DNA of 64,000 nucleotides from Veronia pacifica. GTDB taxonomy: Bacteria; Pseudomonadota; Gammaproteobacteria; Enterobacterales; Vibrionaceae. Shown here piece after piece: positions 1 through 64,000 of this stretch; positions within the stretch are counted from its first letter, which is position 1, and the number at the start of each line of letters is the position of its first letter. The notes under the pieces were generated by a model that did not search any database, had not been told where the DNA came from, and saw only the letters and a list, made by a program, of their open reading frames with translations. The stretch is from the NCBI RefSeq assembly GCF_001707825.1, contig NZ_LYBM01000003.1, positions 146,354-210,353 on the forward strand, given 5' to 3'. The position numbers and the translations under genes were made by a program.

Positions 1-195
1 TTTTACTCAGACAACACCATCAAGGTCGTGCAGGAATGGTGGTGCCACACAGCCTCAGGATATTGGTTTATTGCTGAGCGGCATACCGCAAGCGACGACA
101 TTATCAAAACCTACGACCCGAGTGAGTTATTCAAAGATAAGATCAGCTTTACCGCTGATGCGCCTGCCGACAAACAACAAGGAGGCAAACAATGA
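1..195 (+). CDS. soxD: sarcosine oxidase delta subunit, C-terminal fragment (gene continues upstream of window)
   Basis: Frame 1 translates to ...EWWCHTASGYWFIAERHTASDDIIKTYDPSELF... ending TGA 193-195. The stop overlaps the soxA ATG as ATGA, the classic soxD-soxA coupling. Confidence 0.7.
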   Translation, partial: FYSDNTIKVVQEWWCHTASGYWFIAERHTASDDIIKTYDPSELFKDKISFTADAPADKQQGGKQ

Positions 196-3113
196 GTGGC
201 GCCAATCGCTTACCCCATCCAATGGGCTCGCTCATCTCGCGGGACAAGAAGGTCCAATTTGAGTTTGAAGGCAAACAATATGTCGGTGTTGAGGGAGACA
301 CTATCGCCAGCGCACTGATCGCCAATAAACAGTGGCTGATGTCGCGCTCGTTTAAATACCATCGTCCCCGAGGCCCGCTCACCATGGCAGGACAAGATGC
401 CAACACCCTGATTCAGTTGCCCGACGAACCGAATGTATTAGCGGACAAAGTTGCGATCTCCGATGCGCCTGTAAGCATGGGGCAGAATTACAACGGCACA
501 CTGGAAAAAGACAAAGATGAGCTGCTGGATAAACTCAGCCGTTTCTTGCCTGTCGGCTTTTATTACCGTGCCTTTTATAAACCTCTCGGCGTTTGGGATA
601 AGTGGGAGCCTGTCATTCGCAAAAAGGCCGGTCTCGGCAAGGCTAATCTAGCATTCGAACCGACCTACCACGATAAAGCCTATCTGTTCTGTGATGTCAT
701 TGTTGTCGGTGCTGGCCCGGCAGGCCTGAGTGCGGCCATTACCGCCGCGCAGCAAGGTGCAAACGTCATTCTGGTGGATGAAAACAAGCAACTTGGTGGA
801 GCACTGACGTATCATCGCTTCGATATCGATGGCGAAGTGGCTGACACGACACTGGAAAAATTGCTATCTCTGGCATCGGATCACCCCAATATTCGCATAC
901 TGACAGATGCCGTCTGCAATGCGTGGTTTACCGATAATTACCTGCCCGTTCTGACGGGTAACCGTATGTACAAAGTCAGAGCCAAGCAATGTATCGTCGC
1001 TTCAGGTGAATTCGAGCAGCACGTGGTGTTTCGAAACAACGACCTGCCCGGCGTTATGTTGTGTAGCGCAGCGATGCGTTTGATGAAGCATTATGCAGTC
1101 GCCCCTGGTGAAAACGCCGTAGTACTGACAGGTAATGACGATGGCTACATGACGGCTATCGAGCTTGCTCAGCAAGGTGTGAACATTGCAGCTATCGTTG
1201 ATATGCGTAAGAACAACCCAGATTCGGCACTGCTTAAGGCTGCCGAAACACTGAGTATGCCTGTGATCATGGGCGCGACCGTGTATGAAGCCACAGCAAC
1301 AAACAATCGCCTTTCCTCACTGGAGATTCATGCGATTGATGATGAGTACAAGGTGGGAGAAAAGCTATCCACCCTTGCCTGTGATCTTCTGTGTGTCTCA
1401 TCGGGGTATATGCCTGCCTATCAATTACTTTGTCAGGCCGGTGCACAACTCAGTTATGACGATGGCAGTGCGAGGTTCACCCTTAGAAACCTACCAGAAA
1501 ACCTCCACATTGCTGGCTCTGTCAATGGTATTCATGATCTTGAAAAAGTCATCGCTGATGGTAAAAGAGCCGCAGAGGCCTGTTTATATTTACTGGGTAT
1601 GTCTGATGCTCTCTCTGATAGCGAAACCACAGAGATTACGTGCGATGAAGCGACCAATTTTCCTTGGCCTATTTTCCCGCACCCGAAAGGCCGTGACTTT
1701 GTCGATTTTGATGAAGACCTGCAAACAAAAGACATTGTTAACGCCACACGTCTTGGCTACCGTGACATTCAATTGGTAAAGCGATTTTCAACCGTGGGGA
1801 TGGGGCCCTCTCAGGGGCGTCACTCTGCGCTGGCTACGGCCCGTCTGGTAGCAAAGGCGACTGATAGAACAGTCAGTGAAACAGGCGTAACCACGGCTCG
1901 CCCCCCTTTTGTACCCGAAAAACTTTCGCTGCTAGCAGGCCGCATTTTTAATCCGGTTCGCCTGACGCAAATACACCCGCGACATGAAAGTCTCGGCGCA
2001 CACTTTATGTCCGCAGGCGCTTGGCGTCGCCCTGCGTTTTACGGCAAACCAGAAAACCGCAACACCTTAATTCAGGAAGAAGCTTCAGCCGTGCGCACCA
2101 ACGTCGGCATCATTGATGTCAGTACACTGGGTGGCATTGAGATACAGGGGCCGGACGCCGCTGAGTTTATGAACCGCATGTATACTTTTGCGTTCGTTAA
2201 ACAGCCGGTCGGAAAAACCCGTTATGCCATTTTGACTAACGAGCAGGGCGTAGTCATTGATGATGGAGTTGCCTGCCGTATTGCCGATGATCACTACTAC
2301 GTGACCGCAACCACCAGCGGTGCAGATGCGGTTTACCGAGAAATGACCAAATGGAATGCGCAGTGGCGGATGAACCTTGATATCGCTAATGTCACCACCG
2401 CCTTTTCCGCCGTGAATGTGGCGGGTCCGCAGTCACGAAAAGTCTTAGAGAAAGTCTGCGACGATGTTGATTTATCGCCGGAAGGCTTCCCCTACCTCGC
2501 CTATCGCGAAGGCCATATTAATGGCATGCCTGTAAGACTGCTTCGCGTCGGGTTTGTCGGCGAACTTGGTTATGAGATCCACATGCCTACCCTCTTCGCC
2601 CTGAAAATTTGGGACATGCTGATTGCAGCGGGTGACGAATTTTCTATGCGTCCTTTTGGCGTCGAAGCACAGCGTCTGCTGAGGCTTGAGAAAGGCCATA
2701 TCATCATAGGGCAGGATACCGATGGCATGTCCCATCCCGGGGAGTTGTCCCTCGACTGGGCCATCGCGAAAGCTAAGCCGTTTTATGTCGGCTCACGCTC
2801 AGTGAGTATCGTGATGCAACGGGAACAAACCCGAAAACTGGTCGGCTTCAGGCTTGATGCGTCTTCCGCCAAGCCAGAAGAAGGTCATATTGTGCTGGAT
2901 AAAGCAGGTGGTGATGCAAATATCACGGGTAACGTGACCTCCTGTGAGTATTCGTCAACACTCAATGCCTATATCGGTCTCGCATTTGTCAGTATCGAAC
3001 AGCACAAAACAGGTACGCGCTTTCCAATAAGAGTTGATGGTCAGGAAGTATGGCCAGAGGTTGTAGCACTGCCTTTTTATGACCCAAATGGCGAAAGACA
3101 GGAGGTGGTTTAA
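192..3113 (+). CDS. soxA: heterotetrameric sarcosine oxidase alpha subunit (FAD/NAD-binding N-terminus plus GcvT-like aminomethyltransferase C-terminal domain)
   Basis: 973-aa ORF. It has a GxGxxG dinucleotide fold (VIVVGAGPAGLSAA) and a C-terminal T-protein-like fold. RBS ggagg sits 8 nt upstream. It lies between soxD and soxG. Confidence 0.93.
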   Translation: MSGANRLPHPMGSLISRDKKVQFEFEGKQYVGVEGDTIASALIANKQWLMSRSFKYHRPRGPLTMAGQDANTLIQLPDEPNVLADKVAISDAPVSMGQNYNGTLEKDKDELLDKLSRFLPVGFYYRAFYKPLGVWDKWEPVIRKKAGLGKANLAFEPTYHDKAYLFCDVIVVGAGPAGLSAAITAAQQGANVILVDENKQLGGALTYHRFDIDGEVADTTLEKLLSLASDHPNIRILTDAVCNAWFTDNYLPVLTGNRMYKVRAKQCIVASGEFEQHVVFRNNDLPGVMLCSAAMRLMKHYAVAPGENAVVLTGNDDGYMTAIELAQQGVNIAAIVDMRKNNPDSALLKAAETLSMPVIMGATVYEATATNNRLSSLEIHAIDDEYKVGEKLSTLACDLLCVSSGYMPAYQLLCQAGAQLSYDDGSARFTLRNLPENLHIAGSVNGIHDLEKVIADGKRAAEACLYLLGMSDALSDSETTEITCDEATNFPWPIFPHPKGRDFVDFDEDLQTKDIVNATRLGYRDIQLVKRFSTVGMGPSQGRHSALATARLVAKATDRTVSETGVTTARPPFVPEKLSLLAGRIFNPVRLTQIHPRHESLGAHFMSAGAWRRPAFYGKPENRNTLIQEEASAVRTNVGIIDVSTLGGIEIQGPDAAEFMNRMYTFAFVKQPVGKTRYAILTNEQGVVIDDGVACRIADDHYYVTATTSGADAVYREMTKWNAQWRMNLDIANVTTAFSAVNVAGPQSRKVLEKVCDDVDLSPEGFPYLAYREGHINGMPVRLLRVGFVGELGYEIHMPTLFALKIWDMLIAAGDEFSMRPFGVEAQRLLRLEKGHIIIGQDTDGMSHPGELSLDWAIAKAKPFYVGSRSVSIVMQREQTRKLVGFRLDASSAKPEEGHIVLDKAGGDANITGNVTSCEYSSTLNAYIGLAFVSIEQHKTGTRFPIRVDGQEVWPEVVALPFYDPNGERQEVV

Positions 3114-3115
3114 GA

Positions 3116-3693
3116 TGTTTTCGGTATGCACGCAGCCAAATGACAGACACAGCGGAATTGAGACCAAGCGCGGGCTATCCTCGCTGGTATTTTCTGATGC
3201 AACAACCTCTAATCGCATCGGCTTCAGAGGCACGAAGGCGGCTGCTTTTCTGGAGCAACACAATGTCTCGCTTCCTGACAAGCCAAATCGTGCAGTACAA
3301 ATGAGTGATGGTTTATTGGTGTTGAGGCTCAGCCACACTGAGTATTGGCTGGTAGACGCAGATAACCTCAACACAACGACGCTTTCTAATCTTGAAAAAG
3401 CATCTGAGGATACCTCTGACGTTATACGGCTCTATTGCCAACATAGCGTGGCGATGTTCGTGCTATCTGGACCAGCATGCCCGCAAATGTTTGCTAAGGT
3501 TTGTGCAGTGGATCTTCAACTCGATGCTTTTGACCTCGGATCGATTGCCCAAACATCGGTAGCACGGGTGTCATCAATTGTGGTGAGAGCACCAACCACT
3601 AAAGAACAGGAAACCTGTTTTTATATTTTCAGTGATATTTCAAGCGCCAGCTATTTATGGCATGCGCTAGATGATGCCGCCGCTGAATTTTAA
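3116..3693 (+). CDS. soxG: sarcosine oxidase gamma subunit
   Basis: About 190-aa ORF immediately after soxA. RBS aggagg precedes ATG 3116. The longer 3079 start would overlap soxA. Size and position match SoxG. Confidence 0.8.
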
Positions 3694-3792
3694 TCAAACT
3701 CGTAAAAGAACATTATCAACGCCGTGTAAGGAGGGGAATAAAGCACCCAATCCGTAAGCATGACCATCATGCAGAATGACAAAGGAGTATGT

Positions 3793-4785
3793 ATGCCAGT
3801 TATTACGATTCCTGAAATCCATCAGGTTTGTAAAACAGCGTTAGAAAAACATGGAGCAACACCTTGGATTGCAGAATCTGTTGCGCATGCTGTTGCGAAG
3901 AACGAATCGCGTCGCAATAGGATTTGTGGGCTGTATTATTTGCAAAGTTACTGTCAGCAACTCGTCTCGGGGCGGGTATCGAAAGATGCTGAACCTGTCA
4001 TTACGCTCCCCAAGCCGGGCTTTGTAAAAGTTGATGCGAAATATGGCTTTGCGCAACCGGCTTTCTCACGGGCACTTCCCAGCTTCATCGATGCCGTGCA
4101 AGATAACGGTATCGCCGCGTTAGCCATAGGCCACAGCCACACCTGCACATCCTTGGGTTATTTCACAGAACAACTGGCACGTAAGGGGTTTATTGCAATT
4201 GGTTTTACCAATTCTTCACCAATTGTTGCACCTCCCGGAGGAAAAATACGCACCATTGGCACAAACCCGGTCGCCTTTTCTGTTCCTGACGGTGATGGAA
4301 ACATTGCCATGCAGTTTGACCAATCAACCACTGTTGTTGCGCTCGGAAAAATTACCATGGCAAAAGAAGCCGGAGAGAAAATCCCAGAGGGTTGGGCGCT
4401 CGACGAGCATGGCAACCCCACCACAGAGCCAGAAAAAGCATTAGCAGGTTCATTGGTTTCAGCTGGAGGCTACAAGGGTTGGGGGTTTGGTCTGATGGCA
4501 GAACTACTCACTGCAGGTCTTACCGGCAGCATCGCATCACAATTCGTAAAACCACTGAAAGCGACGCAAGGCGAACCGCACGATTTGGGGCAGTTCTTTC
4601 TGGCGATTGATCCTGAAAATTCTGATGTGTTTTTTGAACGTTTCGGTCAGGTCGCCGATCTTGTCGCACAAGATGAAGGCACTCGCTTGCCCGGCCAATC
4701 ACTGAAAGATCTCTCAGAAGTCGATGTACCTGATAGCCTGTGGCATCTGGCGCTGGAACTGTCGACGGGGCCCTCAAAAGACTGA
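3793..4785 (+). CDS. Ldh_2 family malate/L-lactate-type dehydrogenase (DpkA / N-methyl-amino-acid dehydrogenase-like)
   Basis: 330-aa ORF with family-typical motifs (AIGHSHTCTSLG, GTNPVAFSVP, GGYKGWGFGLM). RBS aaaggag precedes ATG 3793. Confidence 0.8.
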   Translation: MPVITIPEIHQVCKTALEKHGATPWIAESVAHAVAKNESRRNRICGLYYLQSYCQQLVSGRVSKDAEPVITLPKPGFVKVDAKYGFAQPAFSRALPSFIDAVQDNGIAALAIGHSHTCTSLGYFTEQLARKGFIAIGFTNSSPIVAPPGGKIRTIGTNPVAFSVPDGDGNIAMQFDQSTTVVALGKITMAKEAGEKIPEGWALDEHGNPTTEPEKALAGSLVSAGGYKGWGFGLMAELLTAGLTGSIASQFVKPLKATQGEPHDLGQFFLAIDPENSDVFFERFGQVADLVAQDEGTRLPGQSLKDLSEVDVPDSLWHLALELSTGPSKD

Positions 4786-4802
4786 TTTTACGTTTCAATA
4801 CA

Positions 4803-4830
4803 AAACGGCCCGCATCTTGGGCCGTTTGCT
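4803..4830. terminator. rho-independent terminator, potentially bidirectional
   Basis: Stem aaacggccc/gggccgttt with a 7-nt loop, 18 nt after the Ldh_2 stop. T-run on the minus strand, weaker on the plus strand. Confidence 0.6.
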
Positions 4831-5045
4831 CTACTCTCGACGAGCTAAGAAACTATCTCGTGGCGTTTATCATCCAAAATTGTAAGCTCATTCGTTACCT
4901 ATTTATGCTAACGGAACTGGTCACTAAGCTATACGACAATTGCCCTGAGTGTCGCTTCCAGAAGTGCGAAAGACAGTTATTCAAGAGAATGCCTATGAGG
5001 CTTAGCTTAGGTTGAAACCCATCTAGCATGCCTTATCCCAAATAT

Positions 5046-6230
5046 TTAGATTCTGCTTGCCCCTCTTGATGCAACGCAAATGTAGAATTCGGGATTCAGT
5101 CGAGTAATTTCTTCATACTGCTTTTGAACGGCGTTTACTACGTTATCGATGAGGTCATGGGGTAGCAACGCAACCACGCAGCCACCAAATCCTCCGCCCG
5201 TCATTCGAACTCCGCCTCTCGTGCCGATGACTCCTTTTATCAGCGCGACCAATAAATCGATTTCACTCACAGTTATTTCAAAGTCATTACGCATGGATAT
5301 GTGAGACGCTTCCATCAACTCCGATAATTTACTCATAGCTTCCTGTGACAGGGCCTCAATGGCTGCCAACGTTCGCTCATTCTCTGTGACAACATGTTTA
5401 GCTCGCTTAAAGATCAATGGGTCCAAACCACACTGATCGCGCATAAGGTCTTCAGATGACAGTTCACGGAGTGTATTGACACCATAATGGCGAGCAGCGC
5501 TTTCACACTGTTGGCGGCGTAAATTATATTCGCTGTCAACAAGCCCACGCCGTTTGTTCGAATTGATAATCAACACACTTATGTTATCCGGCAAGGCGAC
5601 AGGTTGAATGTCCAGAGTCAGGCAGTCGATAAGTAGGCCGTGACGATCATGTGCAGTCGCTGATACCATTTGATCCATAATTCCACACTTACAGCCCACG
5701 AATTCGTTCTCGGCTTTTTGGGATATTAATGCGATTTGTTTTTGGCTCAGTGAAAGATCATAGAGTTCGCTAAACATTTGTGTGATCGCAACCTCCAGAG
5801 AAGCAGAGGAGCTCAGGCCTGCACCCTGAGGAATGTTACCACTGACCACCAAATCAACACCGCCCAGTGCATGCGAGCCCTCATTTAATGCGACAACCAC
5901 ACCGCGTATGTAATTCGCCCACATTTTCTCTTTATGGACGGCAATTTCTTCCTTGAGGCTGAACTGATCACTGTCGTTATCGTAGTCCGCCGCGACAACA
6001 CGCACTACATCGTCATTGCGCTTTGCAACAGCCACAACAGTGGCGAAATTGATCGCGCAAGGCAGAACGTAACCACCATTGTAATCCGTATGCTCACCAA
6101 TCAGGTTTACCCGCCCGGGTGCCTGAAAAAGATATTGATGGGTATAGCCAAAGACGTCTTCAAATACTGAGCCAGCGCGCTCGCACAATTCAGTCAAATC
6201 ACCCGTGACAACCGCGTTTCTGTCTTCCAT
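5046..6230 (-). CDS. galK: galactokinase
   Basis: GHMP kinase motifs (PGRVNLIGEHTDYNGG, GAGLSSSASLEVA). Collinear with E. coli GalK. Start ATG 6230 sits 1 nt after the galT stop. Confidence 0.93.
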   Translation of the reverse strand: MEDRNAVVTGDLTELCERAGSVFEDVFGYTHQYLFQAPGRVNLIGEHTDYNGGYVLPCAINFATVVAVAKRNDDVVRVVAADYDNDSDQFSLKEEIAVHKEKMWANYIRGVVVALNEGSHALGGVDLVVSGNIPQGAGLSSSASLEVAITQMFSELYDLSLSQKQIALISQKAENEFVGCKCGIMDQMVSATAHDRHGLLIDCLTLDIQPVALPDNISVLIINSNKRRGLVDSEYNLRRQQCESAARHYGVNTLRELSSEDLMRDQCGLDPLIFKRAKHVVTENERTLAAIEALSQEAMSKLSELMEASHISMRNDFEITVSEIDLLVALIKGVIGTRGGVRMTGGGFGGCVVALLPHDLIDNVVNAVQKQYEEITRLNPEFYICVASRGASRI

Positions 6231-6231
6231 A

Positions 6232-7285
6232 TCAGACCTGCTCTTTGTAGTGAATATCGCTGACAGCACGCAGTCTCTCTGCTGCCTGTTCCGGTGTTAA
6301 ATCACGCTGACTCTCTGCGAGCATTTCATATCCAACCATGAACTTTCTTACTGTCGCACTGCGCAGCAAGGGTGGATAAAACAACGCATGAAGTTGCCAA
6401 TGCTCGATGTCAGTTGATGGATCGAAAAATGGCGCAAAGTGCCACCCCATCGAATAAGGAAAAGACGTCCGGAACAGATTGTCATAGCGGCAAGTCAAAG
6501 ATTTCAACGCATGCGCCAAATCATAGCGTTGTTGTTGAGAAAGCTCGTTCATTCTCCGGACATGGCTTTTAGGTAACAGCATGGTTTCAAAAGGCCATGC
6601 AGCCCAGTAAGGCACTACAGCTACCCAGTGCTCTGTTTCCACAACAACACGGGCATCCGCTTCGACCTCACGTTCGACATAGTCCACCAGCAAATTAGTG
6701 CCATGCTCCTGATAGTAGCTTTTCAGGTGGTTATTTTTATTGGCTATTTCATTCGGTACAAAGCTATTCGCCCAGATCTGACCATGCGGATGAGGCTGCG
6801 AACACCCCATCGCTTCCCCTTTGTTTCGAAACCTGTACCCAGATATACTTTTCACCCAGTTCGCGAAGCTGTTGGTCCCATGTCTCTATGACTGCACCAA
6901 TTTGCGGTAAAGAAAGCTCAGGCAGGGTTTTACTGTGGTCGGGTGAAAAGCAGAGTACCCGGCTAAGGCCAGTAACGCTCTCTGCTCTGAACAAAGGACT
7001 TTCAGATTTCGGTGATGCGGGGCATTCTTTTGTCAGTGCCGCAAAGTCATTCTCGAACACGTACGTTGAACAAAAGTCAGGATTATTTTCTCCAGACACT
7101 CGAGTGTTGCCAGGGCATAAAAAACATGTCTCGTCATACTGCGGTAAAGCTGTCTTTGATGGGCTTTCATCTTGTCCACTCCACGGCCTTTTCGCACGGT
7201 GCGGTGAAACCAGTACCCATTGTCCGGTCATCGGATTAAATCGTCGATGTGGATGTTCAGCAGCATCAAAAACCATTTTGCTCAC
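6232..7285 (-). pseudogene. galT: galactose-1-phosphate uridylyltransferase, interrupted by a frameshift near 6830
   Basis: Two ORFs (7285..6764 and 6855..6232) together cover a full GalT collinear with E. coli. They include CFLCPGN and the active-site HPHGQ. The frame changes inside caggtttcgaaac (expected WVQVF-E/R-NKG). Confidence 0.85.
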
Positions 7286-7287
7286 TT

Positions 7288-8325
7288 TTACTCCTCACTA
7301 AAAGTTCGCGGCGAGGTGTAACCATTCGGGTTATTGACCTGCCAGCGCCATGTGTCCTCCGCCATCTCCATCAATGAATAGCGGGCATGCCAATCCAACT
7401 CACGCGACGCTTTGGACGGATCAGCCCAGTACTCCGCAATATCACCCGCCCTGCGTGGACAAATTTCGAAGGGAATGTTTGCGTCACATGCCACCGAGAA
7501 GGTGTAAATCATTTGCATGACACTGGTCCCCTTGCCAGTGCCTAGGTTAAACACATGAAGCCCAGATTTATCAGCCAATTTCTGGAAAGCGGCCACATGC
7601 CCGGCGGCCAGATCCATCACATGGATATAGTCACGTATGCCTGTGCCATCTGGTGTTGGGTAATCGTTACCAAATACACTAAGTTTTTCTCTTTTACCCA
7701 CCGCGACTTGGGCAATAAATGGCATCAGGTTATTTGGAGTGCCTTTCGGATCCTCACCAATCACACCTGAAGGATGTGCGCCAACCGGATTAAAGTAGCG
7801 AAGCAGGCAAATACTCGAATCAGGTGTTGCAGACTGGAGGTCGGTCAAACATTGTTCAACCATATGTTTACTCCGACCATAGGGGCTGGCTATATTTCCC
7901 GTCGATGCTTCCTCTGTAATAGGCACTCGCTCGGGTTCGCCATAAACGGTGGCTGATGAGCTGAATATCAGGCACTTCACATTGGCGCGGGTCATTGCCC
8001 TCACCAAAGACAAAGATCCGCTCACGTTGTTGTCGAAGTAAGTCAGCGGATCCGCAACGGATTCAGCAACAGACTTCAAACCTGCAAAATGCATCACGCC
8101 ATCAATATTATGCTTGCTAAAGATGTCTTCGAGGCACTTTTCGTCACGAACATCGGCTTCGTAAAAACATGCTTGATGGTCAGTTAACGCCTTGATTCTA
8201 TCTAATACTTCAATACTTGAATTTGCCAGGTTATCGACAATGACAGGGGTAAAGCCATTTTCAATCAGTTGAACGACAGTATGGCTGCCGATATAGCCTA
8301 GCCCGCCAGTGACCAAAACATTCAT
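7288..8325 (-). CDS. galE: UDP-glucose 4-epimerase
   Basis: VLVTGGLGYIGSH Rossmann motif, YxxxK, collinear with E. coli GalE. RBS aagga sits 8 nt before ATG 8325. Position 8331 is TTG. Confidence 0.93.
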   Translation of the reverse strand: MNVLVTGGLGYIGSHTVVQLIENGFTPVIVDNLANSSIEVLDRIKALTDHQACFYEADVRDEKCLEDIFSKHNIDGVMHFAGLKSVAESVADPLTYFDNNVSGSLSLVRAMTRANVKCLIFSSSATVYGEPERVPITEEASTGNIASPYGRSKHMVEQCLTDLQSATPDSSICLLRYFNPVGAHPSGVIGEDPKGTPNNLMPFIAQVAVGKREKLSVFGNDYPTPDGTGIRDYIHVMDLAAGHVAAFQKLADKSGLHVFNLGTGKGTSVMQMIYTFSVACDANIPFEICPRRAGDIAEYWADPSKASRELDWHARYSLMEMAEDTWRWQVNNPNGYTSPRTFSEE

Positions 8326-8500
8326 ACACAATATCCTTTGCTATTGTTCACTGCCTGCGCTGTTATCGCTGGAGTGTCATAAGTGTGGCAGTCAAATTTA
8401 AATTCTCTCTGTGACAACTTAATAAATAATATTAACTATTCCTAATTGATATTCATATTCGAGGGCCACGACCCGAATGACAAGATCGCGGCCCAGCCTT

Positions 8501-10789
8501 TCAGTGAATAAAGTTATTAGGTCTTATCACTGGCCATCCGTCCTGCCATTCAATCTTGCCCATGTATGCTCTGCGTCTTTCTACGTGTGCCGGTAAACGC
8601 GAATCGGGATGAATGCTCGAACATTCAAGAGCGGCCTCAGAGGCATGAAACACCGCATACCAATCTTTTGTTTCCCTCTCTTGAATAAAGCCTGCATGTC
8701 CCGGACCTTTGAGCCTTGTGCGGTCTTTGCTCGAATCTTCAGGTAACATCGCTGTGTGCAAAAATGGGTGAGGACTCGGTTCATAAGGACCATACAATGA
8801 GCGTGACCGGGCAACACTTTCGGCATAGGATTCGGTGCAGAATCGTCCTGATGCGTAGAACAGATAGTAGTAGTCTTCATGTTTGATAAGCTCTGGCCCT
8901 TCAATTAATGAGCCTCCCGGAACCCACGAGTCTTCCCACAAACCATGACCTGATCGTAAAAGGGCTTTTCTGGTACCCTCTACCAATTGAATCGACTCGG
9001 TGTATGGATCAATATCAATTTGCTGAATAAAAAGGACAGTTTCAGGACTGGCAGTAAAACCCGCACTCCCACCACAGTCTTTTTCATCTCCGAATTGATA
9101 ATTAAGGGATATAGGGTAAAAGCAGTGGTTATTTTCCTGCTTCCATAGGAAATAGTATTTCCCATTATCTTTAAAAATATTCGGGTCAATCTCACCCGCA
9201 TGGAAATTACCCAAGTCGAGCACAACATCTGATACATGCTTAAATGCGCTGTCGCCAAGGCCATCATGGGAAAATACAACACCTATTCGGTGACGGCCAA
9301 TGTAGGTATATCTCGAATCAGACTCGGCTTCTTTTGGTGGACACCGTCCTCCCTCAGGTGAAGAGAACATCAACATGTATTCTTGATCTGTTAATTTAAA
9401 GGTTTCACTCGCCCAGCGCTGCTGACAGTTGGCCCAGTGTCGGTTGGTATCATCTACAGAGTCGTTGTAGGGATAAGTATGCTCAGGCGCTCTGCCAAAG
9501 TCCTTTCCGGCAAACTTTTCAGGTGTCATCCACCCTACTGGCTCATAGCCTGTCGGGTTTGCTAATTTCTCGCTTCGATACAGTTTAATGCCATCAAAAC
9601 TGGCGCAAGTAAGGTAATAGGCGTCACCGGAATCAACGATAAAGGGATCAGGGCAATGAGGAAAGTTACCCTCTCCATTCTGTTTAACGAGAGTTTTGAC
9701 GGAAATGGAGTCTGGATATCCTGCCCACCTGGTGCTAAAGATATTGACTGAACTCTGTCGACTGTCCTTCGATAGTGCTACCTGATTATCCCCGCAATCT
9801 CCCGCTGCCGATACATATCGCCCGCTTCCCTCAGGACGATTCACAGCAATCAATGTACCGCCTGCCATTTTTGCTGGTGCCAATTCCCCCTCTTCGACGA
9901 TAAACTCGAATTCCGTGGTGAGATCATCGGCTTCATCCAAGCTGACAAGGCTCAAGGTATTGTCATTGGGATCCGATGAATAGGTAACCGCGAAAATTTC
10001 GCTTTTCGTTGCCCCCTTCACTACACCTATTTTATATCTATTGTTACTAAGACCAATCATCTGGAAGGTTTGATTTTCGCCAAACGTTCTCCACAGATCC
10101 AAGTTAGTCAGGTTGTTGTCATAGCTCAACGCTCTGAATTCGCAGGTCTTCGCTGATGACGCCTCGATCATTCTGAAAGCACTGTTTTCATCGCAGCGAT
10201 CGTTCAGTGAAAGTTGAGTCTCGCGTCCACTGTCATAGCCAATAAAACGATGACAGGCGGCGTTTGACTTGCCCGGCGATATGGCTTCAAGACAAACCAT
10301 TTTTCCATCCTGATAACGAAACTCGCCATCGCTGGCAGTGTCCCTTATGTGGTTTGCGGGCTTAATTCTAAATAACTGGTTCGCACCTCTTTGGCTCCAG
10401 AGGTCAACAAGGGGGGAGTCACAAGCATCGATATAAGACATCCATCGTTGCCTACTGCCAGTATTCGGGCCTTCGGTGCACTCTGTATCTGCCCTTAGAT
10501 ACACAGAATCTGGCTCTGGTCCGGGTTGAGCTGTCCAGCGCTGGTTGTTTCCTGCTTTCGGCCATAAATCTAATGGCTTGCCCAGCTTGCAATTATCATG
10601 ACTTATAAAGTCGACGTGTTTCTCAATATCTGTTGCTGGTTTGGCTGTCTGAAAGTAAATACTCTGAGTATTTCGTTTAATCTCAATAAACACTCCCAAA
10701 GGAGCTGGCTTATCACAACCAAACAGCATCGCAATTACGATAAAATATAGCGGGAATAAAAAGCCGCGCTTTCTATTATGAGAAAACAT
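8501..10789 (-). CDS. lipoprotein glycoside hydrolase: N-terminal ricin-B/CBM13-like QxW repeats plus C-terminal GH43 domain
   Basis: Lipobox AMLFGC. QxW/QxF repeats (NQRW, NQLF, NQTF). GH43 catalytic-base motif DPFIVDSGDAYYL and acid motif LIEGPELIKHEDYYYLFYAS. RBS ggag sits 8 nt before ATG 10789. Confidence 0.75.
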   Translation of the reverse strand: MFSHNRKRGFLFPLYFIVIAMLFGCDKPAPLGVFIEIKRNTQSIYFQTAKPATDIEKHVDFISHDNCKLGKPLDLWPKAGNNQRWTAQPGPEPDSVYLRADTECTEGPNTGSRQRWMSYIDACDSPLVDLWSQRGANQLFRIKPANHIRDTASDGEFRYQDGKMVCLEAISPGKSNAACHRFIGYDSGRETQLSLNDRCDENSAFRMIEASSAKTCEFRALSYDNNLTNLDLWRTFGENQTFQMIGLSNNRYKIGVVKGATKSEIFAVTYSSDPNDNTLSLVSLDEADDLTTEFEFIVEEGELAPAKMAGGTLIAVNRPEGSGRYVSAAGDCGDNQVALSKDSRQSSVNIFSTRWAGYPDSISVKTLVKQNGEGNFPHCPDPFIVDSGDAYYLTCASFDGIKLYRSEKLANPTGYEPVGWMTPEKFAGKDFGRAPEHTYPYNDSVDDTNRHWANCQQRWASETFKLTDQEYMLMFSSPEGGRCPPKEAESDSRYTYIGRHRIGVVFSHDGLGDSAFKHVSDVVLDLGNFHAGEIDPNIFKDNGKYYFLWKQENNHCFYPISLNYQFGDEKDCGGSAGFTASPETVLFIQQIDIDPYTESIQLVEGTRKALLRSGHGLWEDSWVPGGSLIEGPELIKHEDYYYLFYASGRFCTESYAESVARSRSLYGPYEPSPHPFLHTAMLPEDSSKDRTRLKGPGHAGFIQERETKDWYAVFHASEAALECSSIHPDSRLPAHVERRRAYMGKIEWQDGWPVIRPNNFIH

Positions 10790-10826
10790 ATGCATATCTC
10801 CACGAAATTTATATATAAGACTGTAG

Positions 10827-12038
10827 TTACGCTTTGTTTCTTCCCCTAAAATCTACAGGTGTCATATTAACTTCAGCTTTAAATACTCGGTAAAGGTATT
10901 CCTCTGCTGAATATCCAGACATTTTTGCAATGTCGCTGACTGAAAGATCCGTTGTCATCAGTAAGTGTTTTGCATTATCTAACTTTGCATCATGTAAGGC
11001 TTTATGGATGGAATACCCCATCTTTTCTTTATATTTCTTTTCAACGAGTGTTCGTGAGAAACCAATACTATCGACCACTTGTTGAACTTTAATACCGCGC
11101 CTAAAGTTATTTCGGATATATGTATTCACCTGAATCACGACTGGATCGAGTTCGACATTAGATTGCGTAGTCTCGCCAAAATCAATATCACTGGGTGAAA
11201 TTAAGCCAGACTTAAATTTCACTCTTTCTTTCCTTATTTTTCTTATTAACATGTCACAAGCTAACTCACCGACTTCAGTTAATGGCATTTTTATTCCGGT
11301 CATTTTTTGTCGGGTTATAAAGTCGTCAATGTTATTTTCTTTCAGTGTGATAATGGACACTTCACCGGGAACGAGATAGCCAACCTCCAGACAGGCATCC
11401 AATAGTGCTTTCGAACGACTTTCATTAATTACCACAATGCCGCAAGGCTTAGGTAAAGAATTTATCCAGTTGATCAGTCGCTGATTTTCTTGTTTCCAGG
11501 ACCGAAAGTTAGTTAGCATCCCATGAAACGTTGACGTCTGGATATCTTCGCGCTCGCTGAGTGAATTAAATGCGTGCATTCGACCGATATAACGCGGATC
11601 ACTGGCATCGTCCAAAACATCATAGCAGCCAATGTAATAAATCCCCGCTGAGACAAAGCAGTCGACTGCCATATCAATACACGCCTTCGAATTTATTCCT
11701 ACAGTCATGACACTGAATTTTTTCTCTATTGCTTCAGATTGCTCAAGAACACCCACAATAGGTAGGCTTGTTCTTTCAAAAGTATTTATCTGAAGAGAGT
11801 CAGAATAATCAGCAATAATGCCATCGAACCAAATATCTTCAATATCTTGATGTTCAGACACTATTTCATTTCCGAATATTATTTCAACATCTACATTTTC
11901 TTTTAAAAGGTATTGATTTATTCCTCTAATGATACTGGCCTGTCTAGAAATAAGCGGATTCAAAAGCACGGCCAGCCTCAAGCGATTAGGCAGTAACTTA
12001 CTGGTATCAAGTGAAACCCTTCTTGCGGTAATTGTCAT
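10827..12038 (-). CDS. XylR-like transcriptional regulator (periplasmic-binding-protein-like sugar sensor domain plus AraC-type HTH)
   Basis: 403 aa. The C-terminal AraC/XylS HTH (…DIAKMSGYSAEEYLYRVFK…) and N-terminal PBP-like fold match XylR architecture. Confidence 0.75.
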   Translation of the reverse strand: MTITARRVSLDTSKLLPNRLRLAVLLNPLISRQASIIRGINQYLLKENVDVEIIFGNEIVSEHQDIEDIWFDGIIADYSDSLQINTFERTSLPIVGVLEQSEAIEKKFSVMTVGINSKACIDMAVDCFVSAGIYYIGCYDVLDDASDPRYIGRMHAFNSLSEREDIQTSTFHGMLTNFRSWKQENQRLINWINSLPKPCGIVVINESRSKALLDACLEVGYLVPGEVSIITLKENNIDDFITRQKMTGIKMPLTEVGELACDMLIRKIRKERVKFKSGLISPSDIDFGETTQSNVELDPVVIQVNTYIRNNFRRGIKVQQVVDSIGFSRTLVEKKYKEKMGYSIHKALHDAKLDNAKHLLMTTDLSVSDIAKMSGYSAEEYLYRVFKAEVNMTPVDFRGRNKA

Positions 12039-12088
12039 CCTTGAGGCCTATTCCGAATAGACTGTGTATTAATACAAAAAAAAGAAAT

Positions 12089-13066
12089 TTATGCCTTCGC
12101 TTTACTGGCTATTTTATTTATTACTCCTGATGAAATTATTTTCTGTATTAGAATGAAGAAAAATAGAAGAACACCAATGATTATTTTTGTCCACCAAGAG
12201 TTTAACGTTCCGTCAAAGGTGATAATTGTCTGAATCGTTCCTTGGATCAGCACGCCAAAAAGTGTTCCGATAACATAGCCGACACCACCCGATAAGAGTG
12301 TTCCACCGATCACTGCTGAGGCAATGGCATCAAGCTCCAATCCCATCGCTGACAGGGCATATCCCGAAAAGGTATAAAACGTAAAGAGGATCCCTGCCAA
12401 CGCGGCAAGAAAACTGCTGGTGGCGTACACCATGATTTTTGTTTTATTGACAGGTATCCCCAGTAATACCGATGAGCTCTCACTGCCGCCGATAGCATAT
12501 ATATGCCTGCCAAACGGCGTGTAGTGAGCAATGAGGGTAAAGATGCCAACCACAGCGATAAGAATAAGTGTGCTGACGGTGATTGAGCCGTTATCAGGCA
12601 AATCGATCGAAAAGTCACTGATCGCATCATAAAAGCTATGGCTGATCGGTACAGACTCCAGACTGATCACCAAAGATAAGCCGCGAAGAAAAAACATGCC
12701 CGCCAGCGTCACGATAAATGGTGGTAAGTCATAAGCATCAATCAGATACCCCATCAAGCTGCCAAAGGCAGTGGCGATAACGAGAACGACAGCAAACGCG
12801 AGCAACGGATGAAAGTGATAGTGCTCGATCATGACGGATACCGATACGCCGACACAGGCAATCATTGCACCGACTGAGAGATCAATACCGCCTGAGATGA
12901 TCACCAGCGTTAACCCTACTGCCGCGACAATAAGAAATGCATTATCATTAAACAGGTTAGTAAGCACGCGGACAGAGAAGAAAGACTCAAACATCAATCC
13001 GCCGAAAATATAAAGCGCGGAGAAGACAACAACAGTCGCGACAAGAGGTAAATATTTAGTCTGCAT
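12089..13066 (-). CDS. yjfF: sugar ABC transporter permease, YjfF-like
   Basis: Polytopic membrane ORF with the GGIDLSVGA permease motif. Fourth gene of a YtfQRT-YjfF-type cluster. Confidence 0.8.
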   Translation of the reverse strand: MQTKYLPLVATVVVFSALYIFGGLMFESFFSVRVLTNLFNDNAFLIVAAVGLTLVIISGGIDLSVGAMIACVGVSVSVMIEHYHFHPLLAFAVVLVIATAFGSLMGYLIDAYDLPPFIVTLAGMFFLRGLSLVISLESVPISHSFYDAISDFSIDLPDNGSITVSTLILIAVVGIFTLIAHYTPFGRHIYAIGGSESSSVLLGIPVNKTKIMVYATSSFLAALAGILFTFYTFSGYALSAMGLELDAIASAVIGGTLLSGGVGYVIGTLFGVLIQGTIQTIITFDGTLNSWWTKIIIGVLLFFFILIQKIISSGVINKIASKAKA

Positions 13067-14111
13067 CCTGCGCTCCTTTCTTCAATAGTCCTTTGACTGA
13101 CTGCCTGAATTTGGCTGAGAGCAACAGCATCACCAGAACTACCACCACAGATTTGATGACAAACGTGAACTGCGCGGGAATACCATTGGTGAGGATCGTG
13201 GTAGTGATCGTTTGAAGGAGCAGGACGCCGATCAGCGTAGACCAGAGGTAAAACTTACCGCCAATTAATGCTGTTCCACCAATGACTACTGCCAAAATCG
13301 CATCGAGCTCAGACCATAGTCCGGCATTATTGGCATCGGCTCCCTTGATATCAGCGGCCAATATCATCCCTGCCAGCCCGGCGCAAATGCCGCAGAAGGC
13401 ATACACAAACATCTTGGTGAATTTTTCATTCAATCCAAGGTAATGGCTTGCTTTTGGATTACCCCCGACAGAGGCAATGAAAAGCCCAAGCGACGTTGCC
13501 TTCATTAGCCAAGCCGTCAGTCCATACATAATGAGGACGATGATCACCGGGGTGGGAATACCCAGAAGGTAACCATTGCCGATGAACTCGAATGCCGGGA
13601 AGTTAAAGGTGAGTACCTGACCATCGGTAATTAGCTGAGCAACACCGCGACCTGCCACCATCAGCATTAACGTCGCAATGATGGGTTGAATACCGATATA
13701 GATCACGAGAAGTCCATTCCAAGCACCTGCAATACCAGCCACTAAGAGAGTGATAGCCACAATGGACAACAAGGACTCTATTTGCACTATTGATATGAGG
13801 TAGGCGCTTGTTGCGCCTGCAATGGCAACGACTGCACCGACCGACAAGTCAATCCCTCCCGTGGCGATGACTAACGTCATCCCGAGTGCCAGTAAAGCGA
13901 TGGGCGACGCCCGATTGGCGATATCAATCAAGCTGCCAAATAAGTGGCCGTTCTTGATTTCGACCGTCAAAAACCCAGGGTCAAACACACCATTCGCGAT
14001 GATCAATAAAAAGAGGGAAAGCGCTGGCCAGAAAACCGAATTATTGATGATTCTCGGCCAGGTTTTCTTTGGCTTCACTGGTACGTTTTTGTTCGTATTT
14101 GCAAGTGTCAT
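13056..14111 (-). CDS. ytfT: sugar ABC transporter permease, YtfT-like
   Basis: Polytopic membrane ORF with the GGIDLSVGA motif. Overlaps its neighbours by 4-11 nt. Confidence 0.8.
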   Translation of the reverse strand: MTLANTNKNVPVKPKKTWPRIINNSVFWPALSLFLLIIANGVFDPGFLTVEIKNGHLFGSLIDIANRASPIALLALGMTLVIATGGIDLSVGAVVAIAGATSAYLISIVQIESLLSIVAITLLVAGIAGAWNGLLVIYIGIQPIIATLMLMVAGRGVAQLITDGQVLTFNFPAFEFIGNGYLLGIPTPVIIVLIMYGLTAWLMKATSLGLFIASVGGNPKASHYLGLNEKFTKMFVYAFCGICAGLAGMILAADIKGADANNAGLWSELDAILAVVIGGTALIGGKFYLWSTLIGVLLLQTITTTILTNGIPAQFTFVIKSVVVVLVMLLLSAKFRQSVKGLLKKGAQDAD

Positions 14112-15610
14112 GCACCGCTCCCAATAGCCCTGACGATATCTGTAGTTGTCACTGGTTTCTCTGACAAAACCGTAACCGGATGCTTATCCTTCATGACTAA
14201 CACCTCGTCACTCGACTCTGTGACCTCTTCTAGCTCAGAAGAAATAAGCACAACCGATACCCCTTGCTTGCAGAGGTTGGCGATGATCTGTTTGATTTCC
14301 TGTTTTGCGCCCACATCAATCCCCCGTGTTGGCTCGTCAAGGATCAAGATGGCTGGTTCAACGCATAACCAACGGGCAAGAATGACCTTTTGCTGGTTGC
14401 CACCACTGAGATTTTTAACAGGCGTGTCCCAATGCGAGGTAACAATATTGAGATGACGTATGAAGCGTTTGGCGATGTCTTCTTGCTCGGCAGCCGGAAT
14501 TTTATCGAAAACACCGCGTCTGGCTTGGAGTGCGAGGATAATATTGTCTTTCACCGACAGGTCAGGAATGATTCCCTCACTCTTTCTATCTTCAGGACAC
14601 AAGGCGATACCAGCCGCGATAGCCTGCCTTGGTGATGAAATCTTCTCGCTCTCACCGAAGATCTCAATCGCGCCGCTGTCAGCATGCTCTAGGCCAAAGA
14701 GGAGCTGAGCAAGTTCCGTTCGACCTGAACCCAGCAAGCCCGCAACACCATAAACTGTGCCTTTGGTCAGCATCATATCAACGGGTGCCAGAAAACGATG
14801 TTTACCCATATTTTTTACGTTCAGCGCGATTTCTTCTTTACTCACCTCAGACGTGTCTTTGTATATTTCTCTGTTTTTGTTTAATGGCTGATTAAGCATC
14901 AACCTAACCAGCGCTTCCTGACCCAGTGATTCAGTGTCATAAGTCCCCAATTTGGTGCCGTTTCTGAGCACGGTAATACGGTCCGTGACCTGATAAACCT
15001 GGTCGAGGAAATGGGTGACAAAGATAATGCCGATACCTTTCTTGGCGAGATTTCGCATCATCTCAAATAGATTCTCTACCTCTTTACCGTCCAGCGATGC
15101 CGTAGGTTCATCAAGAATCAGGACTTTGGCCGACATGTCTACACCGCGGGCAATTGCAACCATCTGCTGCACTGCCACCGAGTACGCATCAAGGTTTTGC
15201 GTGACATCGACATTGATATTCAGCTCGTCCATTCGCTTCTGCGCCAGAGCATGCATCTGCTTTCTGTCAATCAATCCAAATCGTTTTGGCTGACGACCGA
15301 AAAAGATGTTCTCTGCAATGCTCTGCGTGGGGATGAGATTGACTTCCTGATAGACAGTGCTTATCCCTACTTCTGCCATATCGGTGGCAGAAGCACGGGT
15401 AATATTCACATCATCGAGAATGACTTTGCCTTTCTCAGCACGATAAATCCCGGTAATGCATTTGATCAGTGTTGACTTGCCAGCACCGTTTCCACCGAGG
15501 AGTGCGTGAATTTCACCCCGTCGCAATGAGAAGTCTACGTCTGAGAGGGCTCTTACACCCGGAAATGACTTGGTCATTCCTGTGACTGACAATATGCGAT
15601 CTTCCATCAT
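14108..15610 (-). CDS. ytfR: sugar ABC transporter ATP-binding protein with duplicated ATPase domains, YtfR-like
   Basis: Two Walker A sites (GGNGAGKST; GLLGSGRTE) and LSGGNQQK signature motifs. Start set at MMEDRILSV with RBS aagga. Confidence 0.85.
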   Translation of the reverse strand: MMEDRILSVTGMTKSFPGVRALSDVDFSLRRGEIHALLGGNGAGKSTLIKCITGIYRAEKGKVILDDVNITRASATDMAEVGISTVYQEVNLIPTQSIAENIFFGRQPKRFGLIDRKQMHALAQKRMDELNINVDVTQNLDAYSVAVQQMVAIARGVDMSAKVLILDEPTASLDGKEVENLFEMMRNLAKKGIGIIFVTHFLDQVYQVTDRITVLRNGTKLGTYDTESLGQEALVRLMLNQPLNKNREIYKDTSEVSKEEIALNVKNMGKHRFLAPVDMMLTKGTVYGVAGLLGSGRTELAQLLFGLEHADSGAIEIFGESEKISSPRQAIAAGIALCPEDRKSEGIIPDLSVKDNIILALQARRGVFDKIPAAEQEDIAKRFIRHLNIVTSHWDTPVKNLSGGNQQKVILARWLCVEPAILILDEPTRGIDVGAKQEIKQIIANLCKQGVSVVLISSELEEVTESSDEVLVMKDKHPVTVLSEKPVTTTDIVRAIGSGA

Positions 15611-15661
15611 CCCTTTTCCTTTTTTTGCCGGGCTGAAAAGCCAACCCGGCATCAGGCTTTA

Positions 15662-16606
15662 TTAGTATTTGCGAGAAGCGACAGTCTCTTTCGCATTTTC
15701 TCTGAGATGGATGAGGTCATCTTGTACCACCCATTTAGGTGCTTCTTTGCCCGCCAGCGCGAGTTCAACCTGATCAAAGGCCAAAGGTCCAAGCAAAGGG
15801 TTACACTCGACGGTGGCATTGAGGTCACCATCAATCATGGCCTCAAACGCCCCTTTCACCGCATCGACCGAAATCAGTTTGATGTCTTCACCGGGCACCA
15901 TACCGAAGTCTTTAATCGCCTGAATAGCACCCAGCGCCATGTCGTCATTGTGTGCGTACACAGCATCAATGTTGTTGCCATGTGCTTTGAGGAAAGCTTC
16001 CATGACTTCTTTACCTTTGGTGCGCGTAAACTCTCCATTTTGGGTAGCGATGATGTTGAGCTTAGGGAACAAATCGACAACTTCTTTGAATCCTTTCTGA
16101 CGGTCAATGGCTGCGCTTGCCCCGGTACTTCCCTGCAATTCGACGACCTTGCCCTGTCCATGAAGTGCTTGCGCTAACCAACTGCCTGCCAGACGTCCTT
16201 CAAAAATGAAATCAGAAGCAACCTTGGTGTAATAGAGGGAGTCGTCATCAACAGCAATGCCACGGTCAACAAGGATGACAGGGATTTTCGCTTTCTTTGC
16301 TTCGCGCAACACACGCTCCCAGCCTGTCTCTACGACAGGGGCGAGAATAATGGCGTCCACACCCTGTGCAATAAAGGAACGAATCGCTTTAATCTGATTC
16401 TCCTGTTTTTGCTGTGCATCAGAAAATTTGAGCGTATAGCCACGTTTCTGAGCCTCTTCTTTGATAGATTGCGTTTCCGCCGTCCTCCAAGAGCTTTCAG
16501 CCCCGATTTGGGCAAAGCCGACGGTGATTGCAAATGCCTTGAACGAGAACAACAGGGTGAAGACCGCTATGAACAGCAACCGTATGTACGACTTTTTTCC
16601 TGACAT
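15662..16606 (-). CDS. ytfQ: periplasmic sugar-binding protein, YtfQ-like (galactofuranose-binding family)
   Basis: Signal peptide MSGKKSYIRLLFIAVFTLLFSFKAFA. Periplasmic-binding-protein type I fold, collinear with E. coli YtfQ. Confidence 0.85.
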   Translation of the reverse strand: MSGKKSYIRLLFIAVFTLLFSFKAFAITVGFAQIGAESSWRTAETQSIKEEAQKRGYTLKFSDAQQKQENQIKAIRSFIAQGVDAIILAPVVETGWERVLREAKKAKIPVILVDRGIAVDDDSLYYTKVASDFIFEGRLAGSWLAQALHGQGKVVELQGSTGASAAIDRQKGFKEVVDLFPKLNIIATQNGEFTRTKGKEVMEAFLKAHGNNIDAVYAHNDDMALGAIQAIKDFGMVPGEDIKLISVDAVKGAFEAMIDGDLNATVECNPLLGPLAFDQVELALAGKEAPKWVVQDDLIHLRENAKETVASRKY

Positions 16607-17220
16607 TTTCGTCTCCTTGAAAATTGAGAACCTTTCTATTAGCCAACAAACTGCGTCAACTGGTGATTGTTTCGTTAACGCATCAACTATAGGTCTGCCA
16701 AAAATGTTTCACGTACTGGAAAATTAACCATCCGCCTGTCTTTTTGATTGATTCAGCAACAGTCGAAAAATCTGAGTGGATATTTAGTAAATAAAATCAG
16801 AGATCTAAGAGAGGAAAAAATACAGTGTCGCTTATTGATTGAACCCGCCAGATCAGCAGCCACCAAGGAATACACTGTACTGAAAAAAGACATGCCGCTA
16901 CTGAACGTTATTAATCAAAAAATCGATTGAATGAGCTGTTGATAGAGAACGAATATCCGGTGCTGGCTAACGTGACTGGAGCAAAGATGTAAGGGTGATC
17001 AAACTGTTATCAACACTTCTGGATACTGGAAAACGAGGCATCCTTAGCAATGGTCACTTGCCCGATCAGAGGCTCCAAACCGTGACATTCCTGTCAATGT
17101 GTATAATCCCTGATTAACCTGATCCGGCCTCGTTTTAGGTTTTATAGCCTCCAAATTTACAGTGAACAGCTTTATTTGGTTATCTGGTGAGCCAATGGCG
17201 ACACGAACAGATGCCGTCAC

Positions 17221-18780
17221 CTAGAACAAATCAAGATGCAGCCTGTTTTGTTCAACCAACATCTTGTATGTACCTGAATTGTCCTCACTGTTGTCTATCG
17301 ACAACGCATTCAGCATAGGCTCAATTTGACTGGCTAGGTTTTGCTTCCTTCCGCACACATAAACCTTTGCCCCCATGTCTATGAGCTCTCTAACAGCAGC
17401 ATGTTGTTGCCTCACCGAATCTTGCACGTAATGTTTGGTTTCTTGGTCGCGTGAGAAAGCAACAAAACAGTTTTGTAAGACTCCTGAGTCAAGCCAGTGC
17501 TTAATTTCATCACGGTAAACATAATCGACACTTTGGTGTTTTTCACCAAAGAACAAAATACAAGGTGCAGACGATTGGTGCTTCTCTCTGGATTGCAAAT
17601 ATCCTATGAAAGGCGCGATGCCAGCACCCGTGGCGATTAAGATACTGGGAGAGTTAACATCATAGTGAAAGCCGGGATTTGCACGTACGAAAAGAGGGAG
17701 GGTGTCACCAATATTGAGCGATTGTAGGTATGCTGTCGAACAGCCAGGTTTTGGCGAAGTACTTTCTGGATCGCTCCACACTTCTCTCACGCAAAGCTCT
17801 AACACGTCGGCATTTGCAAGCTGGCTTGATGCAATAGAATACGTTCTCGGTTCGATACCGGACAGAGCATCTGCAAATTCATTGATAGTCATGGTTCCCT
17901 CAGGATAAAAGTCCGTCAGAAAATCATTGAACTGATGCCTTTTCATGTAGTCATTCAATGCCACTTTATTCTTATACTTAAGTAAGGATTTTAAATCACT
18001 ATTAGGGAAAGCTGACGCTATTTTTCGCACTACTGCTTTGCTGATTCGAGCAATTTCTTTCTCTTTTAGCCATCTTTCTGCCTCTGCTACCGATACTCCA
18101 AAATAGTAAGCGAAGGGAGTAAGCAATGGCTCGGTATTGCACGGCTTTAGGTGAACGATATCTCCCGGTTGATAACGGATACCGCTATTTTTGATACATA
18201 TCCGGATACGATATAAGCTCGGAAATGTGCCAGATATCTTGGTGGCAGAAAGTAGAGGTGCGGAGAACAGAGCATTTTCGCCATAGGAAGACACGGATAT
18301 ATTCAGCGCTTCCCCTGCACGCAGATCGCCTTTCAGAAGGACGGCTTTCAACACCGTTTTCCACTCTTCAAATAACACACGGTAACTTAAGTCTGCATCC
18401 ACACGATTGATCAGGCGTCGGGCACCGTTTGCTGAAAGCGCACTGTCGAGACTTTTACTGAAGCCACAAAAGTTAGGATATGCTGTATCACCCAGTCCAA
18501 AAACAGCAAAAGGGAACAAGAGAGGCTGAGAGATTTCCTGAAACGATTGCCAGAAGTATTCTGCGTTACTCGGTGGTTCTCCGTCACCAAACGAACTGGA
18601 AATAAAAGCGGTAAATGTGTCATCTTTCAATTCCGTTGGGTCAAACTCATCCAACGCTTTGAGAGTAATAGTAAAATTATTAGCGAGTTCGCTGTCAGAA
18701 GAGAGCTGGCGCGCCAGCTCTTTTGCATTTCCCGACACAGACCCGTATACAACGTATATGTTGCGAATAACAGGTTGCAT
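17221..18780 (-). CDS. diflavin reductase (flavodoxin-like FMN domain plus FAD/NAD(P)-binding ferredoxin-reductase domain; CysJ/CPR-like)
   Basis: N-terminal flavodoxin motifs (VYGSVSGNAKE; FGLGDTAYPNFC). RTYSIASS FAD motif. ILIATGAGIAPFIGYLQ NADP motif. Confidence 0.8.
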   Translation of the reverse strand: MQPVIRNIYVVYGSVSGNAKELARQLSSDSELANNFTITLKALDEFDPTELKDDTFTAFISSSFGDGEPPSNAEYFWQSFQEISQPLLFPFAVFGLGDTAYPNFCGFSKSLDSALSANGARRLINRVDADLSYRVLFEEWKTVLKAVLLKGDLRAGEALNISVSSYGENALFSAPLLSATKISGTFPSLYRIRICIKNSGIRYQPGDIVHLKPCNTEPLLTPFAYYFGVSVAEAERWLKEKEIARISKAVVRKIASAFPNSDLKSLLKYKNKVALNDYMKRHQFNDFLTDFYPEGTMTINEFADALSGIEPRTYSIASSQLANADVLELCVREVWSDPESTSPKPGCSTAYLQSLNIGDTLPLFVRANPGFHYDVNSPSILIATGAGIAPFIGYLQSREKHQSSAPCILFFGEKHQSVDYVYRDEIKHWLDSGVLQNCFVAFSRDQETKHYVQDSVRQQHAAVRELIDMGAKVYVCGRKQNLASQIEPMLNALSIDNSEDNSGTYKMLVEQNRLHLDLF

Positions 18781-18782
18781 AT

Positions 18783-19211
18783 TTACGCTTCCTCATAATA
18801 CTCGTCGAAGACTTCTTTCGAGAATTCAACAGATTCATAATCTGCCAATAAATCATTGATTACGCGCCTAACACTGATGTACTCAGTGATCTCCCCTGCT
18901 TCATTGAATATGGGGTGTACCGTGGTATCAACCACATAAATCTCACCATTTTTGCCTTTATTGGGTATTATGCCAGTCCAGATTTTCCCTGCTTTGATGG
19001 TATCCCACATGTTTTTGTATACTTCTTTTGGTACTTGTTCCACACGGACCAGATTGTGAGGCTGACCGATCAACTCATTTTCCTCATACCCAGTAAGCTG
19101 ACAAAATAATGAATTCACATAGGTGATATTACCTTCCAGATCGGTTTTAGAAATTACCAGCGCATTTTGAACAGCTGTCATAATTTGGTCATTGAGGCTT
19201 TGTTGGCTCAT
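18783..19211 (-). CDS. stand-alone PAS domain protein
   Basis: 142-aa ORF with a PAS fold pattern (NITYVNSLFCQLTGYEENELIGQ…GEIYVVDTTVHPI). Its stop is 2 nt from the reductase ATG. Confidence 0.7.
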   Translation of the reverse strand: MSQQSLNDQIMTAVQNALVISKTDLEGNITYVNSLFCQLTGYEENELIGQPHNLVRVEQVPKEVYKNMWDTIKAGKIWTGIIPNKGKNGEIYVVDTTVHPIFNEAGEITEYISVRRVINDLLADYESVEFSKEVFDEYYEEA

Positions 19212-19982
19212 TACTCATTCCCTTTATTGATAATGGTTATCACTTAGATTAATAAAGATGTATTTGAGATGCAACTTATAAAATGATGTAAATCTGTATG
19301 TACTTGATGCGCGGAATGACATCTCACATTTAGACATTATTTACTGATAATTATATATTTATTGAGATCGCTGAGTGTATTAATGGAGTAATTCACACAT
19401 TTTTCTCGATAGTTTTTTCGCAAAAGTAAGTACCTTTATCACTCTCTGGACTTCATCTTTCTTCGGCTGATGTAAGGCGATACTCGCTGTCGGTGGATAG
19501 ATGGGATCTTGAGACATGATGCAAAACTATTTATCTCCATTGAAGAGTATGACGTGATAAAAAATGCTTATAAAAGTGTCGAATTAAATCTCTATAAACC
19601 AAAAAATCAGAAGAAGCTTGAATTAAAAGGGGTTGTAAATTAACTGTTATTATTCAATTTTCAAATAAAAAATTAGTTAATATTAAGATATAGATAAATA
19701 CTTTCCTAAATATCTAGACATCTATTAATGAAAATTCGGATAAATTATAAAAAACAAATAACTTTTATAGTGTGGCATATATTAGTTTTTATAAAACTAA
19801 TAGCATTAATCTTTTTAAACATAAAGTTTATTCTCATAAATAAAGCACTTACTCATAATAACCTGCCATATTTTATTTATGTTTAACAATGAATCAAATA
19901 AGGATAATTATTTTATGAAATAAAAATCATATAATAATTAATTCAACCCAAAATATGAATATATTAATCAAGGAGTAATAAA

Positions 19983-20738
19983 TTGAAAGTTACATGCTTT
20001 ATTTTAAAAAAATTATTTTTTTATTTGTCAGGTTTTATTTTTTTGTTAGGAGTAAATATGAGTGCAAACGCAACAGCAGATAATCAGGTACGAGCGAGTT
20101 ACATTCAATTAACCGCCCAATCTGGTAAAGAAACAGATTTAGCAGATTTCCTTGGTGTTGGTGCTCAGTTAGTCAGTGACACAGAACCTGAGACTTTATT
20201 GTGGTCAGCTCTTCAATCACAAGACAAGAAGACATTGGTTATTTTTGATACCTTCGGGTCTCAGGCTGCTCAAGATGCTCACTTCTCTGGGAAAATCCCA
20301 GAAGCTCTGAGTAGCAAAGCACATGACTTAGTTCAGGGTGGATGGAATAAAGGGGTTGTTCCGAATATAAATAATGCTGATATCATTGCATTTAAAACCA
20401 CGCCCGACGCTGTAAGTAATGTCAAAATTGCTACCTTTATTCCTCTTACTGCTAAGGCTGGTCAAGAAGAAAACCTTGCTAATTTTTTGAAGCAAGGTGC
20501 TCAGATTGTTAAGGATAATGAGCCAGACACACTACATTGGTTTGCTATTCATTTTGGTCAGAACAAATTCGGAATCGTCGATTTTTTCCCGAATCAAGCG
20601 GCTGTTGATCATCATTTTGCAGGTGGCGTAGCTCAGGCCATGCAACAACACGCTGCAACCCTCGTTGAGGGTGGTTGGGAAAACGGTGTTGTCGCTGGAA
20701 TCCAAGCTTTTAGCGTCATTGAGTTTATTAAGCGTTAG
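19983..20738 (+). CDS. tandem ABM (antibiotic biosynthesis monooxygenase-like) domain protein with a predicted N-terminal signal peptide
   Basis: Two ~95-aa ABM-like repeats. A TTG start at 19983 has aggag 7 nt upstream and gives a Sec-type signal ending SANA|TADN. An alternative ATG at 20058 also has aggag. Confidence 0.6.
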   Translation: MKVTCFILKKLFFYLSGFIFLLGVNMSANATADNQVRASYIQLTAQSGKETDLADFLGVGAQLVSDTEPETLLWSALQSQDKKTLVIFDTFGSQAAQDAHFSGKIPEALSSKAHDLVQGGWNKGVVPNINNADIIAFKTTPDAVSNVKIATFIPLTAKAGQEENLANFLKQGAQIVKDNEPDTLHWFAIHFGQNKFGIVDFFPNQAAVDHHFAGGVAQAMQQHAATLVEGGWENGVVAGIQAFSVIEFIKR

Positions 20739-20745
20739 TAAGACA

Positions 20746-20780
20746 CTGACTCCACGAATTTCGTGGAGTCAGCGCTTTTA
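20746..20780 (+). terminator. rho-independent terminator
   Basis: Near-perfect stem ctgactccacgaa / ttcgtggagtcag followed by gcgctttta. It lies between convergent genes. Confidence 0.8.
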
Positions 20781-20874
20781 CATAACATAGGGGTGGCCCC
20801 CGTCCATACAGTCTCAATCATTCACTGACACGTCTTTGAACTTTCCCCTGTACAGCCTTTCTTTGTGCAGCCCT

Positions 20875-22617
20875 TCATGGCGTTGTCACATCAGCTGAAT
20901 TCAGCTTCCAACCATGTGCCTGACGTTCAGCGTTCCACAAAGAATGATAAAGGCCTTGGCTATCGTAGAGTGTCTGATGCTTCCCACGCTCAACAATCAC
21001 ACCATCCTCCAGGACCAAAATCTGGTCAGCATGAACGATGGTACCGAGACGATGGGCGATGATGATCACAGTCTTATTTTCGATGAGCGTACTGAGTGCC
21101 TGTTGAATTTCGTACTCGTTTTCTGGATCGAGTGATGCTGTTGCCTCGTCCAGCAAGACAATTGGAGCATCTTTCAGTACCGCTCTGGCAATAGATAAAC
21201 GTTGTTTTTCCCCGCCGGATAGCGACGCCCCCGCTTCACCGATCACAGTGTCCAGACCATCTGGCAATTGGCAGATAAAGTCCCAGCAACAGGTTGCTTT
21301 ACATACCATCTCTACGCGCTCTCTATCTGGATCCGATATACCTAACGTTAGGTTATTAAAAATGGTGTCCTGAAACAGATAGACATCCTGAAATACCAGA
21401 CTGATATGGTCAGCGAGACATTCGGCGGTCAGATTTTTTATCGGGGTATCACCCATTAATATCTGCCCTTCTGTGGCGTCCCAAAAACGTGCAATCAAGC
21501 TGGTTATTGTTGTCTTTCCGCTACCAGACGGACCGACTAATGCCGTCAGGGTACCCGGTTCACAGCGAAAACTGACTGACCGCAACACGGGTCTGTCTGC
21601 ATATGTGAAACTGACCTTGTCGAATTCGATGCTGGGTTCGAGATCTAAGACTTGTTGACCCTCTGGTAATTCTGGCGCGGAAAGCACGTCTTCAATGCGG
21701 TTCGCAGCCTGCTGCATAAAACTGTATTCCGCAAGGAACATTGCCAGCGCAACCAAGGGCCTGAAAAATCGGCTGGAGACAATCAAAAACAACACCGCAA
21801 CATGGGGCTGTAACTCTCCACCTACATACAGATATACCAAGGTGAGCAGCATGGTCGCGAAACCCAGCTCAACTAGAGTGATAAAACTGAGTGGTGCCAC
21901 GCCAGCCAAAAACTCGTGCTTCAAGCTCATTCTCTGAATCCCTTTTAACTGATCATCCAGTTTTGAGAAACGCTTGCCAGCGAGGTTGTAGGCTTTCAGT
22001 AATTTGATCGAGAGAATGTATTCCATCAATGAGCCAGTCATTTCGGCGACTTTGTCCAGTAACTTCCTACTCAACAAAGCACCGGCTTTTTTGAGTGCAA
22101 TGAACACCACAATGGCCAGAGGCAAACCGATACACATCGCCACACTTAACCGCCAGTCTTCGACGGTCAGCCCTATCACTACCAGTGCTACCAGACTGGT
22201 AGTCACGATTAACTGAGAAAATAAGTGTGAATAGATTTGCTCAGTGAAAGTTACATCTTGCAGCATAGTCGCATTCAGGCGGCCGGGGTCCACTTTGAGT
22301 AAGTAGCCCATAGGGACTTTCTTTAGCTTTGAGGCGAGGTTGCGTCGTATATCGAGTCCAGCGTCGTATCCAAGGCCATGATTACTGACCATTACGTGGC
22401 GGGCGACGACTACACGCACCGCAAACAGCAACGTCATTATGCCGCAACACGTCCATATGTACGCGAAGTCTGGCACAGCAGAAAACATCTCTTTTATCAC
22501 CAAATAAACAAAGACAAAGGGAATTCCGACTAACAGTGCTTCGATGAAACCCAACAGGATATTTTGGGCCAATCCTTCGTTTTGCTTTCCGGTGAGAACT
22601 TTCATTTGATTAAGCAT
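20875..22617 (-). CDS. ABC transporter fused permease/ATP-binding protein, second subunit of a heterodimer (YbtQ/IrtB-like)
   Basis: Six-TM region plus NBD (GPSGSGKTT, LSGGEKQRLSIARA, IVLLDEATSALD). Start set at MLNQMKV, 2 nt after the upstream stop. The longer in-frame ORF to 22734 would overlap the upstream gene. Confidence 0.8.
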   Translation of the reverse strand: MLNQMKVLTGKQNEGLAQNILLGFIEALLVGIPFVFVYLVIKEMFSAVPDFAYIWTCCGIMTLLFAVRVVVARHVMVSNHGLGYDAGLDIRRNLASKLKKVPMGYLLKVDPGRLNATMLQDVTFTEQIYSHLFSQLIVTTSLVALVVIGLTVEDWRLSVAMCIGLPLAIVVFIALKKAGALLSRKLLDKVAEMTGSLMEYILSIKLLKAYNLAGKRFSKLDDQLKGIQRMSLKHEFLAGVAPLSFITLVELGFATMLLTLVYLYVGGELQPHVAVLFLIVSSRFFRPLVALAMFLAEYSFMQQAANRIEDVLSAPELPEGQQVLDLEPSIEFDKVSFTYADRPVLRSVSFRCEPGTLTALVGPSGSGKTTITSLIARFWDATEGQILMGDTPIKNLTAECLADHISLVFQDVYLFQDTIFNNLTLGISDPDRERVEMVCKATCCWDFICQLPDGLDTVIGEAGASLSGGEKQRLSIARAVLKDAPIVLLDEATASLDPENEYEIQQALSTLIENKTVIIIAHRLGTIVHADQILVLEDGVIVERGKHQTLYDSQGLYHSLWNAERQAHGWKLNSADVTTP

Positions 22618-24382
22618 CGGCAGGCTCCCTTTCCTTTGTTGACACATTCCATTCACGAGACGCCTGATGCGATTGCCACATACTTTGGTAAACCGGGCAT
22701 GCCTGGACGAGCGCTTCATGCGTGCCATGGCCAACCAGAGCGCCTTTGTCCATCACAAGGATTGAATCAGCATCCACAATGGTGGAGAGTCGGTGGGCAA
22801 TCACGATCACGGTTTTATCTTTGATGAGTGAAGATAACGCTGACTGAATTAAGGCTTGGTTGTTCGCATCCGCAAATGCCGTTGCCTCATCCAGAATGAG
22901 AATGGGTGCATCCTTTAACATCGCACGGGCAATCGCTAAACGTTGTTTTTCACCGCCACTGAGAAAGACACCCTCTCCCAGTATGGTTTGATAGCCATGT
23001 GGCAACGCCATAATAAACTCGTGTGCCTGAGCGGCTTTGGCGGCATGAACGACTCTATCCTCTGATGCATCGCTACCCATGGCGATATTGTCATATACAG
23101 TTTGGCTCAGAATGATGCTTTCTTGAAAAACATACGCGGTATTTTCCATCAGATAAGGCGTGGATAATGAGGTGATTGGTTTTCCGCCAATCAAAATATC
23201 ACCCTGTTCAATATCCCAGAATCTTGCCACCAGCATTGCCAGCGTTGATTTTCCTGAACCTGAGGGGCCGACAACAGCGTTCAATGTTCCTTGCTTGAGG
23301 GAGAAAGAAACATTATCAAGTGCCAGACGCGACGTATCATCATAGCGAAAGCTGACCTTGTCGAACTCGATACCAAACTCTGAAAGCGTTTCGCTTTTAT
23401 CAGGCTCGGATAAAGGGGGACGACTTATCAACGCTTGTAACCGGTTCACCCCCTCAAAAATCTGATTGAGGTATGCCGTAAACATGGTCAGGTTATACAA
23501 CGGCTCCATCATACCGACACCAAGCAAAATACAAAGAGTGAAGCTGGCAATATCAAGCGTTCCCTGAGACCAGAAGTAAACCCCAAGGGGAAGCAACACC
23601 ACTAATCCACTATCCAATAGCGTCTTAAACGCAGCAAATGGCCAACCCGCCTCCTTCGTCCACTGCACCACCACATGATGGTAGTGACTCAAACTGGCCG
23701 TGAACAACTTGTGTGGCCTTCCGCCAGCGTTAAATGCCCTGATCACCGGCATTGCGCGCACATATTCGGTAATACTGGTATTCAGGCTCTCCAGTGCATC
23801 ATGGTAGTGACGAGATTTTTCCTCGAATCCTTTGTACATCGACATTTGACTGAAAATAGCCAGAGGGATAGGGATTAATGCCGCCAATGCCATTCGCACA
23901 TCAATAAACAGCAGAAATATAAAAACAGCGAAGGGGGTGATCAGCGATGTCACGAAATCAGAAATATGGTGCGCAACAAACAACTCAACGCGATCAATAT
24001 CTTCAGATAGGATCTTCTTGATCTCACCAGAACTTTTCTGGCTGAAAAATCCCATTGGTAACCGAGCCATATGCCCCAGTGCCAGAGTGCGAATGTTATA
24101 CTGAATCGCAAACGCAGACTTATGAGACAGCATAATCGCAATAAACAGTAAGGCGTATCGGGCTACCATAAAACATAGTGCCAGCGCCGCCCACTGCCAC
24201 ACTTGTGAGGCATCAAACCGGGGACTTAAAAGTTGCTCGAGAACAAGATACGCAAAGTAGAAAGGTGCAAGCGCACATAAGGCACTCGCAGCAGACATGA
24301 TGATTGATAAGACAAGCTTTATTTTATGCTCAGCTGAGACGTCAAACAGCCATCGCAAGCTTGCCACTGATTCCTTGTTCAT
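22610..24382 (-). CDS. ABC transporter fused permease/ATP-binding protein, first subunit of a heterodimer (YbtP/IrtA-like)
   Basis: TM domain plus NBD (GPSGSGKSTL, LSGGEKQRLAIARA, ILILDEATAFAD). Confidence 0.82.
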   Translation of the reverse strand: MNKESVASLRWLFDVSAEHKIKLVLSIIMSAASALCALAPFYFAYLVLEQLLSPRFDASQVWQWAALALCFMVARYALLFIAIMLSHKSAFAIQYNIRTLALGHMARLPMGFFSQKSSGEIKKILSEDIDRVELFVAHHISDFVTSLITPFAVFIFLLFIDVRMALAALIPIPLAIFSQMSMYKGFEEKSRHYHDALESLNTSITEYVRAMPVIRAFNAGGRPHKLFTASLSHYHHVVVQWTKEAGWPFAAFKTLLDSGLVVLLPLGVYFWSQGTLDIASFTLCILLGVGMMEPLYNLTMFTAYLNQIFEGVNRLQALISRPPLSEPDKSETLSEFGIEFDKVSFRYDDTSRLALDNVSFSLKQGTLNAVVGPSGSGKSTLAMLVARFWDIEQGDILIGGKPITSLSTPYLMENTAYVFQESIILSQTVYDNIAMGSDASEDRVVHAAKAAQAHEFIMALPHGYQTILGEGVFLSGGEKQRLAIARAMLKDAPILILDEATAFADANNQALIQSALSSLIKDKTVIVIAHRLSTIVDADSILVMDKGALVGHGTHEALVQACPVYQSMWQSHQASREWNVSTKEREPADA

Positions 24383-24530
24383 TCAGTTCCCTCTTATTTT
24401 CCAGATTGGTTCGATTTTGACTGACTGGAAAATAAGAACTACTCAAGGAGGGATAAAATTTATGCGGCACGGATTGGCGCACCCCCACAGCTATTTACAC
24501 TTGCCATCATGAGCAAGGTTACAGGAGGTG

Positions 24531-25517
24531 TCATTGGGTCAATTTCAGATATGCGCTTGGTGTAATGCCAAAATATTTTCTGAATGCCACCGAGAAGTGA
24601 CCATGATTTTGGTAGCCCACTTCACTGGCAGCAGTAATAATCTGACCTCGTTGCTCAAGCAGGATTGTGCGGGCTTTCTCCATCCGCTGTCGATGTAAAC
24701 AACCAAAAGCGGTTTGATTAAATACCTCTTTAAAACCTTGTTTTAGCTTAAAATCGTTCAAACCAACTTCACGAGCAAGTTCAATCAACGACGGTGGCGA
24801 TTCCATTCGGTCAAATAAAATCTCCCTGGCACGGTGAATCTTGCTAATGTCCGCCCTACTCATCCTCCCTGAGCACCGGGGTTTAGGTATCAGTGCTTCC
24901 AATGCTAGTGATATTAGCTGCCAACCCAAATCACGGTATTTCAGGGTATCTGATAACCTCTCAGACGAGCAGAACATCATTTGGTGAGCAATTGCAGTCA
25001 TCTCTTCTGTGCTCTCCACGACATGAAAAAAAGACCGGGGTATATTGAGAAAGGCAGGTGACAAGAGGCGCTCTAATGCTTTGCACTGATAGTTCTCAAT
25101 GAGGGATTGAACAGACTCCAGAGACACATTAACAGAAACCCCTTTAAAACTAGCAGCCTGCGCCCTGGTGTAGCCAGATACATCCTCAGCAAAGTAGATA
25201 ATCACCTTGTTAGGCGAGAGCAAAATACGCTGACCAATAGACTGCATGTAACATTCGCAGCAATCGCCCAAACTCACAAAGATCTTTAACTCTCTCGGAG
25301 AAAATCCGTCACTGCTGTACATCTCGACGCGGCGATTAAAATTGCCATCTATTGTGACTGCATTGATGCCATGATCAAGGCCATACTGGTTGAGTCTGAA
25401 CATACCAAATGACGCATCCAAGCCATAGAAGCCCGTATCGTCGACGGCATTGAACATCTCATCGTGGTCGAACTGAAAGCGGTAGAAATCATCCATGTTA
25501 TTGAGAGTGATTATCAT
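24531..25517 (-). CDS. AraC-family transcriptional regulator (YbtA/PchR-like, siderophore-system type)
   Basis: C-terminal AraC HTH (…AASEVGYQNHGHFSVAFRKYFGITPSAY). It heads the two ABC genes, and a Fur-box-like sequence overlaps its start. Confidence 0.75.
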   Translation of the reverse strand: MIITLNNMDDFYRFQFDHDEMFNAVDDTGFYGLDASFGMFRLNQYGLDHGINAVTIDGNFNRRVEMYSSDGFSPRELKIFVSLGDCCECYMQSIGQRILLSPNKVIIYFAEDVSGYTRAQAASFKGVSVNVSLESVQSLIENYQCKALERLLSPAFLNIPRSFFHVVESTEEMTAIAHQMMFCSSERLSDTLKYRDLGWQLISLALEALIPKPRCSGRMSRADISKIHRAREILFDRMESPPSLIELAREVGLNDFKLKQGFKEVFNQTAFGCLHRQRMEKARTILLEQRGQIITAASEVGYQNHGHFSVAFRKYFGITPSAYLKLTQ

Positions 25518-25537
25518 TAAAATCTGAGATTATCACT
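25501..25537 (-). promoter_or_regulatory. candidate Fur box(es)
   Basis: The minus strand reads AGTGATAATCTCAGATTTTAATGATAATCACTC. The core TAATGATAATCAC matches the Fur consensus GATAATGATAATCATTATC. Confidence 0.5.
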
Positions 25538-25714
25538 CCGCGTCTTTTAGAAACAAGATAAAAATCCACTTTAAAAACCTCTTGTGGATCTTGGTCTCTT
25601 TTCAACTGAATATTAAACACGGGGTGTTTTTAATTATTTATTTCAGGCAAATACCGATTTCACTTGGCATTTTCACACCCCACAAAGGCTTCTACTTTAG
25701 ATATACGATCTCAC

Positions 25715-26968
25715 TCAACACTTCACCGATGGCAAATCCTTCCAACGGGTAGTGTATTGAGGCGATAGAAACTCTCTTCGCATTCCCCACTTTGGTGTAA
25801 TTCCCTGTGCCGCCAAAAAAACCGTACCTTTGCCATAGCGATGATTCAGCCCATCAAATGCTTTCATTAGTGCTGGGTTTCCGGGCTGTTCATCAAACAA
25901 GTCAGGCTGGATATGTTCTGCACTTGCCAAATCTAAGAGTCCAACCCCGACTTTGTAATATTTCACCCCCGACTCGAAGAGCAAAGGAATCAGGTCAGAC
26001 ACAGCGCGGGTGATCACTGCCGTATCGTCGACAGCAAAAGCAAAACGGTGCAACTGTTTAAAGCTTTTAGGGTTGTCGTCATAAGGGGAATTACCCGCGA
26101 ATACCATCAACACCGAGCACACTGACTTTTGTGCCCGTAACTTGGCTGCAGCTATGCCTGCATGCTTACACAAAGCCTGATGTAACGAGACTTCATCTAC
26201 GATTCGCTGTCCCATTGAGCGAGTAGAGAAAATCTGCTGTTTATCAGCACGGGATACGTCCCAACCTTTGCAGACCTCACCGTTGAGTTCACGAACTGTG
26301 CGCTCCATTTCCACATTAAACTCACGACGCATCAGCGCGGGTTTCTGCCGCGACAAAGACAGGGCAGTTTCAATACCTTGCCTCTTGAGCCGCACAGAGA
26401 TTCGGCGGCCAACACCCCAGACATCCTCTACCGCCATCTGCTCCAGGATAGAGAGACGTTGTGACTCCGAATCAAGCACACAGACACCGTCAAACCCCGC
26501 CATTTTTTTTGCCGCATGATTAGCCACTTTGGCCAGCGTCAGAGTCGGCCCCATCCCTACCCCTACTGCCAGCCGACACTCTTTCCAAACCGCCCGACGC
26601 AGGGCCTTTGCGTGTTCTTGTAAATGTGGAATGGCACTGCAGCGGTGAAAAGAAAGAAACGATTCATCAATGGAATACACATGCTGATCCGGTGCAAAAC
26701 GACCGATCACCTGCATCATCTTGTCCGACAAATCACCATACAGTTCATAATTTGACGAACAAACAACCACAGAATTCGCCCGGCAAAGCGCTTGGACCTG
26801 AAAAAAGGGTTTGAATTTCTCTACGCCTATTTCTTTTGCCTGACGGTTGGCAGCCACGACACAACCATCGTTGTTTGATAGCACGACCATTGGTTTTCCT
26901 CGCCAGTCCGGGCGAAAAACCTGCTCGGCACTGCAGTAAAATGCATTGGCATCGACTAGCGCGAACAT
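25715..26968 (-). CDS. umuC: DNA polymerase V catalytic subunit (Y-family)
   Basis: Collinear with E. coli UmuC from MFALVDANAFY through SPQYTTRW. Confidence 0.93.
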   Translation of the reverse strand: MFALVDANAFYCSAEQVFRPDWRGKPMVVLSNNDGCVVAANRQAKEIGVEKFKPFFQVQALCRANSVVVCSSNYELYGDLSDKMMQVIGRFAPDQHVYSIDESFLSFHRCSAIPHLQEHAKALRRAVWKECRLAVGVGMGPTLTLAKVANHAAKKMAGFDGVCVLDSESQRLSILEQMAVEDVWGVGRRISVRLKRQGIETALSLSRQKPALMRREFNVEMERTVRELNGEVCKGWDVSRADKQQIFSTRSMGQRIVDEVSLHQALCKHAGIAAAKLRAQKSVCSVLMVFAGNSPYDDNPKSFKQLHRFAFAVDDTAVITRAVSDLIPLLFESGVKYYKVGVGLLDLASAEHIQPDLFDEQPGNPALMKAFDGLNHRYGKGTVFLAAQGITPKWGMRREFLSPQYTTRWKDLPSVKC

Positions 26969-27363
26969 AGCAACGGGCTCTCACGGTGGCAACGGACAGA
27001 GCGCACGACAACCCCCTCGATGGTAAATGTGTCATGTCGGGTGATTTGTACCGATGTATAGCCGTCGTTGGCAGACAGTAAAAGCCGATGTGTCATATCC
27101 AGCAGTTTGCAAACAAACTCGCCATTGAAGTTAGCTACGATCACGTCTCCATCGCGTGCGCTAACATGCCTGTCAACGATAAGGATATCGCCATCGAAGA
27201 TACCCACCCCCTGCATTGACTCGCCTGACGCACGGCCAATAAAGGTGGCACTGGGATGCTCGACGAGAAGTTCATCAAGGCTTAATGGCAGCTGACGGTA
27301 ATCACCAGCTGGTGATTCGAAACCAGTGATTCCTGCACTGGCAAAAATTGGGATAATATTCAT
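26956..27363 (-). CDS. umuD: DNA polymerase V accessory subunit, LexA-like S24 autopeptidase
   Basis: 135 aa with the S24 serine motif GESM and a Lys dyad. Overlaps umuC by 13 nt. Confidence 0.9.
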   Translation of the reverse strand: MNIIPIFASAGITGFESPAGDYRQLPLSLDELLVEHPSATFIGRASGESMQGVGIFDGDILIVDRHVSARDGDVIVANFNGEFVCKLLDMTHRLLLSANDGYTSVQITRHDTFTIEGVVVRSVRCHRESPLLCSR

Positions 27364-27373
27364 TTTTATAATA

Positions 27374-27389
27374 CTGTTTATTTATACAG
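27374..27389 (-). promoter_or_regulatory. LexA (SOS) box
   Basis: CTGTttatttatACAG has perfect CTGT-N8-ACAG spacing and sits about 12 nt upstream of the umuD ATG. Confidence 0.85.
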
Positions 27390-27668
27390 TATTTATTGTA
27401 TCGCTTTCTGTCTCATTGGCAAGATCCAGCTTTTCTGACAGCAAAGAAAATGAGCATCAGTAGCACTTTATGCTGGTTAGAATGAAAACCATCACTACTC
27501 TCGTGAAACGTATTTTCAATGCCGAACGCAGACAATACTTGGTCAAAAATACGGGCCATAACAGGGAAAAAGTGGGGTTTTGATAGTGATAAGCTGTTAC
27601 CAATCTGACGTTTATGGCAGAAAAAGGGTGAAAAAAGGGGGCTTTTACACTATCATCCTGCCGCCTGA

Positions 27669-27684
27669 GCGCAAGCGTTTGCTT
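27669..27684 (+). promoter_or_regulatory. candidate PurR box upstream of pyrC
   Basis: GCGCAAGCGTTTGCTT matches the PurR consensus ACGCAAACGTTTGCGT at 13 of 16 positions, about 60 nt upstream of the pyrC start. Confidence 0.35.
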
Positions 27685-27746
27685 TTTACCGCACATCCCT
27701 TGCTCACAGGCTTCAATCCGCTTTTATACTATGGAGGGAGGCCTTA

Positions 27747-28774
27747 ATGACCACACTAACAATTACACGCCCTGATGACTGGCATGTCCATCTTCGTGAT
27801 GGAGAGGTACTGGCTGATACGGTCCGCGATATCAGTCGATACAATGGTCGTGCGCTTATCATGCCGAACACTGTCCCTCCTGTTACAAATAGTGAAATGG
27901 CTATCGCCTATCGCAACCGTATTATGGCTGAGCAACCGTCAGCGCACTTCGAACCACTGATGGCTTTATATCTCACGGATAACACAACGCCTGACGATAT
28001 CAGAGAAGCAAAGCGCACTGGTGCAGCTGTGGCAGCAAAGCTTTACCCGGCCGTGCAACCACGAACTCAGACTCAGGTGTTACATCAGTCAAAAATATCT
28101 ATTCAGTATTGGAGACAATGCAGGAAGTCGGCATGTTGTTGCTGGTTCATGGTGAGGTAACCACTCATGATGTTGATATTTTCGACCGCGAAAAAGAGTT
28201 CCTGGATACAGTTCTGGCACCGATAGTGAATGACTTTCCGGGCCTGAAAATTGTTCTTGAACACATTACCACGGCAGACGCGGCAAACTTTGTAAAAAAC
28301 GCCAACGATAATGTCGCCGCTACGATCACTGCTCACCACCTGATGTATAACCGTAACCATATGCTGGTCGGCGGTATCAAACCTCACTTTTACTGCTTAC
28401 CCATACTCAAGCGGAATACGCACCAGAAAGCACTGGTTGAAGCGGCAACCAGTGGCAGCAAGAAGTTTTTCCTGGGAACAGATTCCGCACCCCATGCCAA
28501 GGGGCAAAAAGAATCCGCATGTGGCTGCGCAGGTTCGTACACCGCACATGCGGCATTGGAACTGTATGCCGAAGTATTTGAGCAAGAGGGAAAACTCGAA
28601 CATCTTGAAGCCTTTGCGAGCCATAACGGCCCTGATTTTTATGGTCTTCCACGAAACAGTGATACGGTGACACTCACCAAAGAAGAGTGGGCAGTGCCAG
28701 AAACAATGCCTTTTGGCTCAGATATTGTTGTCCCGATACGCGCAGGCGAGATGCTAAGCTGGAAAGTGAAGTAG
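27747..28774 (+). pseudogene. pyrC: dihydroorotase carrying a -1 frameshift near 28055
   Basis: ORFs 27747..28160 and 28109..28774 are jointly collinear with E. coli PyrC. After LYPA the frame moves to +2, where [39 protein letters not shown] continues the match. Confidence 0.85.
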
Positions 28775-28913
28775 TCTGATTTGCCCGGCAGCAACAGCCG
28801 GGCAGTAACACAAACCGCCAAAAACACGTTAACCTTATTAAGCCACACTGTTTCTTCGCCTCTTCTCTCTCTTCAAAAGCAGTCCATCAAATAACCAACT
28901 TTGGAGTAAGGTT

Positions 28914-29390
28914 GTGGATATTTCTCTTGAAACACTCAGCGGAAAAGACATTGAACTGCATAAAGAGTTTATTTACGTCGCACTTTGGGATGCACCTGAT
29001 GAGCCGAGAAGACCAAGAGATTCAGTCAATCATCCGAAAGTCGCCGCTTATTACAATGACTGGGGACAACCTCATGATCTTGGGGTAATTGCCTATGTCG
29101 ATGGCAATGCAGCTGGGTTCATCCAATCGAGAATTAAAGAGTCAGTCACGGTTGATTATGCCAACTACCCTGAACTCGTGATTGCAGTGATGCCCCTCTA
29201 TCAGGGAAAAGGAATCGGCTCTCAATTATTTAAATGGCTGCTTGCCGAGGTCAGGCATAAATATCCGGGGATCCGACTCGGCGTAAATCCGAAAAATAAG
29301 GCGGCGATAGCATTATACAAACGTTTTCAATTTGAATTTTACGCGCAACCTGAAGGCGCGTATCCACAAATGGTGGTAAAATTTGATTAA
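28914..29390 (+). CDS. GNAT family N-acetyltransferase
   Basis: Acetyl-CoA motif QGKGIGSQL. GTG start with RBS ggag 7 nt upstream. Confidence 0.7.
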   Translation: MDISLETLSGKDIELHKEFIYVALWDAPDEPRRPRDSVNHPKVAAYYNDWGQPHDLGVIAYVDGNAAGFIQSRIKESVTVDYANYPELVIAVMPLYQGKGIGSQLFKWLLAEVRHKYPGIRLGVNPKNKAAIALYKRFQFEFYAQPEGAYPQMVVKFD

Positions 29391-29487
29391 TAATCAACAA
29401 TTAATCCGGTGCAGACACGAGATGCTTTTGAACTGATGATAACGAGCCCGGTTATGCATTGAGTCAGCAGAGATTCTCTAAATATCG

Positions 29488-30672
29488 CTATTTTTGCTCA
29501 AACAACCAATAGGGTTTAACAAGATTATTTCGGCCTTTGAGTTTGTATGTGTTTCGAAGAAAATGTCGCACTTGTTTAGCCGATGTGCTTTCCATTGCGC
29601 CCCACACGGTGTCAAAGTGCGACAGCCCTGTTAACGCCTTAATGACATTGTCACCTTGATCTTGAAAGGAGCATGTAATACGGATCACCTTTGTTCCCTC
29701 AGGCAATATGACATCATCAAAATACGCTTGTTCGGCTTGGCAGTGGCTCACTATTATTAACGTTGGAGCCATTGGATTTGTCCATTGTTGCAACAACCCA
29801 GCGGCAGCAGGATAAGCCGTTTCATCGCAGAAAAGAACATTGTTACCCTCAATCAATGCGGGATGATTATCGGCGTGGTCACCCGATGTATAAAGAATAT
29901 CACCAACCTTCAATGAATCAGCCCACACACTGCCTTTACTCATGCCATGTGTGAATATGTCGAGGATACCAAAGTAATGTGTTTTTCCATCATGTTCGGC
30001 TGACCACGTGTTTCTTAGCGTATATGCGCGCACGTTTTTTTGCGTATTTGCCACGACTGATCGCCGTATCTTTACGGGTATCAATTTTAACGACCATGAC
30101 AGTTTTCTCAAAATTAGCCGATTAACGTGCTGACCGTACTTTGTAAGAGGTGACTGTTCTGGTGTTTGATGCGTCAGTGTTTTCAAGTGAGTACTAAAAC
30201 ACAAGCCTGCCCATTGCTCGGGAAAGGGCAATTCTGTGCGAACAGTAATACGGGTAAAATTCTGAGTGAGAGATTTTTTATCCGTTACCGTTAAGAACCG
30301 TTTCACTTCTTTTTGTACGACGTCAGGATCAGCGAAGAGATACGCGAGGTAAAAAACCCTCTCTTCCAACGTACCTTTGATAGTGAAGGGCACAAACAAT
30401 TCTTCACGCCGAGCGCTATTCGCATCTTCTACGAACAAAAGCACCCCCTCTTCAAATATGTCCTCTAAAATGACGCTTTTAAAAGTGCGCTGGGGGTATT
30501 TTGCCTTCGCAATAGCGTTAAGTTCACGCCCGTGATCTTCATTAACATGCTCAATAATATCAATAGCATGGTCATAATTAGCAACCTGCGTCCGTTGCAT
30601 AGCTTTTTTCTCTCCCTGTACAAAAATAAAATGAGCATCGCTAAATTGATTGGGCGGAAGCAGAGGTATCAA
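29488..30672 (-). CDS. siderophore-interacting protein (ViuB/SIP-type ferric-siderophore reductase) with N-terminal DUF2470-like domain
   Basis: FAD_binding_9 motif RAYTLR…HGMSKGSVWA…GDIL plus a C-terminal SIP fold. The N-terminal ~140 aa has a DUF2470-like NEDH motif. Confidence 0.7.
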   Translation of the reverse strand: MIPLLPPNQFSDAHFIFVQGEKKAMQRTQVANYDHAIDIIEHVNEDHGRELNAIAKAKYPQRTFKSVILEDIFEEGVLLFVEDANSARREELFVPFTIKGTLEERVFYLAYLFADPDVVQKEVKRFLTVTDKKSLTQNFTRITVRTELPFPEQWAGLCFSTHLKTLTHQTPEQSPLTKYGQHVNRLILRKLSWSLKLIPVKIRRSVVANTQKNVRAYTLRNTWSAEHDGKTHYFGILDIFTHGMSKGSVWADSLKVGDILYTSGDHADNHPALIEGNNVLFCDETAYPAAAGLLQQWTNPMAPTLIIVSHCQAEQAYFDDVILPEGTKVIRITCSFQDQGDNVIKALTGLSHFDTVWGAMESTSAKQVRHFLRNTYKLKGRNNLVKPYWLFEQK

Positions 30673-30757
30673 TACAATGCCCTGAGCTACATCCTTTCAG
30701 GTGTATTGACTATCCGTCGGGTCAGCAAACACACTACATGGTCAAGTAATGTCGAGC

Positions 30758-31510
30758 CTAATAACCACGGAAAAATCCACCATCCATCAGAATATTTTGG
30801 CCTGTAATATGTTTTGCCATAGGCCCTGTTAGAGATAGGATGGCATCGACAACATCACCCACCTCCGCATATTTTTTCATCGCGATGTTATCCACTTCAG
30901 TGGCAAGCTGTTCGTCTGGCGTAACGCCATTTAACACCGCCCTTTGTTTCAGTCTCGCGCGATAACTGTCTGTCATTACCGCCCCAAGAGATAGCGTATT
31001 GACCGCAATGCGCCTTTCTCCCAGTGCCAAAGACATTGTCTTCGCCTGCCCAAGCCAGGCAGAGCGAATGGTGTTGTTGGTCGCGTAATGAGAGAGGGCT
31101 GACTTGGTACTTAAACCGGAAACGATAACAATCTTCGCACTGTCAGATATTGCATCCGCTTCGAACAATAGCCGAAACAGCTGAAGTGGTTTAATGAAAA
31201 AATTAAGGTGGTCACTTATCAATTCTTCTTCCGTTGAAAACACTTCACTCTTGGGAGGAATACGCGGAATAATGAACACAACTTTGTCAATCTGTCCCTC
31301 AGAGGCAATTGTTTCAGATGCCTGCTGGATACTTTGACTATCAAAAAAGTCCAAGTGAACAGACGTAGCTTTTGAACTGAGGGATTTACACAGTTTGTTC
31401 AACTTGTCTTGATCCCGCCCGGTGAGAACGAGTTTCCCATCAACGACAATATTTTCTGCAACACTCAAACCGATGTGACTGGTTGCGCAGGTTATCAGGG
31501 TATTCGGCAT
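30758..31510 (-). CDS. SDR family oxidoreductase (atypical glycine motif)
   Basis: Rossmann-like N-terminus and an SDR fold. RBS aagga sits 7 nt before ATG 31510, whereas the 31528 start has no RBS. Confidence 0.65.
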   Translation of the reverse strand: MPNTLITCATSHIGLSVAENIVVDGKLVLTGRDQDKLNKLCKSLSSKATSVHLDFFDSQSIQQASETIASEGQIDKVVFIIPRIPPKSEVFSTEEELISDHLNFFIKPLQLFRLLFEADAISDSAKIVIVSGLSTKSALSHYATNNTIRSAWLGQAKTMSLALGERRIAVNTLSLGAVMTDSYRARLKQRAVLNGVTPDEQLATEVDNIAMKKYAEVGDVVDAILSLTGPMAKHITGQNILMDGGFFRGY

Positions 31511-31671
31511 CTTAGTTTCCTTGCTCATACTGCAGGTTGAGGATAAAAACTATCTTCAAAACGAACTACTTAATCAAGATGGCAAAGAGCAATAGCTAGG
31601 TACATTTAGCTATGTATTATCGCTAGATGTCTTCAATACCCTGAACTTTTTAAAAGCACACCAACAATGGG

Positions 31672-32718
31672 CTAGCCACTCACCTCCGCGGCCTTAACAT
31701 CATCAGATTTTTTGAAGATATCTGTTATCTTCAAACGCTGACCATAGCCCAACACAATCAGAATCAAAGCAGAGGCAATAATCGGCATATGGCCCACTAG
31801 TTCCATTAATGCAGCCTCTTTCATTCCCTCGTAGAGGAAAACAAGATTAGATGCCAGTAGGAACAAAGATAATACGAACGTATTTAATCGGGTCACTGTC
31901 CCTAAAATTAAGATGGTGCCAAACACAACTTCCATCATTCCCGCTGACAGAACAAAGAGCCGATCATCGAAAAATTCGAAGCCTAGCGTCTGCATAAAGT
32001 TCCAAGGATGTTGGCGCATAAACTCTTGGCCTAATGGCGCACCAATAATTTTTTCCGATAAGCCCAAAGTTGCTAACGAGATGCCAGTGAAAATCCGTAA
32101 TGCGGCGACAGAATAAGGCTTAAAACGGTTTCTCCCACTCTCCGTTGGCATGTTGTTAAACAACAGGAACAAAGCAATACCCGTCATGTTGATGTACTCC
32201 AGCATGCTGATGGGGTTGAACTGGATAAGAACCCCTACCACCAATACCAAAAGCAGAATCGCTGCATAAAACAAAAATCTATTTGCTATCAGCATTAAGC
32301 CAATGAACGCTTCTAGGAACACGAGGAATACACCCATACCATCATGAGCAACAAGGTGAGGGGCGATGAGCTTTCCATCGTATGCCGTAAGCAGTAATGA
32401 CATACCCGTTAAAATACGAACGATTTCTATGACATCATGGCGGGTTTTACTGTCCACAATAGGCGGTGTCGGCAAGCGGCTGTCTAAGAATATTGATGTC
32501 AAAATCATAACAGCGGCGATAGCTATCCATATCCCTACCATTGGCTCATTCAAGCTATACGGCTTGAACGTGTCCGGCGGCTGGAGATCCGGAGATACAA
32601 ACCACTTCACATGCGCAAAACTATCTGGTGAATAAAAGAGAAAAACGAAAGAAGTGGCAAAGAAGGTCAACAGACAAAGTGACCTAAGAGAGTGACTAAT
32701 TTGATTTGCTGGCTTCAT
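31672..32718 (-). CDS. integral membrane protein with two DoxX-like halves
   Basis: Eight to ten predicted TM helices. The second half contains the DoxX-like RIFTGISLATLGLSEK. Start ambiguous between ATG 32718 and GTG 32730. Confidence 0.55.
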   Translation of the reverse strand: MKPANQISHSLRSLCLLTFFATSFVFLFYSPDSFAHVKWFVSPDLQPPDTFKPYSLNEPMVGIWIAIAAVMILTSIFLDSRLPTPPIVDSKTRHDVIEIVRILTGMSLLLTAYDGKLIAPHLVAHDGMGVFLVFLEAFIGLMLIANRFLFYAAILLLVLVVGVLIQFNPISMLEYINMTGIALFLLFNNMPTESGRNRFKPYSVAALRIFTGISLATLGLSEKIIGAPLGQEFMRQHPWNFMQTLGFEFFDDRLFVLSAGMMEVVFGTILILGTVTRLNTFVLSLFLLASNLVFLYEGMKEAALMELVGHMPIIASALILIVLGYGQRLKITDIFKKSDDVKAAEVSG

Positions 32719-33337
32719 TACCTGCCCCACCTGTTATTGTACTGAGTGTATAAAATGTTGACACCTGCTCAACGACATAATAGACACAAGTTATCTTAGT
32801 ATATTGTTTCATTATTGCATTTAGACGTAACGTAAACAGTCAATGCGAATTATAAATATGAAATATAAATCAGTCTGATATGAATAGTTTCACGTACAAA
32901 GACTAGTACAGAGATACTTATAAGGGTCTAACAATCCGCCATTAATAATCAAAAAAAGAAATGAGATGCTTTATTTAGCAAAATAGAAATAAAGTATTTT
33001 CCGTATCAATTATATGGCCACTCCTATATTTTATGAGTAACTTATAAAACCACGAAAATAATAGTATTATTTACATTCACTGCATCACTATTAATTAATA
33101 TCAAGAGTATCCACATATTATTACTTATTAAAAGCCAATTATTGATGGATATGTTGAAGTGCATCGCTATTCAAGTTGAAGGATTTTGTACAACACATAA
33201 AAACACAGCATGTCTGGTAAAAAACTCACAGGTATGAATAGCGACCCAAGCGCTCTTTTTGACGTTTTAAGGAGAATATGACGAGTACTGCACATCAGTC
33301 TCGTTGAGTCTTGCATCTTCAGGTTACTAGATATGTT

Positions 33338-33367
33338 CGAAAAGAATTCCCACCCGGCTTGGGTGGG
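33338..33367 (-). terminator. rho-independent terminator of the TelA operon
   Basis: The minus strand reads CCCACCC-aagcc-GGGTGGG then AATTCTTTTCG, 10 nt after the telA stop. Confidence 0.8.
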
Positions 33368-33376
33368 ATGGGTAAT

Positions 33377-34441
33377 TTAGCGTTCCAAAGATTGTTGAAG
33401 TGCTACCTTAAGCTCCTGCTCAGCTCTCTCAATAACTTGCTGTGCTTGCTCTCGTTGTGCACGCCCCTCCTTCACCCGCAACAGGGTATTATTCAGGGTT
33501 TCAATGGTCAGTTGGTTAACCGCTTGCAAAGAGTCAATATCAAGGATTCCACGTTGATAGTTCTCAGCAATTTGCTCTTCCAGTACTTTCAGCTTTTCTG
33601 CATTCTGCACGTACTGCCGATTGGTATAATCTTTAACCGCTCGCGTCACCTTCAACGCTTTTTCTTTTTCATAATTCGAAATGGCAATGAGGAACTGGCG
33701 TTTCCAGAGAGGAAAAGTGTTGTGAACGATATCCTGAATATCCTCCATCAACATTTTGTTTCCCTCCTGCGACAACCTGATCTGCGGCGCAGTCTGTATA
33801 GCGGCCAATCGGGTCAATTCGAGGTTGTGTACGCGTTTCTCAAGACGGGCAACCGCCTGAGTGGCATCACGATACTTTTGCGCATCAAGCGCGTCACCGC
33901 TACTCTCAGACTGCTGTAACAGTTGAGGTAACAGGTTCTGATTTAAGTCATTCAGCTTATATTTTCCTGCCGCAATATATTCCTCTAACCCTTTCAAAAA
34001 CGCCAGGTTGTGATCGTAAAGGGCATCCAACTGACCAATGTCGTGAGCCAGTTTAATTTCCTGTGCCTCCAGACGGCTGGATAAGGCATCAAGCTGACCC
34101 TTAACCGAATCAAAGCTTGCAGAGAATGATTTGAACGAGTCAAACATTTCACCAATTAGCGGTAACTTAGAGAGCAGGTTAGTCTTCCCGATACCATCAA
34201 ATTCGGCACCATCCATTGATGACACCATTTCTTGTAAAATATTGCCCGCCTCGCCGCTGTCCCGAACCCGAATCTGATCCAACACCTGGTCTGAGAACGC
34301 GGTGATCTGCTCCAGCGCCTCTTTGCCAAAGGTGATCGTCGCAACGGTATCAAAAGGGTCGAAACGACCAGCTATCTCAATCGCCTGCGGCGTCACCTCA
34401 ACGTCCCTGATCTGCGCAGTCTGATGAGTCAATTCAGTCAT
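33377..34441 (-). CDS. telA: TelA/KlaB family toxic-anion-resistance protein
   Basis: About 355 aa, coiled-coil rich, with TelA family length and pattern. RBS aaagga sits 7 nt before ATG 34441. The upstream TTG at 34504 has no RBS. Confidence 0.7.
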   Translation of the reverse strand: MTELTHQTAQIRDVEVTPQAIEIAGRFDPFDTVATITFGKEALEQITAFSDQVLDQIRVRDSGEAGNILQEMVSSMDGAEFDGIGKTNLLSKLPLIGEMFDSFKSFSASFDSVKGQLDALSSRLEAQEIKLAHDIGQLDALYDHNLAFLKGLEEYIAAGKYKLNDLNQNLLPQLLQQSESSGDALDAQKYRDATQAVARLEKRVHNLELTRLAAIQTAPQIRLSQEGNKMLMEDIQDIVHNTFPLWKRQFLIAISNYEKEKALKVTRAVKDYTNRQYVQNAEKLKVLEEQIAENYQRGILDIDSLQAVNQLTIETLNNTLLRVKEGRAQREQAQQVIERAEQELKVALQQSLER

Positions 34442-34645
34442 GAGGTATTCCTTTAATCTGTTGCAGTTGGTAGAAAAGCCCACCAACTGCGGTTCAACTA
34501 ACAAAATACGCAGAGAAATCTGCGCTCAGGGTCATGTCTTCCTGATAGATTTATTCGCAACGCATGCATGTCACACTCTGCGGTCGTTTATATCGTGGGA
34601 GCAGAAACTGTATGGTACTTAAACCACGCTTCATGAAAGTGAAGT

Positions 34646-37600
34646 TCAATGACTTTCTGCCTCGCTACTCGGACTGAACCGGGAGAGTTGCTGGTTAAGC
34701 AATGCCAGTTGCTGCACAACCTGACCGCCTCTGTCTTCGGTATCTCCCATGAGTTGCTGACGTTGGTAACCTTCTTTGATGTTCTGCCAACGAGCTTGTT
34801 GATCGGGTGTCATGTCACCGCGTATTTCAGCCAGCTTGAGCAGGTTCTCCTCAGTGCCGGCTGCCAGAGTCTGTGCCTCTCCCTGATAATGATCCTGCAG
34901 CAAGGTATTAAGCTCTTGGTCTGTCATCACGGCTGAGATCTTCTCTGACAACTTGTTCATGTTGCGATAGGAACCCTGCAGTTTAAACGGCGGTTCAATA
35001 CGGTATTGGTCGGCAGTGGCCGCAGACTGAATGTACTGCTGGTTGACTTTCAGCACCGTCTGTTGAGCCAACATCAGTTTCTGCAGCGTGGTAACGATTT
35101 CGTTAGCCTCGGTAGATGAGTAAGCATGGCTCATTTCACTCAGTGCAATACTCTCACCCTGTGCCATAGCGACAAAGCGATAAAGATCGTTGAGATCACG
35201 GGTCGCCAAAGGCGCAAGTACACTGTTGGAGGTCAGTGAGTTTTCGATAAAGCTCAGTTCAAATGCAACTTTCTGATCAGAAAGCATGTCACCAAGGTTA
35301 TAAATATCAGCACGGTTAGCGAGCATATCCGGAATACGGAAGGCCTCACCACTCTCGGTATAAGGGTTACCTGCCATCGCAATCGCGAATTTCTTACCCC
35401 GCATATCATAGGTTTTGGTTTTTCCTTGCCAGGTGCCTTCAATACGTCTGGTACCGTCACAGAGAGAGATAAATTTCTGTAAAAATTCCGGATGAGTATG
35501 CTGGATATCATCAAGATACAAGAGCACGTTGTTACCCATTTCAAAGGCGAGGTTAATTTTCTCTATCTCACGGGCTGCATTTTGATCAGGGGCATCGGCG
35601 GGATCCAAAGACGTCGCCTGATGACCAATTGAAGGTCCGTTGATCTTCATAAAAACCAGACCCAGCTTATGCGCTACATACTCAATGAGTGTGGTTTTTC
35701 CGTAACCCGGCGGAGAAATGAGTAGCAACATACCCATCAAATCTGTACGTTTTTTGTCACCCAGTGTCCCCATCTGCTTGGCAAAGTTATCACCAATCAA
35801 GGGCAGGTAACTGTCACTGATCAACTTATTTCTGACAAACGAGGTAAGCGGACGCGGCTTGAATTCATTGAGACGAAAATTCTCTTTTGCTGAACTCAAC
35901 ATCTCAGTTCGTTGTGAGAGGTAGTTTTCAAATTCCGGCAACACTCTGCATCTATGATGTTCATTGCGCAGCAGAAAATCGTCCAAGACCAGAGACAACC
36001 TGCCGTTTTGCAGCCTGTCGTGCTCTCCGAGCAAACCCTGCACCTCGCAGGCTAACGAAAAGTCATCACTGACGATGCTCAAGTCGGAACAGGTTCTCAC
36101 CACGGCAAGTGTCGCTGCCTCTACAACAAAGTCCGCACCGTACGATTTTTGTTTGGTGTAGGCCGTCAGCCACTGTTGGTGATCGACAAACAAGTCCTGT
36201 ATCGGTCCTTTAGTAGGCTGCCAGCCCAAGCTGCGGCGAAATTGAAGATAATCGTCACAAAGGCTCTGCGCATCCTGACTGACCGCGATACGCCGATCGG
36301 CATCCGCCAAGACATTCACTAAATAATCAGCGGCTTCAGCGGATTGTTCACCGTCGATCCGCTCAGACAGTTGTTGCTGGAGCTCATGGTAAGCCTCTAA
36401 GCAATTGAGATGGCTCTTGAGCAGGTTGGCGTTGGTAGCACTAACACGAAACTGCATCAGTGTGTCCGCCGGGCATGCGATCAGCCACAGTAAGGCCGAC
36501 GATCGGGCGAGCTGACTGAATCGCAATAAACCAGCCTGTTGGTAAACAGGTAAAATGCTCTCAAGGATCGCTGTCGCATCATTATCGTGAATGCCTTTTA
36601 CATAGCCCTCCCGATAGCGTGGAGCAGCAAAACGCTGCACATGCGACAGTAAATCTCCTTGTTTCGTTAACTCTGCAAGATCGGACAAGGTCTGCCCTTG
36701 CTCATTATTGACCGCCTGATGAAGTACCAGATAAGCGAGAAACTCAGCGCGATAAACCTGCTCACTCTCCGACGCCACATCAAGTCTCGCCATTGATTGC
36801 AGCTTGAGAAAAGCCTGATCTTCAATTGTCTGATAAAAGTCAGTACCAGAAATATGGGTACAGAGCTGTCCTTTGTGATCAACCAGAGACAAATCGAGAG
36901 GTTGTTGGTTAACACTGAATCTATGTTTTCCCAATCGAAGGACTTTGCCGCCCTGCTCAAAGATGTCTTGATTATCACGCAATGATCGCAATGACTGATC
37001 TTGCAAAGACTTGATACGTGAATCAACACTGTCAGCTTTAACGCTGTCGCCCAGTTCGCGAATCGACTGCGACAGCTGGTGTAATTTGAGCACCATTGCA
37101 TCTGTTGCAAAATAACTGTTCAGCGCCGCAACATCATCAAAACGCTCTACCCGCTTTTCGATACTGGTAATCGTCACGTTGGCAGCCTGCAATAGATTCT
37201 GCACCCGGCGTTGTTGGCCCGCCACCAACTGCTGTTTGTGGTTTTCCAGTGTCGACTGGATCTCGTCACGCTTGGCATAAATCTCAGCCAAAAACTGATC
37301 AAAATCAGCAAAACGAGATTCAAGTTTATCTAATTGACCAACCAAACGAGCGAGTTGATTGTCGCATTCATCCGGCGTCGTCGCCTGCTCCATGGCACTA
37401 CTGACAGACTGGCTGAGCAACTTAAACTGCGCACTGAACTCGGCTTGTGCCTCCTCGCTCTGCAAACTTTTTGCTTTTCCGCGAAGCTTTGCCGATACCG
37501 TATTTAATAGGGAAGAAACCTCTGTTGTCAGGTCCAGAATACGAGTCGCCTGCGTCGGGTCCTCTGTCTCTATTTCAGTGACTTCTTCAGTGACCAGTTG

Positions 37601-39514
37601 TAAGTCGCTACGTAAAATATCGACCTGTGATTGGAGTTGCTGAAGGTCTGCTGTTTTTTGCAGTTTACCGAGTTGTTCTTCGATCTCTTCGATCTGTTTT
37701 CTATAGGGTAAATAGGCTTTTTCTTCCTGCAGCAACGTCAGTAACTGATGATTCAAAGACTCCCGCTGTTCCTGCAAGATTGCCAGCAATTGATCGAGTT
37801 CTACCTGATCGACATAATGTTGCTGGCGAAGCGCCATGACGGCACCCACCTGACCTTTTACCTCTGACAATAATGCCAGTAAGGTATTAGCCTGATCCTT
37901 TGGCGCAAGTTTAATTTTTCCGCTGAGTTCCGTTAGTACCTGCTGTTGGTGCTCAACACTTTTTGCTGCGTGTGACTGAAGCTGCTGAACCTTAGCAAAC
38001 TCATCAATGATTTTGTCAGCCGTATCCATCAACTCCGTGATGGCCTGTCCTATACCCTGTGCATAATCATGTTCGAGCCAGTTATAGTGATCACGGGTTG
38101 ACTGACACTGCTTCAGCAACACCTCATAAGCAGTTTGTGTAACCTCTTCAGTCTGGGAAAGCTGACAAATAGATAATACTGACGATAACGCCCTAACCAG
38201 CTCTGCGTTACCGAGATTAAATAAAGGGCTACCAGCGCTTGATGATCCATTGATATTGGCGTAGTGCTCAGTGGTCGAAAAAGGTGTTTCCCATACGCGA
38301 AGAGGATGGATAGTCGAGGCATCCGCATTTTCAGACAGCTGGAAAACTAACATCCGGCCATCTGGATAAAGGCTATAACCGTGGCTCTCCATCGGTGCCT
38401 CAAACCGCTTCTCAATCAGGTTGTAGGTATAGGAGATATAATGGCCCGACACTGCATCGAAGAAGATATAGAGGATATCTTCACCATTCGGTGACGTGAT
38501 CATCTGGAAAAACTTCAGGTGTTCAGGTTCAAAATCGAACTGTTTACGTTCTCCGTTCGCCAACACATAACCGCTGGCATATAACACCCCATGGCCTTCT
38601 GGTAACACTTTAAAACTGCTTGCCATCGCGTCAGCACGAACCACTGACTGGTTTAATGGGTTATAGATAAAGTAGCGGCTCTTTTTTTCTCGGCTGGGCC
38701 TGATTCTGAGCGCAATTAAGTCGTCAACAAATGCATAGGCAATGTCAGCATCAGCAACGCTTTGATAAGGATCATCAACTTCTTCACTATAGATACCCTT
38801 GCCATCTTGCGTGTTGTCCTCAATTTTGATGCTCAGGTCACCGCCGATGCAATCCACAAACAAACGGTCTTCAATCGAAACATGGGGATGGTCGCCAAGT
38901 ATATGATTGTCACGGTTAGTCGATTGCCATTCCACGTCAAACTGGGCCACGCTCTCAAGTGGCGTATGGCCATGTGAGTCAAGGTATTCCGTCGAGCCTG
39001 CATTGAGCTGAAAACGAAACACCTTCCTATCTTCAGGTCGCGTACCAATCTGGAAGGCAATGTAAAGAACATTCTCCTGTCGCGAAATTTGCGACAGCCT
39101 TGCATCACGGTAATAGGTGAATAGCTCAGTAAACTCATGAACGAAGCGTGGATCAGCAAGAAAGCTGTCATCAACGGCTAGGGGCTCAACTCTGAAGGCC
39201 CCCTCGTTGTCATGAAACTGATAGAGGCCGAAGACATCAGAAAGTGACGGCGTCACTTTCATGCCAACTTTTACATGGTAACCAAACAATAATTGCTGAT
39301 TGACCTGAGCCATATCAATGGGAATACAGCGGGCATCGGTCTGAACATTAGCCTTTCCGACCAGTTTTCGTTCCTGACCGCCAAAGATCTGTTGCCGAGC
39401 TTGATTGAATGACTGAGAAAGAGAGGATAAATGCTTGCCCTGTTGGGACAGACGGGATTTCAGAACCTCGTAAGCACCGCCTTCACTCACAGCCTTTTGT
39501 GTCGTGTCTGACAT
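34646..39514 (-). CDS. 1622-aa protein with an embedded MoxR/AAA_5-type AAA+ ATPase module (about residues 1180-1340), coiled-coil rich; function unknown
   Basis: Walker A ISPPGYGKTTLIEY, Walker B VLLYLDDI, sensor-1-like AMAGNPYTE and Arg finger IPDMLANRADIY. The flanking regions show no recognisable domain. Confidence 0.75.
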   Translation of the reverse strand: MSDTTQKAVSEGGAYEVLKSRLSQQGKHLSSLSQSFNQARQQIFGGQERKLVGKANVQTDARCIPIDMAQVNQQLLFGYHVKVGMKVTPSLSDVFGLYQFHDNEGAFRVEPLAVDDSFLADPRFVHEFTELFTYYRDARLSQISRQENVLYIAFQIGTRPEDRKVFRFQLNAGSTEYLDSHGHTPLESVAQFDVEWQSTNRDNHILGDHPHVSIEDRLFVDCIGGDLSIKIEDNTQDGKGIYSEEVDDPYQSVADADIAYAFVDDLIALRIRPSREKKSRYFIYNPLNQSVVRADAMASSFKVLPEGHGVLYASGYVLANGERKQFDFEPEHLKFFQMITSPNGEDILYIFFDAVSGHYISYTYNLIEKRFEAPMESHGYSLYPDGRMLVFQLSENADASTIHPLRVWETPFSTTEHYANINGSSSAGSPLFNLGNAELVRALSSVLSICQLSQTEEVTQTAYEVLLKQCQSTRDHYNWLEHDYAQGIGQAITELMDTADKIIDEFAKVQQLQSHAAKSVEHQQQVLTELSGKIKLAPKDQANTLLALLSEVKGQVGAVMALRQQHYVDQVELDQLLAILQEQRESLNHQLLTLLQEEKAYLPYRKQIEEIEEQLGKLQKTADLQQLQSQVDILRSDLQLVTEEVTEIETEDPTQATRILDLTTEVSSLLNTVSAKLRGKAKSLQSEEAQAEFSAQFKLLSQSVSSAMEQATTPDECDNQLARLVGQLDKLESRFADFDQFLAEIYAKRDEIQSTLENHKQQLVAGQQRRVQNLLQAANVTITSIEKRVERFDDVAALNSYFATDAMVLKLHQLSQSIRELGDSVKADSVDSRIKSLQDQSLRSLRDNQDIFEQGGKVLRLGKHRFSVNQQPLDLSLVDHKGQLCTHISGTDFYQTIEDQAFLKLQSMARLDVASESEQVYRAEFLAYLVLHQAVNNEQGQTLSDLAELTKQGDLLSHVQRFAAPRYREGYVKGIHDNDATAILESILPVYQQAGLLRFSQLARSSALLWLIACPADTLMQFRVSATNANLLKSHLNCLEAYHELQQQLSERIDGEQSAEAADYLVNVLADADRRIAVSQDAQSLCDDYLQFRRSLGWQPTKGPIQDLFVDHQQWLTAYTKQKSYGADFVVEAATLAVVRTCSDLSIVSDDFSLACEVQGLLGEHDRLQNGRLSLVLDDFLLRNEHHRCRVLPEFENYLSQRTEMLSSAKENFRLNEFKPRPLTSFVRNKLISDSYLPLIGDNFAKQMGTLGDKKRTDLMGMLLLISPPGYGKTTLIEYVAHKLGLVFMKINGPSIGHQATSLDPADAPDQNAAREIEKINLAFEMGNNVLLYLDDIQHTHPEFLQKFISLCDGTRRIEGTWQGKTKTYDMRGKKFAIAMAGNPYTESGEAFRIPDMLANRADIYNLGDMLSDQKVAFELSFIENSLTSNSVLAPLATRDLNDLYRFVAMAQGESIALSEMSHAYSSTEANEIVTTLQKLMLAQQTVLKVNQQYIQSAATADQYRIEPPFKLQGSYRNMNKLSEKISAVMTDQELNTLLQDHYQGEAQTLAAGTEENLLKLAEIRGDMTPDQQARWQNIKEGYQRQQLMGDTEDRGGQVVQQLALLNQQLSRFSPSSEAESH

Positions 39515-39571
39515 GCTGATACCTGTTTATCCCGTCTCTGATGAGACGGGATCCTGTGAGAGAGAAAATAG

Positions 39572-41659
39572 TTAAGCTTGGATATCTGATGGGGTGGCCA
39601 GAGAGCTCTGAATCTTCTTGAGTAGCTCCGTCGCACCACCTTGGGAATTCAATAGGCTGGCAAGTGCCACATTACTCAGATCACTACTTTTCATGTCAGT
39701 ATTTTCAAGAATGGCTTTAATGTCTTCTGGCAAGCTGCGATTACCGTCGATGTAATCAGACACCAGTGGGTTGAGCACTTTTGATTGCTCAAATTTAGTA
39801 TCAACGGCTGCCGCATCAAGAATAGTGCGACGGATTTGTTCCATCCCTTCACCGCCGAACAACTTGATGTCCGCTTTACTTAAGGCTTCCGCCAGAGCTT
39901 TGGCGTTTTCACTGACAATCGCTTTCTGTGCGTCAATACGCGCGACTTCCAGCTCTTTGTTTTGCTGCAACTGCATTACCCACTTGTCATGCTCACGGGT
40001 ATGCTCATCGTATTGCTGAGCCGCCTCAAACCTCGCCGTTTGTGCTTCTGCTTCTGCCAGACCTTTCGCACGCAATGCCTGCGCTTCTGCCTCACCCGCA
40101 CTTTGTAAGGTGTAAGCTTCGGCTTCGCCTGTTTCCTTGATAGCTTGCGCACGTTCGCGCTCCACTTCGACTTCTGCCAAGCCCGTCGCGCTTATCACTT
40201 CTCTCTCTGCCTGTGCCATCCGTTCTTTTGCCGCGGCTTCACGCTCTTTCGCGACATAATCAGCCTCAGCTTGCTTAGTTTTTACTACCTGATCCGCTTC
40301 AGCCTGACGGGTTTTCACAGCCAGTTCATTCTCAGCGTCGCGAGTTTTCACCTTGAGGTCCGCTTCATTCTCAATCAAGGTGCGCTCAGCTCGCTCACGG
40401 GCCGCTTCTTTCTCTGCTCGGGCAGCCACCAGTAACTCCAATTGCGCAGATTCAGCCGCCGCCTCCGCTTCAATCAGCTTGACCCGTTTCTCACGATTCA
40501 CTTTTTCGTTTACGCGAAGATTTTCGGTTTCTTCCTCTTCACGGGCAATTTTACGCTCAATTTCGACCCGTTGTGATCGCGTTTCGGCAACTGATTTTAG
40601 TGCCTCTTCCACCGTGGTCTCTTTTTGCATTTCACGCTCGGCAACCTCTGTCGCCGTTCTGACCTTTTCGGTCTCAACAGAGCGGTTGAGATCTTCTTCT
40701 TGTATTGCCACCTGACGCCGATTGGCAATACGGGTCATTTCGACTTCCATCTGCACACTTTCACGTTTTTTGGCGACTTCTTCTTCTGTCTCCAGCTTGG
40801 CAAGCTGAGTGATACGCTCGTATTCTTCCCGTTTTTCTGCTGCCAATGCTTCTTCTTGCGCTTTAATGATGTCAATCTCGCGCTGGGTACGGGCAATGCT
40901 TTCTTTTTCCTGTTTGTCGAGTTGCAGGCGGTTCGCTTCAGCCTCGACGTTTTTCTTTTTCATTGTGGTGCGCTCATCCTGACGGATAGCGTTGGTCTCA
41001 GTATTTTTCTGCGCTGTGATCGCAGAAATCTTTCTAATCCCCTCCACATCGAGGATGTTATCCGGTCTGTGGGCATCAAGTGCTGTCTGGTCAATCTTGT
41101 CGATCACAACATCGTAGATCTTGAAACCATCCATCTCGCTGCCAATCACATTGACCACCGCATCACGGAAAGCGCGGCGGTTAGTCAGCAACTCTTCAAA
41201 CTCAAACTGTTTAACTGCCGTCTTTAATGCTTCAGAAAACTTTGGCTGGAAGTGCTCTTTTAGACGATCCAAGTTAGAGGCTTCGTGAGCAGTGAACAGC
41301 TTGGCGACGCGAACGATATCCTCTTCTTCATGATTCACACCAATATAAAAATCTACTTTCAGATCAGCGCGAATATTATCCCGGCAATGCAAGCCTTCAT
41401 ATTCTTCACCTTCCTGGTCTTTCTGACCGCTACGGATCACGGAAATTTTTTTGCGGGTGATATCCATATATTCATGGCGATTAACAATCGGCCAGATAAA
41501 GGTTCCCGTCAACGATGCTCGGGTACGATGAAGTCCGTTAACGATGAGGGCATCACCCTCTCCACGCACTTTCTTGTAGCGTGAGGTGATAAAAATGAGA
41601 ACCAATAAAACGACACCAATTGCGGTGCCTGTAAAAATTATGCCGGGAGAAATATCCAT
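39572..41659 (-). CDS. flotillin-family SPFH/band-7 protein (YqiK/FloT-like)
   Basis: N-terminal TM helix, an SPFH domain, and a long EA/EAEA-rich coiled-coil tail. RBS aggag sits 6 nt upstream. Confidence 0.85.
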   Translation of the reverse strand: MDISPGIIFTGTAIGVVLLVLIFITSRYKKVRGEGDALIVNGLHRTRASLTGTFIWPIVNRHEYMDITRKKISVIRSGQKDQEGEEYEGLHCRDNIRADLKVDFYIGVNHEEEDIVRVAKLFTAHEASNLDRLKEHFQPKFSEALKTAVKQFEFEELLTNRRAFRDAVVNVIGSEMDGFKIYDVVIDKIDQTALDAHRPDNILDVEGIRKISAITAQKNTETNAIRQDERTTMKKKNVEAEANRLQLDKQEKESIARTQREIDIIKAQEEALAAEKREEYERITQLAKLETEEEVAKKRESVQMEVEMTRIANRRQVAIQEEDLNRSVETEKVRTATEVAEREMQKETTVEEALKSVAETRSQRVEIERKIAREEEETENLRVNEKVNREKRVKLIEAEAAAESAQLELLVAARAEKEAARERAERTLIENEADLKVKTRDAENELAVKTRQAEADQVVKTKQAEADYVAKEREAAAKERMAQAEREVISATGLAEVEVERERAQAIKETGEAEAYTLQSAGEAEAQALRAKGLAEAEAQTARFEAAQQYDEHTREHDKWVMQLQQNKELEVARIDAQKAIVSENAKALAEALSKADIKLFGGEGMEQIRRTILDAAAVDTKFEQSKVLNPLVSDYIDGNRSLPEDIKAILENTDMKSSDLSNVALASLLNSQGGATELLKKIQSSLATPSDIQA

Positions 41660-41676
41660 TTTAACTCCTGAAGTAT

Positions 41677-42306
41677 TTATCTATCTGCTTTTGCAACAAA
41701 ATAACGTGATGACGTTGAATCTTTACTAACGATGATGACATCATCACCATATTGAATATCGATATCAGGCTCAGAGACCGCATCTAGCAGGAACTCACTG
41801 CCTTTATGAAGTACCACTATTTCCCCCATATATTCATTGATAATACTGCTGTGCACCCTCGCCCGCAGACCGACAAAGTCGACGGTGGCAAATGCTTTTT
41901 TCTTGTCAAAGAGGGGAATGAGAGGTTTGAGTACCCATGACGAGACGGCAAGTCCCGCATACGCGATGAGAGGAATAGAGATCAGGTTGGCGAACAAAAT
42001 TGCGATACCTGATAACTGGCTGTGAATCAGTAGTGAAACATAAAATGCCGCAACCGTAGCAATGAAGAATGATACGCACATTGCCACCGTCAGAGGCACT
42101 TTCGATAATACTGGCGGAAGTAGGAGCCCGGAACCGGGAATATTGTCAAGGTCGAAAATGTCGAGATCGGCAGTGAAGCCATCAACGACGTTGAAGACCA
42201 GATCCACCAGCATGATCAAAGAAAAAACAACGAATGGAATAAAAAAAACATTAACTGGAAACGAAAATAGCGTCGAAAAAAAGTCATTTATATTCATAAT
42301 TGGCAT
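41677..42306 (-). CDS. YqiJ/NfeD-like inner-membrane protein (flotillin partner)
   Basis: Multi-TM N-terminus plus an NfeD-like soluble C-terminal tail. It sits 17 nt upstream of the flotillin gene, as in E. coli yqiJK. Confidence 0.65.
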   Translation of the reverse strand: MPIMNINDFFSTLFSFPVNVFFIPFVVFSLIMLVDLVFNVVDGFTADLDIFDLDNIPGSGLLLPPVLSKVPLTVAMCVSFFIATVAAFYVSLLIHSQLSGIAILFANLISIPLIAYAGLAVSSWVLKPLIPLFDKKKAFATVDFVGLRARVHSSIINEYMGEIVVLHKGSEFLLDAVSEPDIDIQYGDDVIIVSKDSTSSRYFVAKADR

Positions 42307-42695
42307 AATCGCTACATCACTCGCTTTGTGTCCAGAGACCTATCTAGTGTTAGTTTCTAGGCAGTATTTCTCAAAATTTGCCCTAGACTACGTTATGATG
42401 AGAAAAAATAAATAATTATCATTTACTTATCCGATTTACTTCAAAAATATTTATCTAACAGTCCTTTTACATCTACAGAACCTTCAGTGGTTTATTTTGC
42501 CTTGATGACCAATTAGTCAGATAGTTTGATACATATACAAATGTATCTAAATATGGGCGAGTAGATAAACAATAGGCTTGAGTCACCATGCATAACTTGA
42601 TGACCCAATCCAAAAAGGCACAATGTGGGGAGTAGTCGCAGCGATGCCAATCTGTCACCTAGCTTATTTGGTGCTGTGAAGGACGTTTGTTGCCC

Positions 42696-45614
42696 CTAAA
42701 ACACGGATACTTCCGTCTCTGGTTGCTTGGCTCTGCTGACTTTATCGATAAGGTAGAGGATCGAGCGATATTCAATGCCGCTATTCTCGGATAAGCCGAT
42801 CTCACAGGTCCGGCTATTGGAATATCCTTCCCGACAATTCTCAGGCACCTGCGCTCTAAGAGGTGAAAGCGCGGCAGTATTGAGTTCAGGATGGGTAAAC
42901 CCTTTATCGCCTGAAAAGCCACAACAGCTTACATCTTCCGGAATAACGACATGCTCGCAGCAAGCCTCTGTTATTTCCTGTATCAATCCCGCCAGACCTC
43001 GCTTACGCGACGTACAAGTAATGTGAAGCATCACAGGTTCAGATTGCCGCGTCACGTCAAGTTGAGAAAGAACGAACTTTGCGACAAATTCGAATGGCTC
43101 GAAAATAGACAGCTCAGAGCGCATGGTATCTTTACTCATGCTGACACACGGGCTGGTGTCCATAAGAACCGGGAGCTGCCCCCGCTCGGATGCTTGCCAG
43201 AGCAGTTCTTCAAGTTCGGCGGCTTTTTGGTCTGCAGTCACTGGGAACCCTTTAGTCTTAAAGGGCATACCACAACATTGTTCCCTCAGATTATCGGGAA
43301 TAATCACCTCATAACCAGCCTTGCGTAAAACAGATAAGGTGACTTCGTAAAGCGGACGATGATCCGCTGCATGTTTTTCCGGCCCCATATTTCTCGCAGC
43401 ACAACTGGGATAATAGACAACTTTATTTTTGGTACTATTCGATGGTTTTTGCGGTTCAGGACCAGAAACTGCTCTCGGCATATGCGGCGTCCACTGCGGT
43501 ATTATTTTCCCTGACGCGCGACGTAAACCAGATGCCATTGTCTTCATCGACGATGTACCGACAATAGAATGAGTACGGTCAGCAATACCAAGCCCCACGG
43601 CCGCAGTACGTGCTAACGTACCAAAATGTTCCCCAGACCAACGGGCAATGGTTTCACCAAACTGAGTATGCTCTTGCCGCAGGCGACGAACCATATCACC
43701 CGTATCAATATCAACAGGACAACGCTCAGCGCATAAACCTGTCGCAGCGCAGGTATCAACACCAAAGTACTGGAATGCTTTTCGCATCTCAGCCAGCCTG
43801 CTTCGATCTTCCTGTGTTCTTTCAAGGCGTCGGATCTCTCGATAAACGGTATTGCGTTGCCTCGGTGTCAGGGAGAGTTTTCGCGAAGGGCACACAGGTT
43901 CACAAAAACCGCATTCAATACAGGCATCAATAATAGGGTCTGCTGCGGGCATTTCTTTGAGGTTCTCGATATGTGCAGAACGACTATCGTTAATGATCAC
44001 CCCGGGATTGAGAATACCTCGCGTATCTACCATCCTTTTGATGGCTTGCATCAACTGATACCCCTCTCTACCCCACTCCATTTCGACAAACGGCGCCATA
44101 TTTCGGCCTGTGCCATGCTCGGCTTTCAAAGAGCCCTTGTAATCAATAGCGACCAATTGCGACACAGCATCCATAAAGTCGCTGTAACGTTTTACTTCAC
44201 GTTGGGTATCAAATGCCTGCGTGAAAACAAAGTGCAGATTGCCTGCCAATGCATGACCGAAAATCAAAGCCTCATGATAATCAAAGTCGACAAACAACTG
44301 CTGTAAGTCTCTGACCGCAGATGCCAGTTGCTCTATAGGAAAGGCGACATCTTCAATGATCACCGTCGTACCTGTTTCACGGACTGCACCTACGGCGGGA
44401 AAGAGACCTTTACGGATCGACCACAGCTGTTCACATGTTGGCTTGTCCACACTGAAACCCACCTCATGGGTGGGCGCAAACTTAGTGATCTTTTCAGTTA
44501 TTTCAATGATCTGGCTATACAGTTGCTGTTCTGACGCGCCGTGAAGTTCAATCAACAGTGCTGCTGCTTCGTTATCGCCCTGCTGGCTCAGTGTCTGGAT
44601 AAAAGGTGGCATACCAGGCTTATCGGCAACGGAAGCTAGAGAGCGGCTATCCATAAGTTCAACAGCGGCCACCGAAGTTTTACTTAGTTCACTGACCGCG
44701 AGACAGGTCGTTTCGATATCTCGGAAGACAAATAAACCAGAGGCTTTATGTGCATGGTCAACCACTGTGTTGTAAGTAATATCCGCGATAAAACCCAGCG
44801 TGCCTTCGGACCCAATCATCAAGTGCTGGAGAATATCAATGGGATCACTGAAGTCGATCAGCGCATTTAAACTGTAACCAGTGGTATTTTTCAGGCGATA
44901 TTTATGCCTGATTTTATCTGACAATGCTTGATTATCTTTGCAGCTCATCGCCAATGAAGACAGAGCATTTAACAACGCTGAGTGAGTGGTTCGAAATTGG
45001 CGGATACTTTCTGGATTGAGCGTATCCAAATATGTGCCATCAGCCAAGATCATCGACATACCCGCCAAGGTGCGATAACTATTCTTCGCTGTTCCGCAGC
45101 ACATGCCAGAGGCGTTATTAGCAGCAATCCCACCAATTTTACAGGTATTAATCGACGCAGGATCTGGCCCTATTTTCCGGCCAAAAGGTGCTAGCCTTCG
45201 ATTAGCTTCGGCACCAATGATGCCGGGCTGCAACCAAATTTTCGCACCCTCGTCCTTTACCTCATATTCTCGCCAACTGTCGGTGAGGATCATCAATACA
45301 GAATCTGAAATCGCCTGTCCTGACAGGCTGGTGCCAGCCGCTCTAAATGTCAGAGGAATCGCCATTTGGTAACAGGTTTTAATCGTCGATATTGCTTCAT
45401 CAAGCGTATCCACCTGAACAATGACCTGCGGCGTCATTCGGTAAAAACTTGCATCTGTGCCATAGGCGAACAACAAGGTGGGATCAGTAATGATCCTCTC
45501 GCTCGGCAATGTCATCGTTAACCTGTTGATCAGGTTTTGATATCGTCGTTCCATTGCGTCATTTCCAGTCATTATTTGACTGATGGCTGGCACCATGTCC
45601 ATTTGCATATCCAT
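42696..45614 (-). CDS. FAD-linked oxidase fused to 4Fe-4S and CCG domains (YdiJ / D-2-hydroxyacid dehydrogenase-like)
   Basis: FAD_binding_4 region, ferredoxin motif CIECGFCEPVCP and two CCG-type cysteine clusters. The start (M1 versus MERRYQ) is uncertain. Confidence 0.75.
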   Translation of the reverse strand: MDMQMDMVPAISQIMTGNDAMERRYQNLINRLTMTLPSERIITDPTLLFAYGTDASFYRMTPQVIVQVDTLDEAISTIKTCYQMAIPLTFRAAGTSLSGQAISDSVLMILTDSWREYEVKDEGAKIWLQPGIIGAEANRRLAPFGRKIGPDPASINTCKIGGIAANNASGMCCGTAKNSYRTLAGMSMILADGTYLDTLNPESIRQFRTTHSALLNALSSLAMSCKDNQALSDKIRHKYRLKNTTGYSLNALIDFSDPIDILQHLMIGSEGTLGFIADITYNTVVDHAHKASGLFVFRDIETTCLAVSELSKTSVAAVELMDSRSLASVADKPGMPPFIQTLSQQGDNEAAALLIELHGASEQQLYSQIIEITEKITKFAPTHEVGFSVDKPTCEQLWSIRKGLFPAVGAVRETGTTVIIEDVAFPIEQLASAVRDLQQLFVDFDYHEALIFGHALAGNLHFVFTQAFDTQREVKRYSDFMDAVSQLVAIDYKGSLKAEHGTGRNMAPFVEMEWGREGYQLMQAIKRMVDTRGILNPGVIINDSRSAHIENLKEMPAADPIIDACIECGFCEPVCPSRKLSLTPRQRNTVYREIRRLERTQEDRSRLAEMRKAFQYFGVDTCAATGLCAERCPVDIDTGDMVRRLRQEHTQFGETIARWSGEHFGTLARTAAVGLGIADRTHSIVGTSSMKTMASGLRRASGKIIPQWTPHMPRAVSGPEPQKPSNSTKNKVVYYPSCAARNMGPEKHAADHRPLYEVTLSVLRKAGYEVIIPDNLREQCCGMPFKTKGFPVTADQKAAELEELLWQASERGQLPVLMDTSPCVSMSKDTMRSELSIFEPFEFVAKFVLSQLDVTRQSEPVMLHITCTSRKRGLAGLIQEITEACCEHVVIPEDVSCCGFSGDKGFTHPELNTAALSPLRAQVPENCREGYSNSRTCEIGLSENSGIEYRSILYLIDKVSRAKQPETEVSVF

Positions 45615-45809
45615 CTTGAAAGCATCAACGAGAGAAATGCACCACCGAGTCTCATTCTTTTATTATGCCAACCACTCTACTGCTGGTCGTTTAGATAATA
45701 CATAGAGAATAATTCAAATATCTGTTGTTCATCATTTATTAATTTAAATAATAAATAACTATGTCCTTTATATTGAAAGGTGAATCTGAGAATCAAAGGG
45801 ACAACATAA

Positions 45810-46310
45810 ATGAAAACCATCCATCTCATCAGACATGCTAAGTCGTGCTGGAAAGATGAGTTACTGTCTGACATTGACAGGCCACTTAACAAAAGGGGCC
45901 ATAAAGCCAGCTCAATAATGGCTGAACATATTCTTCATGCAGGCTGTAAATTTGAGCATGTGTTTTGTAGCCCTGCTGTCAGAGCGCAAACAACACTTAT
46001 CAATATGAGAAAACAGGCTACTGGTGAGCCGTTTACTTGGTCGACAGATACCGATTTATATTGCTTTGACGGCGACGAATTAATGGATTGGTTTAGTCGG
46101 CTGGATGAAAGCTTGAACAATATCGTTGTTGTTGGCCATAACCCGGCATTTAATGAGCTCGTTCAACGATTGACATCAGCAGACATCGAAAATATCCCCA
46201 CCTGCGGTTACGTCCAATTAGTCAGTTCATCTGGATTTCTTTGGCGGGACATCGCAGACACACGTCTTACCATCAAGCATTTTTTACGGCCCAAACACCT
46301 AAAAGATTAA
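45810..46310 (+). CDS. histidine phosphatase family protein (SixA-like)
   Basis: RHA catalytic motif in IHLIRHAKS, plus the second His in VVVGHNP. 166 aa. Confidence 0.7.
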   Translation: MKTIHLIRHAKSCWKDELLSDIDRPLNKRGHKASSIMAEHILHAGCKFEHVFCSPAVRAQTTLINMRKQATGEPFTWSTDTDLYCFDGDELMDWFSRLDESLNNIVVVGHNPAFNELVQRLTSADIENIPTCGYVQLVSSSGFLWRDIADTRLTIKHFLRPKHLKD

Positions 46311-46619
46311 ATGTAAAATACGAAGTTTGATACTAAGTAGACTGAGGAGGGGATATGCCGTGAGGCGAGGAGTACCCTTTCTGCATTACGTAGAAATTGC
46401 ATCAATATTCTTATTGATTCAATGTAGCCAATCATTTAATTTAAATATTAATTAACGACATAGAGCATATTATGACTGTTTTCACTCTACCTCTCTGGCT
46501 ACTGCTTCTTATGCCCATCAGTCGGTAGAGTGAATTGTACCCGGCTGTGAGTTAAGCAGCCGGAACGCCTTTACTCGCAGCCTTGAAAATAAAACGAAAG
46601 ATTATTCAAGGAAGTGAAA

Positions 46620-47531
46620 ATGAACAACGCGTCAGTTATTCCTGAAGATTCACTAAATTATCGAAAAGGCATCATCTACGCCTTAATCGGCACTCTGCTT
46701 TTTTCCATGAAACCCATTCTGGTGAAGCTTGCCTATTCTGCTGGCGGCGACGTTACCTCTATTATGAGTTTACGCGCTGTGTCTTCTCTTCCGCTTTACG
46801 CAGCTATTTTGTTCTGGCTATGTCGAAAGCCTGAGCAACGACAAAAAATGTCTAAGTACGGCTGGCAGGCGGCTTTAGTCGGCGTTTTAGGCTACTACTT
46901 TGCTACATTACTCGATATTTTGGCGTTGGAATTTATCTCTGCACAGCTAGAAAGACTGCTGATATTTCTGTTTCCCTCTTTTGTCGTATTGCTCAGTTGG
47001 GCATTTTTGAGAGAGCCACCAGCGAAAGGGACGTTTATATCTGTTCTTCTAGGTTATGCTGGTGTCACGCTGATCGTCTTGCATGATTTCAGTTCTTTTG
47101 GCTCTCAAGTTTGGCTTGGTAGTGTCATGGCCATCGGTTCGGCATTAATCTTTGCCATTTATCTGATTCTGAGTAAAAAAGTCGTTGGAAATATCGGGGC
47201 ACAACTTTTCACCAGCATAGGTATGGGCACGGCTGGAATAGTTATCCTGACACAGTACCAGTTTGGCAATGTGCAATTTTCCGATATGTCGACTGAGTTG
47301 ATAGGTATGGGGGTCGGGCTTGGGTTCTTCTGTACGGTATTACCCTCATATTTCGTCGCTGCCGCAATGGCACGACTGACACCTTCAGTACTCAGCCTCA
47401 CCAGCAATATCGGGCCCGCAGTGACAGCTCTGTTTGCTGTTCTTCTTCTTGATGAGGCCTTTACCTTTTGGCATGTACTCGGGATGATTCTGGTTGTTTT
47501 TGCCGTAGTGAGAATAAATAAAAAGGGATAA
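46620..47531 (+). CDS. DMT (EamA) family transporter
   Basis: Ten TM helices in two EamA repeats. RBS aggaa sits 6 nt before ATG 46620. Confidence 0.75.
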   Translation: MNNASVIPEDSLNYRKGIIYALIGTLLFSMKPILVKLAYSAGGDVTSIMSLRAVSSLPLYAAILFWLCRKPEQRQKMSKYGWQAALVGVLGYYFATLLDILALEFISAQLERLLIFLFPSFVVLLSWAFLREPPAKGTFISVLLGYAGVTLIVLHDFSSFGSQVWLGSVMAIGSALIFAIYLILSKKVVGNIGAQLFTSIGMGTAGIVILTQYQFGNVQFSDMSTELIGMGVGLGFFCTVLPSYFVAAAMARLTPSVLSLTSNIGPAVTALFAVLLLDEAFTFWHVLGMILVVFAVVRINKKG

Positions 47532-47535
47532 GTGA

Positions 47536-47569
47536 AAGCTGGCAGGTTGCCAGCTTTTTTTATTTTTCC
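47536..47569 (+). terminator. rho-independent terminator
   Basis: Stem aagctggc-aggtt-gccagctt followed by a 13-nt T-run. Confidence 0.85.
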
Positions 47570-47617
47570 TTGGCAGACGGTGGAATAATATTAGCGACTC
47601 TGAATTAATTGCTCAAC

Positions 47618-48613
47618 TCAGTGGCTCCTCACTTCTGCTTGAACTGCCTTAATTAAATCATTTGGCTGATCCAAACCAAGATATACAGTGTCAAAACCAT
47701 TTACTGGCCTTTTCAGAGCAATTCGGACATTGGGATGACCAAAGTAATTATATTGTTTTGCGTGCTCGTTTTTGGGTACTTCTGAGGCGTGCGCAGAAAT
47801 TGAAGCAATATCTTTCAATGCGATTTTAAGAGGGTTAAACACACCGAAGCGGATCATAAGGGCATCGTCTGTGATAGAGATTGGCCGACGAGACATCGCG
47901 CGGTAGTCTGCAACAAAAAATATAATGCCAATGACAGTCAGCAAACTGATAATATTCGCCGCGATAGGTGACCACACGTAGTGCAAGAAAATATGCATGA
48001 TTGGCGCTTCAGCAATCATGATGACCAAAAAGCCCAATGCATTACTTTTTGCCTGATCCTTGTTGTGATAGCTGAAGTGTTCTTTCCCCGAAAACTGGCT
48101 TGGGGAAATTCTGTGTGCCATCAAGAAAAATGTCCAAACTCGTGTTTCCAGACCAAAAAATTTAGCAACCGAATTGCTTCCTAAAACACGACGGACACTG
48201 CCATCAATCGTCTTATCAATATCTCCGTGAGTATCGAGCGTTGCTTTAATGACTAATATCACTCCAAGAACCACTGAACACTCGACAATGAGAATAATTG
48301 GCACAGATACATAGCGCACCATTTCAAGATAGGGCCAAACAATTTTGCTGGAGGCGGGAATGATGTAGCTACCAATCCAAATTGCTAACAGACAAAGAAA
48401 TAGACTCTGAACCAGTGCTTTTTTCTTTTCCCGAATACACAGCAGACAGATAATAGGTAAGGCTACGAAACTGTCGATAAGAAAGAGCCATTCAAAATTG
48501 GCATTACCAAAATTGTTTAATTCACTGTGGCTTTGATAGTAATTAGCCCAGAATATTGAAATAGCTATAAGAAATAATATGGGTAAAGCAGATCTTACTT
48601 TCAACTCCATCAA
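47618..48613 (-). CDS. hypothetical polytopic membrane protein
   Basis: 331-aa ORF with multiple hydrophobic helices and no recognised motif. Confidence 0.5.
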   Translation of the reverse strand: MMELKVRSALPILFLIAISIFWANYYQSHSELNNFGNANFEWLFLIDSFVALPIICLLCIREKKKALVQSLFLCLLAIWIGSYIIPASSKIVWPYLEMVRYVSVPIILIVECSVVLGVILVIKATLDTHGDIDKTIDGSVRRVLGSNSVAKFFGLETRVWTFFLMAHRISPSQFSGKEHFSYHNKDQAKSNALGFLVIMIAEAPIMHIFLHYVWSPIAANIISLLTVIGIIFFVADYRAMSRRPISITDDALMIRFGVFNPLKIALKDIASISAHASEVPKNEHAKQYNYFGHPNVRIALKRPVNGFDTVYLGLDQPNDLIKAVQAEVRSH

Positions 48614-48856
48614 TTGCTCATCCTTATATCAATTATGACAAAGAGAGTATACCGTTCCTTTTTTATCGCTGGTGTTGACTAGAATATTAATGCGAGTCGA
48701 CTCCATTGCTTTCACTGAAATAAATAGAAAAGTACAGTTTTGGCTAAAAAATAACCCCAAAGCCTCAAAATAGGCGTTGGGGTTATCGGTTTAGAACCTG
48801 ACACTAGCTCGTACTTGTAATAAAAGCAGGTAATTGTTTCGTCAGATATCTATCGT

Positions 48857-50050
48857 TTAATCAAGAATCATCTTAAACTGTTCACGGGTTTTATGTCCCT
48901 TCTCAACCCGAGCAATATTCTTGTCCATCTCAGACGTCATTTGCTTGAGTTCAGAACAACCTGTTTTCATTGTTTCAAGGGCTTCGCTACGATACTTACT
49001 GACATTTTCCAGCGCGTTAAGACTTTTTGTAAACGCGACCTTCATGACTTCCACTTGAATAAATGGATCAGATGCTAGAGCAAGTACCTGGACACCCTGT
49101 GTTTCTAATTTATCTGCAACATCAACAATCATTTTTTCTGTCAGCTCTTTCGACGATTGCAGAGCTGTTAAGATTTTCTTTTGGCGCGCCAACGCGATAG
49201 CGAGTGTTGCAGCGATACCAAGTGCTACCATAGTATGCTTAATAGCTCGATCAACCCCACGCATCAGCTCTTCGTTGGTTTTAATTAATACCTCAGAAAC
49301 GACCCAGGCTTGCTGATAAACACCCTTAGATGTGATCAGATCACTCAGTCTTTGGCGAACCGGAAAATGAACCTCGTCTTTCAGAAAGCGCTGTTGTTCT
49401 GGATCCTGAACTTGTTCTATCCGCTCTTCGATGTTTTTATCGATATATTCGGCAAATGAGATGTAGTCATCTAGCTTAAATAACAAATGACGATAGCGAA
49501 TCTGGTCTTCTTTCAAAGTTACATTATCGCGTTCCAGCTTTGCTTTACCTTGCTCCAAGCCTGTCACGATGCTCTTTAGCACCGAGTCAGTTGACTGATA
49601 TTTCGCAATCCAGTTTTGAAGCGGCGTCGGAAGCCCCAGTACAGCCATAAAACGGCGAACGCCAGAAACACTAGAAAAGTCAAAGCCATTTGGGTCAATA
49701 CTTCGTGCAGTATCTTCCATCTTCAACAAATCTTGGGCAACGTCACCACCATTCTCGGTGTCTGCCATCAACTCGCTGATCGGACCTTGCAATAATTTAG
49801 ACTGTTGAGCCAGGCTCAATTCAATGTCATTACCAAGAGATTTGACGCTATTAGTAACTTCTAACTGGCTTTCCAATTCACGGGTACCAATAGAAAATAC
49901 ATTATCAATCCACTGATCAGCATTCGCTTTGATATCTTCGTTGATATTTTCCAAAGTTGGCGCGTCTGGAAGTTGCTTCTTCACTTGACTCGACGAGGGA
50001 AGAACCATGGCGTCTTCTTTCACAACATTTTCTAGCGTCGATGTTTGCAT
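48857..50050 (-). CDS. TelA/KlaB family toxic-anion-resistance protein (second paralog)
   Basis: 397 aa with TelA family length and helical character. It sits immediately downstream of an XpaC-like gene, the yaaN/xpaC pairing known from Bacillus. Confidence 0.65.
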   Translation of the reverse strand: MQTSTLENVVKEDAMVLPSSSQVKKQLPDAPTLENINEDIKANADQWIDNVFSIGTRELESQLEVTNSVKSLGNDIELSLAQQSKLLQGPISELMADTENGGDVAQDLLKMEDTARSIDPNGFDFSSVSGVRRFMAVLGLPTPLQNWIAKYQSTDSVLKSIVTGLEQGKAKLERDNVTLKEDQIRYRHLLFKLDDYISFAEYIDKNIEERIEQVQDPEQQRFLKDEVHFPVRQRLSDLITSKGVYQQAWVVSEVLIKTNEELMRGVDRAIKHTMVALGIAATLAIALARQKKILTALQSSKELTEKMIVDVADKLETQGVQVLALASDPFIQVEVMKVAFTKSLNALENVSKYRSEALETMKTGCSELKQMTSEMDKNIARVEKGHKTREQFKMILD

Positions 50051-50065
50051 ATCTTAAAATCCCAT

Positions 50066-50980
50066 CTATTTTGCCATATCGTATTTTTCAGTACGGCCAA
50101 TCATTACTTGAATTTCCTGTAGAGCCGTTTCCAAATCCATACCACCAGCTCCCTCGCGAGTTTGAATCGCCCCAAGGCTGCTTGTGACAATATCAATCCT
50201 AGTCATTACCTGTTCATTGATTGCAAGTATGCCGTCCATCTCTGTTAGCGCATTTTTGTGCAGTGTTAATCTTTCAACCAGAGCATTACGTGAGTCTTCA
50301 TGGAGATGCTGGTCTTGAAGACGTTCATTAATATAATCAAGGTCAATGCCGCTGACGCTTCTTCGCAGCAAAACGTAGCGTTGTAATTTATCAACGACCC
50401 CAAGATACAACTGCTCAGTCGAATTTAAGTAGCGTCCATGTGTCATTTCATCATTATCAAATTGATGATTTAAAATGTTTAGAAAAACACCAAACTTCTC
50501 ACGGAGTTTCTCAAACTGTTTCAAAGCCATCGTTTCTTTGAACTCTATCAGACCGCTAATCATGGCTTCTTCAGCCTTACTGTATGACCCAGACCAAGAC
50601 GCTGAAGTAACTGAGTTATCCTCTGGCTTATTAGATTGATGAGAGAGATTAACGTGGCTTGTTTGAGATGAGACAAACGTCTCAGGTTGTTTTGCATTTC
50701 TATCGGCTGTTTTTTCTGTGGCACCGTTTTTTACTCGCAGAAAGAGTTTTACAACTGCAATGATAGGAATAATAAAAACACCTAAAGAAAGAATAGTAAT
50801 GAAAGTGTCATAAATAACGCCTTCGTTACCGAGTAACCCCACCATTAAAGTAAACGCCAACCAAGAAAAAGCAATCGCTCGCGCTCTCTTGCTGTAACCA
50901 TTTCTAAGTAAGAACCAACTGAAAACCATAGGTAAGAAAAAAATACCAACCTGAAGAAAAAAACTAACCTTCCTATTCAT
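50066..50980 (-). CDS. XpaC-like protein (5-bromo-4-chloroindolyl phosphate hydrolysis family) with two N-terminal TM helices
   Basis: Two N-terminal TM helices followed by a soluble helical domain matching XpaC architecture. It lies 16 nt upstream of the TelA paralog. Confidence 0.55.
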   Translation of the reverse strand: MNRKVSFFLQVGIFFLPMVFSWFLLRNGYSKRARAIAFSWLAFTLMVGLLGNEGVIYDTFITILSLGVFIIPIIAVVKLFLRVKNGATEKTADRNAKQPETFVSSQTSHVNLSHQSNKPEDNSVTSASWSGSYSKAEEAMISGLIEFKETMALKQFEKLREKFGVFLNILNHQFDNDEMTHGRYLNSTEQLYLGVVDKLQRYVLLRRSVSGIDLDYINERLQDQHLHEDSRNALVERLTLHKNALTEMDGILAINEQVMTRIDIVTSSLGAIQTREGAGGMDLETALQEIQVMIGRTEKYDMAK

Positions 50981-51370
50981 TCATGGCCCCCAAGCCAAGT
51001 AGAGTGTATATGTTATAAACGGGTATTTATTATCAAATATAAATTATCATGACTTATAAAATTAAAAGTCAATAGCACACAACCTCGCGCGTTATTCTAT
51101 ATCACTCTGACTAATTGACAACAACTGATATCACATATCTACCAGCTTAATATTCGGTTATTTTTTGTTCATTATTTTTTAAGCTTGATTCTATAACTTT
51201 ATGTATGATTATTGAACGCACCCCTAGTGATAATTAAAATACAATCCCTTATCAATATAAAATATTGGATCCAGTTCATAATATTTATTTTTTTGTTCGT
51301 GGTTATTTCTCACTGCCTGTATAAATATGTTTCAATATTCTTCAAATTACTTTTTGGCAATGTTGAGAAT

Positions 51371-51880
51371 ATGACAATTCGTTTCGACAGAGTTCAATCC
51401 TCAGAGCAAGTCACACAGGTCTATGATTTGGCAGTTTCGATATGGAATGAGCACTATACCTCACTCATTGGGGAAGCTCAGGTTGCTTACATGTTAAACA
51501 GTTTCCACTCTCTTGCCACGATATCTGAGGAAGTTGAGACTGCATCAGCCTATTACTTCCTTATCATTAATGATAATTCACCCATTGGCTATATCAGCGT
51601 AAAGCCTGAGGACTCGTCATTGTTTCTCAGCAAGCTTTATGTCCTATCAACCTTTAGAGGAAAAGGGGTTGGTCGCAAGGCTATCCAATTTATTAAAGAT
51701 ATCGCCGCTGAATTCAAAAAAGATAAGATCACTCTCACCGTTTATAGACACAATTCACAGTCAATCAGCGCTTACCAAGCTATCGGCTTCAACATATCTG
51801 GAGAGATTTGTGCTGACATAGGCCATGGCTACTTAATGAATGATTACAAAATGGAAATGATATTGCAGTCTGGGCATTGA
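51371..51880 (+). CDS. GNAT family N-acetyltransferase
   Basis: Motif A RGKGVGRKA. The longer ORF from 51212 adds an AT-rich low-complexity N-terminus that is unlikely to be real. Confidence 0.65.
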   Translation: MTIRFDRVQSSEQVTQVYDLAVSIWNEHYTSLIGEAQVAYMLNSFHSLATISEEVETASAYYFLIINDNSPIGYISVKPEDSSLFLSKLYVLSTFRGKGVGRKAIQFIKDIAAEFKKDKITLTVYRHNSQSISAYQAIGFNISGEICADIGHGYLMNDYKMEMILQSGH

Positions 51881-52004
51881 TCTTTGTTTCCACAGATATG
51901 AAAAATATATTGCTGAAAATACCTAATCGATTAGCGTTCCGTACGAGCTGTTTTCTTTTCAGCGGTCATTAAACAGTTAATGGAAAACGAGAGAGACAAT
52001 ATCG

Positions 52005-52382
52005 ATGAATTACTTCATATTGAGCGCAGGCATCCTTGCCACCCTGACTTCCTTGGTACATATTTTTGCGGGACAGAAAGACCCTATTCGTCCTTTTATG
52101 GATTCAGATTTGAATGAGGTACCGAAAGCGACTCTGTTAGCCTGTTGGCACATGGTATCTGTCATGCTTGTGTTTTCGTCGATCTTCTATTTGTACGTAG
52201 GTTGGTATTCCTTTCTACACCTCTACACCGGTATCTTCGCTCTTTCTCTCACCCACTTGGCATTTTCAGTTGTCTTCATTGTTGTTGGCTGGAATTTTTT
52301 TGGTATACGCGGCCTCCTGAAATTGCCTCAGTGGCTACTTCTTCTGCCTATTGGCCTTCTTAGCTTTTTTGGAACCCTCTGA
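52005..52382 (+). CDS. small hypothetical membrane protein (four predicted TM helices)
   Basis: 125-aa hydrophobic ORF. Confidence 0.4.
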   Translation: MNYFILSAGILATLTSLVHIFAGQKDPIRPFMDSDLNEVPKATLLACWHMVSVMLVFSSIFYLYVGWYSFLHLYTGIFALSLTHLAFSVVFIVVGWNFFGIRGLLKLPQWLLLLPIGLLSFFGTL

Positions 52383-52606
52383 TAGCAAGCCAAAAAAGTT
52401 AGGATTAGCAATCGTCTTCAAACCCAACAAAACCTCTTTTTCACGAGTTGTATCTCAACTCATTTCTGTCTTGTTCATCACTCACCCTCCCTGAATGTCT
52501 TTTTTATCTGACTTTATGTGTCTCTTTTTTTAGCCTAACTTTCTCCGATGTAGAGTGTAACATCCCAACCGCGAGGTAAATTTCGTTAATTCCATAAGGA
52601 GGAACT

Positions 52607-53464
52607 ATGACAGCAAAACCGATCTTTCTTTTGGCGGCAGTCTCATCACAGCTCTTTGTTTTAAGTGCAAACGCCGCCCATCATGGCGAAGTTAGTGACT
52701 CTATCATTGCCAAACAAAGAGAAAATCTAATCTCCAATACCATGGGTAAGGGATTTGGACCGCAGTCTCCGCGCAATATCGATTCGATTGTCGGAAAAAA
52801 CCCTATTACTTTTGGTCAGGCACCGACATCGTCGTCTATGAACCTTTGTAATATCCACTTCCATAAAAATGCTGAACATGCAGGCGGAGAGTTCACACGT
52901 TATGCGGGAAACGGGGATGGTAAGGGCTATCAGAGTGGTTACACTTATAGCGGTAACCTAACGGCTAAAGAACTGACTCCAGTCAATAGGGAAGTTTGTC
53001 CAAGCTCACACGGAGGGCTAAAACCAGGAGACACCATTGAGGTACATTACGTGCATTCAACCGCTCATGTGGAGCCGGGGCCAACACTGGGCGCATGCCT
53101 CAGCGATGCGAATAAAAACCCTCAACTTCGGGTTGAAGCGCAGGTGTTTGTGTTGGTTAATGACCAAGGGGCTATGGACTTTAACCAGCTCACACGAATC
53201 GGCACTCAAAATGGCTTTCAACAGGCTGTAAACATTCCGCAAAACATGGGTAAGCCAGTTGAATATTCAGGCTCAACGACAGGTCCCGGATACAACGAAA
53301 AAGGCTCACCATTTCAGGTCAGTTGGAGCGTAAGACCTAAAGTTGCCAAACTAAATATCCACTCGGTGGCTCAATGGTGTGAGGGAAATGTGTTTAAGGA
53401 AAAATATGGGCACGGTGTCCGTAACCTAGTAAAAAACCCCGCGTTACTGTCCACCATTATGTAA
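52607..53464 (+). CDS. secreted alpha-carbonic-anhydrase-like protein (divergent)
   Basis: Signal peptide. QSPRNIDSI resembles the alpha-CA QSPIDI motif. HFH in NIHFHKNAEH and EVHYVH line up with the three zinc-ligand histidines. Strong RBS taaggagg. Confidence 0.5.
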   Translation: MTAKPIFLLAAVSSQLFVLSANAAHHGEVSDSIIAKQRENLISNTMGKGFGPQSPRNIDSIVGKNPITFGQAPTSSSMNLCNIHFHKNAEHAGGEFTRYAGNGDGKGYQSGYTYSGNLTAKELTPVNREVCPSSHGGLKPGDTIEVHYVHSTAHVEPGPTLGACLSDANKNPQLRVEAQVFVLVNDQGAMDFNQLTRIGTQNGFQQAVNIPQNMGKPVEYSGSTTGPGYNEKGSPFQVSWSVRPKVAKLNIHSVAQWCEGNVFKEKYGHGVRNLVKNPALLSTIM

Positions 53465-53723
53465 CACCTTGGCGGCAGATATTTGTCGCCATACCTCGAC
53501 GTCTGTTGTTCACAGTCCCATTGCAATAGTTCATGCAGAGAAGGCTCAATCAACAATAAATTGTTTCAATGATAGTTAGGAAATCTGTCGGGCATATCGT
53601 AGAAACGATATTAGCTAGATATTGGATGTTGAGTGCGAGGTACACAGAGATACACTGATAACGTCCTTGGAAAAAATACCGTCGATCAACATCATTTAAA
53701 AAGACATCAACAGGGAGGTAAAT

Positions 53724-54089
53724 TTGAATAATCTCAACATCGTAGAGATAAAACCCTTCGTTCCGGCAAAAAACTTTGATGTATCAAAAAAGTTTTATCA
53801 GGTCATGGGCTTTGAAATGGCCTCAGATGTTTCCGGTGTTGCCTACTTTAAAAGAGGCGATTTCTCTTTTCTATTGCAAGATTTCTATCATCCGGACCAC
53901 AGTGACAACTTTATGATGCATCTGCTGGTTGAAGATATTGAGAGTTGGCATCAGCATTTACAGCAGTCAGGAATCGCTGAGTCCTTTAGTACTTCATTGA
54001 CTGAAATCATTCAACAGCCATGGGGTATGCGCGAGTGCTGTTTGGTTGACCCTAGTGGCGTGTTATGGCGAGTCGCTCAGAACATATGA
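53724..54089 (+). CDS. VOC family (glyoxalase/bleomycin-resistance fold) protein
   Basis: 121-aa beta-alpha-beta-beta-beta module pattern. TTG start with RBS gggagg 5 nt upstream. Confidence 0.6.
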   Translation: MNNLNIVEIKPFVPAKNFDVSKKFYQVMGFEMASDVSGVAYFKRGDFSFLLQDFYHPDHSDNFMMHLLVEDIESWHQHLQQSGIAESFSTSLTEIIQQPWGMRECCLVDPSGVLWRVAQNI

Positions 54090-54584
54090 TAATCTTTGAC
54101 CAAACAACATTATAACTGATCAACTCTAGGGTTCTGCCCAAGGGGTTTTATCATTTATACGTTGGTAAAAATAGGCTGACCCACGGGGCGTGGTTTTAGA
54201 AAATCATTGCCTCGACCAGTATTAAAAAAATAAAATTTATTCCTCAGCCTACTGCTCATGATATGTATCCATACAATATTTTATATTAATCATTATTTTA
54301 GACCTATTTTTAAAAAATATTCAATATATATTAGTAAGGTTATCTTTCAATAAATCCTAGCGATTTTTATTACATAAATAACTAAAAATAATATTATTTT
54401 ATATTTTCACTTTTCAAAATAATAATTTATTCTGCTATTTATAAAATATTAAATATCATAGTAATGATTTTTTTGATATGTATCGCAGTTAATTATCCCC
54501 TATGTGTTTCTCTGTCGGATGATGTAGTAATCATATTCACTCCGTTAAACGAGGTACTTAATCGTCCAAATTACTTCTTCATTA

Positions 54585-55178
54585 TTGGTTGAGGTTGTCA
54601 TTACAGTCAAAGGAATAGTATTGAGCAGTCGAGAAATAGATTTATCCCACTTACCCCTTCAGCAACAACTTGTCGAATCTGCATGTAGAGCATTCGAAAA
54701 TATCCCAGATGTCATTGCTGCTGTATTGGTCGGCTCTCTCGCAGCTGGCAAAGGGGACAGAGTCTCAGACGCTGATATTGTTATATTTACCCAAAATAGC
54801 TTCCACAAAAAATCAGCCCCCTTCTTTTCAGCTTTTGAATCTGAGAAAGATATTTTTTACTGCCTTGATGGTTTTCATACTGAAGATGCTTATTTCAAAA
54901 AATATATATTCCATGATTTTACTAGTATCGAAATTCATTGCCTTGACCTCAAGGAGCCATTTGAACTCTGTCACCCGTTCAAGGTATTGTTTAATAAAAC
55001 AGGGATGGTCAAAGAGAGAATTACTGATCAGCCTGCGCCTAAACATCAAGATTTTGAGGCTTACACACATGGTGATAAGGGTATTGTTTGGGAACTTTTT
55101 GACTGTATAAAGTGGCTAAGCCGTGATGATACTGAATTAGCCAAAAGTCATCTGAAAAAGCTTGCCGCAAAAATGTAA
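54585..55178 (+). CDS. nucleotidyltransferase-domain protein (Pol-beta superfamily; antibiotic-NTase-like or MNT-like)
   Basis: NTase signature VGSLAAGKGDRVSDADIVIF. About 38% GC versus about 45% for the flanks. The start is uncertain (TTG 54585, no clear RBS). Confidence 0.55.
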   Translation: MVEVVITVKGIVLSSREIDLSHLPLQQQLVESACRAFENIPDVIAAVLVGSLAAGKGDRVSDADIVIFTQNSFHKKSAPFFSAFESEKDIFYCLDGFHTEDAYFKKYIFHDFTSIEIHCLDLKEPFELCHPFKVLFNKTGMVKERITDQPAPKHQDFEAYTHGDKGIVWELFDCIKWLSRDDTELAKSHLKKLAAKM

Positions 55179-55216
55179 CCGCGACCATGCCATGTCTGTG
55201 GTGAAGAGGGATATAC

Positions 55217-55843
55217 ATGTATTTAGCGTTAACCAGCGATCATTCAACACCACATGGAAAAGCTGCCATTCAGTCTGTCATTTCTGACGCCTTATCAGAT
55301 CAGACAGTTTTCTCAGTGACTTACTTTGCATCTCAACCTGATCCAGGCCTCTTTTTTTTCAATTCAGTAGAATTATTTTATCGCGCTTTGGGTGCTGTCC
55401 ATGTCCACTACGTCGATTCAAACACCAGCCAAATAGACATTGAACAGGCATTGAATGCTTCATTGATTCACTTGTCAGGTGGCGACACGTTTGCTTTTTT
55501 ATCTTGGCTGCAAGAGCGAAGCTTGCTCGATACGCTGAATCGCTTGGCGAGAGATGGTAAACCCTTCGTTGGTGTCAGTGCTGGTGCAATGTTGATGACG
55601 CCGTCTATCGAGTCTGCTCCCTTGTGCGGAGACAAAAATGAGGTTGGCATACAAAACTTGTTTGCCCTCGATTTAGCTCCCTTCCTCTTTGTTCCGCATG
55701 CAGAAAAAAACCAACAGGAAATTGAACGGGTCTTCCAACTACTATCGCAAAAAAGACATCAAGTGGTTCTCTGCACGGATGATGATGCACTGGTCATTAA
55801 AAACGATGAGGTGATTGAGTTCGGCACCCCACTGTGGGTGTAA
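55217..55843 (+). CDS. peptidase S51 family protein (dipeptidase E-like)
   Basis: SGGDTF and the nucleophile motif GVSAGAM are collinear with E. coli PepE. RBS gaggga. Confidence 0.7.
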   Translation: MYLALTSDHSTPHGKAAIQSVISDALSDQTVFSVTYFASQPDPGLFFFNSVELFYRALGAVHVHYVDSNTSQIDIEQALNASLIHLSGGDTFAFLSWLQERSLLDTLNRLARDGKPFVGVSAGAMLMTPSIESAPLCGDKNEVGIQNLFALDLAPFLFVPHAEKNQQEIERVFQLLSQKRHQVVLCTDDDALVIKNDEVIEFGTPLWV

Positions 55844-56086
55844 CTGAGCGCAATAGCTTTTAGATAAGACAGTATCGGAAAAAAAATGTTATTACTCAAA
55901 GTGCTGTGTACCAAAAAATAATAAGACTGCTTAAGTGTGCAATAGTCAGTGAATTAACTTCTTTACGTCAGCACCTCTTCCTTTTTAGAGCCAAACATCA
56001 AAAAATCATCAGAAATGTTATATCCAATGCGCAAGATAGATTGATTGTGTTTTAATCATCTATAGCCAACACTAAACTGGTTTTTA

Positions 56087-56629
56087 ATGATGAATAACTC
56101 CCCCACTTCTTCAAATTATCAGGTTACAAATAATGAGCTTCCCCTTTTGGAAACATTAGTGTGGGAACCGCTGAGCAGCCGTTATGTTTTAGTGAATCTA
56201 TGGCTTAATATCATTTTATATTCTGTCTTATTCGCAGCCAGTATTGGATTTCGATGGCTGCCCCCTTTCGAAAATTTGACAGGCTACCTCTCTGTTGCGA
56301 CTGCCATCTTTGCCTTTTTGATTCCTGCCATGACAACCTGGGGATTTATGTCGGACAAGAAAAAAAGGTTTAGCCTTCGGGAACAAGATATAAGTTTCTC
56401 CAGCGGCATATTCGTTCATCGTCTGGTAACCCAGCCGATGCTCAGAGTCCAACATGTCGAGTTGACACGAGGCCCCATAGAGCGGAAAGCGGGGCTTGCC
56501 AGCTTACAGGTATTCAGCGCTGGCGGGAGTTCACATACTTTTACCATTCCCGGTCTCCCGGTCGAAAAAGCTAAACAAATCCGGCAGTTTATCCTAAGCC
56601 ATGGAGACCTGACTCAACATGACAAATAA
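56087..56629 (+). CDS. YdbS-like membrane protein with bacterial PH (bPH_2) domain
   Basis: Two TM helices plus a PH-like domain. It overlaps the downstream YdbT-like gene by 11 nt, as in the Bacillus ydbST pairing. Confidence 0.6.
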   Translation: MMNNSPTSSNYQVTNNELPLLETLVWEPLSSRYVLVNLWLNIILYSVLFAASIGFRWLPPFENLTGYLSVATAIFAFLIPAMTTWGFMSDKKKRFSLREQDISFSSGIFVHRLVTQPMLRVQHVELTRGPIERKAGLASLQVFSAGGSSHTFTIPGLPVEKAKQIRQFILSHGDLTQHDK

Positions 56630-58157
56630 CGTTGACCAAGTTGGCAGTGTCTCCGCCAGTTCGCCTTGGCGGAGGCTTTCTCCAATCGCCCTTTTATACG
56701 TTGCTATATCCAGTATCAAATTCGTTGCCGGAAACTTCATTTATCTGATACCTATTTTGGTCATTGGTTGGCAGAGACTTTTGCAAAACCCTGAGATCAT
56801 TGTCCCCGGCGTTATTGTTCTTTTTTTCTTCGTCTCTATTTTCTCTTGGCTTCAGTTTCGATCTTACCGCTATCGGATAAGTCACCGTCGTGTCGAAATC
56901 CGTTTTGGTGTCATCAAAAAAACCGTGTTGGATCTTCCCTTCGAGCGAATACAAAACGTTACCATCAACCAACCTTTGTATTATCGATTCACAGAACATG
57001 TCTACGTAGAACTCGAAACGGCGGGTTCTAGTGATCAAGAAGCGAAACTTTTCGCACTGACAAGGCAATATGCAGAGCAGCTGAAAGATGAAATCAGTAG
57101 CTCCCCATCGATCGCCTCGGTTGAAAACGCCCAATCTATCGAACAGCAAGCGACACCAGCCCCAGAGACCATTCTCAATCAGCGTTCAATATTTGATCTG
57201 ATACTTCATGGCATAAGCAGCAATCGAATCTGGATCATGCTGGGAGCTATGGGGCCATTTGCAGAAGAAATATATGCGAAAATGGGTCAGGCACTGCAAT
57301 ACATGAACATAGATCTGGCGGCGATACTTGACCTCTCAAACAGCTCACTGACTGTGATCATCTTTTACACCCTTTCCATTATCCTGACGCTATTTCTCTG
57401 TCTCGTCACGCTATCCATTATGGCGGCAGTGGTCAGTTTTTATGGCTTTACCTTAAGTCGGCGGGGTGAACACTTCATTCGACGCAGTGGGCTGTTTACC
57501 CGGAGCGAAGTCAATATCAAACTGAGTCGACTACAACAGATAGTCTTTCAAAGAGACTGGCTCGATATGCTTCTGGGCCGAACCAATATAAAATTCTTAC
57601 AGGCAGGATCTTCAGAAAAACAACAGTCATCTCAGACCGAAAATCTAATGGTTCCCTCTGTGACGACCGAGCAAGCTAACGCACTCTCATCTCAGGCATG
57701 GCATGACCAACAGCTTGAGAATATGACATTCAACCGGATTAGCAAACGGTATATATTCAGCCGTGTTCTCATAGCTGTCACTCTCCTATTAACGGCTTCA
57801 GGGTTGAGTCATCTATCAGGAGACCGCTCACTCATCTACTTTGCTGCTTCATTGACGCCTGTTGTCATTGCACTAATCGTACTGAGGTGGTGGAGATGGG
57901 GCTATACCTCTGATTATAAATACTTATATATCCGCAAAGGTCTGCTCGGCGTTGATAAGCTCATCGTACCCCTTGATAAGTTACAACAGCTTAAATGGAG
58001 TCAAACAGTGTGGCAAAAGCCTCACCATCTTGGTCAGCTAAAGTTGGTTCTGGCAAGCGGTGCATTATCTGTTCCTTTCATGAATCAGGAATACGCTTTT
58101 CATCTCCTTAACAATACGCTTGAGCGAATGGCGACAAGAAAACCAGCTTGGATGTGA
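56619..58157 (+). CDS. YdbT-like membrane protein with three bPH_2 repeats
   Basis: 512 aa with alternating TM pairs and PH-like modules. Confidence 0.6.
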   Translation: MTNNVDQVGSVSASSPWRRLSPIALLYVAISSIKFVAGNFIYLIPILVIGWQRLLQNPEIIVPGVIVLFFFVSIFSWLQFRSYRYRISHRRVEIRFGVIKKTVLDLPFERIQNVTINQPLYYRFTEHVYVELETAGSSDQEAKLFALTRQYAEQLKDEISSSPSIASVENAQSIEQQATPAPETILNQRSIFDLILHGISSNRIWIMLGAMGPFAEEIYAKMGQALQYMNIDLAAILDLSNSSLTVIIFYTLSIILTLFLCLVTLSIMAAVVSFYGFTLSRRGEHFIRRSGLFTRSEVNIKLSRLQQIVFQRDWLDMLLGRTNIKFLQAGSSEKQQSSQTENLMVPSVTTEQANALSSQAWHDQQLENMTFNRISKRYIFSRVLIAVTLLLTASGLSHLSGDRSLIYFAASLTPVVIALIVLRWWRWGYTSDYKYLYIRKGLLGVDKLIVPLDKLQQLKWSQTVWQKPHHLGQLKLVLASGALSVPFMNQEYAFHLLNNTLERMATRKPAWM

Positions 58158-58245
58158 TGTCCACGCTTCAATTACGACGCCTGGTTTTTCTTTTATTTAT
58201 GTCAGTCGATCACCCCAGCCTCACAACAACAATTCGAGATCAACG

Positions 58246-58794
58246 ATGGAAACCACACTGAAAAAGATTCCGGTTCACTCACGCTCAGTGTTCGAAAATC
58301 TCTTTCAATATTATCGTTATGATATGTCAGAGTTTCTTGGACTCGCGCCAGACGACCATGGGTTGTATGTAACCCGTTCATCACAATTCGACGTCTATTG
58401 GAAAATGCCCGACCATCATCCATTTTTTATCTACGCTGACGGCAATCTTGCAGGCTTTATTCTCATCCGCCGTTATCCCGCGAGGCCAGAGTTATTCGAT
58501 ATTGATCAATTTTTTATCCTGAGAAGATTTAAAGGCCAGGGTGTGGGAAAAGCTGCTTTTAAACAGGCTATCACGCTTTTCCCGGGACAATGGCAGGTCA
58601 GAGTATTACGCGAGAATATCAATGCCCTTCGGTTTTGGAGCAAAGCAGTTGCTGAAGCGACAAGTGGGATATTTTCGTTGTCAGAACAATTGGATGACGA
58701 TCTGTTAATGCACTTTTTTTCTTTCAGTACAATGTCATTCATCCATAAAAAATATTCGCCGAATGACCCATCGACAGCAAACTCACTGAGCTAG
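58246..58794 (+). CDS. GNAT family N-acetyltransferase
   Basis: Motif A RFKGQGVGKAAF. Start at METTLKK. Confidence 0.65.
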   Translation: METTLKKIPVHSRSVFENLFQYYRYDMSEFLGLAPDDHGLYVTRSSQFDVYWKMPDHHPFFIYADGNLAGFILIRRYPARPELFDIDQFFILRRFKGQGVGKAAFKQAITLFPGQWQVRVLRENINALRFWSKAVAEATSGIFSLSEQLDDDLLMHFFSFSTMSFIHKKYSPNDPSTANSLS

Positions 58795-58951
58795 CGATTG
58801 ACTGTGCTCGCTCTTATGACACTGGAAAACAGAGCTATCAAGCCCAATAAAAGGTCTTAGATCAAAATAACAATGCAAATAGAAATGGTTTGCATTTACA
58901 TTTTTCGATGAATATCATCCCGACTCTTTTTTCCAAACCACTTTGAGCAGT

Positions 58952-60661
58952 ATGAAACATCGCTACCTATTCCTCATGATCACAGCAGCCTTACTGACAG
59001 GTTGTTTTGACAACACCAGCTACACTTCAACCGATTCTGAAACAAAAACCGACGAAAGCAAAGACAAAGAAGATGGAGGCAAGGACAAAGACAAGGACGA
59101 AGACGAAGACAAAGAAGGCTCCGATGGAACGAAGCCAGAACAAGTCGTCCGCCTTTCTCCCAGTGATATCAACATTCTTGATACTCATAAAGTCAGTTTT
59201 GCTGTCCCCGGAATGCAAGCTGGAACAGCTCAGGCACTCGCAGACATAACCGCCAACTTCGGTGATGTGTCCGTCGACAGCAAGTTGGGTGTCATGACTC
59301 TTGATGCATCGCCCAAAGGCACCCAAAACGACACCGCCAGTATCTCAACATCGAAAAAAGCGTCAAACGCTAACTACCAATTCACCATCGCGTACTCCAT
59401 CGACAAGCAACGCTACAAGGTGTCTGGATATGCCGTTCCCTACTTCAAAGATGACAATGAACAATTGGTAAAACGCTTCACTAAAATGAATGAAGACGGT
59501 TCTCTTTTGGAAGGCGATGAACAATATCTTTCTGCCAATGATCAACCATGGGCATGTATTCAGGATGCCAGTACCGACCTAATCTGGCAGGTTCCCTCTG
59601 TAGCCGGTGAGTTTGCTTACGACGCCACGTACTACTGGGGTGATAGAATCGTCAATCACAGGGATTTCACTCAAGCCGCCTGTGGACTGGCAAAAGACTG
59701 TAATTCCGACAACCTGAAAGCCTATGCCAATCAAATTGCACTGTGCGGAAATAGCGACTGGCGCTTGCCCACGTCGGCAGAGTGGAAGACTATTCTTGAT
59801 AACAAAATGTTTGACGATAAAAAGCGTCAGCCGCCAATCGATCTCGCGTTTTTCCCCTATGTTGACGCTAATTATGATGAAGCATACTGGACTAACAGGT
59901 TCACACAATATCCTGATGGTCACGATGCTAAAGGCAGCTCCGATGACTGGCAGGGCTCAAATGCGCTAGTTGGTGACGCACATGTTATGTGGATGAGTAG
60001 TGACTTTGATGACATAAGAATCCCGCCTCGCTCCACCAATGAGCCTCACTTTACACTTCTCGTGCGCGGTAAAACCATCGCTGACAAATCAGACAATACG
60101 AAAGATGGTATTACTGAAACACTCGAGAATGAAGTCAACAAAGACAGTGATGAAGATGAAAACTGGACAGCAAGATTCATCAAGATAGGCAGCTATGGCC
60201 AAGCCCTGCGAGACCAGCAAGTCGCAGAATGGTCTTGTACCAGCGATACCTTTTACCGTGCTGATATGCCTAACACCCAAATCCTTTGGCAACGCCTCGA
60301 TAATGACCAGCCCATGTCTTTCAGCGATGCAGAGCAGTATGTTAAAGATATCAATGCCAACACGCTATGTGGTAGAAATGACTGGCGCCTGCCTAATGAA
60401 AATGAGCTGAAATCTCTATTGATTAACCGTGTTTCCTACGGGATACCAGATACTCTGGGAGCGGGTTATAGAAGTAGTGTACTCGACGATACTGTGGTCG
60501 AGTATGACAGTTATTACTGGACATCAACACCAAGTAGTTACTATCCAGATACCAAGCATATGGCCGTTGCTTTTCAGACTGAATTTTCTGAGAGCAGTGC
60601 GGTTGCTAACGAAAAAACTGCCCGCGTCCGCTTAATTTCGACATCCAGTATCCAGCCATGA
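58952..60661 (+). CDS. lipoprotein with acidic low-complexity tether and two DUF1566 (Lcl C-terminal-type) domains
   Basis: Lipobox LLTGC. D/E/K-rich linker. Two DWRLP(T/N)xxE motifs (NSDWRLPTSAEW; RNDWRLPNENEL). Confidence 0.7.
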   Translation: MKHRYLFLMITAALLTGCFDNTSYTSTDSETKTDESKDKEDGGKDKDKDEDEDKEGSDGTKPEQVVRLSPSDINILDTHKVSFAVPGMQAGTAQALADITANFGDVSVDSKLGVMTLDASPKGTQNDTASISTSKKASNANYQFTIAYSIDKQRYKVSGYAVPYFKDDNEQLVKRFTKMNEDGSLLEGDEQYLSANDQPWACIQDASTDLIWQVPSVAGEFAYDATYYWGDRIVNHRDFTQAACGLAKDCNSDNLKAYANQIALCGNSDWRLPTSAEWKTILDNKMFDDKKRQPPIDLAFFPYVDANYDEAYWTNRFTQYPDGHDAKGSSDDWQGSNALVGDAHVMWMSSDFDDIRIPPRSTNEPHFTLLVRGKTIADKSDNTKDGITETLENEVNKDSDEDENWTARFIKIGSYGQALRDQQVAEWSCTSDTFYRADMPNTQILWQRLDNDQPMSFSDAEQYVKDINANTLCGRNDWRLPNENELKSLLINRVSYGIPDTLGAGYRSSVLDDTVVEYDSYYWTSTPSSYYPDTKHMAVAFQTEFSESSAVANEKTARVRLISTSSIQP

Positions 60662-63213
60662 AAAAAGACTGTTCCATTAAGGTTGCTGCACTTGTTGCAG
60701 CAACCCTTTTCGTCACTGCCTGTGGCGGAGAAAACGCATCACCCGAGAAAACGACAACGCCGGACATTCAGCAACCCGTTGATCTCAAACCGAAACGTGA
60801 GGTCAGTGTCGCAAGTACATTTACCTTCCAATATTCACTGTCAAAAAATGCACAAATACGTGTCGTTGAACCCGCGTTACTGGGCAAAGTGAGTATAGAT
60901 AACAGGCTGCTTACCTATACCGCGCCGAAGAATAAAACAGGTTCAGACCGTTTCAAGCTAGAAATCATCGAGCAGGCCAAGGTCAAAACGGTTCGATGGT
61001 TGATTCGGGTCAATGCGATGGAACCGCGTTTTCATCAAATACCTCTCGGACAAGCGGAAGCAGCACAGCACTGGCAATGTGTTTCCGACAACAAAACTCA
61101 CCGTGGTATCACTTGGGTAGTGCCACTGCATCCAAACAACGAAACCTTCGCGTGGCAAGACTGGGAGGCAACATTGCCAAACCTGTCTGCACAATGTTCT
61201 GTTTCAGACGGGCCGTGTAATACTGACGCCCTAATTCAACAGGCTAATTCCCAAAGCTGGTGCGGTAAATCTGACTGGCGCCTGCCTTACGCATACGAAA
61301 TGCGTAATATCACCAGTGAACAGGACTTCGCTCTCGACAGAAACCGACCCGCTATCGATCCCTATTTCTTTGGTAGTGTGGGTTTCGAGCAATATTGGTT
61401 GGCTACCGATGCGTCTGCGAAAAATGCTGAAAACTTCGCGTACAGGCACAGCTTTGGCACAGAACGTAAAAAAATGTCGCTTGCGAATAAGCGTAATCCT
61501 ACCTCTGTCATGCTGGTAAGTGGCGCATTCCGCGATCCCACCAAACCCGATCAGCAGGACAAACCGCAGGATGAGGCAACCAGTTTTATACGGTTAAACA
61601 ACAAAGGGCGTCCGCTAGCCTCAGCCAAACAACAGGACAGTTTCAGCAATTCACCATGGCGCTGTCTGGACGACATGCGTAGCTTGGTCCGCGATACTCT
61701 TTACCTCAGGGATGGGCGTTTTTCCTATCTTTACTGGTTGACGCCGAATGGCAGTGATATCACCAGCACCAGCAATTTATATCAACGCGACCCGCTGGCA
61801 GCAGAGTGCGGACAGCAACAATGCTCGCTGGATGCTGTGATCGCACAGATAAATAGCGGAAAACAATGCGGCCGAAGTAATTGGCGTCTTCCCACTGCTG
61901 ATGAACTTGCCCTGTTGATGTATCAAGAGGTCAATGGCGGTGCTTACAGACTTTTGTATCAGGTATCTCTTAATAATCCTGAATCGGGTGATTACTGGGT
62001 AAAAACAAAAGATAGCCAACAAGTCGGCATTCTCTCGTTACCTCGAACTGAATCACTTGAACCAGTGACAGATATTGATGCCTCTGCCAAAGCACGATTA
62101 CTTCTGATCGCAACAGAATTTGAACCCCTGGCAACAGAGGATCCCCGTTCAATAGGCCAACACGGAAAGCCTGATTTCCGCCGTCTTCGCCGTGACTACG
62201 CGACACATCCAGACAAGTGGCCTGAACCTTTTATCGATGATCCGGACAATTATCAGGAGCTTGGTATACTGCCTGCGGTTCAGTTTCCAGCAGAAAACCC
62301 TTACAGTGCGAACAAAGCAGCACTCGGTAAGCGTTTGTTTTTTGATACCTTCTTGTCGCGGAACAATGATGTTTCCTGTTCTAGCTGTCATGATCCCCAA
62401 AAGGGCTGGACGGATCATCTCGAGGTCTCCATTGGCCACGACAGACAGAGAGGGAAGCGAAACGCACCGACCGTGGTCAATAGCGGTTTCTTGCCAACAC
62501 TATTTTGGGACGGGCGTGCAGATACACTTGAACAACAGTCACTGATGCCGATTCAGGATCCGCTGGAAATGGCAGAAGATTTGTCCAGTCTGGTTGCGCG
62601 ACTCAACGGACACGCAGAGTATCCTGCAATGTTTGAAAAAGCGTTTCAACAAACACCGATCACTGAAGATCAACTGGGTCAAGCACTGGCGACATTCCAA
62701 CGCACCTTGGTGAGTAATGGCAGCCAGTTCGACAAATTTGTCAAAGAAGCACCACTCGGTAAAACTGACGCTCTTTCTGATCAAGCATTGTGGGGACTCG
62801 ACATATACCGACGTAACGGACGATGTGTGAATTGTCATATGGGACCTGAGTTTACCAATCATCAATTCGAGAATGTTGGCTTAACGTACTACAAGGCATT
62901 CTATGAAGATCTCGGCCGTTACAATATTGATGGTGAAAGCACCAGTGTCGGTAAATTTAAGACGCCTTCACTCCGCGACGTAATGAACACCGGACCATGG
63001 TTCCATAACGGCCTCGTACCGACTATGGATGGCGTGGTATCCATGTACTCAGAGGGCATGGCCAGCAACGCGCCTTTCGGCTGGGACAAATATGATCCCA
63101 ACTACCCGGTGCTATCGGAAAAAATACGACCTTTAAATCTGACTGTGCAGGAAAGTGAGGCACTCAAAGCGTTTCTGAAAGCCATCACTGCAAACAGTCC
63201 GGAGGCGAGTTAA
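60658..63213 (+). CDS. lipoprotein fusing two DUF1566 domains to a C-terminal di-heme cytochrome c peroxidase/MauG-family domain
   Basis: Lipobox FVTACG. DWRLP motifs (KSDWRLPYAYEM; RSNWRLPTADEL). Heme motifs CSSCHD and CVNCHMG in a CCP-like C-terminal ~330 aa. ATGA overlap with the upstream gene. Confidence 0.75.
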   Translation: MKKDCSIKVAALVAATLFVTACGGENASPEKTTTPDIQQPVDLKPKREVSVASTFTFQYSLSKNAQIRVVEPALLGKVSIDNRLLTYTAPKNKTGSDRFKLEIIEQAKVKTVRWLIRVNAMEPRFHQIPLGQAEAAQHWQCVSDNKTHRGITWVVPLHPNNETFAWQDWEATLPNLSAQCSVSDGPCNTDALIQQANSQSWCGKSDWRLPYAYEMRNITSEQDFALDRNRPAIDPYFFGSVGFEQYWLATDASAKNAENFAYRHSFGTERKKMSLANKRNPTSVMLVSGAFRDPTKPDQQDKPQDEATSFIRLNNKGRPLASAKQQDSFSNSPWRCLDDMRSLVRDTLYLRDGRFSYLYWLTPNGSDITSTSNLYQRDPLAAECGQQQCSLDAVIAQINSGKQCGRSNWRLPTADELALLMYQEVNGGAYRLLYQVSLNNPESGDYWVKTKDSQQVGILSLPRTESLEPVTDIDASAKARLLLIATEFEPLATEDPRSIGQHGKPDFRRLRRDYATHPDKWPEPFIDDPDNYQELGILPAVQFPAENPYSANKAALGKRLFFDTFLSRNNDVSCSSCHDPQKGWTDHLEVSIGHDRQRGKRNAPTVVNSGFLPTLFWDGRADTLEQQSLMPIQDPLEMAEDLSSLVARLNGHAEYPAMFEKAFQQTPITEDQLGQALATFQRTLVSNGSQFDKFVKEAPLGKTDALSDQALWGLDIYRRNGRCVNCHMGPEFTNHQFENVGLTYYKAFYEDLGRYNIDGESTSVGKFKTPSLRDVMNTGPWFHNGLVPTMDGVVSMYSEGMASNAPFGWDKYDPNYPVLSEKIRPLNLTVQESEALKAFLKAITANSPEAS

Positions 63214-63572
63214 AGCAGGCTACCAAATCATTCGTCTCAGACCTTGCTTATAGAAAGCTGCTAAAAATTCGTTCGCAGTGGTTATATCCAAAGTGATGAA
63301 AACGAATATATTAAAAAAGGCCTTTCTGGCGACAACGGAAAAAAAGAGGGCGATACGGCAGAGTATCGCCCCTTAATTCACCTTTATAAGGTTACTTGTC
63401 GCTCGCCAAAGAACATAGGCGTTCTCGTCAGTTATCCATACAAGTCGTTCGAAAAGAAAAGAGATTGATACCTTAACCTCCAAAATAACCTCGCATATAA
63501 AACACTTGGATTAAAATTAAGAGTTAGATGTTTAACGATAACTCAGTCACTCATGAGATCCAGGTAAAACTA

Positions 63573-64000
63573 TGCCAGACATTATTCTTTCATCTCCCGA
63601 AAGTATCCGCGTCGATGGATTCGACCTGACGGTAAAAGGACAAAACGGTCAGCCGATACATGTAAAAGATGGTTTATTAATGTTAGCCAAAGGCTCCCTT
63701 ACTCTCTTCCACAATGATGAGCCTATTCCACTTTATCGTGTGTTGGATCTGGCTGGACTTAATGCACACCTTCTAACTGAATTTGTGGAGCAGGAAAATC
63801 TATTTGATACCGAGAACGGTAACACCCTGTTTGATTATATTGCCGCTCTCAGGCAACAACGACTCGAATCCTTGGTCAGTCTGCAAGAGATTGAAGCTGA
63901 TATTGATCTGGAGACTAACGCAGTTGTGAGAGCACAGCGGCTCAGAGAGCTGGAAGAGGTCGCTTCAGATATACAAGGTTTGGATACAGAAATTCATACC
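63573..64000 (+). CDS. hypothetical protein, 5' part (runs off the window end)
   Basis: Open frame from ATG 63573 (MPDIILSSPESIRVDGFDLTVKG…) to the window end. RBS aggtaa upstream. Confidence 0.45.

Follow-up and report, generated by a model that had tools for sequence, protein, structure and literature searches.

A conserved, tightly coupled gene pair for a predicted FAD-binding PAS protein and a diflavin reductase in Veronia pacifica

Results

A PAS protein and a diflavin reductase are encoded as a coupled pair

Veronia pacifica carries a tightly coupled pair of genes, for a stand-alone PAS protein and a diflavin reductase, whose adjacency is kept across a wide range of bacteria. We consider that the two proteins probably form a relay, induced by nitrosative or iron/Fe-S stress, in which electrons pass from NADPH through the FAD and FMN of the reductase to an FAD held by the PAS protein (PAS-FAD). 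The pair lies in a 64-kb stretch of DNA (hereafter, the window) and is arranged as follows:

18783-19211, minus strand: PAS protein gene, 142 aa, stand-alone, with an N-cap helix, a PAS core and a C-terminal helix (ORF and Pfam)
17221-18780, minus strand: diflavin reductase gene, 519 aa, with a flavodoxin-like FMN domain, a connecting/FAD domain and an NADPH domain (ORF and Pfam)
18778-18794, minus strand: coupling junction, read from the sequence as a GAGGA Shine-Dalgarno motif (18794-18790), the PAS stop codon TAA (18785-18783), 2 nt (18782-18781) and the reductase ATG (18780-18778)

Both the ORFs and the sequence itself bear out an earlier, sequence-only reading of this DNA, which placed the stop codon of a 142-aa PAS protein 2 nt ahead of the ATG of a 519-aa flavodoxin/FAD/NADPH reductase. 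The Shine-Dalgarno motif of the reductase lies within the coding end of the PAS gene, 9 nt ahead of the reductase ATG, so that the junction shows both hallmarks of translational coupling: a stop and a start codon a few nucleotides apart, and a downstream ribosome-binding site inside the upstream ORF. The GC content of both genes (40-45%) is near the window mean of 45.2%.

The pairing is conserved across bacteria

The adjacency of the two genes is far beyond chance. In other taxa, spanning Gamma-, Beta- and Alphaproteobacteria and Cyanobacteria, the reductase gene directly follows the PAS gene in 79 of 80 loci identified through the PAS protein, the sole exception being a contig end. When the search began with homologues of the reductase, the PAS gene lay immediately upstream in all seven look-ups (Stenotrophomonas, Pseudomonas, Serratia, Aliirhizobium, Pectobacterium, Paenirhodobacter and Lautropia). 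Homologues thus keep both the PAS ORF and its link to the reductase, the point on which the sequence-only reading had staked its claim of a functional pair. Spacing lends that claim further support: across 85 reliably measured loci (four more were left out as start-picking artefacts), the distance from PAS stop to reductase start is -4 in 22, -1 in 3 and +2 to +11 in 40, and so falls between -4 and +11 nt in 65. Longer gaps measure 17-27 nt in 7 loci and 58-112 nt in 13, the latter mainly in Pasteurellaceae, Alteromonas and Psychrobacter.

Distance matrices of the two proteins co-vary (Mantel r 0.77, reached in 0 of 2000 permutations), as expected of co-inheritance. Mean identity is 69% for the PAS protein versus 43% for the reductase; with the PAS protein so much more conserved, the main constraint on it could come from another partner. 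The sequence-only reading had also proposed a search for N-terminal fusions of PAS to the reductase, and none appeared among the top matches, where PAS proteins measure 138-172 aa and reductases of 503-533 aa carry no PAS domain. Searching a representative database with the PAS protein returned mostly multi-PAS signaling proteins, its own family collapsing to one 143-aa representative; no single-stretch match of fusion strength stood among the matches listed, which is weak evidence against fusions. Different Vibrionaceae carry the module in different genomic contexts. In 38 taxa the only recurring neighbor is a gene for an NsrR/RirA-like Rrf2 regulator, and in Veronia and Serratia the pair adjoins ABC transporters.

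The PAS protein is predicted to bind FAD in the manner of Aer, MmoS and NifL

Pfam assigns the 142-aa protein to PAS/PAS_3/PAS_9 (E 4e-13), and its best sequence matches in the PDB are MmoS (3ewk, 1e-31), Aer (8dik, 1.5e-25) and NifL (2gj3, 2e-19). Its AF2 model (pLDDT 92.7) is closest to the same three proteins, Foldseek giving a probability of 1.00 to each of its top matches (8dik, 9qq6, 2gj3 and 3ewk). FAD contacts of Aer are made by H53, R57, M69, W70, N85, R115 and G28 (PMC9668731). These residues align with H52, R56, M68, W69, N84, R115 and G27 of the Veronia protein, and all of them are invariant in an alignment of 22 family members. We therefore predict that it is an FAD-binding PAS protein of the Aer/MmoS/NifL type. 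A haem-binding PAS domain was considered as the primary reading and rejected, since every flavin and adenine contact is conserved and FAD-PAS domains are its nearest relatives.

The likeness extends over the whole cofactor site. Aer of E. coli, MmoS of Methylococcus capsulatus and PAS1 of NifL from Azotobacter vinelandii share the fold and 32-47% identity with the Veronia protein, along with a His stacking on the isoalloxazine, an Asn to N3/O4, an Arg near N5, an Arg to the pyrophosphate and a Trp on the adenine. In contrast to these domains, which sit in a chemoreceptor, a histidine kinase and an anti-activator, respectively, the Veronia protein is a free 142 aa with no output domain, has its own NADPH reductase as an obligate partner, and ends in a family-specific conserved helix (RRVINDLM.DF.SVEFSKE.FDEYY). 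The sequence-only reading was right that the protein is not a photosensor: in place of the LOV motif GXNCRFLQ, with its adduct-forming cysteine, Veronia reads GQPHNLVR, and His52 stands where the cysteine would be. The corresponding histidine of the Aer PAS domain likewise aligns with the LOV cysteine (PMC9668731).

The reductase is of the CysJ/CPR type but departs from CysJ

The 519-aa protein matches Flavodoxin_1 (6e-23), FAD_binding_1 and NAD_binding_1 in Pfam, and its closest PDB matches are SiRFP (6efv, 3.5e-53) and then CPR. Its motifs for FAD (RTYSIAS) and NADPH (GAGIAPF, SRD, YVQD, YVCG) are intact, and the most conserved columns in 38 taxa are the FMN, FAD and NADPH motifs YGSxSGNA, SSFGDGEPP, GLGD, RxYSIAS, GxGIAPF, SRD, YVQD and YVCG. 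With three domains in one chain and all cofactor motifs in place, it is a diflavin reductase of the CysJ/CPR type.

Could it simply be the assimilatory CysJ, with the PAS gene an unrelated neighbor? Its best NCBIfam family is indeed cysJ (TIGR01931, 2.6e-90), its closest solved structure is SiRFP, and several sources name its homologues "sulfite reductase flavoprotein subunit alpha". However, its 303.7 bits fall far below the family cut-off of 668.15, and it scores 223.9 against a cut-off of 838 for PRK10953. The TIGR01931 model has 597 positions and is matched from position 60 onward, so that positions 1-59, the N-terminal region with its oligomerization function in CysJ, are missing. A gene for a CysI-like hemoprotein adjoins the pair in 0 of 38 taxa and is likewise absent from the 64-kb window, and the obligate adjacency of the PAS gene speaks against a chance neighbor. 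We regard an assimilatory CysJ as very improbable.

A conserved operator region lies directly upstream of the PAS gene

The DNA between the PAS gene and the divergent gene beyond it holds these elements:

19219-19223, minus strand: PAS gene Shine-Dalgarno motif AGGGA, 7 nt ahead of the ATG (read from the sequence)
19223-19247, no strand assigned: tentative Fur-box-like element with core GATAACCATTATC (minus strand, 19241-19229), between the NsrR-type box and the PAS ribosome-binding site
19257-19275, no strand assigned: NsrR-type operator palindrome, GTTGCAT-CTCAA-ATACATC on the minus strand with flanks AAGTTGCATCTCAAATACATCTT, 46-64 nt upstream of the PAS ATG
19281-19982, no strand assigned: lineage-specific remainder of the AT-rich spacer, with a GC-richer island containing a 45-aa ORF and a tract of 19% GC, outside the conserved module
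19983-20738, plus strand: ABM gene, 251 aa, divergent from the PAS gene across the spacer (sub-threshold Pfam ABM match)

The palindrome agrees at 13 of 14 positions with the NsrR consensus gATGyAT-N5-ATrCATc (Rodionov et al, 2005; PMC1274295) and is the best match in the window; one other site in the window reaches at least 12 of 14, where 0.76 are expected from shuffled sequences. V. nigripulchritudo, V. penaeicida and isolate HQB-39 have NsrR-type boxes at the corresponding site. Among 44 taxa, 16 have such a box upstream of the PAS gene as called from the literature consensus with an arbitrary threshold, and 13 have an Rrf2 gene within the locus, whose products score under the NCBIfam equivalog cut-offs for NsrR and RirA; box or adjoining NsrR/RirA-like Rrf2 gene is found in 22. 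FNR/Dnr-type boxes, whose background rate is 1 per 7.9 kb, occur in 8 further taxa. None of these three signals is seen in the other 14 (four Pseudomonas taxa, Methylomonas/Methylococcales loci, some Pasteurellaceae and others). The window itself contains no nsrR gene.

The second element matches GATAATGATAATCATTATC at 14 of 19 positions. V. nigripulchritudo and V. penaeicida have it in the equivalent place, with matches of 14/19 and 16/19, respectively, and boxes like it occur in Serratia and Aggregatibacter. Such a threshold offers limited specificity, sites of at least 13/19 having a background of about 1 per 2.9 kb, and the assignment to Fur is tentative. Judged by these sites, the operon appears to be induced through NO- or iron-sensing repressors.

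The remainder of the AT-rich spacer is specific to this lineage

The sequence-only reading described about 770 bp of AT-rich DNA shared divergently with the ABM gene, and the spacer (19212-19982) does measure 771 bp, at 25.8% GC. Its composition is uneven: 19380-19517 has 39.9% GC, and 19560-19982 has 19.4% (18-20%), the lowest in the 64 kb. The same reading took this tract for an H-NS-type control region of the pair, and here the comparison points elsewhere. Similarity to other Vibrionaceae is confined to some 60 bp adjoining the PAS gene (19221-19280), where the NsrR-type operator and the Fur-like box lie, and the spacer beyond shows no similarity to any of 98 fetched loci by tblastx or blastn. 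The ABM gene, whose 251-aa product scores 22.3 bits against the Pfam ABM threshold of 23.1 and is annotated by NCBI as a "putative quinol monooxygenase", is absent from all other loci of the pair.

A horizontally acquired operon that is primarily silenced by H-NS, with the 0.8-kb tract as its control region, would fit the window's lowest-GC DNA being in this spacer, and the differing contexts of the module among Vibrionaceae suggest mobility. Yet the AT-rich tract is missing from every other locus, its most extreme part abuts the ABM gene rather than the PAS gene, and the two genes themselves are of near-average composition. A promoter scan, moreover, gave no excess of promoter-like sites over shuffled sequences. 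We therefore think such silencing unlikely.

Other searches of the surrounding DNA were negative. Rfam gave no match in 16500-20200, a terminator scan found no site, and RNA folding of the GC-richer island (19370-19570, both strands) gave z values of -0.4 and -0.5, with no structural signal. The 614-bp gap downstream of the pair had no similarity to any fetched locus by tblastx or blastn; beyond the 60-bp operator region, neither spacer nor gap thus offers evidence of a gene remnant. An exact look-up found neither the uncalled 45-aa ORF (19380-19517) nor a 58-aa ORF in the protein collection, and we therefore take both to be probably spurious.

Discussion

A proposed three-flavin relay

With a PAS protein of the Aer/MmoS/NifL type, the pair makes more sense as a chain of three flavins than as a sensor and enzyme of a generic kind. 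This refines the sequence-only reading, in which the PAS protein was a sensor or partner of an NADPH-dependent electron donor: the pairing stands, and the partner becomes a flavoprotein. In the mechanism we propose, the two genes would encode a self-contained, co-translated flavoprotein pair. The reductase would take hydride from NADPH onto its FAD and pass single electrons to its own FMN; its FMN domain would then form a complex with the PAS protein and reduce the FAD there, making the PAS protein the dedicated redox partner of the reductase, at which the chain would end. A potential of about -290 mV in the acceptor is within reach of the FMN hydroquinone of a CysJ-type enzyme. The FAD of both Aer and MmoS has such a potential (PMC9668731).

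In Veronia, the operon would be repressed through the NsrR-type operator, which would overlap the promoter region, and possibly also by Fur, and would be expressed when NO or a shortage of iron or Fe-S removes the repressor's cluster. Just when haem and Fe-S carriers are disabled, the module would then supply a one-electron carrier or terminal reductase that is free of metal, low in potential and driven by NADPH; candidate final acceptors are NO, O2, Fe(III) or a protein target. Counting against the relay, flavin-only NO chemistry is to our knowledge not an established detoxification route.

The PAS protein might instead be a regulatory subunit, a sensor of redox state, O2 or NO that controls the activity of the reductase by binding to it, or is merely reset by it, while the real acceptor lies elsewhere (a haem oxygenase, a P450, a ferric siderophore or free flavin). 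The PAS-FAD domains of Aer, NifL and MmoS are all signaling modules, and the N- and C-terminal helices predicted in the PAS model resemble those of short LOV signaling proteins. There are precedents as well: in Lactobacillus johnsonii a stand-alone PAS protein modulates a flavin reductase (LjPAS-FRedA/B; PMC4500961), and CetB2/CetA2 is a stand-alone FAD-PAS protein signaling through a partner (PMC12442639). The ABC transporters beside the pair in Veronia and Serratia would also suit this role. Translational coupling fits a subunit and a substrate equally and does not separate the two models. Against a regulatory subunit, no conserved candidate for a third partner adjoins the pair in 38 taxa, and expression of the orthologous gene in Stenotrophomonas maltophilia (below) suits an effector better than a sensor. 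We judge this model possible but rather unlikely, and retain the relay as our reading.

Our literature search found no functional description of the pair, and a transcriptome study of S. maltophilia was the sole relevant paper (PMC7688217). There, the orthologous genes are among the eight most strongly and commonly induced in biofilms (log2 fold changes of 9.3 and 6.8), and the PAS gene ranks with those most highly expressed. Genes for iron uptake are induced along with the pair, as are those for nitrate reduction in four of the seven strains (PMC7688217). Because of this strong induction and the NO/Fe-S-responsive operators in many lineages, the pair is probably a real, abundant component of the stress response, now mis-annotated as "sulfite reductase".

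Relation to known systems

Like CysJ/SiRFP, cytochrome P450 reductase and the NOS reductase domain, the Veronia reductase has the three-domain architecture and the FMN, FAD and NADPH motifs, and SiRFP is closest to it by sequence. Unlike CysJ, it lacks the N-terminal region and a partner gene for a haem or sirohaem protein. Its implied acceptor would be a flavoprotein, PAS-FAD, in place of a haemoprotein.

In its organization the module resembles the two-component NO-stress enzymes Hcp-Hcr, NorV-NorW and Hmp, in which a cofactor protein has a dedicated NAD(P)H reductase at its side, and it shares with them NsrR-type operators in some lineages and FNR/Dnr-type sites in others, the pattern by which Rodionov et al (2005; PMC1274295) defined the regulon. 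Those systems use metal centers (a hybrid cluster, di-iron and haem), whereas the PAS/reductase module is predicted to use flavins only.

Tentatively, then, we suggest a metal-free three-flavin system for nitrosative or iron-limitation stress, with a free Aer-type PAS-FAD as its working end. It would be either the first flavin-only enzyme acting on NO, an NO-derived substrate or iron, or the first genetically identified physiological reductase of an Aer/NifL/MmoS-type PAS-FAD sensor. In the second case, the pair would be a tractable model of how such sensors are reduced in vivo; for Aer, the physiological redox partners were left unidentified, with only "an unknown oxidant" named (PMC9668731). 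Either way, a sensor-type PAS-FAD protein would be hard-wired to its own NADPH reductase across a wide range of bacteria.

LjPAS-FRedA/B and CetB/CetA likewise combine a stand-alone PAS protein with a separate partner, and LjPAS modulates its flavin reductase. The partner of LjPAS, however, is a heterodimeric FMN reductase unrelated to the diflavin reductase, and fusions of LjPAS and reductase domains have been reported (PMC4500961), whereas we found none for the Veronia-type pair. CetB signals to a chemoreceptor, while the PAS/reductase module is also present in Pasteurellaceae. That family is generally regarded as non-motile.

Conservation of a paired PAS gene and diflavin reductase gene

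The sequence-only reading had described a stand-alone PAS gene lying just ahead of a diflavin reductase gene and behind a low-GC spacer, and all of its factual elements (the ORFs, the 2-nt junction, the domains and the spacer) were borne out. For each protein there is a database entry of 100% identity, from Veronia pacifica (Vibrionaceae). The features of the pair are:

17221-18780, minus strand: reductase gene, 519-aa ORF; Pfam Flavodoxin_1, FAD_binding_1 and NAD_binding_1
18783-19211, minus strand: PAS gene, 142-aa ORF; Pfam PAS, PAS_3 and PAS_9
TAA 18785-18783, 2 nt, ATG 18780-18778, minus strand: PAS/reductase junction, read from the sequence
18794-18790, minus strand: Shine-Dalgarno sequence GAGGA of the reductase gene, within the 3' end of the PAS ORF, read from the sequence

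Relatives of the PAS protein form a close-knit family of ~140-aa stand-alone proteins that share 63-85% identity across Gamma-, Beta- and Alphaproteobacteria and marine Cyanobacteria. We scanned one genome per species with the PAS family alignment and obtained 80 loci, 79 of which encode a reductase homologue directly downstream of PAS on the same strand; in the single exception the contig ends 200 nt after PAS. Reverse look-up from reductase homologues of S. maltophilia, Pseudomonas, Serratia, an Aliirhizobium plasmid, Pectobacterium, Paenirhodobacter and Lautropia found a PAS gene directly upstream in 7/7, including one left uncalled in the annotation of the Aliirhizobium plasmid. Chance adjacency is effectively excluded. 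Other genes around the pair are unrelated between taxa (for example, citrate lyase in Bibersteinia and glycogen genes in Stenotrophomonas), and clustering of every ORF that flanks the pair in 38 dereplicated taxa returned only three recurrent families: PAS, the reductase and an Rrf2 regulator (12 taxa). Identity matrices of the two proteins are correlated (Mantel r 0.77, 0/2000 permutations), in line with genes that are inherited and transferred together, with PAS far more conserved than the reductase (mean pairwise identity 69% vs 43%).

We reliably measured the distance from PAS stop to reductase start in 85 loci (4 further loci were start-picking artefacts). It is -4 nt in 22, -1 nt in 3, +2 to +11 nt in 40, 17-27 nt in 7 and 58-112 nt in 13, the last mainly in Pasteurellaceae, Alteromonas and Psychrobacter. 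Coupling is thus common but not universal. The earlier reading had also raised the idea that reductase homologues elsewhere might carry PAS as an N-terminal fusion; none was seen among the loci measured for gene distance.

Two loci come from Gram-positive assemblies, 'Bacillus subtilis' (L059) and 'Nocardiopsis yanglingensis' (L075). Their PAS proteins are 63-64% identical to the query, about as in the Stenotrophomonas loci, and the match coordinates of L075 are identical to those of Stenotrophomonas loci; both are probably contaminating contigs. In Bibersteinia trehalosi (CP146202.1) no reductase is annotated at 8505-10058, where tblastn gives a full-length match (query residues 3-519); the gene may have been overlooked or labelled a pseudogene.

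The PAS protein resembles FAD-binding PAS domains

The closest solved structures to the PAS protein are all FAD-binding PAS domains, namely MmoS (1e-31), Aer (1.5e-25) and NifL PAS1 (2e-19), and its best NCBIfam match is the NifL N-terminal PAS. AlphaFold, given the family alignment, returned a confident model (pLDDT 92.7) in which an N-cap helix (3-17) precedes the PAS core and a C-terminal helix (125-140) follows it. In a Foldseek search with this model, Aer, NifL and MmoS come out on top, followed by short LOV proteins with the same helix-core-helix layout. In the Aer PAS crystal structure, H53 stacks on the isoalloxazine, N85 hydrogen-bonds to its N3/O4 and R115 lies at N5; R57 touches the pyrophosphate, W70 and M69 touch the adenine, and G28 is also mentioned (PMC9668731). 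Pairwise alignment places H52, N84, R115, R56, W69/M68 and G27 of the PAS protein at these respective positions, and all are invariant across the 22-member family alignment. Since Aer H53 occupies the LOV-cysteine position (PMC9668731) and H52 is its equivalent, the earlier remark that the protein has no LOV cysteine is correct, and a LOV photosensor is effectively excluded. Histidine at this position is the signature of the FAD-binding PAS subfamily. We conclude that the PAS protein is a free-standing Aer/MmoS-type PAS protein, predicted to bind FAD.

The reductase is distinct from CysJ

The nearest solved structure to the reductase is the sulfite-reductase flavoprotein SiRFP (6efv, 3.5e-53), followed by cytochrome P450 reductases. 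Its best-conserved columns are the FMN, FAD and NADPH motifs, and the stretch SRDQETKHYVQ resembles the NADPH 2'-phosphate site of CPR. A true CysJ is effectively excluded: the cysJ family score of 303.7 bits falls short of the 668-bit cut-off, the alignment begins at model position 60 and so lacks the N-terminal region of CysJ, and no CysI-type gene adjoins the reductase in any taxon among the flanking ORFs of the 38 dereplicated taxa.

Experimental evidence for regulation of the pair comes from one study. In biofilms of seven S. maltophilia isolates, a 'PAS sensor' and the adjacent 'sulfite reductase flavoprotein' belong to the eight genes with the strongest and most widely shared induction (RNA-seq log2FC 9.3 and 6.8); hemP, TonB receptors and, in four of the strains, genes for nitrate reduction are induced with them (PMC7688217). 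The authors read the reductase induction as sulfate/sulfite assimilation (PMC7688217); what is induced is not cysJ but the diflavin reductase gene linked to PAS.

Candidate operators and regulators

The minus strand 5' of the PAS gene reads AAGTTGCATCTCAAATACATCTT. Against the published NsrR motif, gATGyAT-N5-ATrCATc (Rodionov et al. 2005, PMC1274295), we located one candidate operator:

19257-19275, upstream of PAS: putative NsrR-type box, 13/14 consensus positions, the best in the whole window

One other window site matches at least 12/14 positions, and shuffles give 0.76. When the 771-bp spacer is compared with V. nigripulchritudo and V. penaeicida, conservation (83-86% identity) is limited to ~60 bp at 19221-19280. 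This stretch includes the NsrR-type box and a Fur-box-like element, GATAACCATTATC, which matches 14-16/19 positions at the same place in all three species.

We surveyed regulatory signals in 44 dereplicated taxa. Of these, 16 have NsrR-type boxes upstream of PAS and 13 have an Rrf2 gene within the locus; 22 carry at least one of the two. In Kerstersia, Lampropedia, Alteromonas, Psychrobacter and an Actinobacillus MAG the Rrf2 gene is divergent, and in four cyanobacterial MAGs and one gammaproteobacterial MAG it lies immediately upstream in the same orientation. The best NCBIfam match of the locus Rrf2 proteins is NsrR for 6/8 and RirA for 2/8; as all score under the equivalog cut-offs, we term them NsrR/RirA-like. 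Eight further taxa, including all Stenotrophomonas loci and several Pasteurellaceae, instead carry FNR/Dnr-type boxes (TTGAY-N4-RTCAA, background rate 1 per 7.9 kb), for example TTGACCAATGTCAA in S. maltophilia; Pasteurellaceae lack NsrR according to Rodionov et al. (PMC1274295). None of the three signals was found in 14/44 taxa. The same gene pair may be a point of convergence of different NO-, O2- or Fe-S-sensing regulators across lineages, the pattern that defines nitrosative-stress genes such as hcp-hcr, dnrN and nnrS.

Two Pseudomonas loci (L026 and L086), which have neither NsrR nor FNR boxes, carry repeated AGTC-N5-GACT palindromes (GAGTCATTTAGACT, GAGTCATTGCGACT, TAGTCAATAAGACTA) ~100-200 nt upstream of PAS, suggesting a regulator of another type.

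A model for the PAS-reductase pair

The most economical reading of the pair is a three-flavin relay. Electrons would pass from NADPH to FAD to FMN within the reductase and on to the PAS-bound FAD, with the relay produced once NO or iron/Fe-S shortage inactivates a repressor. A CysJ-type FMN could reach a potential near -290 mV. The FAD potentials of Aer and MmoS lie near -290 mV (PMC9668731). As a catalytic end-point, the PAS-FAD might have NO, O2, Fe(III) or something else as its substrate. An effector or partner role of this kind seems to us reasonably probable, and we favor it because the pair is strongly inducible, has no conserved third gene and is analogous to Hcp-Hcr, NorV-NorW and Hmp. 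Alternatively, the PAS-FAD could be a sensor whose reduced or oxidised state acts on the reductase or another protein; this regulatory-subunit role has precedents in L. johnsonii LjPAS-FRedA/B (PMC4500961) and split FAD-PAS receptors (PMC12442639), and we consider it rather unlikely here.

FAD-PAS proteins and diflavin reductases are both well known. In the literature searched, we found no published description of an obligate, widespread pairing of a free FAD-PAS protein with its own diflavin reductase, controlled by NsrR-, FNR- or Fur-type regulators, and database labels for the pair are generic or wrong.

The AT-rich spacer and neighboring regions

The earlier interpretation is partly supported. 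The linked pair and the missing LOV cysteine stood; the AT-rich tract, earlier read as the pair's control region, is by comparison with the other loci Veronia-specific and outside the module. H-NS-type silencing, which that reading had suggested for the tract, is likewise no property of the module. The spacer (771 bp, 25.8% GC vs 45.2% in the window) extends to a divergent gene:

19983-20738, plus strand: ABM-like gene, 251 aa, TTG start after AAGGAG; NCBI 'putative quinol monooxygenase'

GC content along the spacer is uneven: a 138-bp island has 39.9%, and 19560-19982 has 19.4%, the minimum for the whole window. The most extreme part adjoins the ABM gene. The tract has no counterpart in any other locus compared, and shows no Rfam family, excess of promoter-like sites or RNA-fold signal. 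The island (19380-19517, minus strand; flanks ~20-29% GC) holds a 45-aa ORF (MSQDPIYPPTASIALHQPKK...) absent from the protein collection, and has neither RNA-fold signal nor similarity to other loci.

We read the ABM-like protein as two ABM-like halves; Pfam gives a single sub-threshold match, in the second half. Its N-terminus has a Sec signal-peptide-like segment (…LLGVNMSANA/TAD), unusual for an ABM protein, and its 90%-identity cluster holds three sequences only, the named ones from Veronia. Past this gene, 20875-27363 (minus strand) encodes two exporter-fold ABC half-transporters (619 and 590 aa, ORF calls overlapping by 125 nt), then an AraC-type regulator with a Fur-box-like site (15/19) at its start (25503-25521), then umuD/umuC-like genes. 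We take the half-transporter and AraC layout to recall YbtA-YbtPQ-type siderophore uptake loci. On the other side, a 614-bp gene-free gap (16607-17220) without terminator-like structure separates the reductase stop from a sugar-ABC binding-protein gene; a 58-aa GTG ORF, absent from the protein collection, adjoins that stop. The window's second-lowest GC tract lies at 54100-54650 (~24-25% over 400-nt windows).

Follow-up and report, generated by a model that had tools for sequence, protein, structure and literature searches.

Organization of the locus

The locus raises the question of why genes for a YqiJ-like membrane protein, a flotillin, a giant AAA+ ATPase and a TelA protein lie together in Veronia pacifica, and what they might do jointly. 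We conclude that V. pacifica carries here its version of a conserved membrane module of three genes, which is self-contained and to which TelA has been added. In the window, the whole stretch of 64,000 nucleotides that was analysed, four co-directional genes occupy positions 33377-42306 of the minus strand and end with a good terminator. The four open reading frames had been proposed in an earlier sequence-only reading, and each was found on that strand as listed here:

42307-42695, minus strand: AT-rich intergenic region of 389 nt with candidate promoters, separating the start of g1 from the stop of the upstream FAD-oxidase/Fe-S gene
41677-42306, minus strand: g1, 209 aa, YqiJ/NfeD-like inner-membrane protein
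39572-41659, minus strand: g2, 695 aa, flotillin-like SPFH scaffold
39529-39552, minus strand: g2-g3 stem-loop, 10-bp stem and 4-nt loop, U-tract absent
34646-39514, minus strand: g3, 1622 aa, cytoplasmic giant ATPase
38084-39430, minus strand: DUF3686 of g3, aa 29-477, Pfam E = 6.5e-152, propeller-like beta-rich fold
37469-37720, minus strand: DUF7902 of g3 (PF25472, E = 4e-18), aa 599-682, in the coiled-coil region
35159-35800, minus strand: AAA+ module of g3, about aa 1239-1452
34442-34645, minus strand: g3-telA spacer, 204 nt, with a terminator-like hairpin at 34508-34525
33377-34441, minus strand: g4 (TelA), 354 aa from an ATG with AAGGAA ahead; the mechanical open reading frame reaches 34504
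33348-33368, minus strand: intrinsic terminator closing the operon, 8-bp stem with 6 G-C pairs, then T-rich tail ATTCTTTTCG

The gaps are 17 nt between g1 and g2, 57 nt between g2 and g3 and 204 nt between g3 and telA. The terminator, noted earlier as a clean one at 33.34 kb, folds with -16 kcal/mol (z = -3.1) directly 3' of the telA stop codon. The promoter region placed at about 42.3-42.7 kb was not confirmed: sigma-70-like matches occur in the upstream region at 42444-42415 and 42334-42305, and such matches numbered 16 versus 14.7 expected from shuffles.

The YqiJ-like protein and the flotillin

Judged from its family profile, g1 is a remote YqiJ/NfeD-type protein. On its own it gave no match in Pfam or NCBIfam, and YqiJ_N matched one of 28 family members; the profile of its family (A2) aligned with E. 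coli YqiJ over 132 columns (hhalign 95%, E = 3.3e-8). The protein shows four Kyte-Doolittle peaks above 1.6, corresponding to about four hydrophobic segments, and a beta-rich OB-like domain at the C-terminus. Translation of g1 probably begins at the ATG at 42297.

On sequence similarity, g2 is a YqiK-like SPFH/flotillin protein (27% identity to E. coli YqiK over 436 aa, BLASTP 2e-25). An N-terminal TM helix, seen as a single TM peak at residue 6, precedes the Band_7 domain, and a long coiled coil rich in Glu and Ala separates this domain from the C-terminal region. Band_7 (PF01145, E = 1.8e-9, 38.4 bits against a cut-off of 23.6, residues 1-253) is missed unless the first 253 aa are scanned separately, and the Flot domain scored 15.4 bits, below its cut-off of 27. 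The EA-rich tail described before was confirmed, with 20% Glu and 17% Ala in residues 200-560. The identities first given to g1, g2 and g4 therefore hold, that of g1 only by profile-profile comparison with YqiJ and the Band_7 assignment of g2 only from the N-terminal scan. The Pfam models YqiJ_N, YqiJ_OB and Flot do not recognise g1 or g2, both of which have diverged too far. The NfeD-type gene lies directly upstream of the flotillin gene as in E. coli YqiJ-YqiK and B. subtilis YuaF-FloT (YuaG), following the operon logic of Hinderhofer et al. 2009 (PMC2636767). However, the E. coli locus has two genes, whereas V. pacifica adds an obligately attached 1622-aa ATPase.

The giant ATPase

The g3 protein starts with a helix, followed by DUF3686 and then by a coiled coil that includes DUF7902. 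A helical stretch of low conservation leads to the AAA+ module, and the C-terminal part is again helical. The AAA+ module had been taken for its only recognisable part, but Pfam also returns DUF3686 and DUF7902 at the E-values listed. DUF3686 was confidently modelled as mostly beta-strand, with weak matches to beta-propellers. Residues 500-830 contain 46-66% E/K/Q/L/A/R and 2-4% Pro+Gly. Neither TM segments nor a protease domain were found in g3. The protein is 100% identical to Veronia pacifica protein P0001 and has relatives in at least 595 species, with 40-45% identity across phyla; DUF3686 occurs in 593 representative clusters, mostly of proteins of 1600-1900 aa.

The AAA+ fold has an intact Walker A motif, GYGKT (residues 1270-1274), and a Walker B motif, LLYLDDIQH, in which DD replaces DE. 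N1383 and R1401 are the candidate sensor-1 and Arg-finger residues. Walker A, the sensor-1 Asn and the Arg are all invariant. Since DD rather than DE is found in all homologues examined, hydrolysis may be slow or regulatory. Among solved structures the MoxR ATPases CbbQ and NorQ come closest to the module, but their score margins over other clades are small, and the MoxR-type label proposed earlier is a tentative one. MoxR-type ATPases usually act with VWA partners, and none was seen either in the window or across three annotated contexts. Compared with the MoxR proteins CbbQ, NorQ and RavA, which have about 250-500 aa and VWA partners, g3 has 1622 aa, a propeller-like region and coiled coil, Walker B DD and no VWA neighbour.

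Conservation of the triad

The survey covered the 80 best-scoring loci of at least 595 and is not an unbiased sample. The order and strand of g1-g2-g3 were invariant in all 70 of these loci with upstream sequence, with median gaps of 33 and 89 nt, and the triad spans at least six phyla, including Proteobacteria, Myxococcota, Actinomycetota, Acidobacteriota and Planctomycetota. Of 69 loci within the same best 80 of at least 595, 14 had TelA after the giant gene. Therefore the core is the triad rather than the four-gene unit first suggested, and TelA is lineage-specific; to the question raised earlier, whether flotillin and TelA are always next to the giant gene, these loci answer yes for flotillin and no for TelA. 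The commonest partner among these best-scoring loci was the YjfI-PspA dyad (PspA_IM30 + DUF2170/YjfI; 31 of 70), and a PLDc_2 hydrolase occurred in 14 and a rhomboid protein in 7-8. Loci of the Xanthomonas/Lysobacter group combine the PspA dyad and TelA in one cluster. The recurrent accessories are membrane-associated or plausibly membrane-directed.

The sequence-only reading had regarded the combination as uncharacterised. That applies to the TelA link, but the triad with PspA and PLD has been described from comparative genomics. Ravi et al. 2024 (mSystems, PMC11237479, section 19) reported an operon that encodes a band-7/flotillin protein, YqiJ/YuaF and an AAA+ ATPase containing a coiled coil and a beta-propeller; PLD and CesT/Tir-PspA may be present or missing, and some 'abbreviated operons' lack PspA. 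The abbreviated form is closest to the V. pacifica locus, which has TelA and lacks PspA, YjfI and PLD; the PLD/HKD and CesT/Tir(YjfI)-PspA(YjfJ) options were recovered here in other genomes. The text and supplement of Ravi et al. 2024 that were searched (PMC11237479) do not mention TelA. What is new is that a specialised TelA of its own has joined the triad in several bacterial lineages, both marine and plant-associated.

Proposed function

We propose, with a probability of about 55%, that the module is a sub-membrane stress and remodelling machine; its gene contexts in other genomes are consistent with the membrane-stress reading offered before. The flotillin and its YqiJ partner would oligomerise at the cytoplasmic face of the inner membrane into a microdomain or cup. 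The giant ATPase would dock on this assembly via its propeller and coiled-coil regions, and would spend ATP assembling, disassembling or repositioning sub-membrane helical proteins. Its clients might be TelA in V. pacifica and, in other lineages, the PspA-family YjfJ; the flotillin coiled coil could be a further one. The remodelling would serve the response to envelope stress or the repair of the membrane. As no homologue of PspA, PLD or rhomboid was found in the window, the client of g3 there is a guess.

A chaperone-like role in sub-membrane assembly or remodelling was inferred computationally for the PspA-linked form by Ravi et al. 2024, who also drew the functional analogy with Vps4-ESCRT-III for PspA-linked AAA+ ATPases (PMC11237479). 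Vps4 is an AAA+ disassemblase of polymers of the Snf7/PspA superfamily, and the g3 family lies beside a PspA-family gene in the 31 of 70 loci given above (best 80 of at least 595). According to a 2025 review, there appears to be no bacterial Vps4-like ATPase for PspA, and the roles of Band-7 partners are undetermined (PMC7619361). TelA was summarised by Iyer et al. 2021 as forming sub-membrane structures (PMC7824862).

HflK/C forms an SPFH cage around FtsH, a membrane AAA+ protease. By analogy, the flotillin might be a cage that regulates the ATPase: together with YqiJ it would sequester or restrict the enzyme, whose substrates would be membrane proteins for extraction or remodelling instead of TelA, PspA or flotillin, a reading that we consider rather unlikely. 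Here too an SPFH scaffold would be coupled to an inner-membrane AAA+ machine: the two genes are obligately linked (70 of 70 loci, from the best 80 of at least 595), and g2 has the single N-terminal TM helix and long coiled coil of cage-forming SPFH proteins, for which cup-like oligomers are on record (PMC7619361). However, the AAA+ module of g3 is not of the FtsH type, and g3 has no TM anchor or protease domain. A hexamer of 1622-aa subunits would reach about 1.1 MDa, which is very large to enclose, and the topology predicts the bulk of the flotillin in the cytoplasm, whereas HflK/C faces the periplasm. The cage reading also overlaps the remodelling machine and differs from it only in the identity of the clients.

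A dedicated TelA

The g4 product is a full-length TelA (PF05816, E = 6.9e-78), like those of the classical contexts (XpaC; kilA/klaABC and ter clusters). Classical TelAs, including those 38% identical to g4, adjoin PF10112/XpaC, whereas genes of the g4 subfamily follow the giant ATPase gene, or the PLD gene where present. Its relatives of 54% identity or more, in Neptuniibacter, Oceanisphaera and Aliagarivorans, each come immediately behind the giant gene, and identity to the next TelAs is at most 43%. Therefore g4 belongs to a TelA subfamily dedicated to the giant-ATPase operon, not to the core; a specialised TelA was gained by the Vibrionaceae, by the Xanthomonas/Lysobacter group and by some further Gammaproteobacteria from the sea.

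It is improbable that TelA is functionally independent, a neighbour of a three-gene operon with its own promoter in the 204-nt gap. The gap size and a weak hairpin in it were both confirmed: the hairpin at 34508-34525 has 7 pairs, then ATTTTGTTAG, and the 56 nt at 34490-34545 (z = -2.2) fold into two adjacent hairpins. In favour of independence, this hairpin is terminator-like, with a T-rich tail, and TelA is missing in 55 of 69 loci (best 80 of at least 595). Against independence, the subfamily shows strict synteny, immediately behind the giant gene, in four gammaproteobacterial lineages (Vibrionaceae, Neptuniibacter, Oceanisphaera and Aliagarivorans), and telA overlaps or abuts the preceding gene in loci L004, L082 and L083, with overlap where PLD is present. 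In addition, g4 is nearer to the TelA that is linked to the operon in the Xanthomonas/Lysobacter group, with which it shares 28-31% identity (E down to 1e-39), than to the second TelA of the window (48857-50050, PF05816 E = 2e-49), with which it has no BLAST match at 1e-3. A functional link would also survive separate transcription. That second TelA had been paired with XpaC; the TelA itself is present, but its neighbours have no Pfam match.

Relatives carry a PLD-family gene between the ATPase gene and telA, which V. pacifica lacks. V. nyctiphanis (L003) aligns on both sides, with a PLD segment of about 820 bp versus a non-homologous spacer of about 300 bp in V. pacifica, and tblastn found no PLD remnant in the g3-telA spacer.

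Defence and DNA repair

Defence systems often include large AAA+ NTPases. An anti-phage or abortive-infection system, in which a membrane-anchored sensor made of flotillin and YqiJ activates the AAA+ NTPase, with a PLD-family nuclease as effector where present and TelA acting as in Ter-type defence-related stress systems, would fit such a protein, the PLD/HKD hydrolases beside the ATPase in 14 loci (best 80 of at least 595) and the link of TelA and the Ter system to phage-host conflict (Iyer et al., PMC7824862). The genomic neighbourhood of the module also differs from genome to genome, suggesting that it moves as a cassette. We nevertheless hold this to be quite unlikely, as none of the four proteins matched PADLOC-DB and the operon is flanked in the window by metabolic genes (FAD oxidase, SDR, siderophore-interacting reductase) rather than by a defence island. 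The commonest partner, the PspA dyad, is a housekeeping membrane-stress component, PLD is optional and missing from the V. pacifica locus, and 40-45% identity of the ATPase across phyla is unusual for fast-evolving defence genes.

Membrane-tethered DNA processing by a DNA-repair ATPase is very improbable: the name 'DNA repair ATPase' in the NCBI and UniRef records of g3 traces to the PF12458 description, the weak RuvB matches (E about 0.01; Foldseek top E-values) are confined to the generic P-loop region around Walker A, no DNA-binding domain was detected in g3, the literature searched does not mention the family, and, although the PLD-family partner could be a nuclease, the recurrent neighbours are all membrane or sub-membrane proteins or this optional hydrolase, with no recognised DNA-binding or repair domain.

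Hairpins and expression

The weaker terminator-like hairpin ahead of telA may partly uncouple telA from the triad. An 8-bp hairpin reported at 39531-39550 between g2 and g3 is present and extends to 10 bp (39529-39552), with -18.1 kcal/mol and z = -3.5 (0 of 200 shuffles equally stable). Five relatives (L002, L003, L004, L082 and L084) also have a stable hairpin at this position, with a different stem sequence each time, which strengthens the earlier idea of hairpin-tuned expression for this stem-loop. Conserved in position, it probably sets scaffold output above ATPase output.

Organization of the operon

Four co-directional open reading frames lie on the minus strand exactly where the sequence-only reading had placed a four-gene operon. 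Its identities for the YqiJ/NfeD-like membrane protein gene (g1), the YqiK-like flotillin gene (g2) and telA (g4) hold, with g1 and g2 being only remote homologues. The remaining gene, g3, encodes the giant ATPase.

Genes of the operon (window coordinates)
41677-42306, minus strand, g1, YqiJ/NfeD-like membrane protein, 209 aa
39572-41659, minus strand, g2, YqiK-like flotillin, 695 aa
34646-39514, minus strand, g3, giant ATPase, 1622 aa
33377-34441, minus strand, g4, TelA, 354 aa counted from the ATG preceded by a ribosome-binding site

The genes are separated by 17 nt (g1-g2), 57 nt (g2-g3) and 204 nt (g3-g4). The family alignment suggests that g1 starts at the second ATG (42297, MNINDFF...) rather than at 42306; a strong Shine-Dalgarno sequence precedes neither of the two. 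A sigma-70 scan of the 389-nt upstream region gave no backing to the promoter proposed there, as hexamer matches were no commoner than in shuffled sequence; therefore no promoter is claimed. The terminator predicted 3' of g4 was borne out at 33348-33368, where the stem of a good intrinsic terminator (8 bp, 6 of them G-C pairs) runs into a T-rich tail (ATTCTTTTCG; -16 kcal/mol, z = -3.1). In the g3-g4 gap a terminator-like hairpin is also present, at 34508-34525, and is weaker than the other hairpins. Independent transcription of telA in V. pacifica is possible, and it would leave the synteny evidence intact.

The hairpin reported between g2 and g3 is real, with a longer stem than described (10 bp; -18.1 kcal/mol, z = -3.5). 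All six genomes examined, the window and five relatives, carry a stable G+C-rich stem-loop in this spacer. A U-rich tract follows it in some genomes (V. sagamiensis and the TelA context L082) and is absent in others.

Stem-loop between the flotillin and giant-ATPase genes
39529-39552, window
~9958-9987, Vibrio ostreicida (L002)
~9963-9986, Veronia nyctiphanis (L003)
~9957-9985, V. sagamiensis (L004)
g2-g3 spacers of L082 and of Aliagarivorans (L084)

The stem sequence differs in each of the six genomes and the position is conserved. The element may act as an attenuator within the operon or may stabilise the mRNA. Since the position is kept with different stems in the five relatives, the hairpin suggests that scaffold and ATPase may be made in unequal amounts.

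Conservation of the gene neighbourhood

When 185,579 species genomes were scanned, a relative of the giant protein turned up in at least 595 species, spanning Gamma- and Betaproteobacteria, Myxococcota, Actinomycetota, Acidobacteriota, Planctomycetota and others (at least six phyla). The best 80 of these at least 595 were analysed with iterated HMMs, and 70 of the loci had enough upstream sequence. A g1-like gene lies directly 5' of an SPFH gene, followed by the giant gene, all on one strand, in each of the 70 loci, with median gaps of 33 and 89 nt. Of the two neighbours that the sequence-only reading had tied to the giant ATPase, flotillin is thus adjacent in 70/70 loci and TelA in only 14/69, among the best 80 of at least 595. 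All TelA-bearing loci belong to Vibrionaceae or to the Xanthomonas/Lysobacter group. Therefore, the core of the module is the triad g1-g2-g3, and TelA is a lineage-specific addition. In the high-GC loci of the Xanthomonas/Lysobacter group, where spurious antisense ORFs defeat a non-overlapping ORF filter, the counts were taken from HMM hits.

Accessory genes at the triad loci
Upstream of g1: DUF2170(YjfI)-PspA(YjfJ) dyad, 31/70 loci (44%)
Downstream of the giant gene: PLDc_2 hydrolase, 14 loci
Downstream of the giant gene: TelA, 14/69 loci
Downstream of the giant gene: rhomboid, 7-8 loci

Homologues of PspA, DUF2170, PLD and rhomboid proteins were all absent from the 64-kb window. The g2-g3 gap exceeds 500 nt in five loci (L027, L039, L054, L067 and L068; several Betaproteobacteria and one Zetaproteobacteria MAG), with up to 3.4 kb of extra sequence. 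In the Veronia nyctiphanis locus the giant gene is split in two ORFs (10001-11302 and 11317-14871) and the flotillin ORF (7852-9141) is truncated, which could reflect pseudogenisation or a draft-assembly error.

An operon class described by Ravi et al. 2024 (PMC11237479; preprint 2020) comprises CesT/Tir-PspA, a band-7/flotillin protein, an AAA+ ATPase carrying a coiled coil and a beta-propeller, a YqiJ/YuaF-type TM protein and sometimes a PLD/HKD hydrolase. These authors also record "abbreviated operons" without PspA, and read the systems as assembling or remodelling sub-membrane complexes in a chaperone-like manner. Similar to this class, the V. pacifica locus has all three core architectures in one co-directional cluster; however, the full form has the CesT/Tir(YjfI)-PspA(YjfJ) dyad adjacent, which the V. 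pacifica locus lacks. As the window holds no PspA or DUF2170 homologue, the locus corresponds to the "abbreviated" form. The earlier statement that the combination was uncharacterised thus needs dividing: the triad is already a described gene-neighbourhood class, and the literature searched contains no experimental work on it. TelA does not appear in the text and supplementary material examined for PMC11237479, and an earlier mention of the TelA link, for example in the Ter-system literature, is possible. The literature searched contained nothing relevant that joins TelA, flotillin and AAA. Overall, the observation of the sequence-only reading is confirmed and its interpretation partly supported, and the new details are a dedicated TelA subfamily, the loss of PLD and a conserved intergenic hairpin.

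That the module serves in defence is unlikely, given its metabolic flanking genes, PspA as its commonest partner, the slow evolution of the ATPase and the lack of any PADLOC-DB match for all four proteins at E <=0.01. A known anti-phage defence system was rejected on the empty PADLOC scan.

The membrane protein and the flotillin

Full-length g1 and g2 gave zero Pfam or NCBIfam matches, and their identities came only from a g1 family profile and an N-terminal fragment of g2. Residues 1-253 of g2 match Band_7/SPFH (PF01145) at 38.4 bits, above the gathering score of 23.6; the empty full-length scan is probably due to the biased coiled coil. BLASTP aligned g2 with E. coli YqiK at 2e-25 and 27% identity over 436 aa. 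The protein has a single N-terminal hydrophobic peak at residue 6 and a Glu/Ala-rich stretch of 360 residues (200-560; 20% Glu, 17% Ala). Its C-terminal Flot domain (PF15975) is sub-threshold at 15.4 bits (E = 0.021, cut-off 27), compared with 139.8 bits for E. coli YqiK.

The profile of 28 g1 family members aligned with E. coli YqiJ at an hhalign probability of 95.1% (E = 3.3e-8, 132 columns), over the membrane region and the C-terminal region, indicating a remote kinship. YqiJ_N was matched by one of the 28 relatives, and g1 of the window itself matches no Pfam model. The family alignment revealed a conserved beta-rich C-terminus, and the match to YuaF (2k14) was weak (E = 0.31).

The giant ATPase

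The g3 product is 100% identical to a V. pacifica protein on record. The view that an AAA+ module is the only recognisable part of g3 proved wrong, as Pfam also assigns residues 29-477 to DUF3686 (E = 6.5e-152) and residues 599-682 to DUF7902. The AAA and AAA_5 models (PF00004 and PF07728) each exceed their cut-off at residues 1263-1386. The AAA+ core contains Walker A GYGKT, Walker B LLYLDDIQH, sensor-1 N1383 and the Arg-finger candidate R1401, which are invariant in homologues. Walker B is encoded at 35501-35527 (residues 1330-1338), and both D1335 and D1336 are invariant in 12-20 homologues, so that the family as a whole has Asp where the catalytic Glu is usual (DD vs DE). The scanned genes of the window and three Pfam-annotated TelA contexts (L082-L084) yielded no VWA partner for g3. 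PDB sequence searches yielded only marginal matches in the Walker A region for g3 and zero matches for TelA and for flotillin.

DUF3686 occurs essentially only in proteins of giant-ATPase size: of 1.84 billion representative clusters, 593 carry it, and most of these are 1600-1900 aa long. The database name "DNA repair ATPase" derives from the Pfam description and is unsupported; a role of g3 in DNA repair has no support beyond this name. DUF3686, PF12458, DUF7902 or "DNA repair ATPase" together with flotillin was absent from the literature searched.

The operon TelA and the gap preceding it

Protein g4 matches the TelA model over its full length (PF05816, E = 6.9e-78, 262.5 bits; residues 22-349 on model positions 3-331 of 332). 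Its relatives at 54% identity or more come from Vibrionaceae, Neptuniibacter, Amphritea, Oceanisphaera and Aliagarivorans, after which identity falls sharply to 43% or less. Above the drop, telA directly follows the giant gene in all three contexts examined, two of which have a PLD gene in between with the genes overlapping; below it, TelA adjoins PF10112/XpaC in both contexts examined. In the Xanthomonas/Lysobacter group, the TelAs linked to the operon share 28-31% identity with g4 (E down to 1e-39). The g4-type TelA is specifically tied to the triad module despite its lineage-limited presence.

A 236-aa PLDc_2 gene lies between the giant gene and telA in Veronia nyctiphanis (L003, 14874-15584) and Vibrio ostreicida (L002, 14869-15579). 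In V. pacifica, a non-homologous spacer of ~300 bp stands in place of the V. nyctiphanis PLD segment, and this replacement accounts for the unusual 204-nt g3-telA gap (34442-34645). No PLD remnant was detected in the gap by tblastn, nor a PLD gene elsewhere in the window. The PLD gene is also absent from V. sagamiensis and Aliagarivorans.

A kinship between TelA and the major vault protein was reportedly claimed by Suprenant in 2007.

Proposed mechanism

We propose that the soluble giant ATPase would dock at the membrane's inner face, onto a platform formed by flotillin and YqiJ. There it would spend ATP on assembling or disassembling sub-membrane helical proteins, namely TelA here and the PspA-family YjfJ elsewhere. 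Docking and ATP-driven remodelling together form the most likely mechanism for the module. The proposed action resembles that of Vps4 with ESCRT-III and, more loosely, that of FtsH with HflK/C. A recent review (2025; PMC7619361) states that a Vps4-like ATPase for PspA/ESCRT-III polymers appears absent from bacteria, and that the roles of the Band-7 partners of PspA are undetermined. The giant ATPase lies by flotillin in all testable loci, with PspA in 44% and TelA in others, and is therefore a concrete candidate for the missing Vps4-like activity. A stronger proposal, which we consider rather unlikely, is that the DUF3686 ATPase is the bacterial Vps4 counterpart on the flotillin-YqiJ platform, using ATP to assemble or recycle helical polymers beneath the membrane, of YjfJ in many lineages and of a dedicated TelA in Vibrionaceae and the Xanthomonas/Lysobacter group. 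If true, TelA would gain a first mechanistic role, and the control of PspA-like polymer dynamics in some bacteria would be accounted for. The triad supplies defined candidate partners for TelA.

Other genes in the window

The second TelA of the window, which had been read as paired with XpaC, is a divergent member (PF05816, E = 2e-49) with zero BLAST matches to g4. The TelA assignment stands, and that of XpaC is unconfirmed, as the flanking ORFs have no Pfam match at 1e-3.

Second TelA and its neighbours
50066-50980, minus strand, 304 aa, no Pfam match at 1e-3
48857-50050, minus strand, second TelA
47618-48613, minus strand, 331 aa, no Pfam match at 1e-3

Unrelated to the operon, a UmuC-like Y-family polymerase gene and two genes for fused ABC exporters occupy 24531-26968 and 20875-24382, all on the minus strand. 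The polymerase gene (IMS, IMS_C, DUF4113) adjoins a gene for an AraC-type regulator.

What the first reader, a model, noticed from the sequence alone, without database searches (positions are those of the whole stretch)
58952..63213. Two overlapping DUF1566 lipoprotein genes, the second fused to a di-heme cytochrome c peroxidase
Both proteins carry lipoboxes and two DWRLP(T/N)xxE DUF1566 modules. The first also has a long D/E/K-rich tether. The second ends in a complete CCP/MauG-type di-heme domain (CSSCHD and CVNCHMG). DUF1566 is a surface/adhesin-associated module of unknown function. A surface-anchored peroxidase with such modules, co-expressed through an ATGA overlap with a DUF1566-only partner, looks like a distinctive envelope oxidative-defence or protein-maturation device.
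Basis: partly seen in the sequence, partly recalled or inferred. Interest (0 to 1): 0.6.

Follow-up and report, generated by a model that had tools for sequence, protein, structure and literature searches.

The report
Lectin-like lipoprotein pair with MauG-type di-heme enzyme
Two overlapping genes of the marine bacterium Veronia pacifica encode paralogous membrane-anchored lectin-like proteins, the second fused to a two-heme enzyme that resembles protein-modifying oxidases (MauG/MbnH) more than a peroxide-detoxifying peroxidase. In most related bacteria the gene pair sits behind an iron-starvation (Fur) switch.

Summary
ORF1 (58952-60661, 569 aa) and ORF2 (60658-63213, 851 aa) overlap by ATGA. 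Both have lipoboxes and two Pfam Lcl_C (formerly DUF1566) modules. ORF2 ends in a complete di-heme CCP_MauG domain. The fusion is not a frameshift artefact: it is full-length in at least 14 Photobacterium, Vibrio and Moritella genomes, always directly after an ORF1 orthologue, with unrelated flanks.

New findings:
- ORF1 is a paralogue of ORF2's N-terminal half.
- The E-heme ligand position holds an invariant Tyr797 that aligns with MauG Tyr294 and the MbnH Tyr, not the Met of canonical peroxidases. The CCP-type distal His594 is nevertheless retained.
- Orthologous promoters carry Fur boxes abutting a conserved -35 (one perfect, 9 of 12 within 3 mismatches). The Veronia copy is degenerate.
- The nearest stand-alone di-heme relatives all sit beside a large lipoprotein and a TonB-dependent receptor.

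Best reading: an iron-linked envelope module in which lectin-like domains hold a macromolecule for remote oxidation by a MauG-type enzyme. Simple peroxide defence is less likely. The substrate is unknown. This is a new variant of a known enzyme kind and is moderately interesting.

The parts
58872..58896 (+). Imperfect palindrome AATGCAAAT-N8-TTTGCATT, whose right arm overlaps the -35. It occupies the position where orthologues have a Fur box. In this window the Fur match is only at background level (5 mismatches of 14).
58890..58918 (+). Promoter: -35 TTGCAT (58890-58895), 17-nt spacer, -10 TATCAT (58913-58918). The same architecture is conserved upstream of all orthologous cassettes.
58952..60661 (+). 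ORF1, a 569-aa lipoprotein and paralogue of the N-terminal half of ORF2.
58952..59005 (+). ORF1 signal peptide with lipobox LLTG|C (Cys18 at 59003-59005).
59006..59137 (+). ORF1 D/E/K-rich disordered tether (residues 19-62). Its composition is not conserved in orthologues.
59138..59491 (+). ORF1 beta-rich, Ig-like region (residues ~63-180), modelled with pLDDT 76-93.
59537..60067 (+). ORF1 Lcl_C module 1 (residues ~196-372, DWRLPTSAE at 269). It includes an ORF1-specific invariant His/Met/Trp-rich insert, YPNGHD..DWQGSN..GDAHVMWM..PPRSTNEP (residues 306-367, 59867-60052).
60164..60658 (+). ORF1 Lcl_C module 2 (Pfam best stretch 441-562, DWRLPNENE at 477).
60658..60661 (+). ATGA start/stop overlap (translational coupling). 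Orthologues have a 4-nt overlap, a 1-nt overlap or a 4-nt gap.
60658..63213 (+). ORF2, an 851-aa lipoprotein: Ig-like domain, two Lcl_C modules and a MauG-type di-heme domain.
60658..60723 (+). ORF2 signal peptide with lipobox VTA|C (Cys22 at 60721-60723, invariant in the family).
60790..61023 (+). ORF2 Ig-like (Big_9-type) domain, residues ~45-122. pLDDT is 85-90. Big_9 is hit in 3 of 20 family members. hhalign gives 94% probability against the N-terminus of the lipoproteins in the TonB-receptor-linked clusters.
61066..61527 (+). ORF2 Lcl_C module 1 (Pfam 141-287, DWRLPYAYE at 206, four invariant Cys).
61579..62127 (+). ORF2 Lcl_C module 2 (residues ~308-490, NWRLPTADE at 408), pLDDT 80-93.
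62128..62265 (+). Conserved linker and N-terminal extension of the heme domain (EDPRS..H..P..LR..Y...WP.PF.DD). It is partly shared with the stand-alone relatives.
62266..63210 (+). Di-heme CCP_MauG domain (residues ~537-851).
62377..62391 (+). Heme motif 1, CSSCH (peroxidatic P-heme).
62437..62439 (+). His594 (SIGH), equivalent to the distal His of activatable bCCPs (the residue mutated to Gly in MacA entry 4aao). It is invariant here; MbnH has Ser at this position.
62506..62508 (+). Trp617 (FWDGRA), the inter-heme tryptophan. Invariant.
62824..62838 (+). Heme motif 2, CVNCH (E-heme).
63046..63048 (+). Tyr797 (SMYSEG). It aligns with MauG Tyr294, the Tyr of MbnH 'IYSEG' and N. europaea CCP Met258. 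It is invariant in all clades, whereas the preceding Met796 is not.

Best explanation
This is a self-contained bicistronic envelope module. It encodes two paralogous lipoproteins, each built as signal/lipobox, flexible tether, Ig-like domain and two C-type-lectin-like Lcl_C modules. The second protein is fused to a di-heme enzyme of the bCCP/MauG superfamily whose electron-transfer heme is predicted to be His/Tyr-ligated, as in MauG, MbnH and BthA.

Proposed mechanism, with shown and inferred steps marked:
- (1) Both proteins are exported, lipidated and made in fixed ratio through translational coupling. The sequence features are shown; the process is inferred.
- (2) The family is expressed from a conserved sigma-70 promoter whose -35 is abutted by a Fur box in most orthologues, which implies induction under iron limitation. 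The boxes are shown; regulation is inferred. The Veronia copy has only a degenerate box.
- (3) The lectin-like modules bind a macromolecular ligand. This could be the partner ORF1, the enzyme's own N-terminal half, or an external glycan or glycoprotein. This step is inferred.
- (4) The di-heme domain reacts with H2O2 to form a high-valent, bis-Fe(IV)-type oxidant and oxidises the bound target at a distance, as MauG does with pre-methylamine dehydrogenase and MbnH does with MbnP. This step is inferred from the Tyr ligand.
- (5) The physiological context is metal (iron) acquisition rather than bulk peroxide detoxification. This is inferred from the Fur boxes and from the nearest stand-alone relatives lying next to a large lipoprotein and a TonB-dependent receptor.
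For: - Domain content.
- Paralogy: ORF1 residues 198-497 are collinear with ORF2 residues 137-428, E = 9e-16.
- Cassette conservation: the two genes are adjacent in 14 species genomes with non-conserved flanks, and also in the divergent P0071 cassette.
- Tyr ligand: Tyr797 aligns with MauG Tyr294 and the MbnH Tyr and with N. europaea CCP Met258. It is invariant across fusion clades and stand-alone relatives, while the preceding residue varies M/F/I.
- Literature criteria: the His/Met versus His/Tyr criterion is from PMC11892367. Mutating the Tyr to His abolishes bis-Fe(IV) formation in MauG and BthA (PMC6405878). MbnH installs kynurenine on MbnP (PMC11951088).
- MbnH resemblance: the C-terminal tail after the Tyr matches MbnH 6e1c, E = 1.9e-12, better than any CCP.
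- Promoter: -35 and -10 with 17-nt spacing are conserved in all orthologues.
- Fur boxes: the 7-1-7 Fur box has at most 3 mismatches in 8 of 11 cassette promoters against 8 of 121 background intergenic regions (Fisher p = 1e-6). A perfect TGATAATAATTATCA lies upstream of the P0071 cassette.
- Relatives: 15 of 15 nearest stand-alone di-heme homologues (42-51% identity) lie within three genes of a Plug-domain TonB-dependent receptor, and 14 of them sit beside a ~930-1075-aa lipoprotein as well.
- Precedent: a DUF1566 gene pair lies in the Fur-regulon list with a TonB-dependent receptor in V. parahaemolyticus (PMC12341060).
Against: - The Veronia promoter itself has no convincing Fur box: 5 of 14 mismatches, which is background level.
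- The heme domain is overall more similar to canonical peroxidases (1iqc, E = 1.6e-48) than to MauG (1e-27). It keeps the CCP-type distal His594 and the Gln/Pro/Glu pocket residues.
- It falls below the NCBIfam cut-offs for both MauG and MbnH.
- BthA shows that a Tyr-ligated enzyme can still turn over H2O2.
- Ligand identity rests on sequence alignment only. The AlphaFold model of the heme domain was of low confidence.
- No substrate is identified.
- Two divergent fusion proteins lack the partner gene, so ORF1 cannot be an obligatory substrate family-wide.
- Fur-box counts are not phylogenetically independent.
Confidence: 0.45

Rival explanations
1. Tethered canonical peroxidase. ORF2 would be a periplasmic H2O2-scavenging di-heme cytochrome c peroxidase held at the outer membrane by its lipid anchor. 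The lectin-like modules and the partner would serve only for localisation or scaffolding (envelope oxidative defence).
For: - The best PDB sequence matches are canonical bCCPs (1iqc 1.6e-48, 3o5c, MacA).
- Both CxxCH motifs, the inter-heme Trp, the distal His594, the Gln/Pro/Glu pocket and the Ca-site motif regions are conserved.
- BthA shows that Tyr-ligated enzymes can still reduce H2O2 catalytically.
- NCBI names the protein 'cytochrome c peroxidase'.
Against: - The Met ligand that defines canonical bCCPs is replaced by an invariant Tyr (criterion).
- No OxyR- or FNR-like operator was found, whereas Fur boxes are enriched.
- The distribution is narrow and accessory-like, with variable flanks.
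- The nearest relatives are embedded in TonB-receptor clusters.
- No cytochrome or cupredoxin electron donor is encoded nearby.
Confidence: 0.2
2. MbnH/MbnP-like maturation pair. ORF1 would be the dedicated substrate. The ORF2 heme domain would oxidise a specific Trp or other residue in ORF1, for example in the invariant GHD..DWQGSN..AHVMWM insert, to create a metal-binding or redox cofactor site. The matured ORF1 would then act as a metal-capturing lipoprotein.
For: - The two genes are tightly coupled and the pair is conserved.
- ORF1 has a family-specific, invariant His/Met/Trp-rich insert that is absent from ORF2 module 1.
- The enzyme has an MbnH-like 'YSEG' Tyr motif and C-terminal tail.
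- MbnH acts on a co-encoded Trp-rich partner next to a TonB-dependent transporter.
- Fur boxes are present in orthologues.
Against: - P0116 and P0185 carry the same fusion architecture without any Lcl_C partner gene.
- ORF1 shows no similarity to MbnP or to any solved structure by sequence.
- The insert is modelled with low confidence.
- No modification has been observed.
Confidence: 0.2
3. Adhesin pair with an electron-transfer module. The two lectin-like lipoproteins would be surface adhesins like Lcl or Lsa25. The low-potential di-heme domain would work as an outer-membrane cytochrome, for example reducing Fe(III) chelates under iron starvation, rather than as an H2O2-dependent oxidase.
For: - Lcl_C domains occur in adhesins (Lcl binds glycosaminoglycans; the Lsa25 model gives a weak hit), and hundreds of large adhesin-like proteins share the domain.
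- MauG-type E-hemes have low potentials.
- Fur boxes are present in orthologues.
Against: - The peroxidatic pocket residues (Gln626, Pro631, Glu637, distal His594) are invariant, which argues for peroxide chemistry.
- No surface-export evidence or secretion genes lie nearby.
- No other multiheme cytochromes are in the cassette.
Confidence: 0.08

Closest known systems
MbnH (di-heme MauG-like enzyme of methanobactin operons; PDB 6e1c) with its substrate MbnP and the transporter MbnT
   Same: - Di-heme CCP_MauG fold.
- The Tyr in an 'xYSEG' motif aligns at the E-heme ligand position.
- The C-terminal tail after the Tyr is similar (E = 1.9e-12).
- The inter-heme Trp is present.
- It is co-encoded with a periplasmic partner protein.
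- Relatives of ORF2 sit beside TonB-dependent receptors, as MbnPH do.
- The context is metal homeostasis.

   Different: - ORF2 is below the TIGR04039 cut-off (197 against 363 bits).
- ORF2 keeps the CCP-type distal His594 where MbnH has Ser.
- There is no MbnP homologue. The partner is instead an Lcl_C lipoprotein and the enzyme itself is fused to Lcl_C modules.
- The metal context is iron (Fur), not copper.
- No product is known.
MauG (tryptophan tryptophylquinone biosynthesis enzyme; PDB 3l4m)
   Same: Two c-hemes, the inter-heme Trp, and Tyr797 aligned with the ligand Tyr294. It is the paradigm for remote oxidation of a bound protein substrate.
   Different: - Weak overall similarity (E about 1e-27; TIGR03791 206 against 444 bits).
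- No mau operon and no methylamine dehydrogenase genes nearby.
- ORF2 has the distal His.
- ORF2 is a lipoprotein with three extra domain types.
Canonical bacterial di-heme cytochrome c peroxidases (N. europaea 1iqc, Shewanella 3o5c, Geobacter MacA 4aal)
   Same: Highest overall sequence similarity (E = 1e-48 to 1e-44). Shared features are SIGH, FWDGRA, the Gln/Pro/Glu pocket and both heme motifs.
   Different: - The E-heme Met ligand is replaced by Tyr.
- ORF2 has an extra MbnH-like C-terminal tail.
- ORF2 is fused to Ig and Lcl_C domains and carries a lipid anchor.
- Orthologues have a Fur-box promoter.
Lcl C-terminal domain / DUF1566 proteins (Legionella Lcl, Leptospira Lsa25-type lipoproteins, and the V. 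parahaemolyticus Fur-regulon DUF1566 pair VP_RS22165/22170)
   Same: - Pfam PF07603 modules with the DWRLP core.
- The lipoprotein context resembles the Leptospira proteins.
- Fold-search hits are weakly C-type-lectin-like.
- In V. parahaemolyticus two adjacent DUF1566 genes are listed in the Fur regulon together with a TonB-dependent receptor.

   Different: - There is no collagen-like stalk and trimerisation is not shown.
- The modules are tandem within one chain and are disulfide-containing (four invariant Cys in module 1), whereas Lcl-CTD has none.
- A fusion to a heme enzyme was not found in the searchable literature.
- Homology to the V. parahaemolyticus pair beyond the shared domain was not tested.

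Membership tests
bCCP/MauG superfamily (Pfam PF03150) | Profile match above the gathering threshold, with two CxxCH heme motifs | tested here: met
   185.3 bits against a 25.6 cut-off. CSSCH is at 574-578 and CVNCH at 723-727, invariant in 20 family members.
bCCP/MauG superfamily (Pfam PF03150) | Inter-heme tryptophan and peroxidatic pocket Gln/Pro/Glu | tested here: met
   W617 (FWDGRA), Q626, P631 and E637 align with the N. europaea CCP residues and are invariant or nearly so.
Canonical bacterial cytochrome c peroxidase | His/Met ligation of the E (high-potential) heme | tested here: not met
   The position aligned to N. europaea CCP Met258 is Tyr797. The adjacent Met796 is not conserved in sister clades, where it is F or I. 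The criterion is from PMC11892367. This is an alignment-based test, not a spectroscopic one.
Canonical bacterial cytochrome c peroxidase | Distal His on the P-heme loop (the reductive-activation ligand) | tested here: met
   H594 in SIGH aligns with the His that is replaced by Gly in the MacA variant 4aao. It is invariant.
MauG-type di-heme enzymes | His/Tyr ligation of the six-coordinate heme | tested here: met
   Tyr797 aligns with MauG chain residue 294 (..LFYNK, ending at 296) and with the MbnH IYSEG Tyr. It is invariant. Coordination itself is not testable here.
MauG (TTQ biosynthesis, TIGR03791 equivalog) | Score above the equivalog cut-off, and a mau operon context | tested here: not met
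   206.3 bits against a 443.85 cut-off. The neighbours are GNAT, bPH_2 and other unrelated genes, with no mau genes.
MbnH family (TIGR04039) | Score above the cut-off, and a co-encoded MbnP | tested here: not met
   196.9 bits against a 362.85 cut-off. ORF1 has only Lcl_C domains and no match to any PDB chain, MbnP structures included.
MauG-type di-heme enzymes | Formation of a bis-Fe(IV) state with H2O2 and oxidation of a protein substrate | not testable with these tools
   This requires purified protein with near-infrared, Mossbauer or EPR spectroscopy, and mass spectrometry of candidate substrates.
Lcl_C / DUF1566 (PF07603) | Profile match above the gathering threshold | tested here: met
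   ORF1 scores 106.5 bits and ORF2 71.1 bits (cut-off 34.9), with two stretches each. All 27 ORF1-family and all 20 ORF2-family members match.
Lcl_C / DUF1566 (PF07603) | C-type-lectin-like fold | tested here: inconclusive
   [quoted passage not shown] The module models are partly low-confidence.
Lcl_C / DUF1566 (PF07603) | Trimer with a basic glycosaminoglycan-binding surface, as in Lcl | not tested
   No multimer modelling or electrostatics tool was available.
Bacterial lipoproteins | Signal peptide ending in a lipobox [LVI][ASTVI][GAS]C | tested here: met
   LTG|C (ORF1) and VTA|C (ORF2). The Cys is invariant in both families. Lipidation and the final compartment are not testable.
Fur regulon | Fur box (TGATAATNATTATCA / GATAATGATAATCATTATC) overlapping the promoter | tested here: inconclusive
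   Window copy: 5 of 14 and 8 of 19 mismatches, which is background level. Orthologues: 0-3 mismatches in 9 of 12 promoters, at a fixed position abutting the -35, against 8 of 121 background regions.
Diversity-generating retroelement target (common for DUF1566 proteins) | A template/variable repeat pair and a nearby reverse transcriptase | tested here: not met
   There are no direct repeats of 40 nt or more anywhere in the window.

The most novel reading that the evidence does not exclude
The cassette could be a new protein-derived-cofactor system analogous to MbnPH. Under iron starvation, the fused MauG-type domain would oxidatively modify a tryptophan or other residue within a C-type-lectin-like module, either of its paralogous partner ORF1 (for example the invariant AHVMWM / GHD insert) or of its own N-terminal half. 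That would create a metal-binding or redox-active site and convert a lectin scaffold into an outer-membrane metal-capture protein.
Probability: 0.15. Interest if true: 0.85.

Novelty: new variant of a known kind. Interest (0 to 1): 0.55.

Why it matters
MauG-type di-heme enzymes are rare examples of enzymes that build cofactors in other proteins by long-range radical chemistry. Only MauG and MbnH have known substrates, and BthA's function is still cryptic.

This family physically fuses such an enzyme to putative ligand-binding (lectin-like) modules and pairs it with a paralogous partner. That narrows the search for its substrate to a short list that can be tested directly by mass spectrometry. 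The enzyme also mixes a CCP-type distal His with a MauG-type Tyr, which makes it a natural test case for what tunes peroxidase chemistry against bis-Fe(IV) chemistry.

The Fur boxes and the TonB-receptor-linked relatives suggest an unexplored role for these enzymes in iron acquisition by marine Vibrionaceae, Moritella and Pseudoalteromonas. They would also give the widespread DUF1566/Lcl_C domain a second functional context besides adhesion.

Tried and rejected
- **Frameshift artefact joining two genes: rejected.** ORF2 is one ORF of 846-943 aa in 14 species genomes and in metagenomes. The window does contain at least one genuinely split gene, galT.
- **Diversity-generating retroelement target: rejected.** The window has no repeat pairs.
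- **Functional link to window neighbours: rejected.** The neighbours are GNAT, a bPH_2 pair, S51 peptidase, nucleotidyltransferase, glyoxalase and delta-carbonic anhydrase. Flanks are conserved only within genera.
- **OxyR, FNR/CRP and Zur boxes upstream:** nothing better than background.
- **MbnP-like partner:** no Pfam or NCBIfam hit and no PDB sequence match for the ORF1 family profile.
- **Lcl_C modules hidden in the large lipoprotein of the TonB-receptor clusters:** not found. Only the N-terminal lipobox and Ig domain is shared.
- **Word-indexed homologue search with the N-terminal half:** returned only three proteins and was uninformative. The exhaustive search replaced it.
- **AlphaFold model of full ORF2:** the heme domain had low confidence, because the alignment is shallow and the model has no heme. 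It could not be used to decide Tyr against Met or to assess domain docking.
- **Literature:** the MbnH primary papers were not held. Searches for iron-regulated MauG-like proteins were noisy. No paper links DUF1566 to a CCP fusion.
- **Rfam:** no RNA families anywhere in the window.
- **Exact palindrome search in the window:** no further copies.

Full report
**Source and observation**

The window is from Veronia pacifica (Vibrionaceae). ORF2 is 100% identical to an NCBI protein of that species annotated 'cytochrome c peroxidase' (UniRef name: 'Methylamine utilization protein MauG'). ORF1 is identical to a 'DUF1566 domain-containing protein'.

- ORF1 (58952-60661, 569 aa) and ORF2 (60658-63213, 851 aa) lie on the + strand and overlap by ATGA.
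- Both begin with signal peptides that end in lipoboxes: LLTG|C18 and VTA|C22.
- Pfam finds two Lcl_C (PF07603, formerly DUF1566) stretches in each protein. It also finds a CCP_MauG domain (185 bits) in ORF2, with CSSCH at 574-578 and CVNCH at 723-727.
- The D/E/K-rich tether of ORF1 is real, but orthologues have S/T/P/Q-rich linkers instead. It is therefore a generic flexible spacer.

**Not an artefact; a conserved two-gene cassette**

- Full-length ORF2 homologues (54-64% identity, 849-883 aa, same Pfam pair) occur in Photobacterium, Vibrio and Moritella and in marine metagenomes.
- In 14 species genomes the ORF2 orthologue is always immediately preceded by an ORF1 orthologue (45-54% identity), with a 4-nt or 1-nt overlap. 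The flanking genes are conserved only within genera.
- A more divergent cassette (P0071: 38% identity in the N-terminal half, 60% in the heme domain) keeps the partner.
- Two still more divergent lipoproteins, P0116 and P0185 (~875 aa), have a different N-terminal domain, two Lcl_C-like modules and a heme domain 45-46% identical. They have the same overall architecture but no partner gene.
- An exhaustive HMMER scan of 1.84 billion representatives with the N-terminal half found only three relatives at E <= 1e-30. The other ~940 hits are generic single Lcl_C matches in large adhesin-like proteins.

The family is narrow, and the constant unit is the fusion itself.

**Anatomy**

- ORF1 residues 198-497 align collinearly with ORF2 residues 137-428 (24% identity, E = 9e-16). 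ORF1 is therefore a paralogue of ORF2's non-heme half.
- AlphaFold models give confident beta-sandwich (Ig-like) domains after the tethers and a confident second Lcl_C module in both proteins.
- Big_9 is detected in 3 of 20 ORF2-family members.
- Foldseek returns Ig-like domains and bCCPs for ORF2. [quoted passage not shown] This agrees with the published C-type-lectin-like fold of the Lcl C-terminal domain, which binds sulfated glycosaminoglycans (PMC11162425).
- Module 1 has four invariant Cys, which suggests disulfides in an oxidising compartment.
- The ORF1 family carries an invariant insert that ORF2 lacks: YPNGHD..GDWQGSN..VGDAHVMWM..PPRSTNEP, residues 306-367. It is rich in His, Met and Trp and is modelled with low confidence.

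**What kind of di-heme enzyme**

By overall sequence the domain is closest to canonical peroxidases (N. europaea 1iqc, E = 1.6e-48), then MbnH 6e1c (4.7e-43), then MauG (~1e-27). It is below the NCBIfam cut-offs for both MauG and MbnH.

The literature criterion separating the two functional classes is the E-heme ligand. It is His/Met in canonical bCCPs and His/Tyr in MauG-type enzymes (PMC11892367). Mutating that Tyr abolishes the bis-Fe(IV) state in MauG and BthA (PMC6405878).

- In HMMER alignments, ORF2 Tyr797 (SMYSEG) aligns with MauG Tyr294 (..LFYNK), with the Tyr of MbnH 'IYSEG', and with Met258 of the N. europaea enzyme.
- Tyr797 is invariant in both fusion clades and in the stand-alone relatives. 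The preceding Met796 is replaced by F or I in those relatives, so it is not a conserved ligand candidate.
- The ~50-residue tail after the Tyr matches MbnH better than any CCP (E = 1.9e-12).
- ORF2 nevertheless keeps the CCP-type distal His594 (SIGH), where MbnH has Ser. It also keeps FWDGRA (Trp617) and the Gln626, Pro631 and Glu637 pocket residues.

The domain is thus a hybrid: a CCP-like peroxidatic pocket combined with a MauG/MbnH-like E-heme. This rests on alignment. The structural model of this domain was too poor to add anything.

**Regulation**

- All orthologous cassettes share a promoter with -35 TTGCAT/A, a 17-nt spacer and -10 TAnnAT. In the window these are at 58890-58895 and 58913-58918.
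- Immediately upstream of the -35, most orthologues have a Fur box. Against the 7-1-7 consensus TGATAATNATTATCA there are 1 mismatch in two Moritella loci, 2 in four loci and 3 in two loci.
- Only 8 of 121 other intergenic upstream regions from the same loci reach 3 mismatches or fewer (Fisher p about 1e-6; these lineages are not independent).
- The divergent P0071 cassette has a perfect TGATAATAATTATCA.
- The Veronia copy does not reach this level. It has 5 mismatches and instead shows an imperfect palindrome, AATGCAAAT-N8-TTTGCATT.
- No OxyR-, FNR/CRP- or Zur-like site stands out.

Iron-responsive repression is therefore well supported for the family but not shown for this particular copy.

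**Relatives and context**

- The nearest stand-alone di-heme proteins (42-51% identity) are in Pseudoalteromonas, Alteromonas, Cognaticolwellia, Psychrobium and Thiomicrorhabdus. They carry the same His and Tyr.
- In 15 of 15 of these loci the gene lies within three genes of a Plug-domain TonB-dependent receptor. In 14 of them a ~930-1075-aa lipoprotein sits beside the receptor.
- In the Pseudoalteromonas-group loci this lipoprotein starts with Big_9/cadherin-like Ig domains. hhalign matches that N-terminus to the N-terminus of ORF2 (probability 94%). The lipoprotein has no Lcl_C modules.
- This arrangement resembles MbnT-MbnP-MbnH, in which MbnH converts a Trp of MbnP to kynurenine to make a copper site (PMC11951088).
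- Independently, a V. parahaemolyticus transcriptome study lists two adjacent DUF1566 genes in the Fur regulon. They sit in one cluster with an S9 peptidase, a TonB-dependent haemoglobin/transferrin/lactoferrin-family receptor and a P-domain protein (PMC12341060). Whether those proteins are specifically related to ORF1 and ORF2 was not testable.
- In the window itself the neighbours are unrelated.

**Interpretation**

I favour, at about 0.45, an iron-linked envelope module. In this model the lectin-like modules hold a macromolecule, and the MauG-type domain oxidises it remotely using H2O2.

- The sub-hypothesis that ORF1 is the dedicated substrate (an MbnP analogue) is attractive because of the translational coupling and the His/Met/Trp-rich insert. 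It is weakened by the partner-less clade.
- A plain tethered peroxidase remains possible at about 0.2. Overall similarity to CCPs is high, the distal His is kept, and BthA shows that Tyr-ligated enzymes can still turn over peroxide.
- An adhesin-plus-cytochrome reading is least supported.
- Surface exposure is not established. The residue after the lipidated Cys is G in ORF2, but it varies (F, N or D) among ORF1 orthologues.

**Novelty**

- The proteins are in public databases under generic names.
- No paper in the searchable library connects DUF1566/Lcl_C with a CCP/MauG fusion.
- The enzyme class, the lectin-like domain and lipoprotein anchoring are each known.
- New here are the fusion, the paralogous partner, the hybrid His-plus-Tyr heme-site signature, the Fur-box promoters and the link to TonB-receptor clusters.
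- I rate it a new variant of a known kind, with interest about 0.55. It would rise sharply if an ORF2-dependent protein modification were found.

Noticed in passing
window 6232-7285 (- strand): galT (galactose-1-phosphate uridylyltransferase) is split into two overlapping ORFs in different frames. ORF 6764-7285 covers the N-terminal domain, positions 3-166. ORF 6232-6855 covers positions 159-184 plus the C-terminal domain. This is either a frameshift pseudogene or an assembly indel.
   Followed up: partly
window 27747-28774 (+ strand): Two overlapping ORFs (137 aa and 221 aa, different frames) both read like halves of a dihydroorotase (PyrC-like N-terminus ..[10 protein letters not shown]..). 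This may be a second frameshifted gene. Pfam gave no hit at E <= 0.001, so the identification is unconfirmed.
   Followed up: partly
window 19228-19242: The best Fur-box match in the window is TGATAATGGTTATCA (1 mismatch). It lies just upstream of a minus-strand pair: a PAS-domain protein (18783-19211) and a flavodoxin/FAD/NAD-binding reductase (17221-18780). On the other side it faces a + strand gene encoding an ABM-like, signal-peptide protein (19983-20738). This is a candidate iron-regulated divergent promoter.
   Followed up: partly
window 63347-63372 (- strand) and intergenic region 63214-63571: A strong intrinsic-terminator-like hairpin (10-bp stem, 6 G-C pairs, then a T-run) lies on the minus strand directly downstream of ORF2, with no minus-strand ORF to terminate. 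The 360-nt gap could hold a small minus-strand transcript. There is no Rfam match.
   Followed up: partly
window 60681-60705: A perfect 10-bp-stem hairpin (GGTTGCTGCA-CTTGT-TGCAGCAACC) lies inside the ORF2 signal-peptide coding region, 24 nt after the ATGA junction. It could modulate translational coupling, or it could simply reflect the Ala/Val-rich codons. Conservation in orthologues was not checked.
   Followed up: no
window 34646-42306 (- strand): A three-gene block on the minus strand: a 1622-aa protein with DUF3686 ('ATPase involved in DNA repair'), DUF7902 and an AAA domain, then a 695-aa protein with no Pfam hit, then an unscanned 209-aa ORF whose N-terminus looks hydrophobic. It looks like an uncharacterised ATPase system, possibly defence-related.
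   Followed up: partly
window 52607-53464: A secreted delta-class carbonic anhydrase (Pfam CA_like, E = 1.5e-83). This class is best known from diatoms.
   Followed up: partly
L015-L027 (e.g. L015 4124-11059); L029 and L032: A conserved trio in Pseudoalteromonas, Alteromonas, Colwellia and Psychrobium: a ~930-aa Big_9/cadherin lipoprotein, a ~900-aa TonB-dependent receptor, and a Tyr-ligand-type di-heme protein. Thiomicrorhabdus has the order di-heme, ~1060-aa lipoprotein, receptor. This is an uncharacterised uptake-type cluster of its own. Most of the lipoprotein (~700 aa) has no Pfam match.
   Followed up: partly
L043, L047-L052, L055, L058-L060, L063, L066, L068, L071: In Bacteroidota and related metagenome-assembled genomes, the same di-heme clade occurs as tandem pairs of two paralogous di-heme genes (~340 and ~365 aa). 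In Verrucomicrobiota it occurs as ~580-620-aa proteins with an unidentified N-terminal extension.
   Followed up: no
window 59867-60052 (ORF1 residues 306-367): An ORF1-family-specific invariant insert (YPNGHD..GDWQGSN..VGDAHVMWM..PPRSTNEP) with conserved His, Asp, Met and Trp residues. It is absent from the paralogous module of ORF2 and is modelled at pLDDT below 50. It is a candidate metal or modification site.
   Followed up: partly
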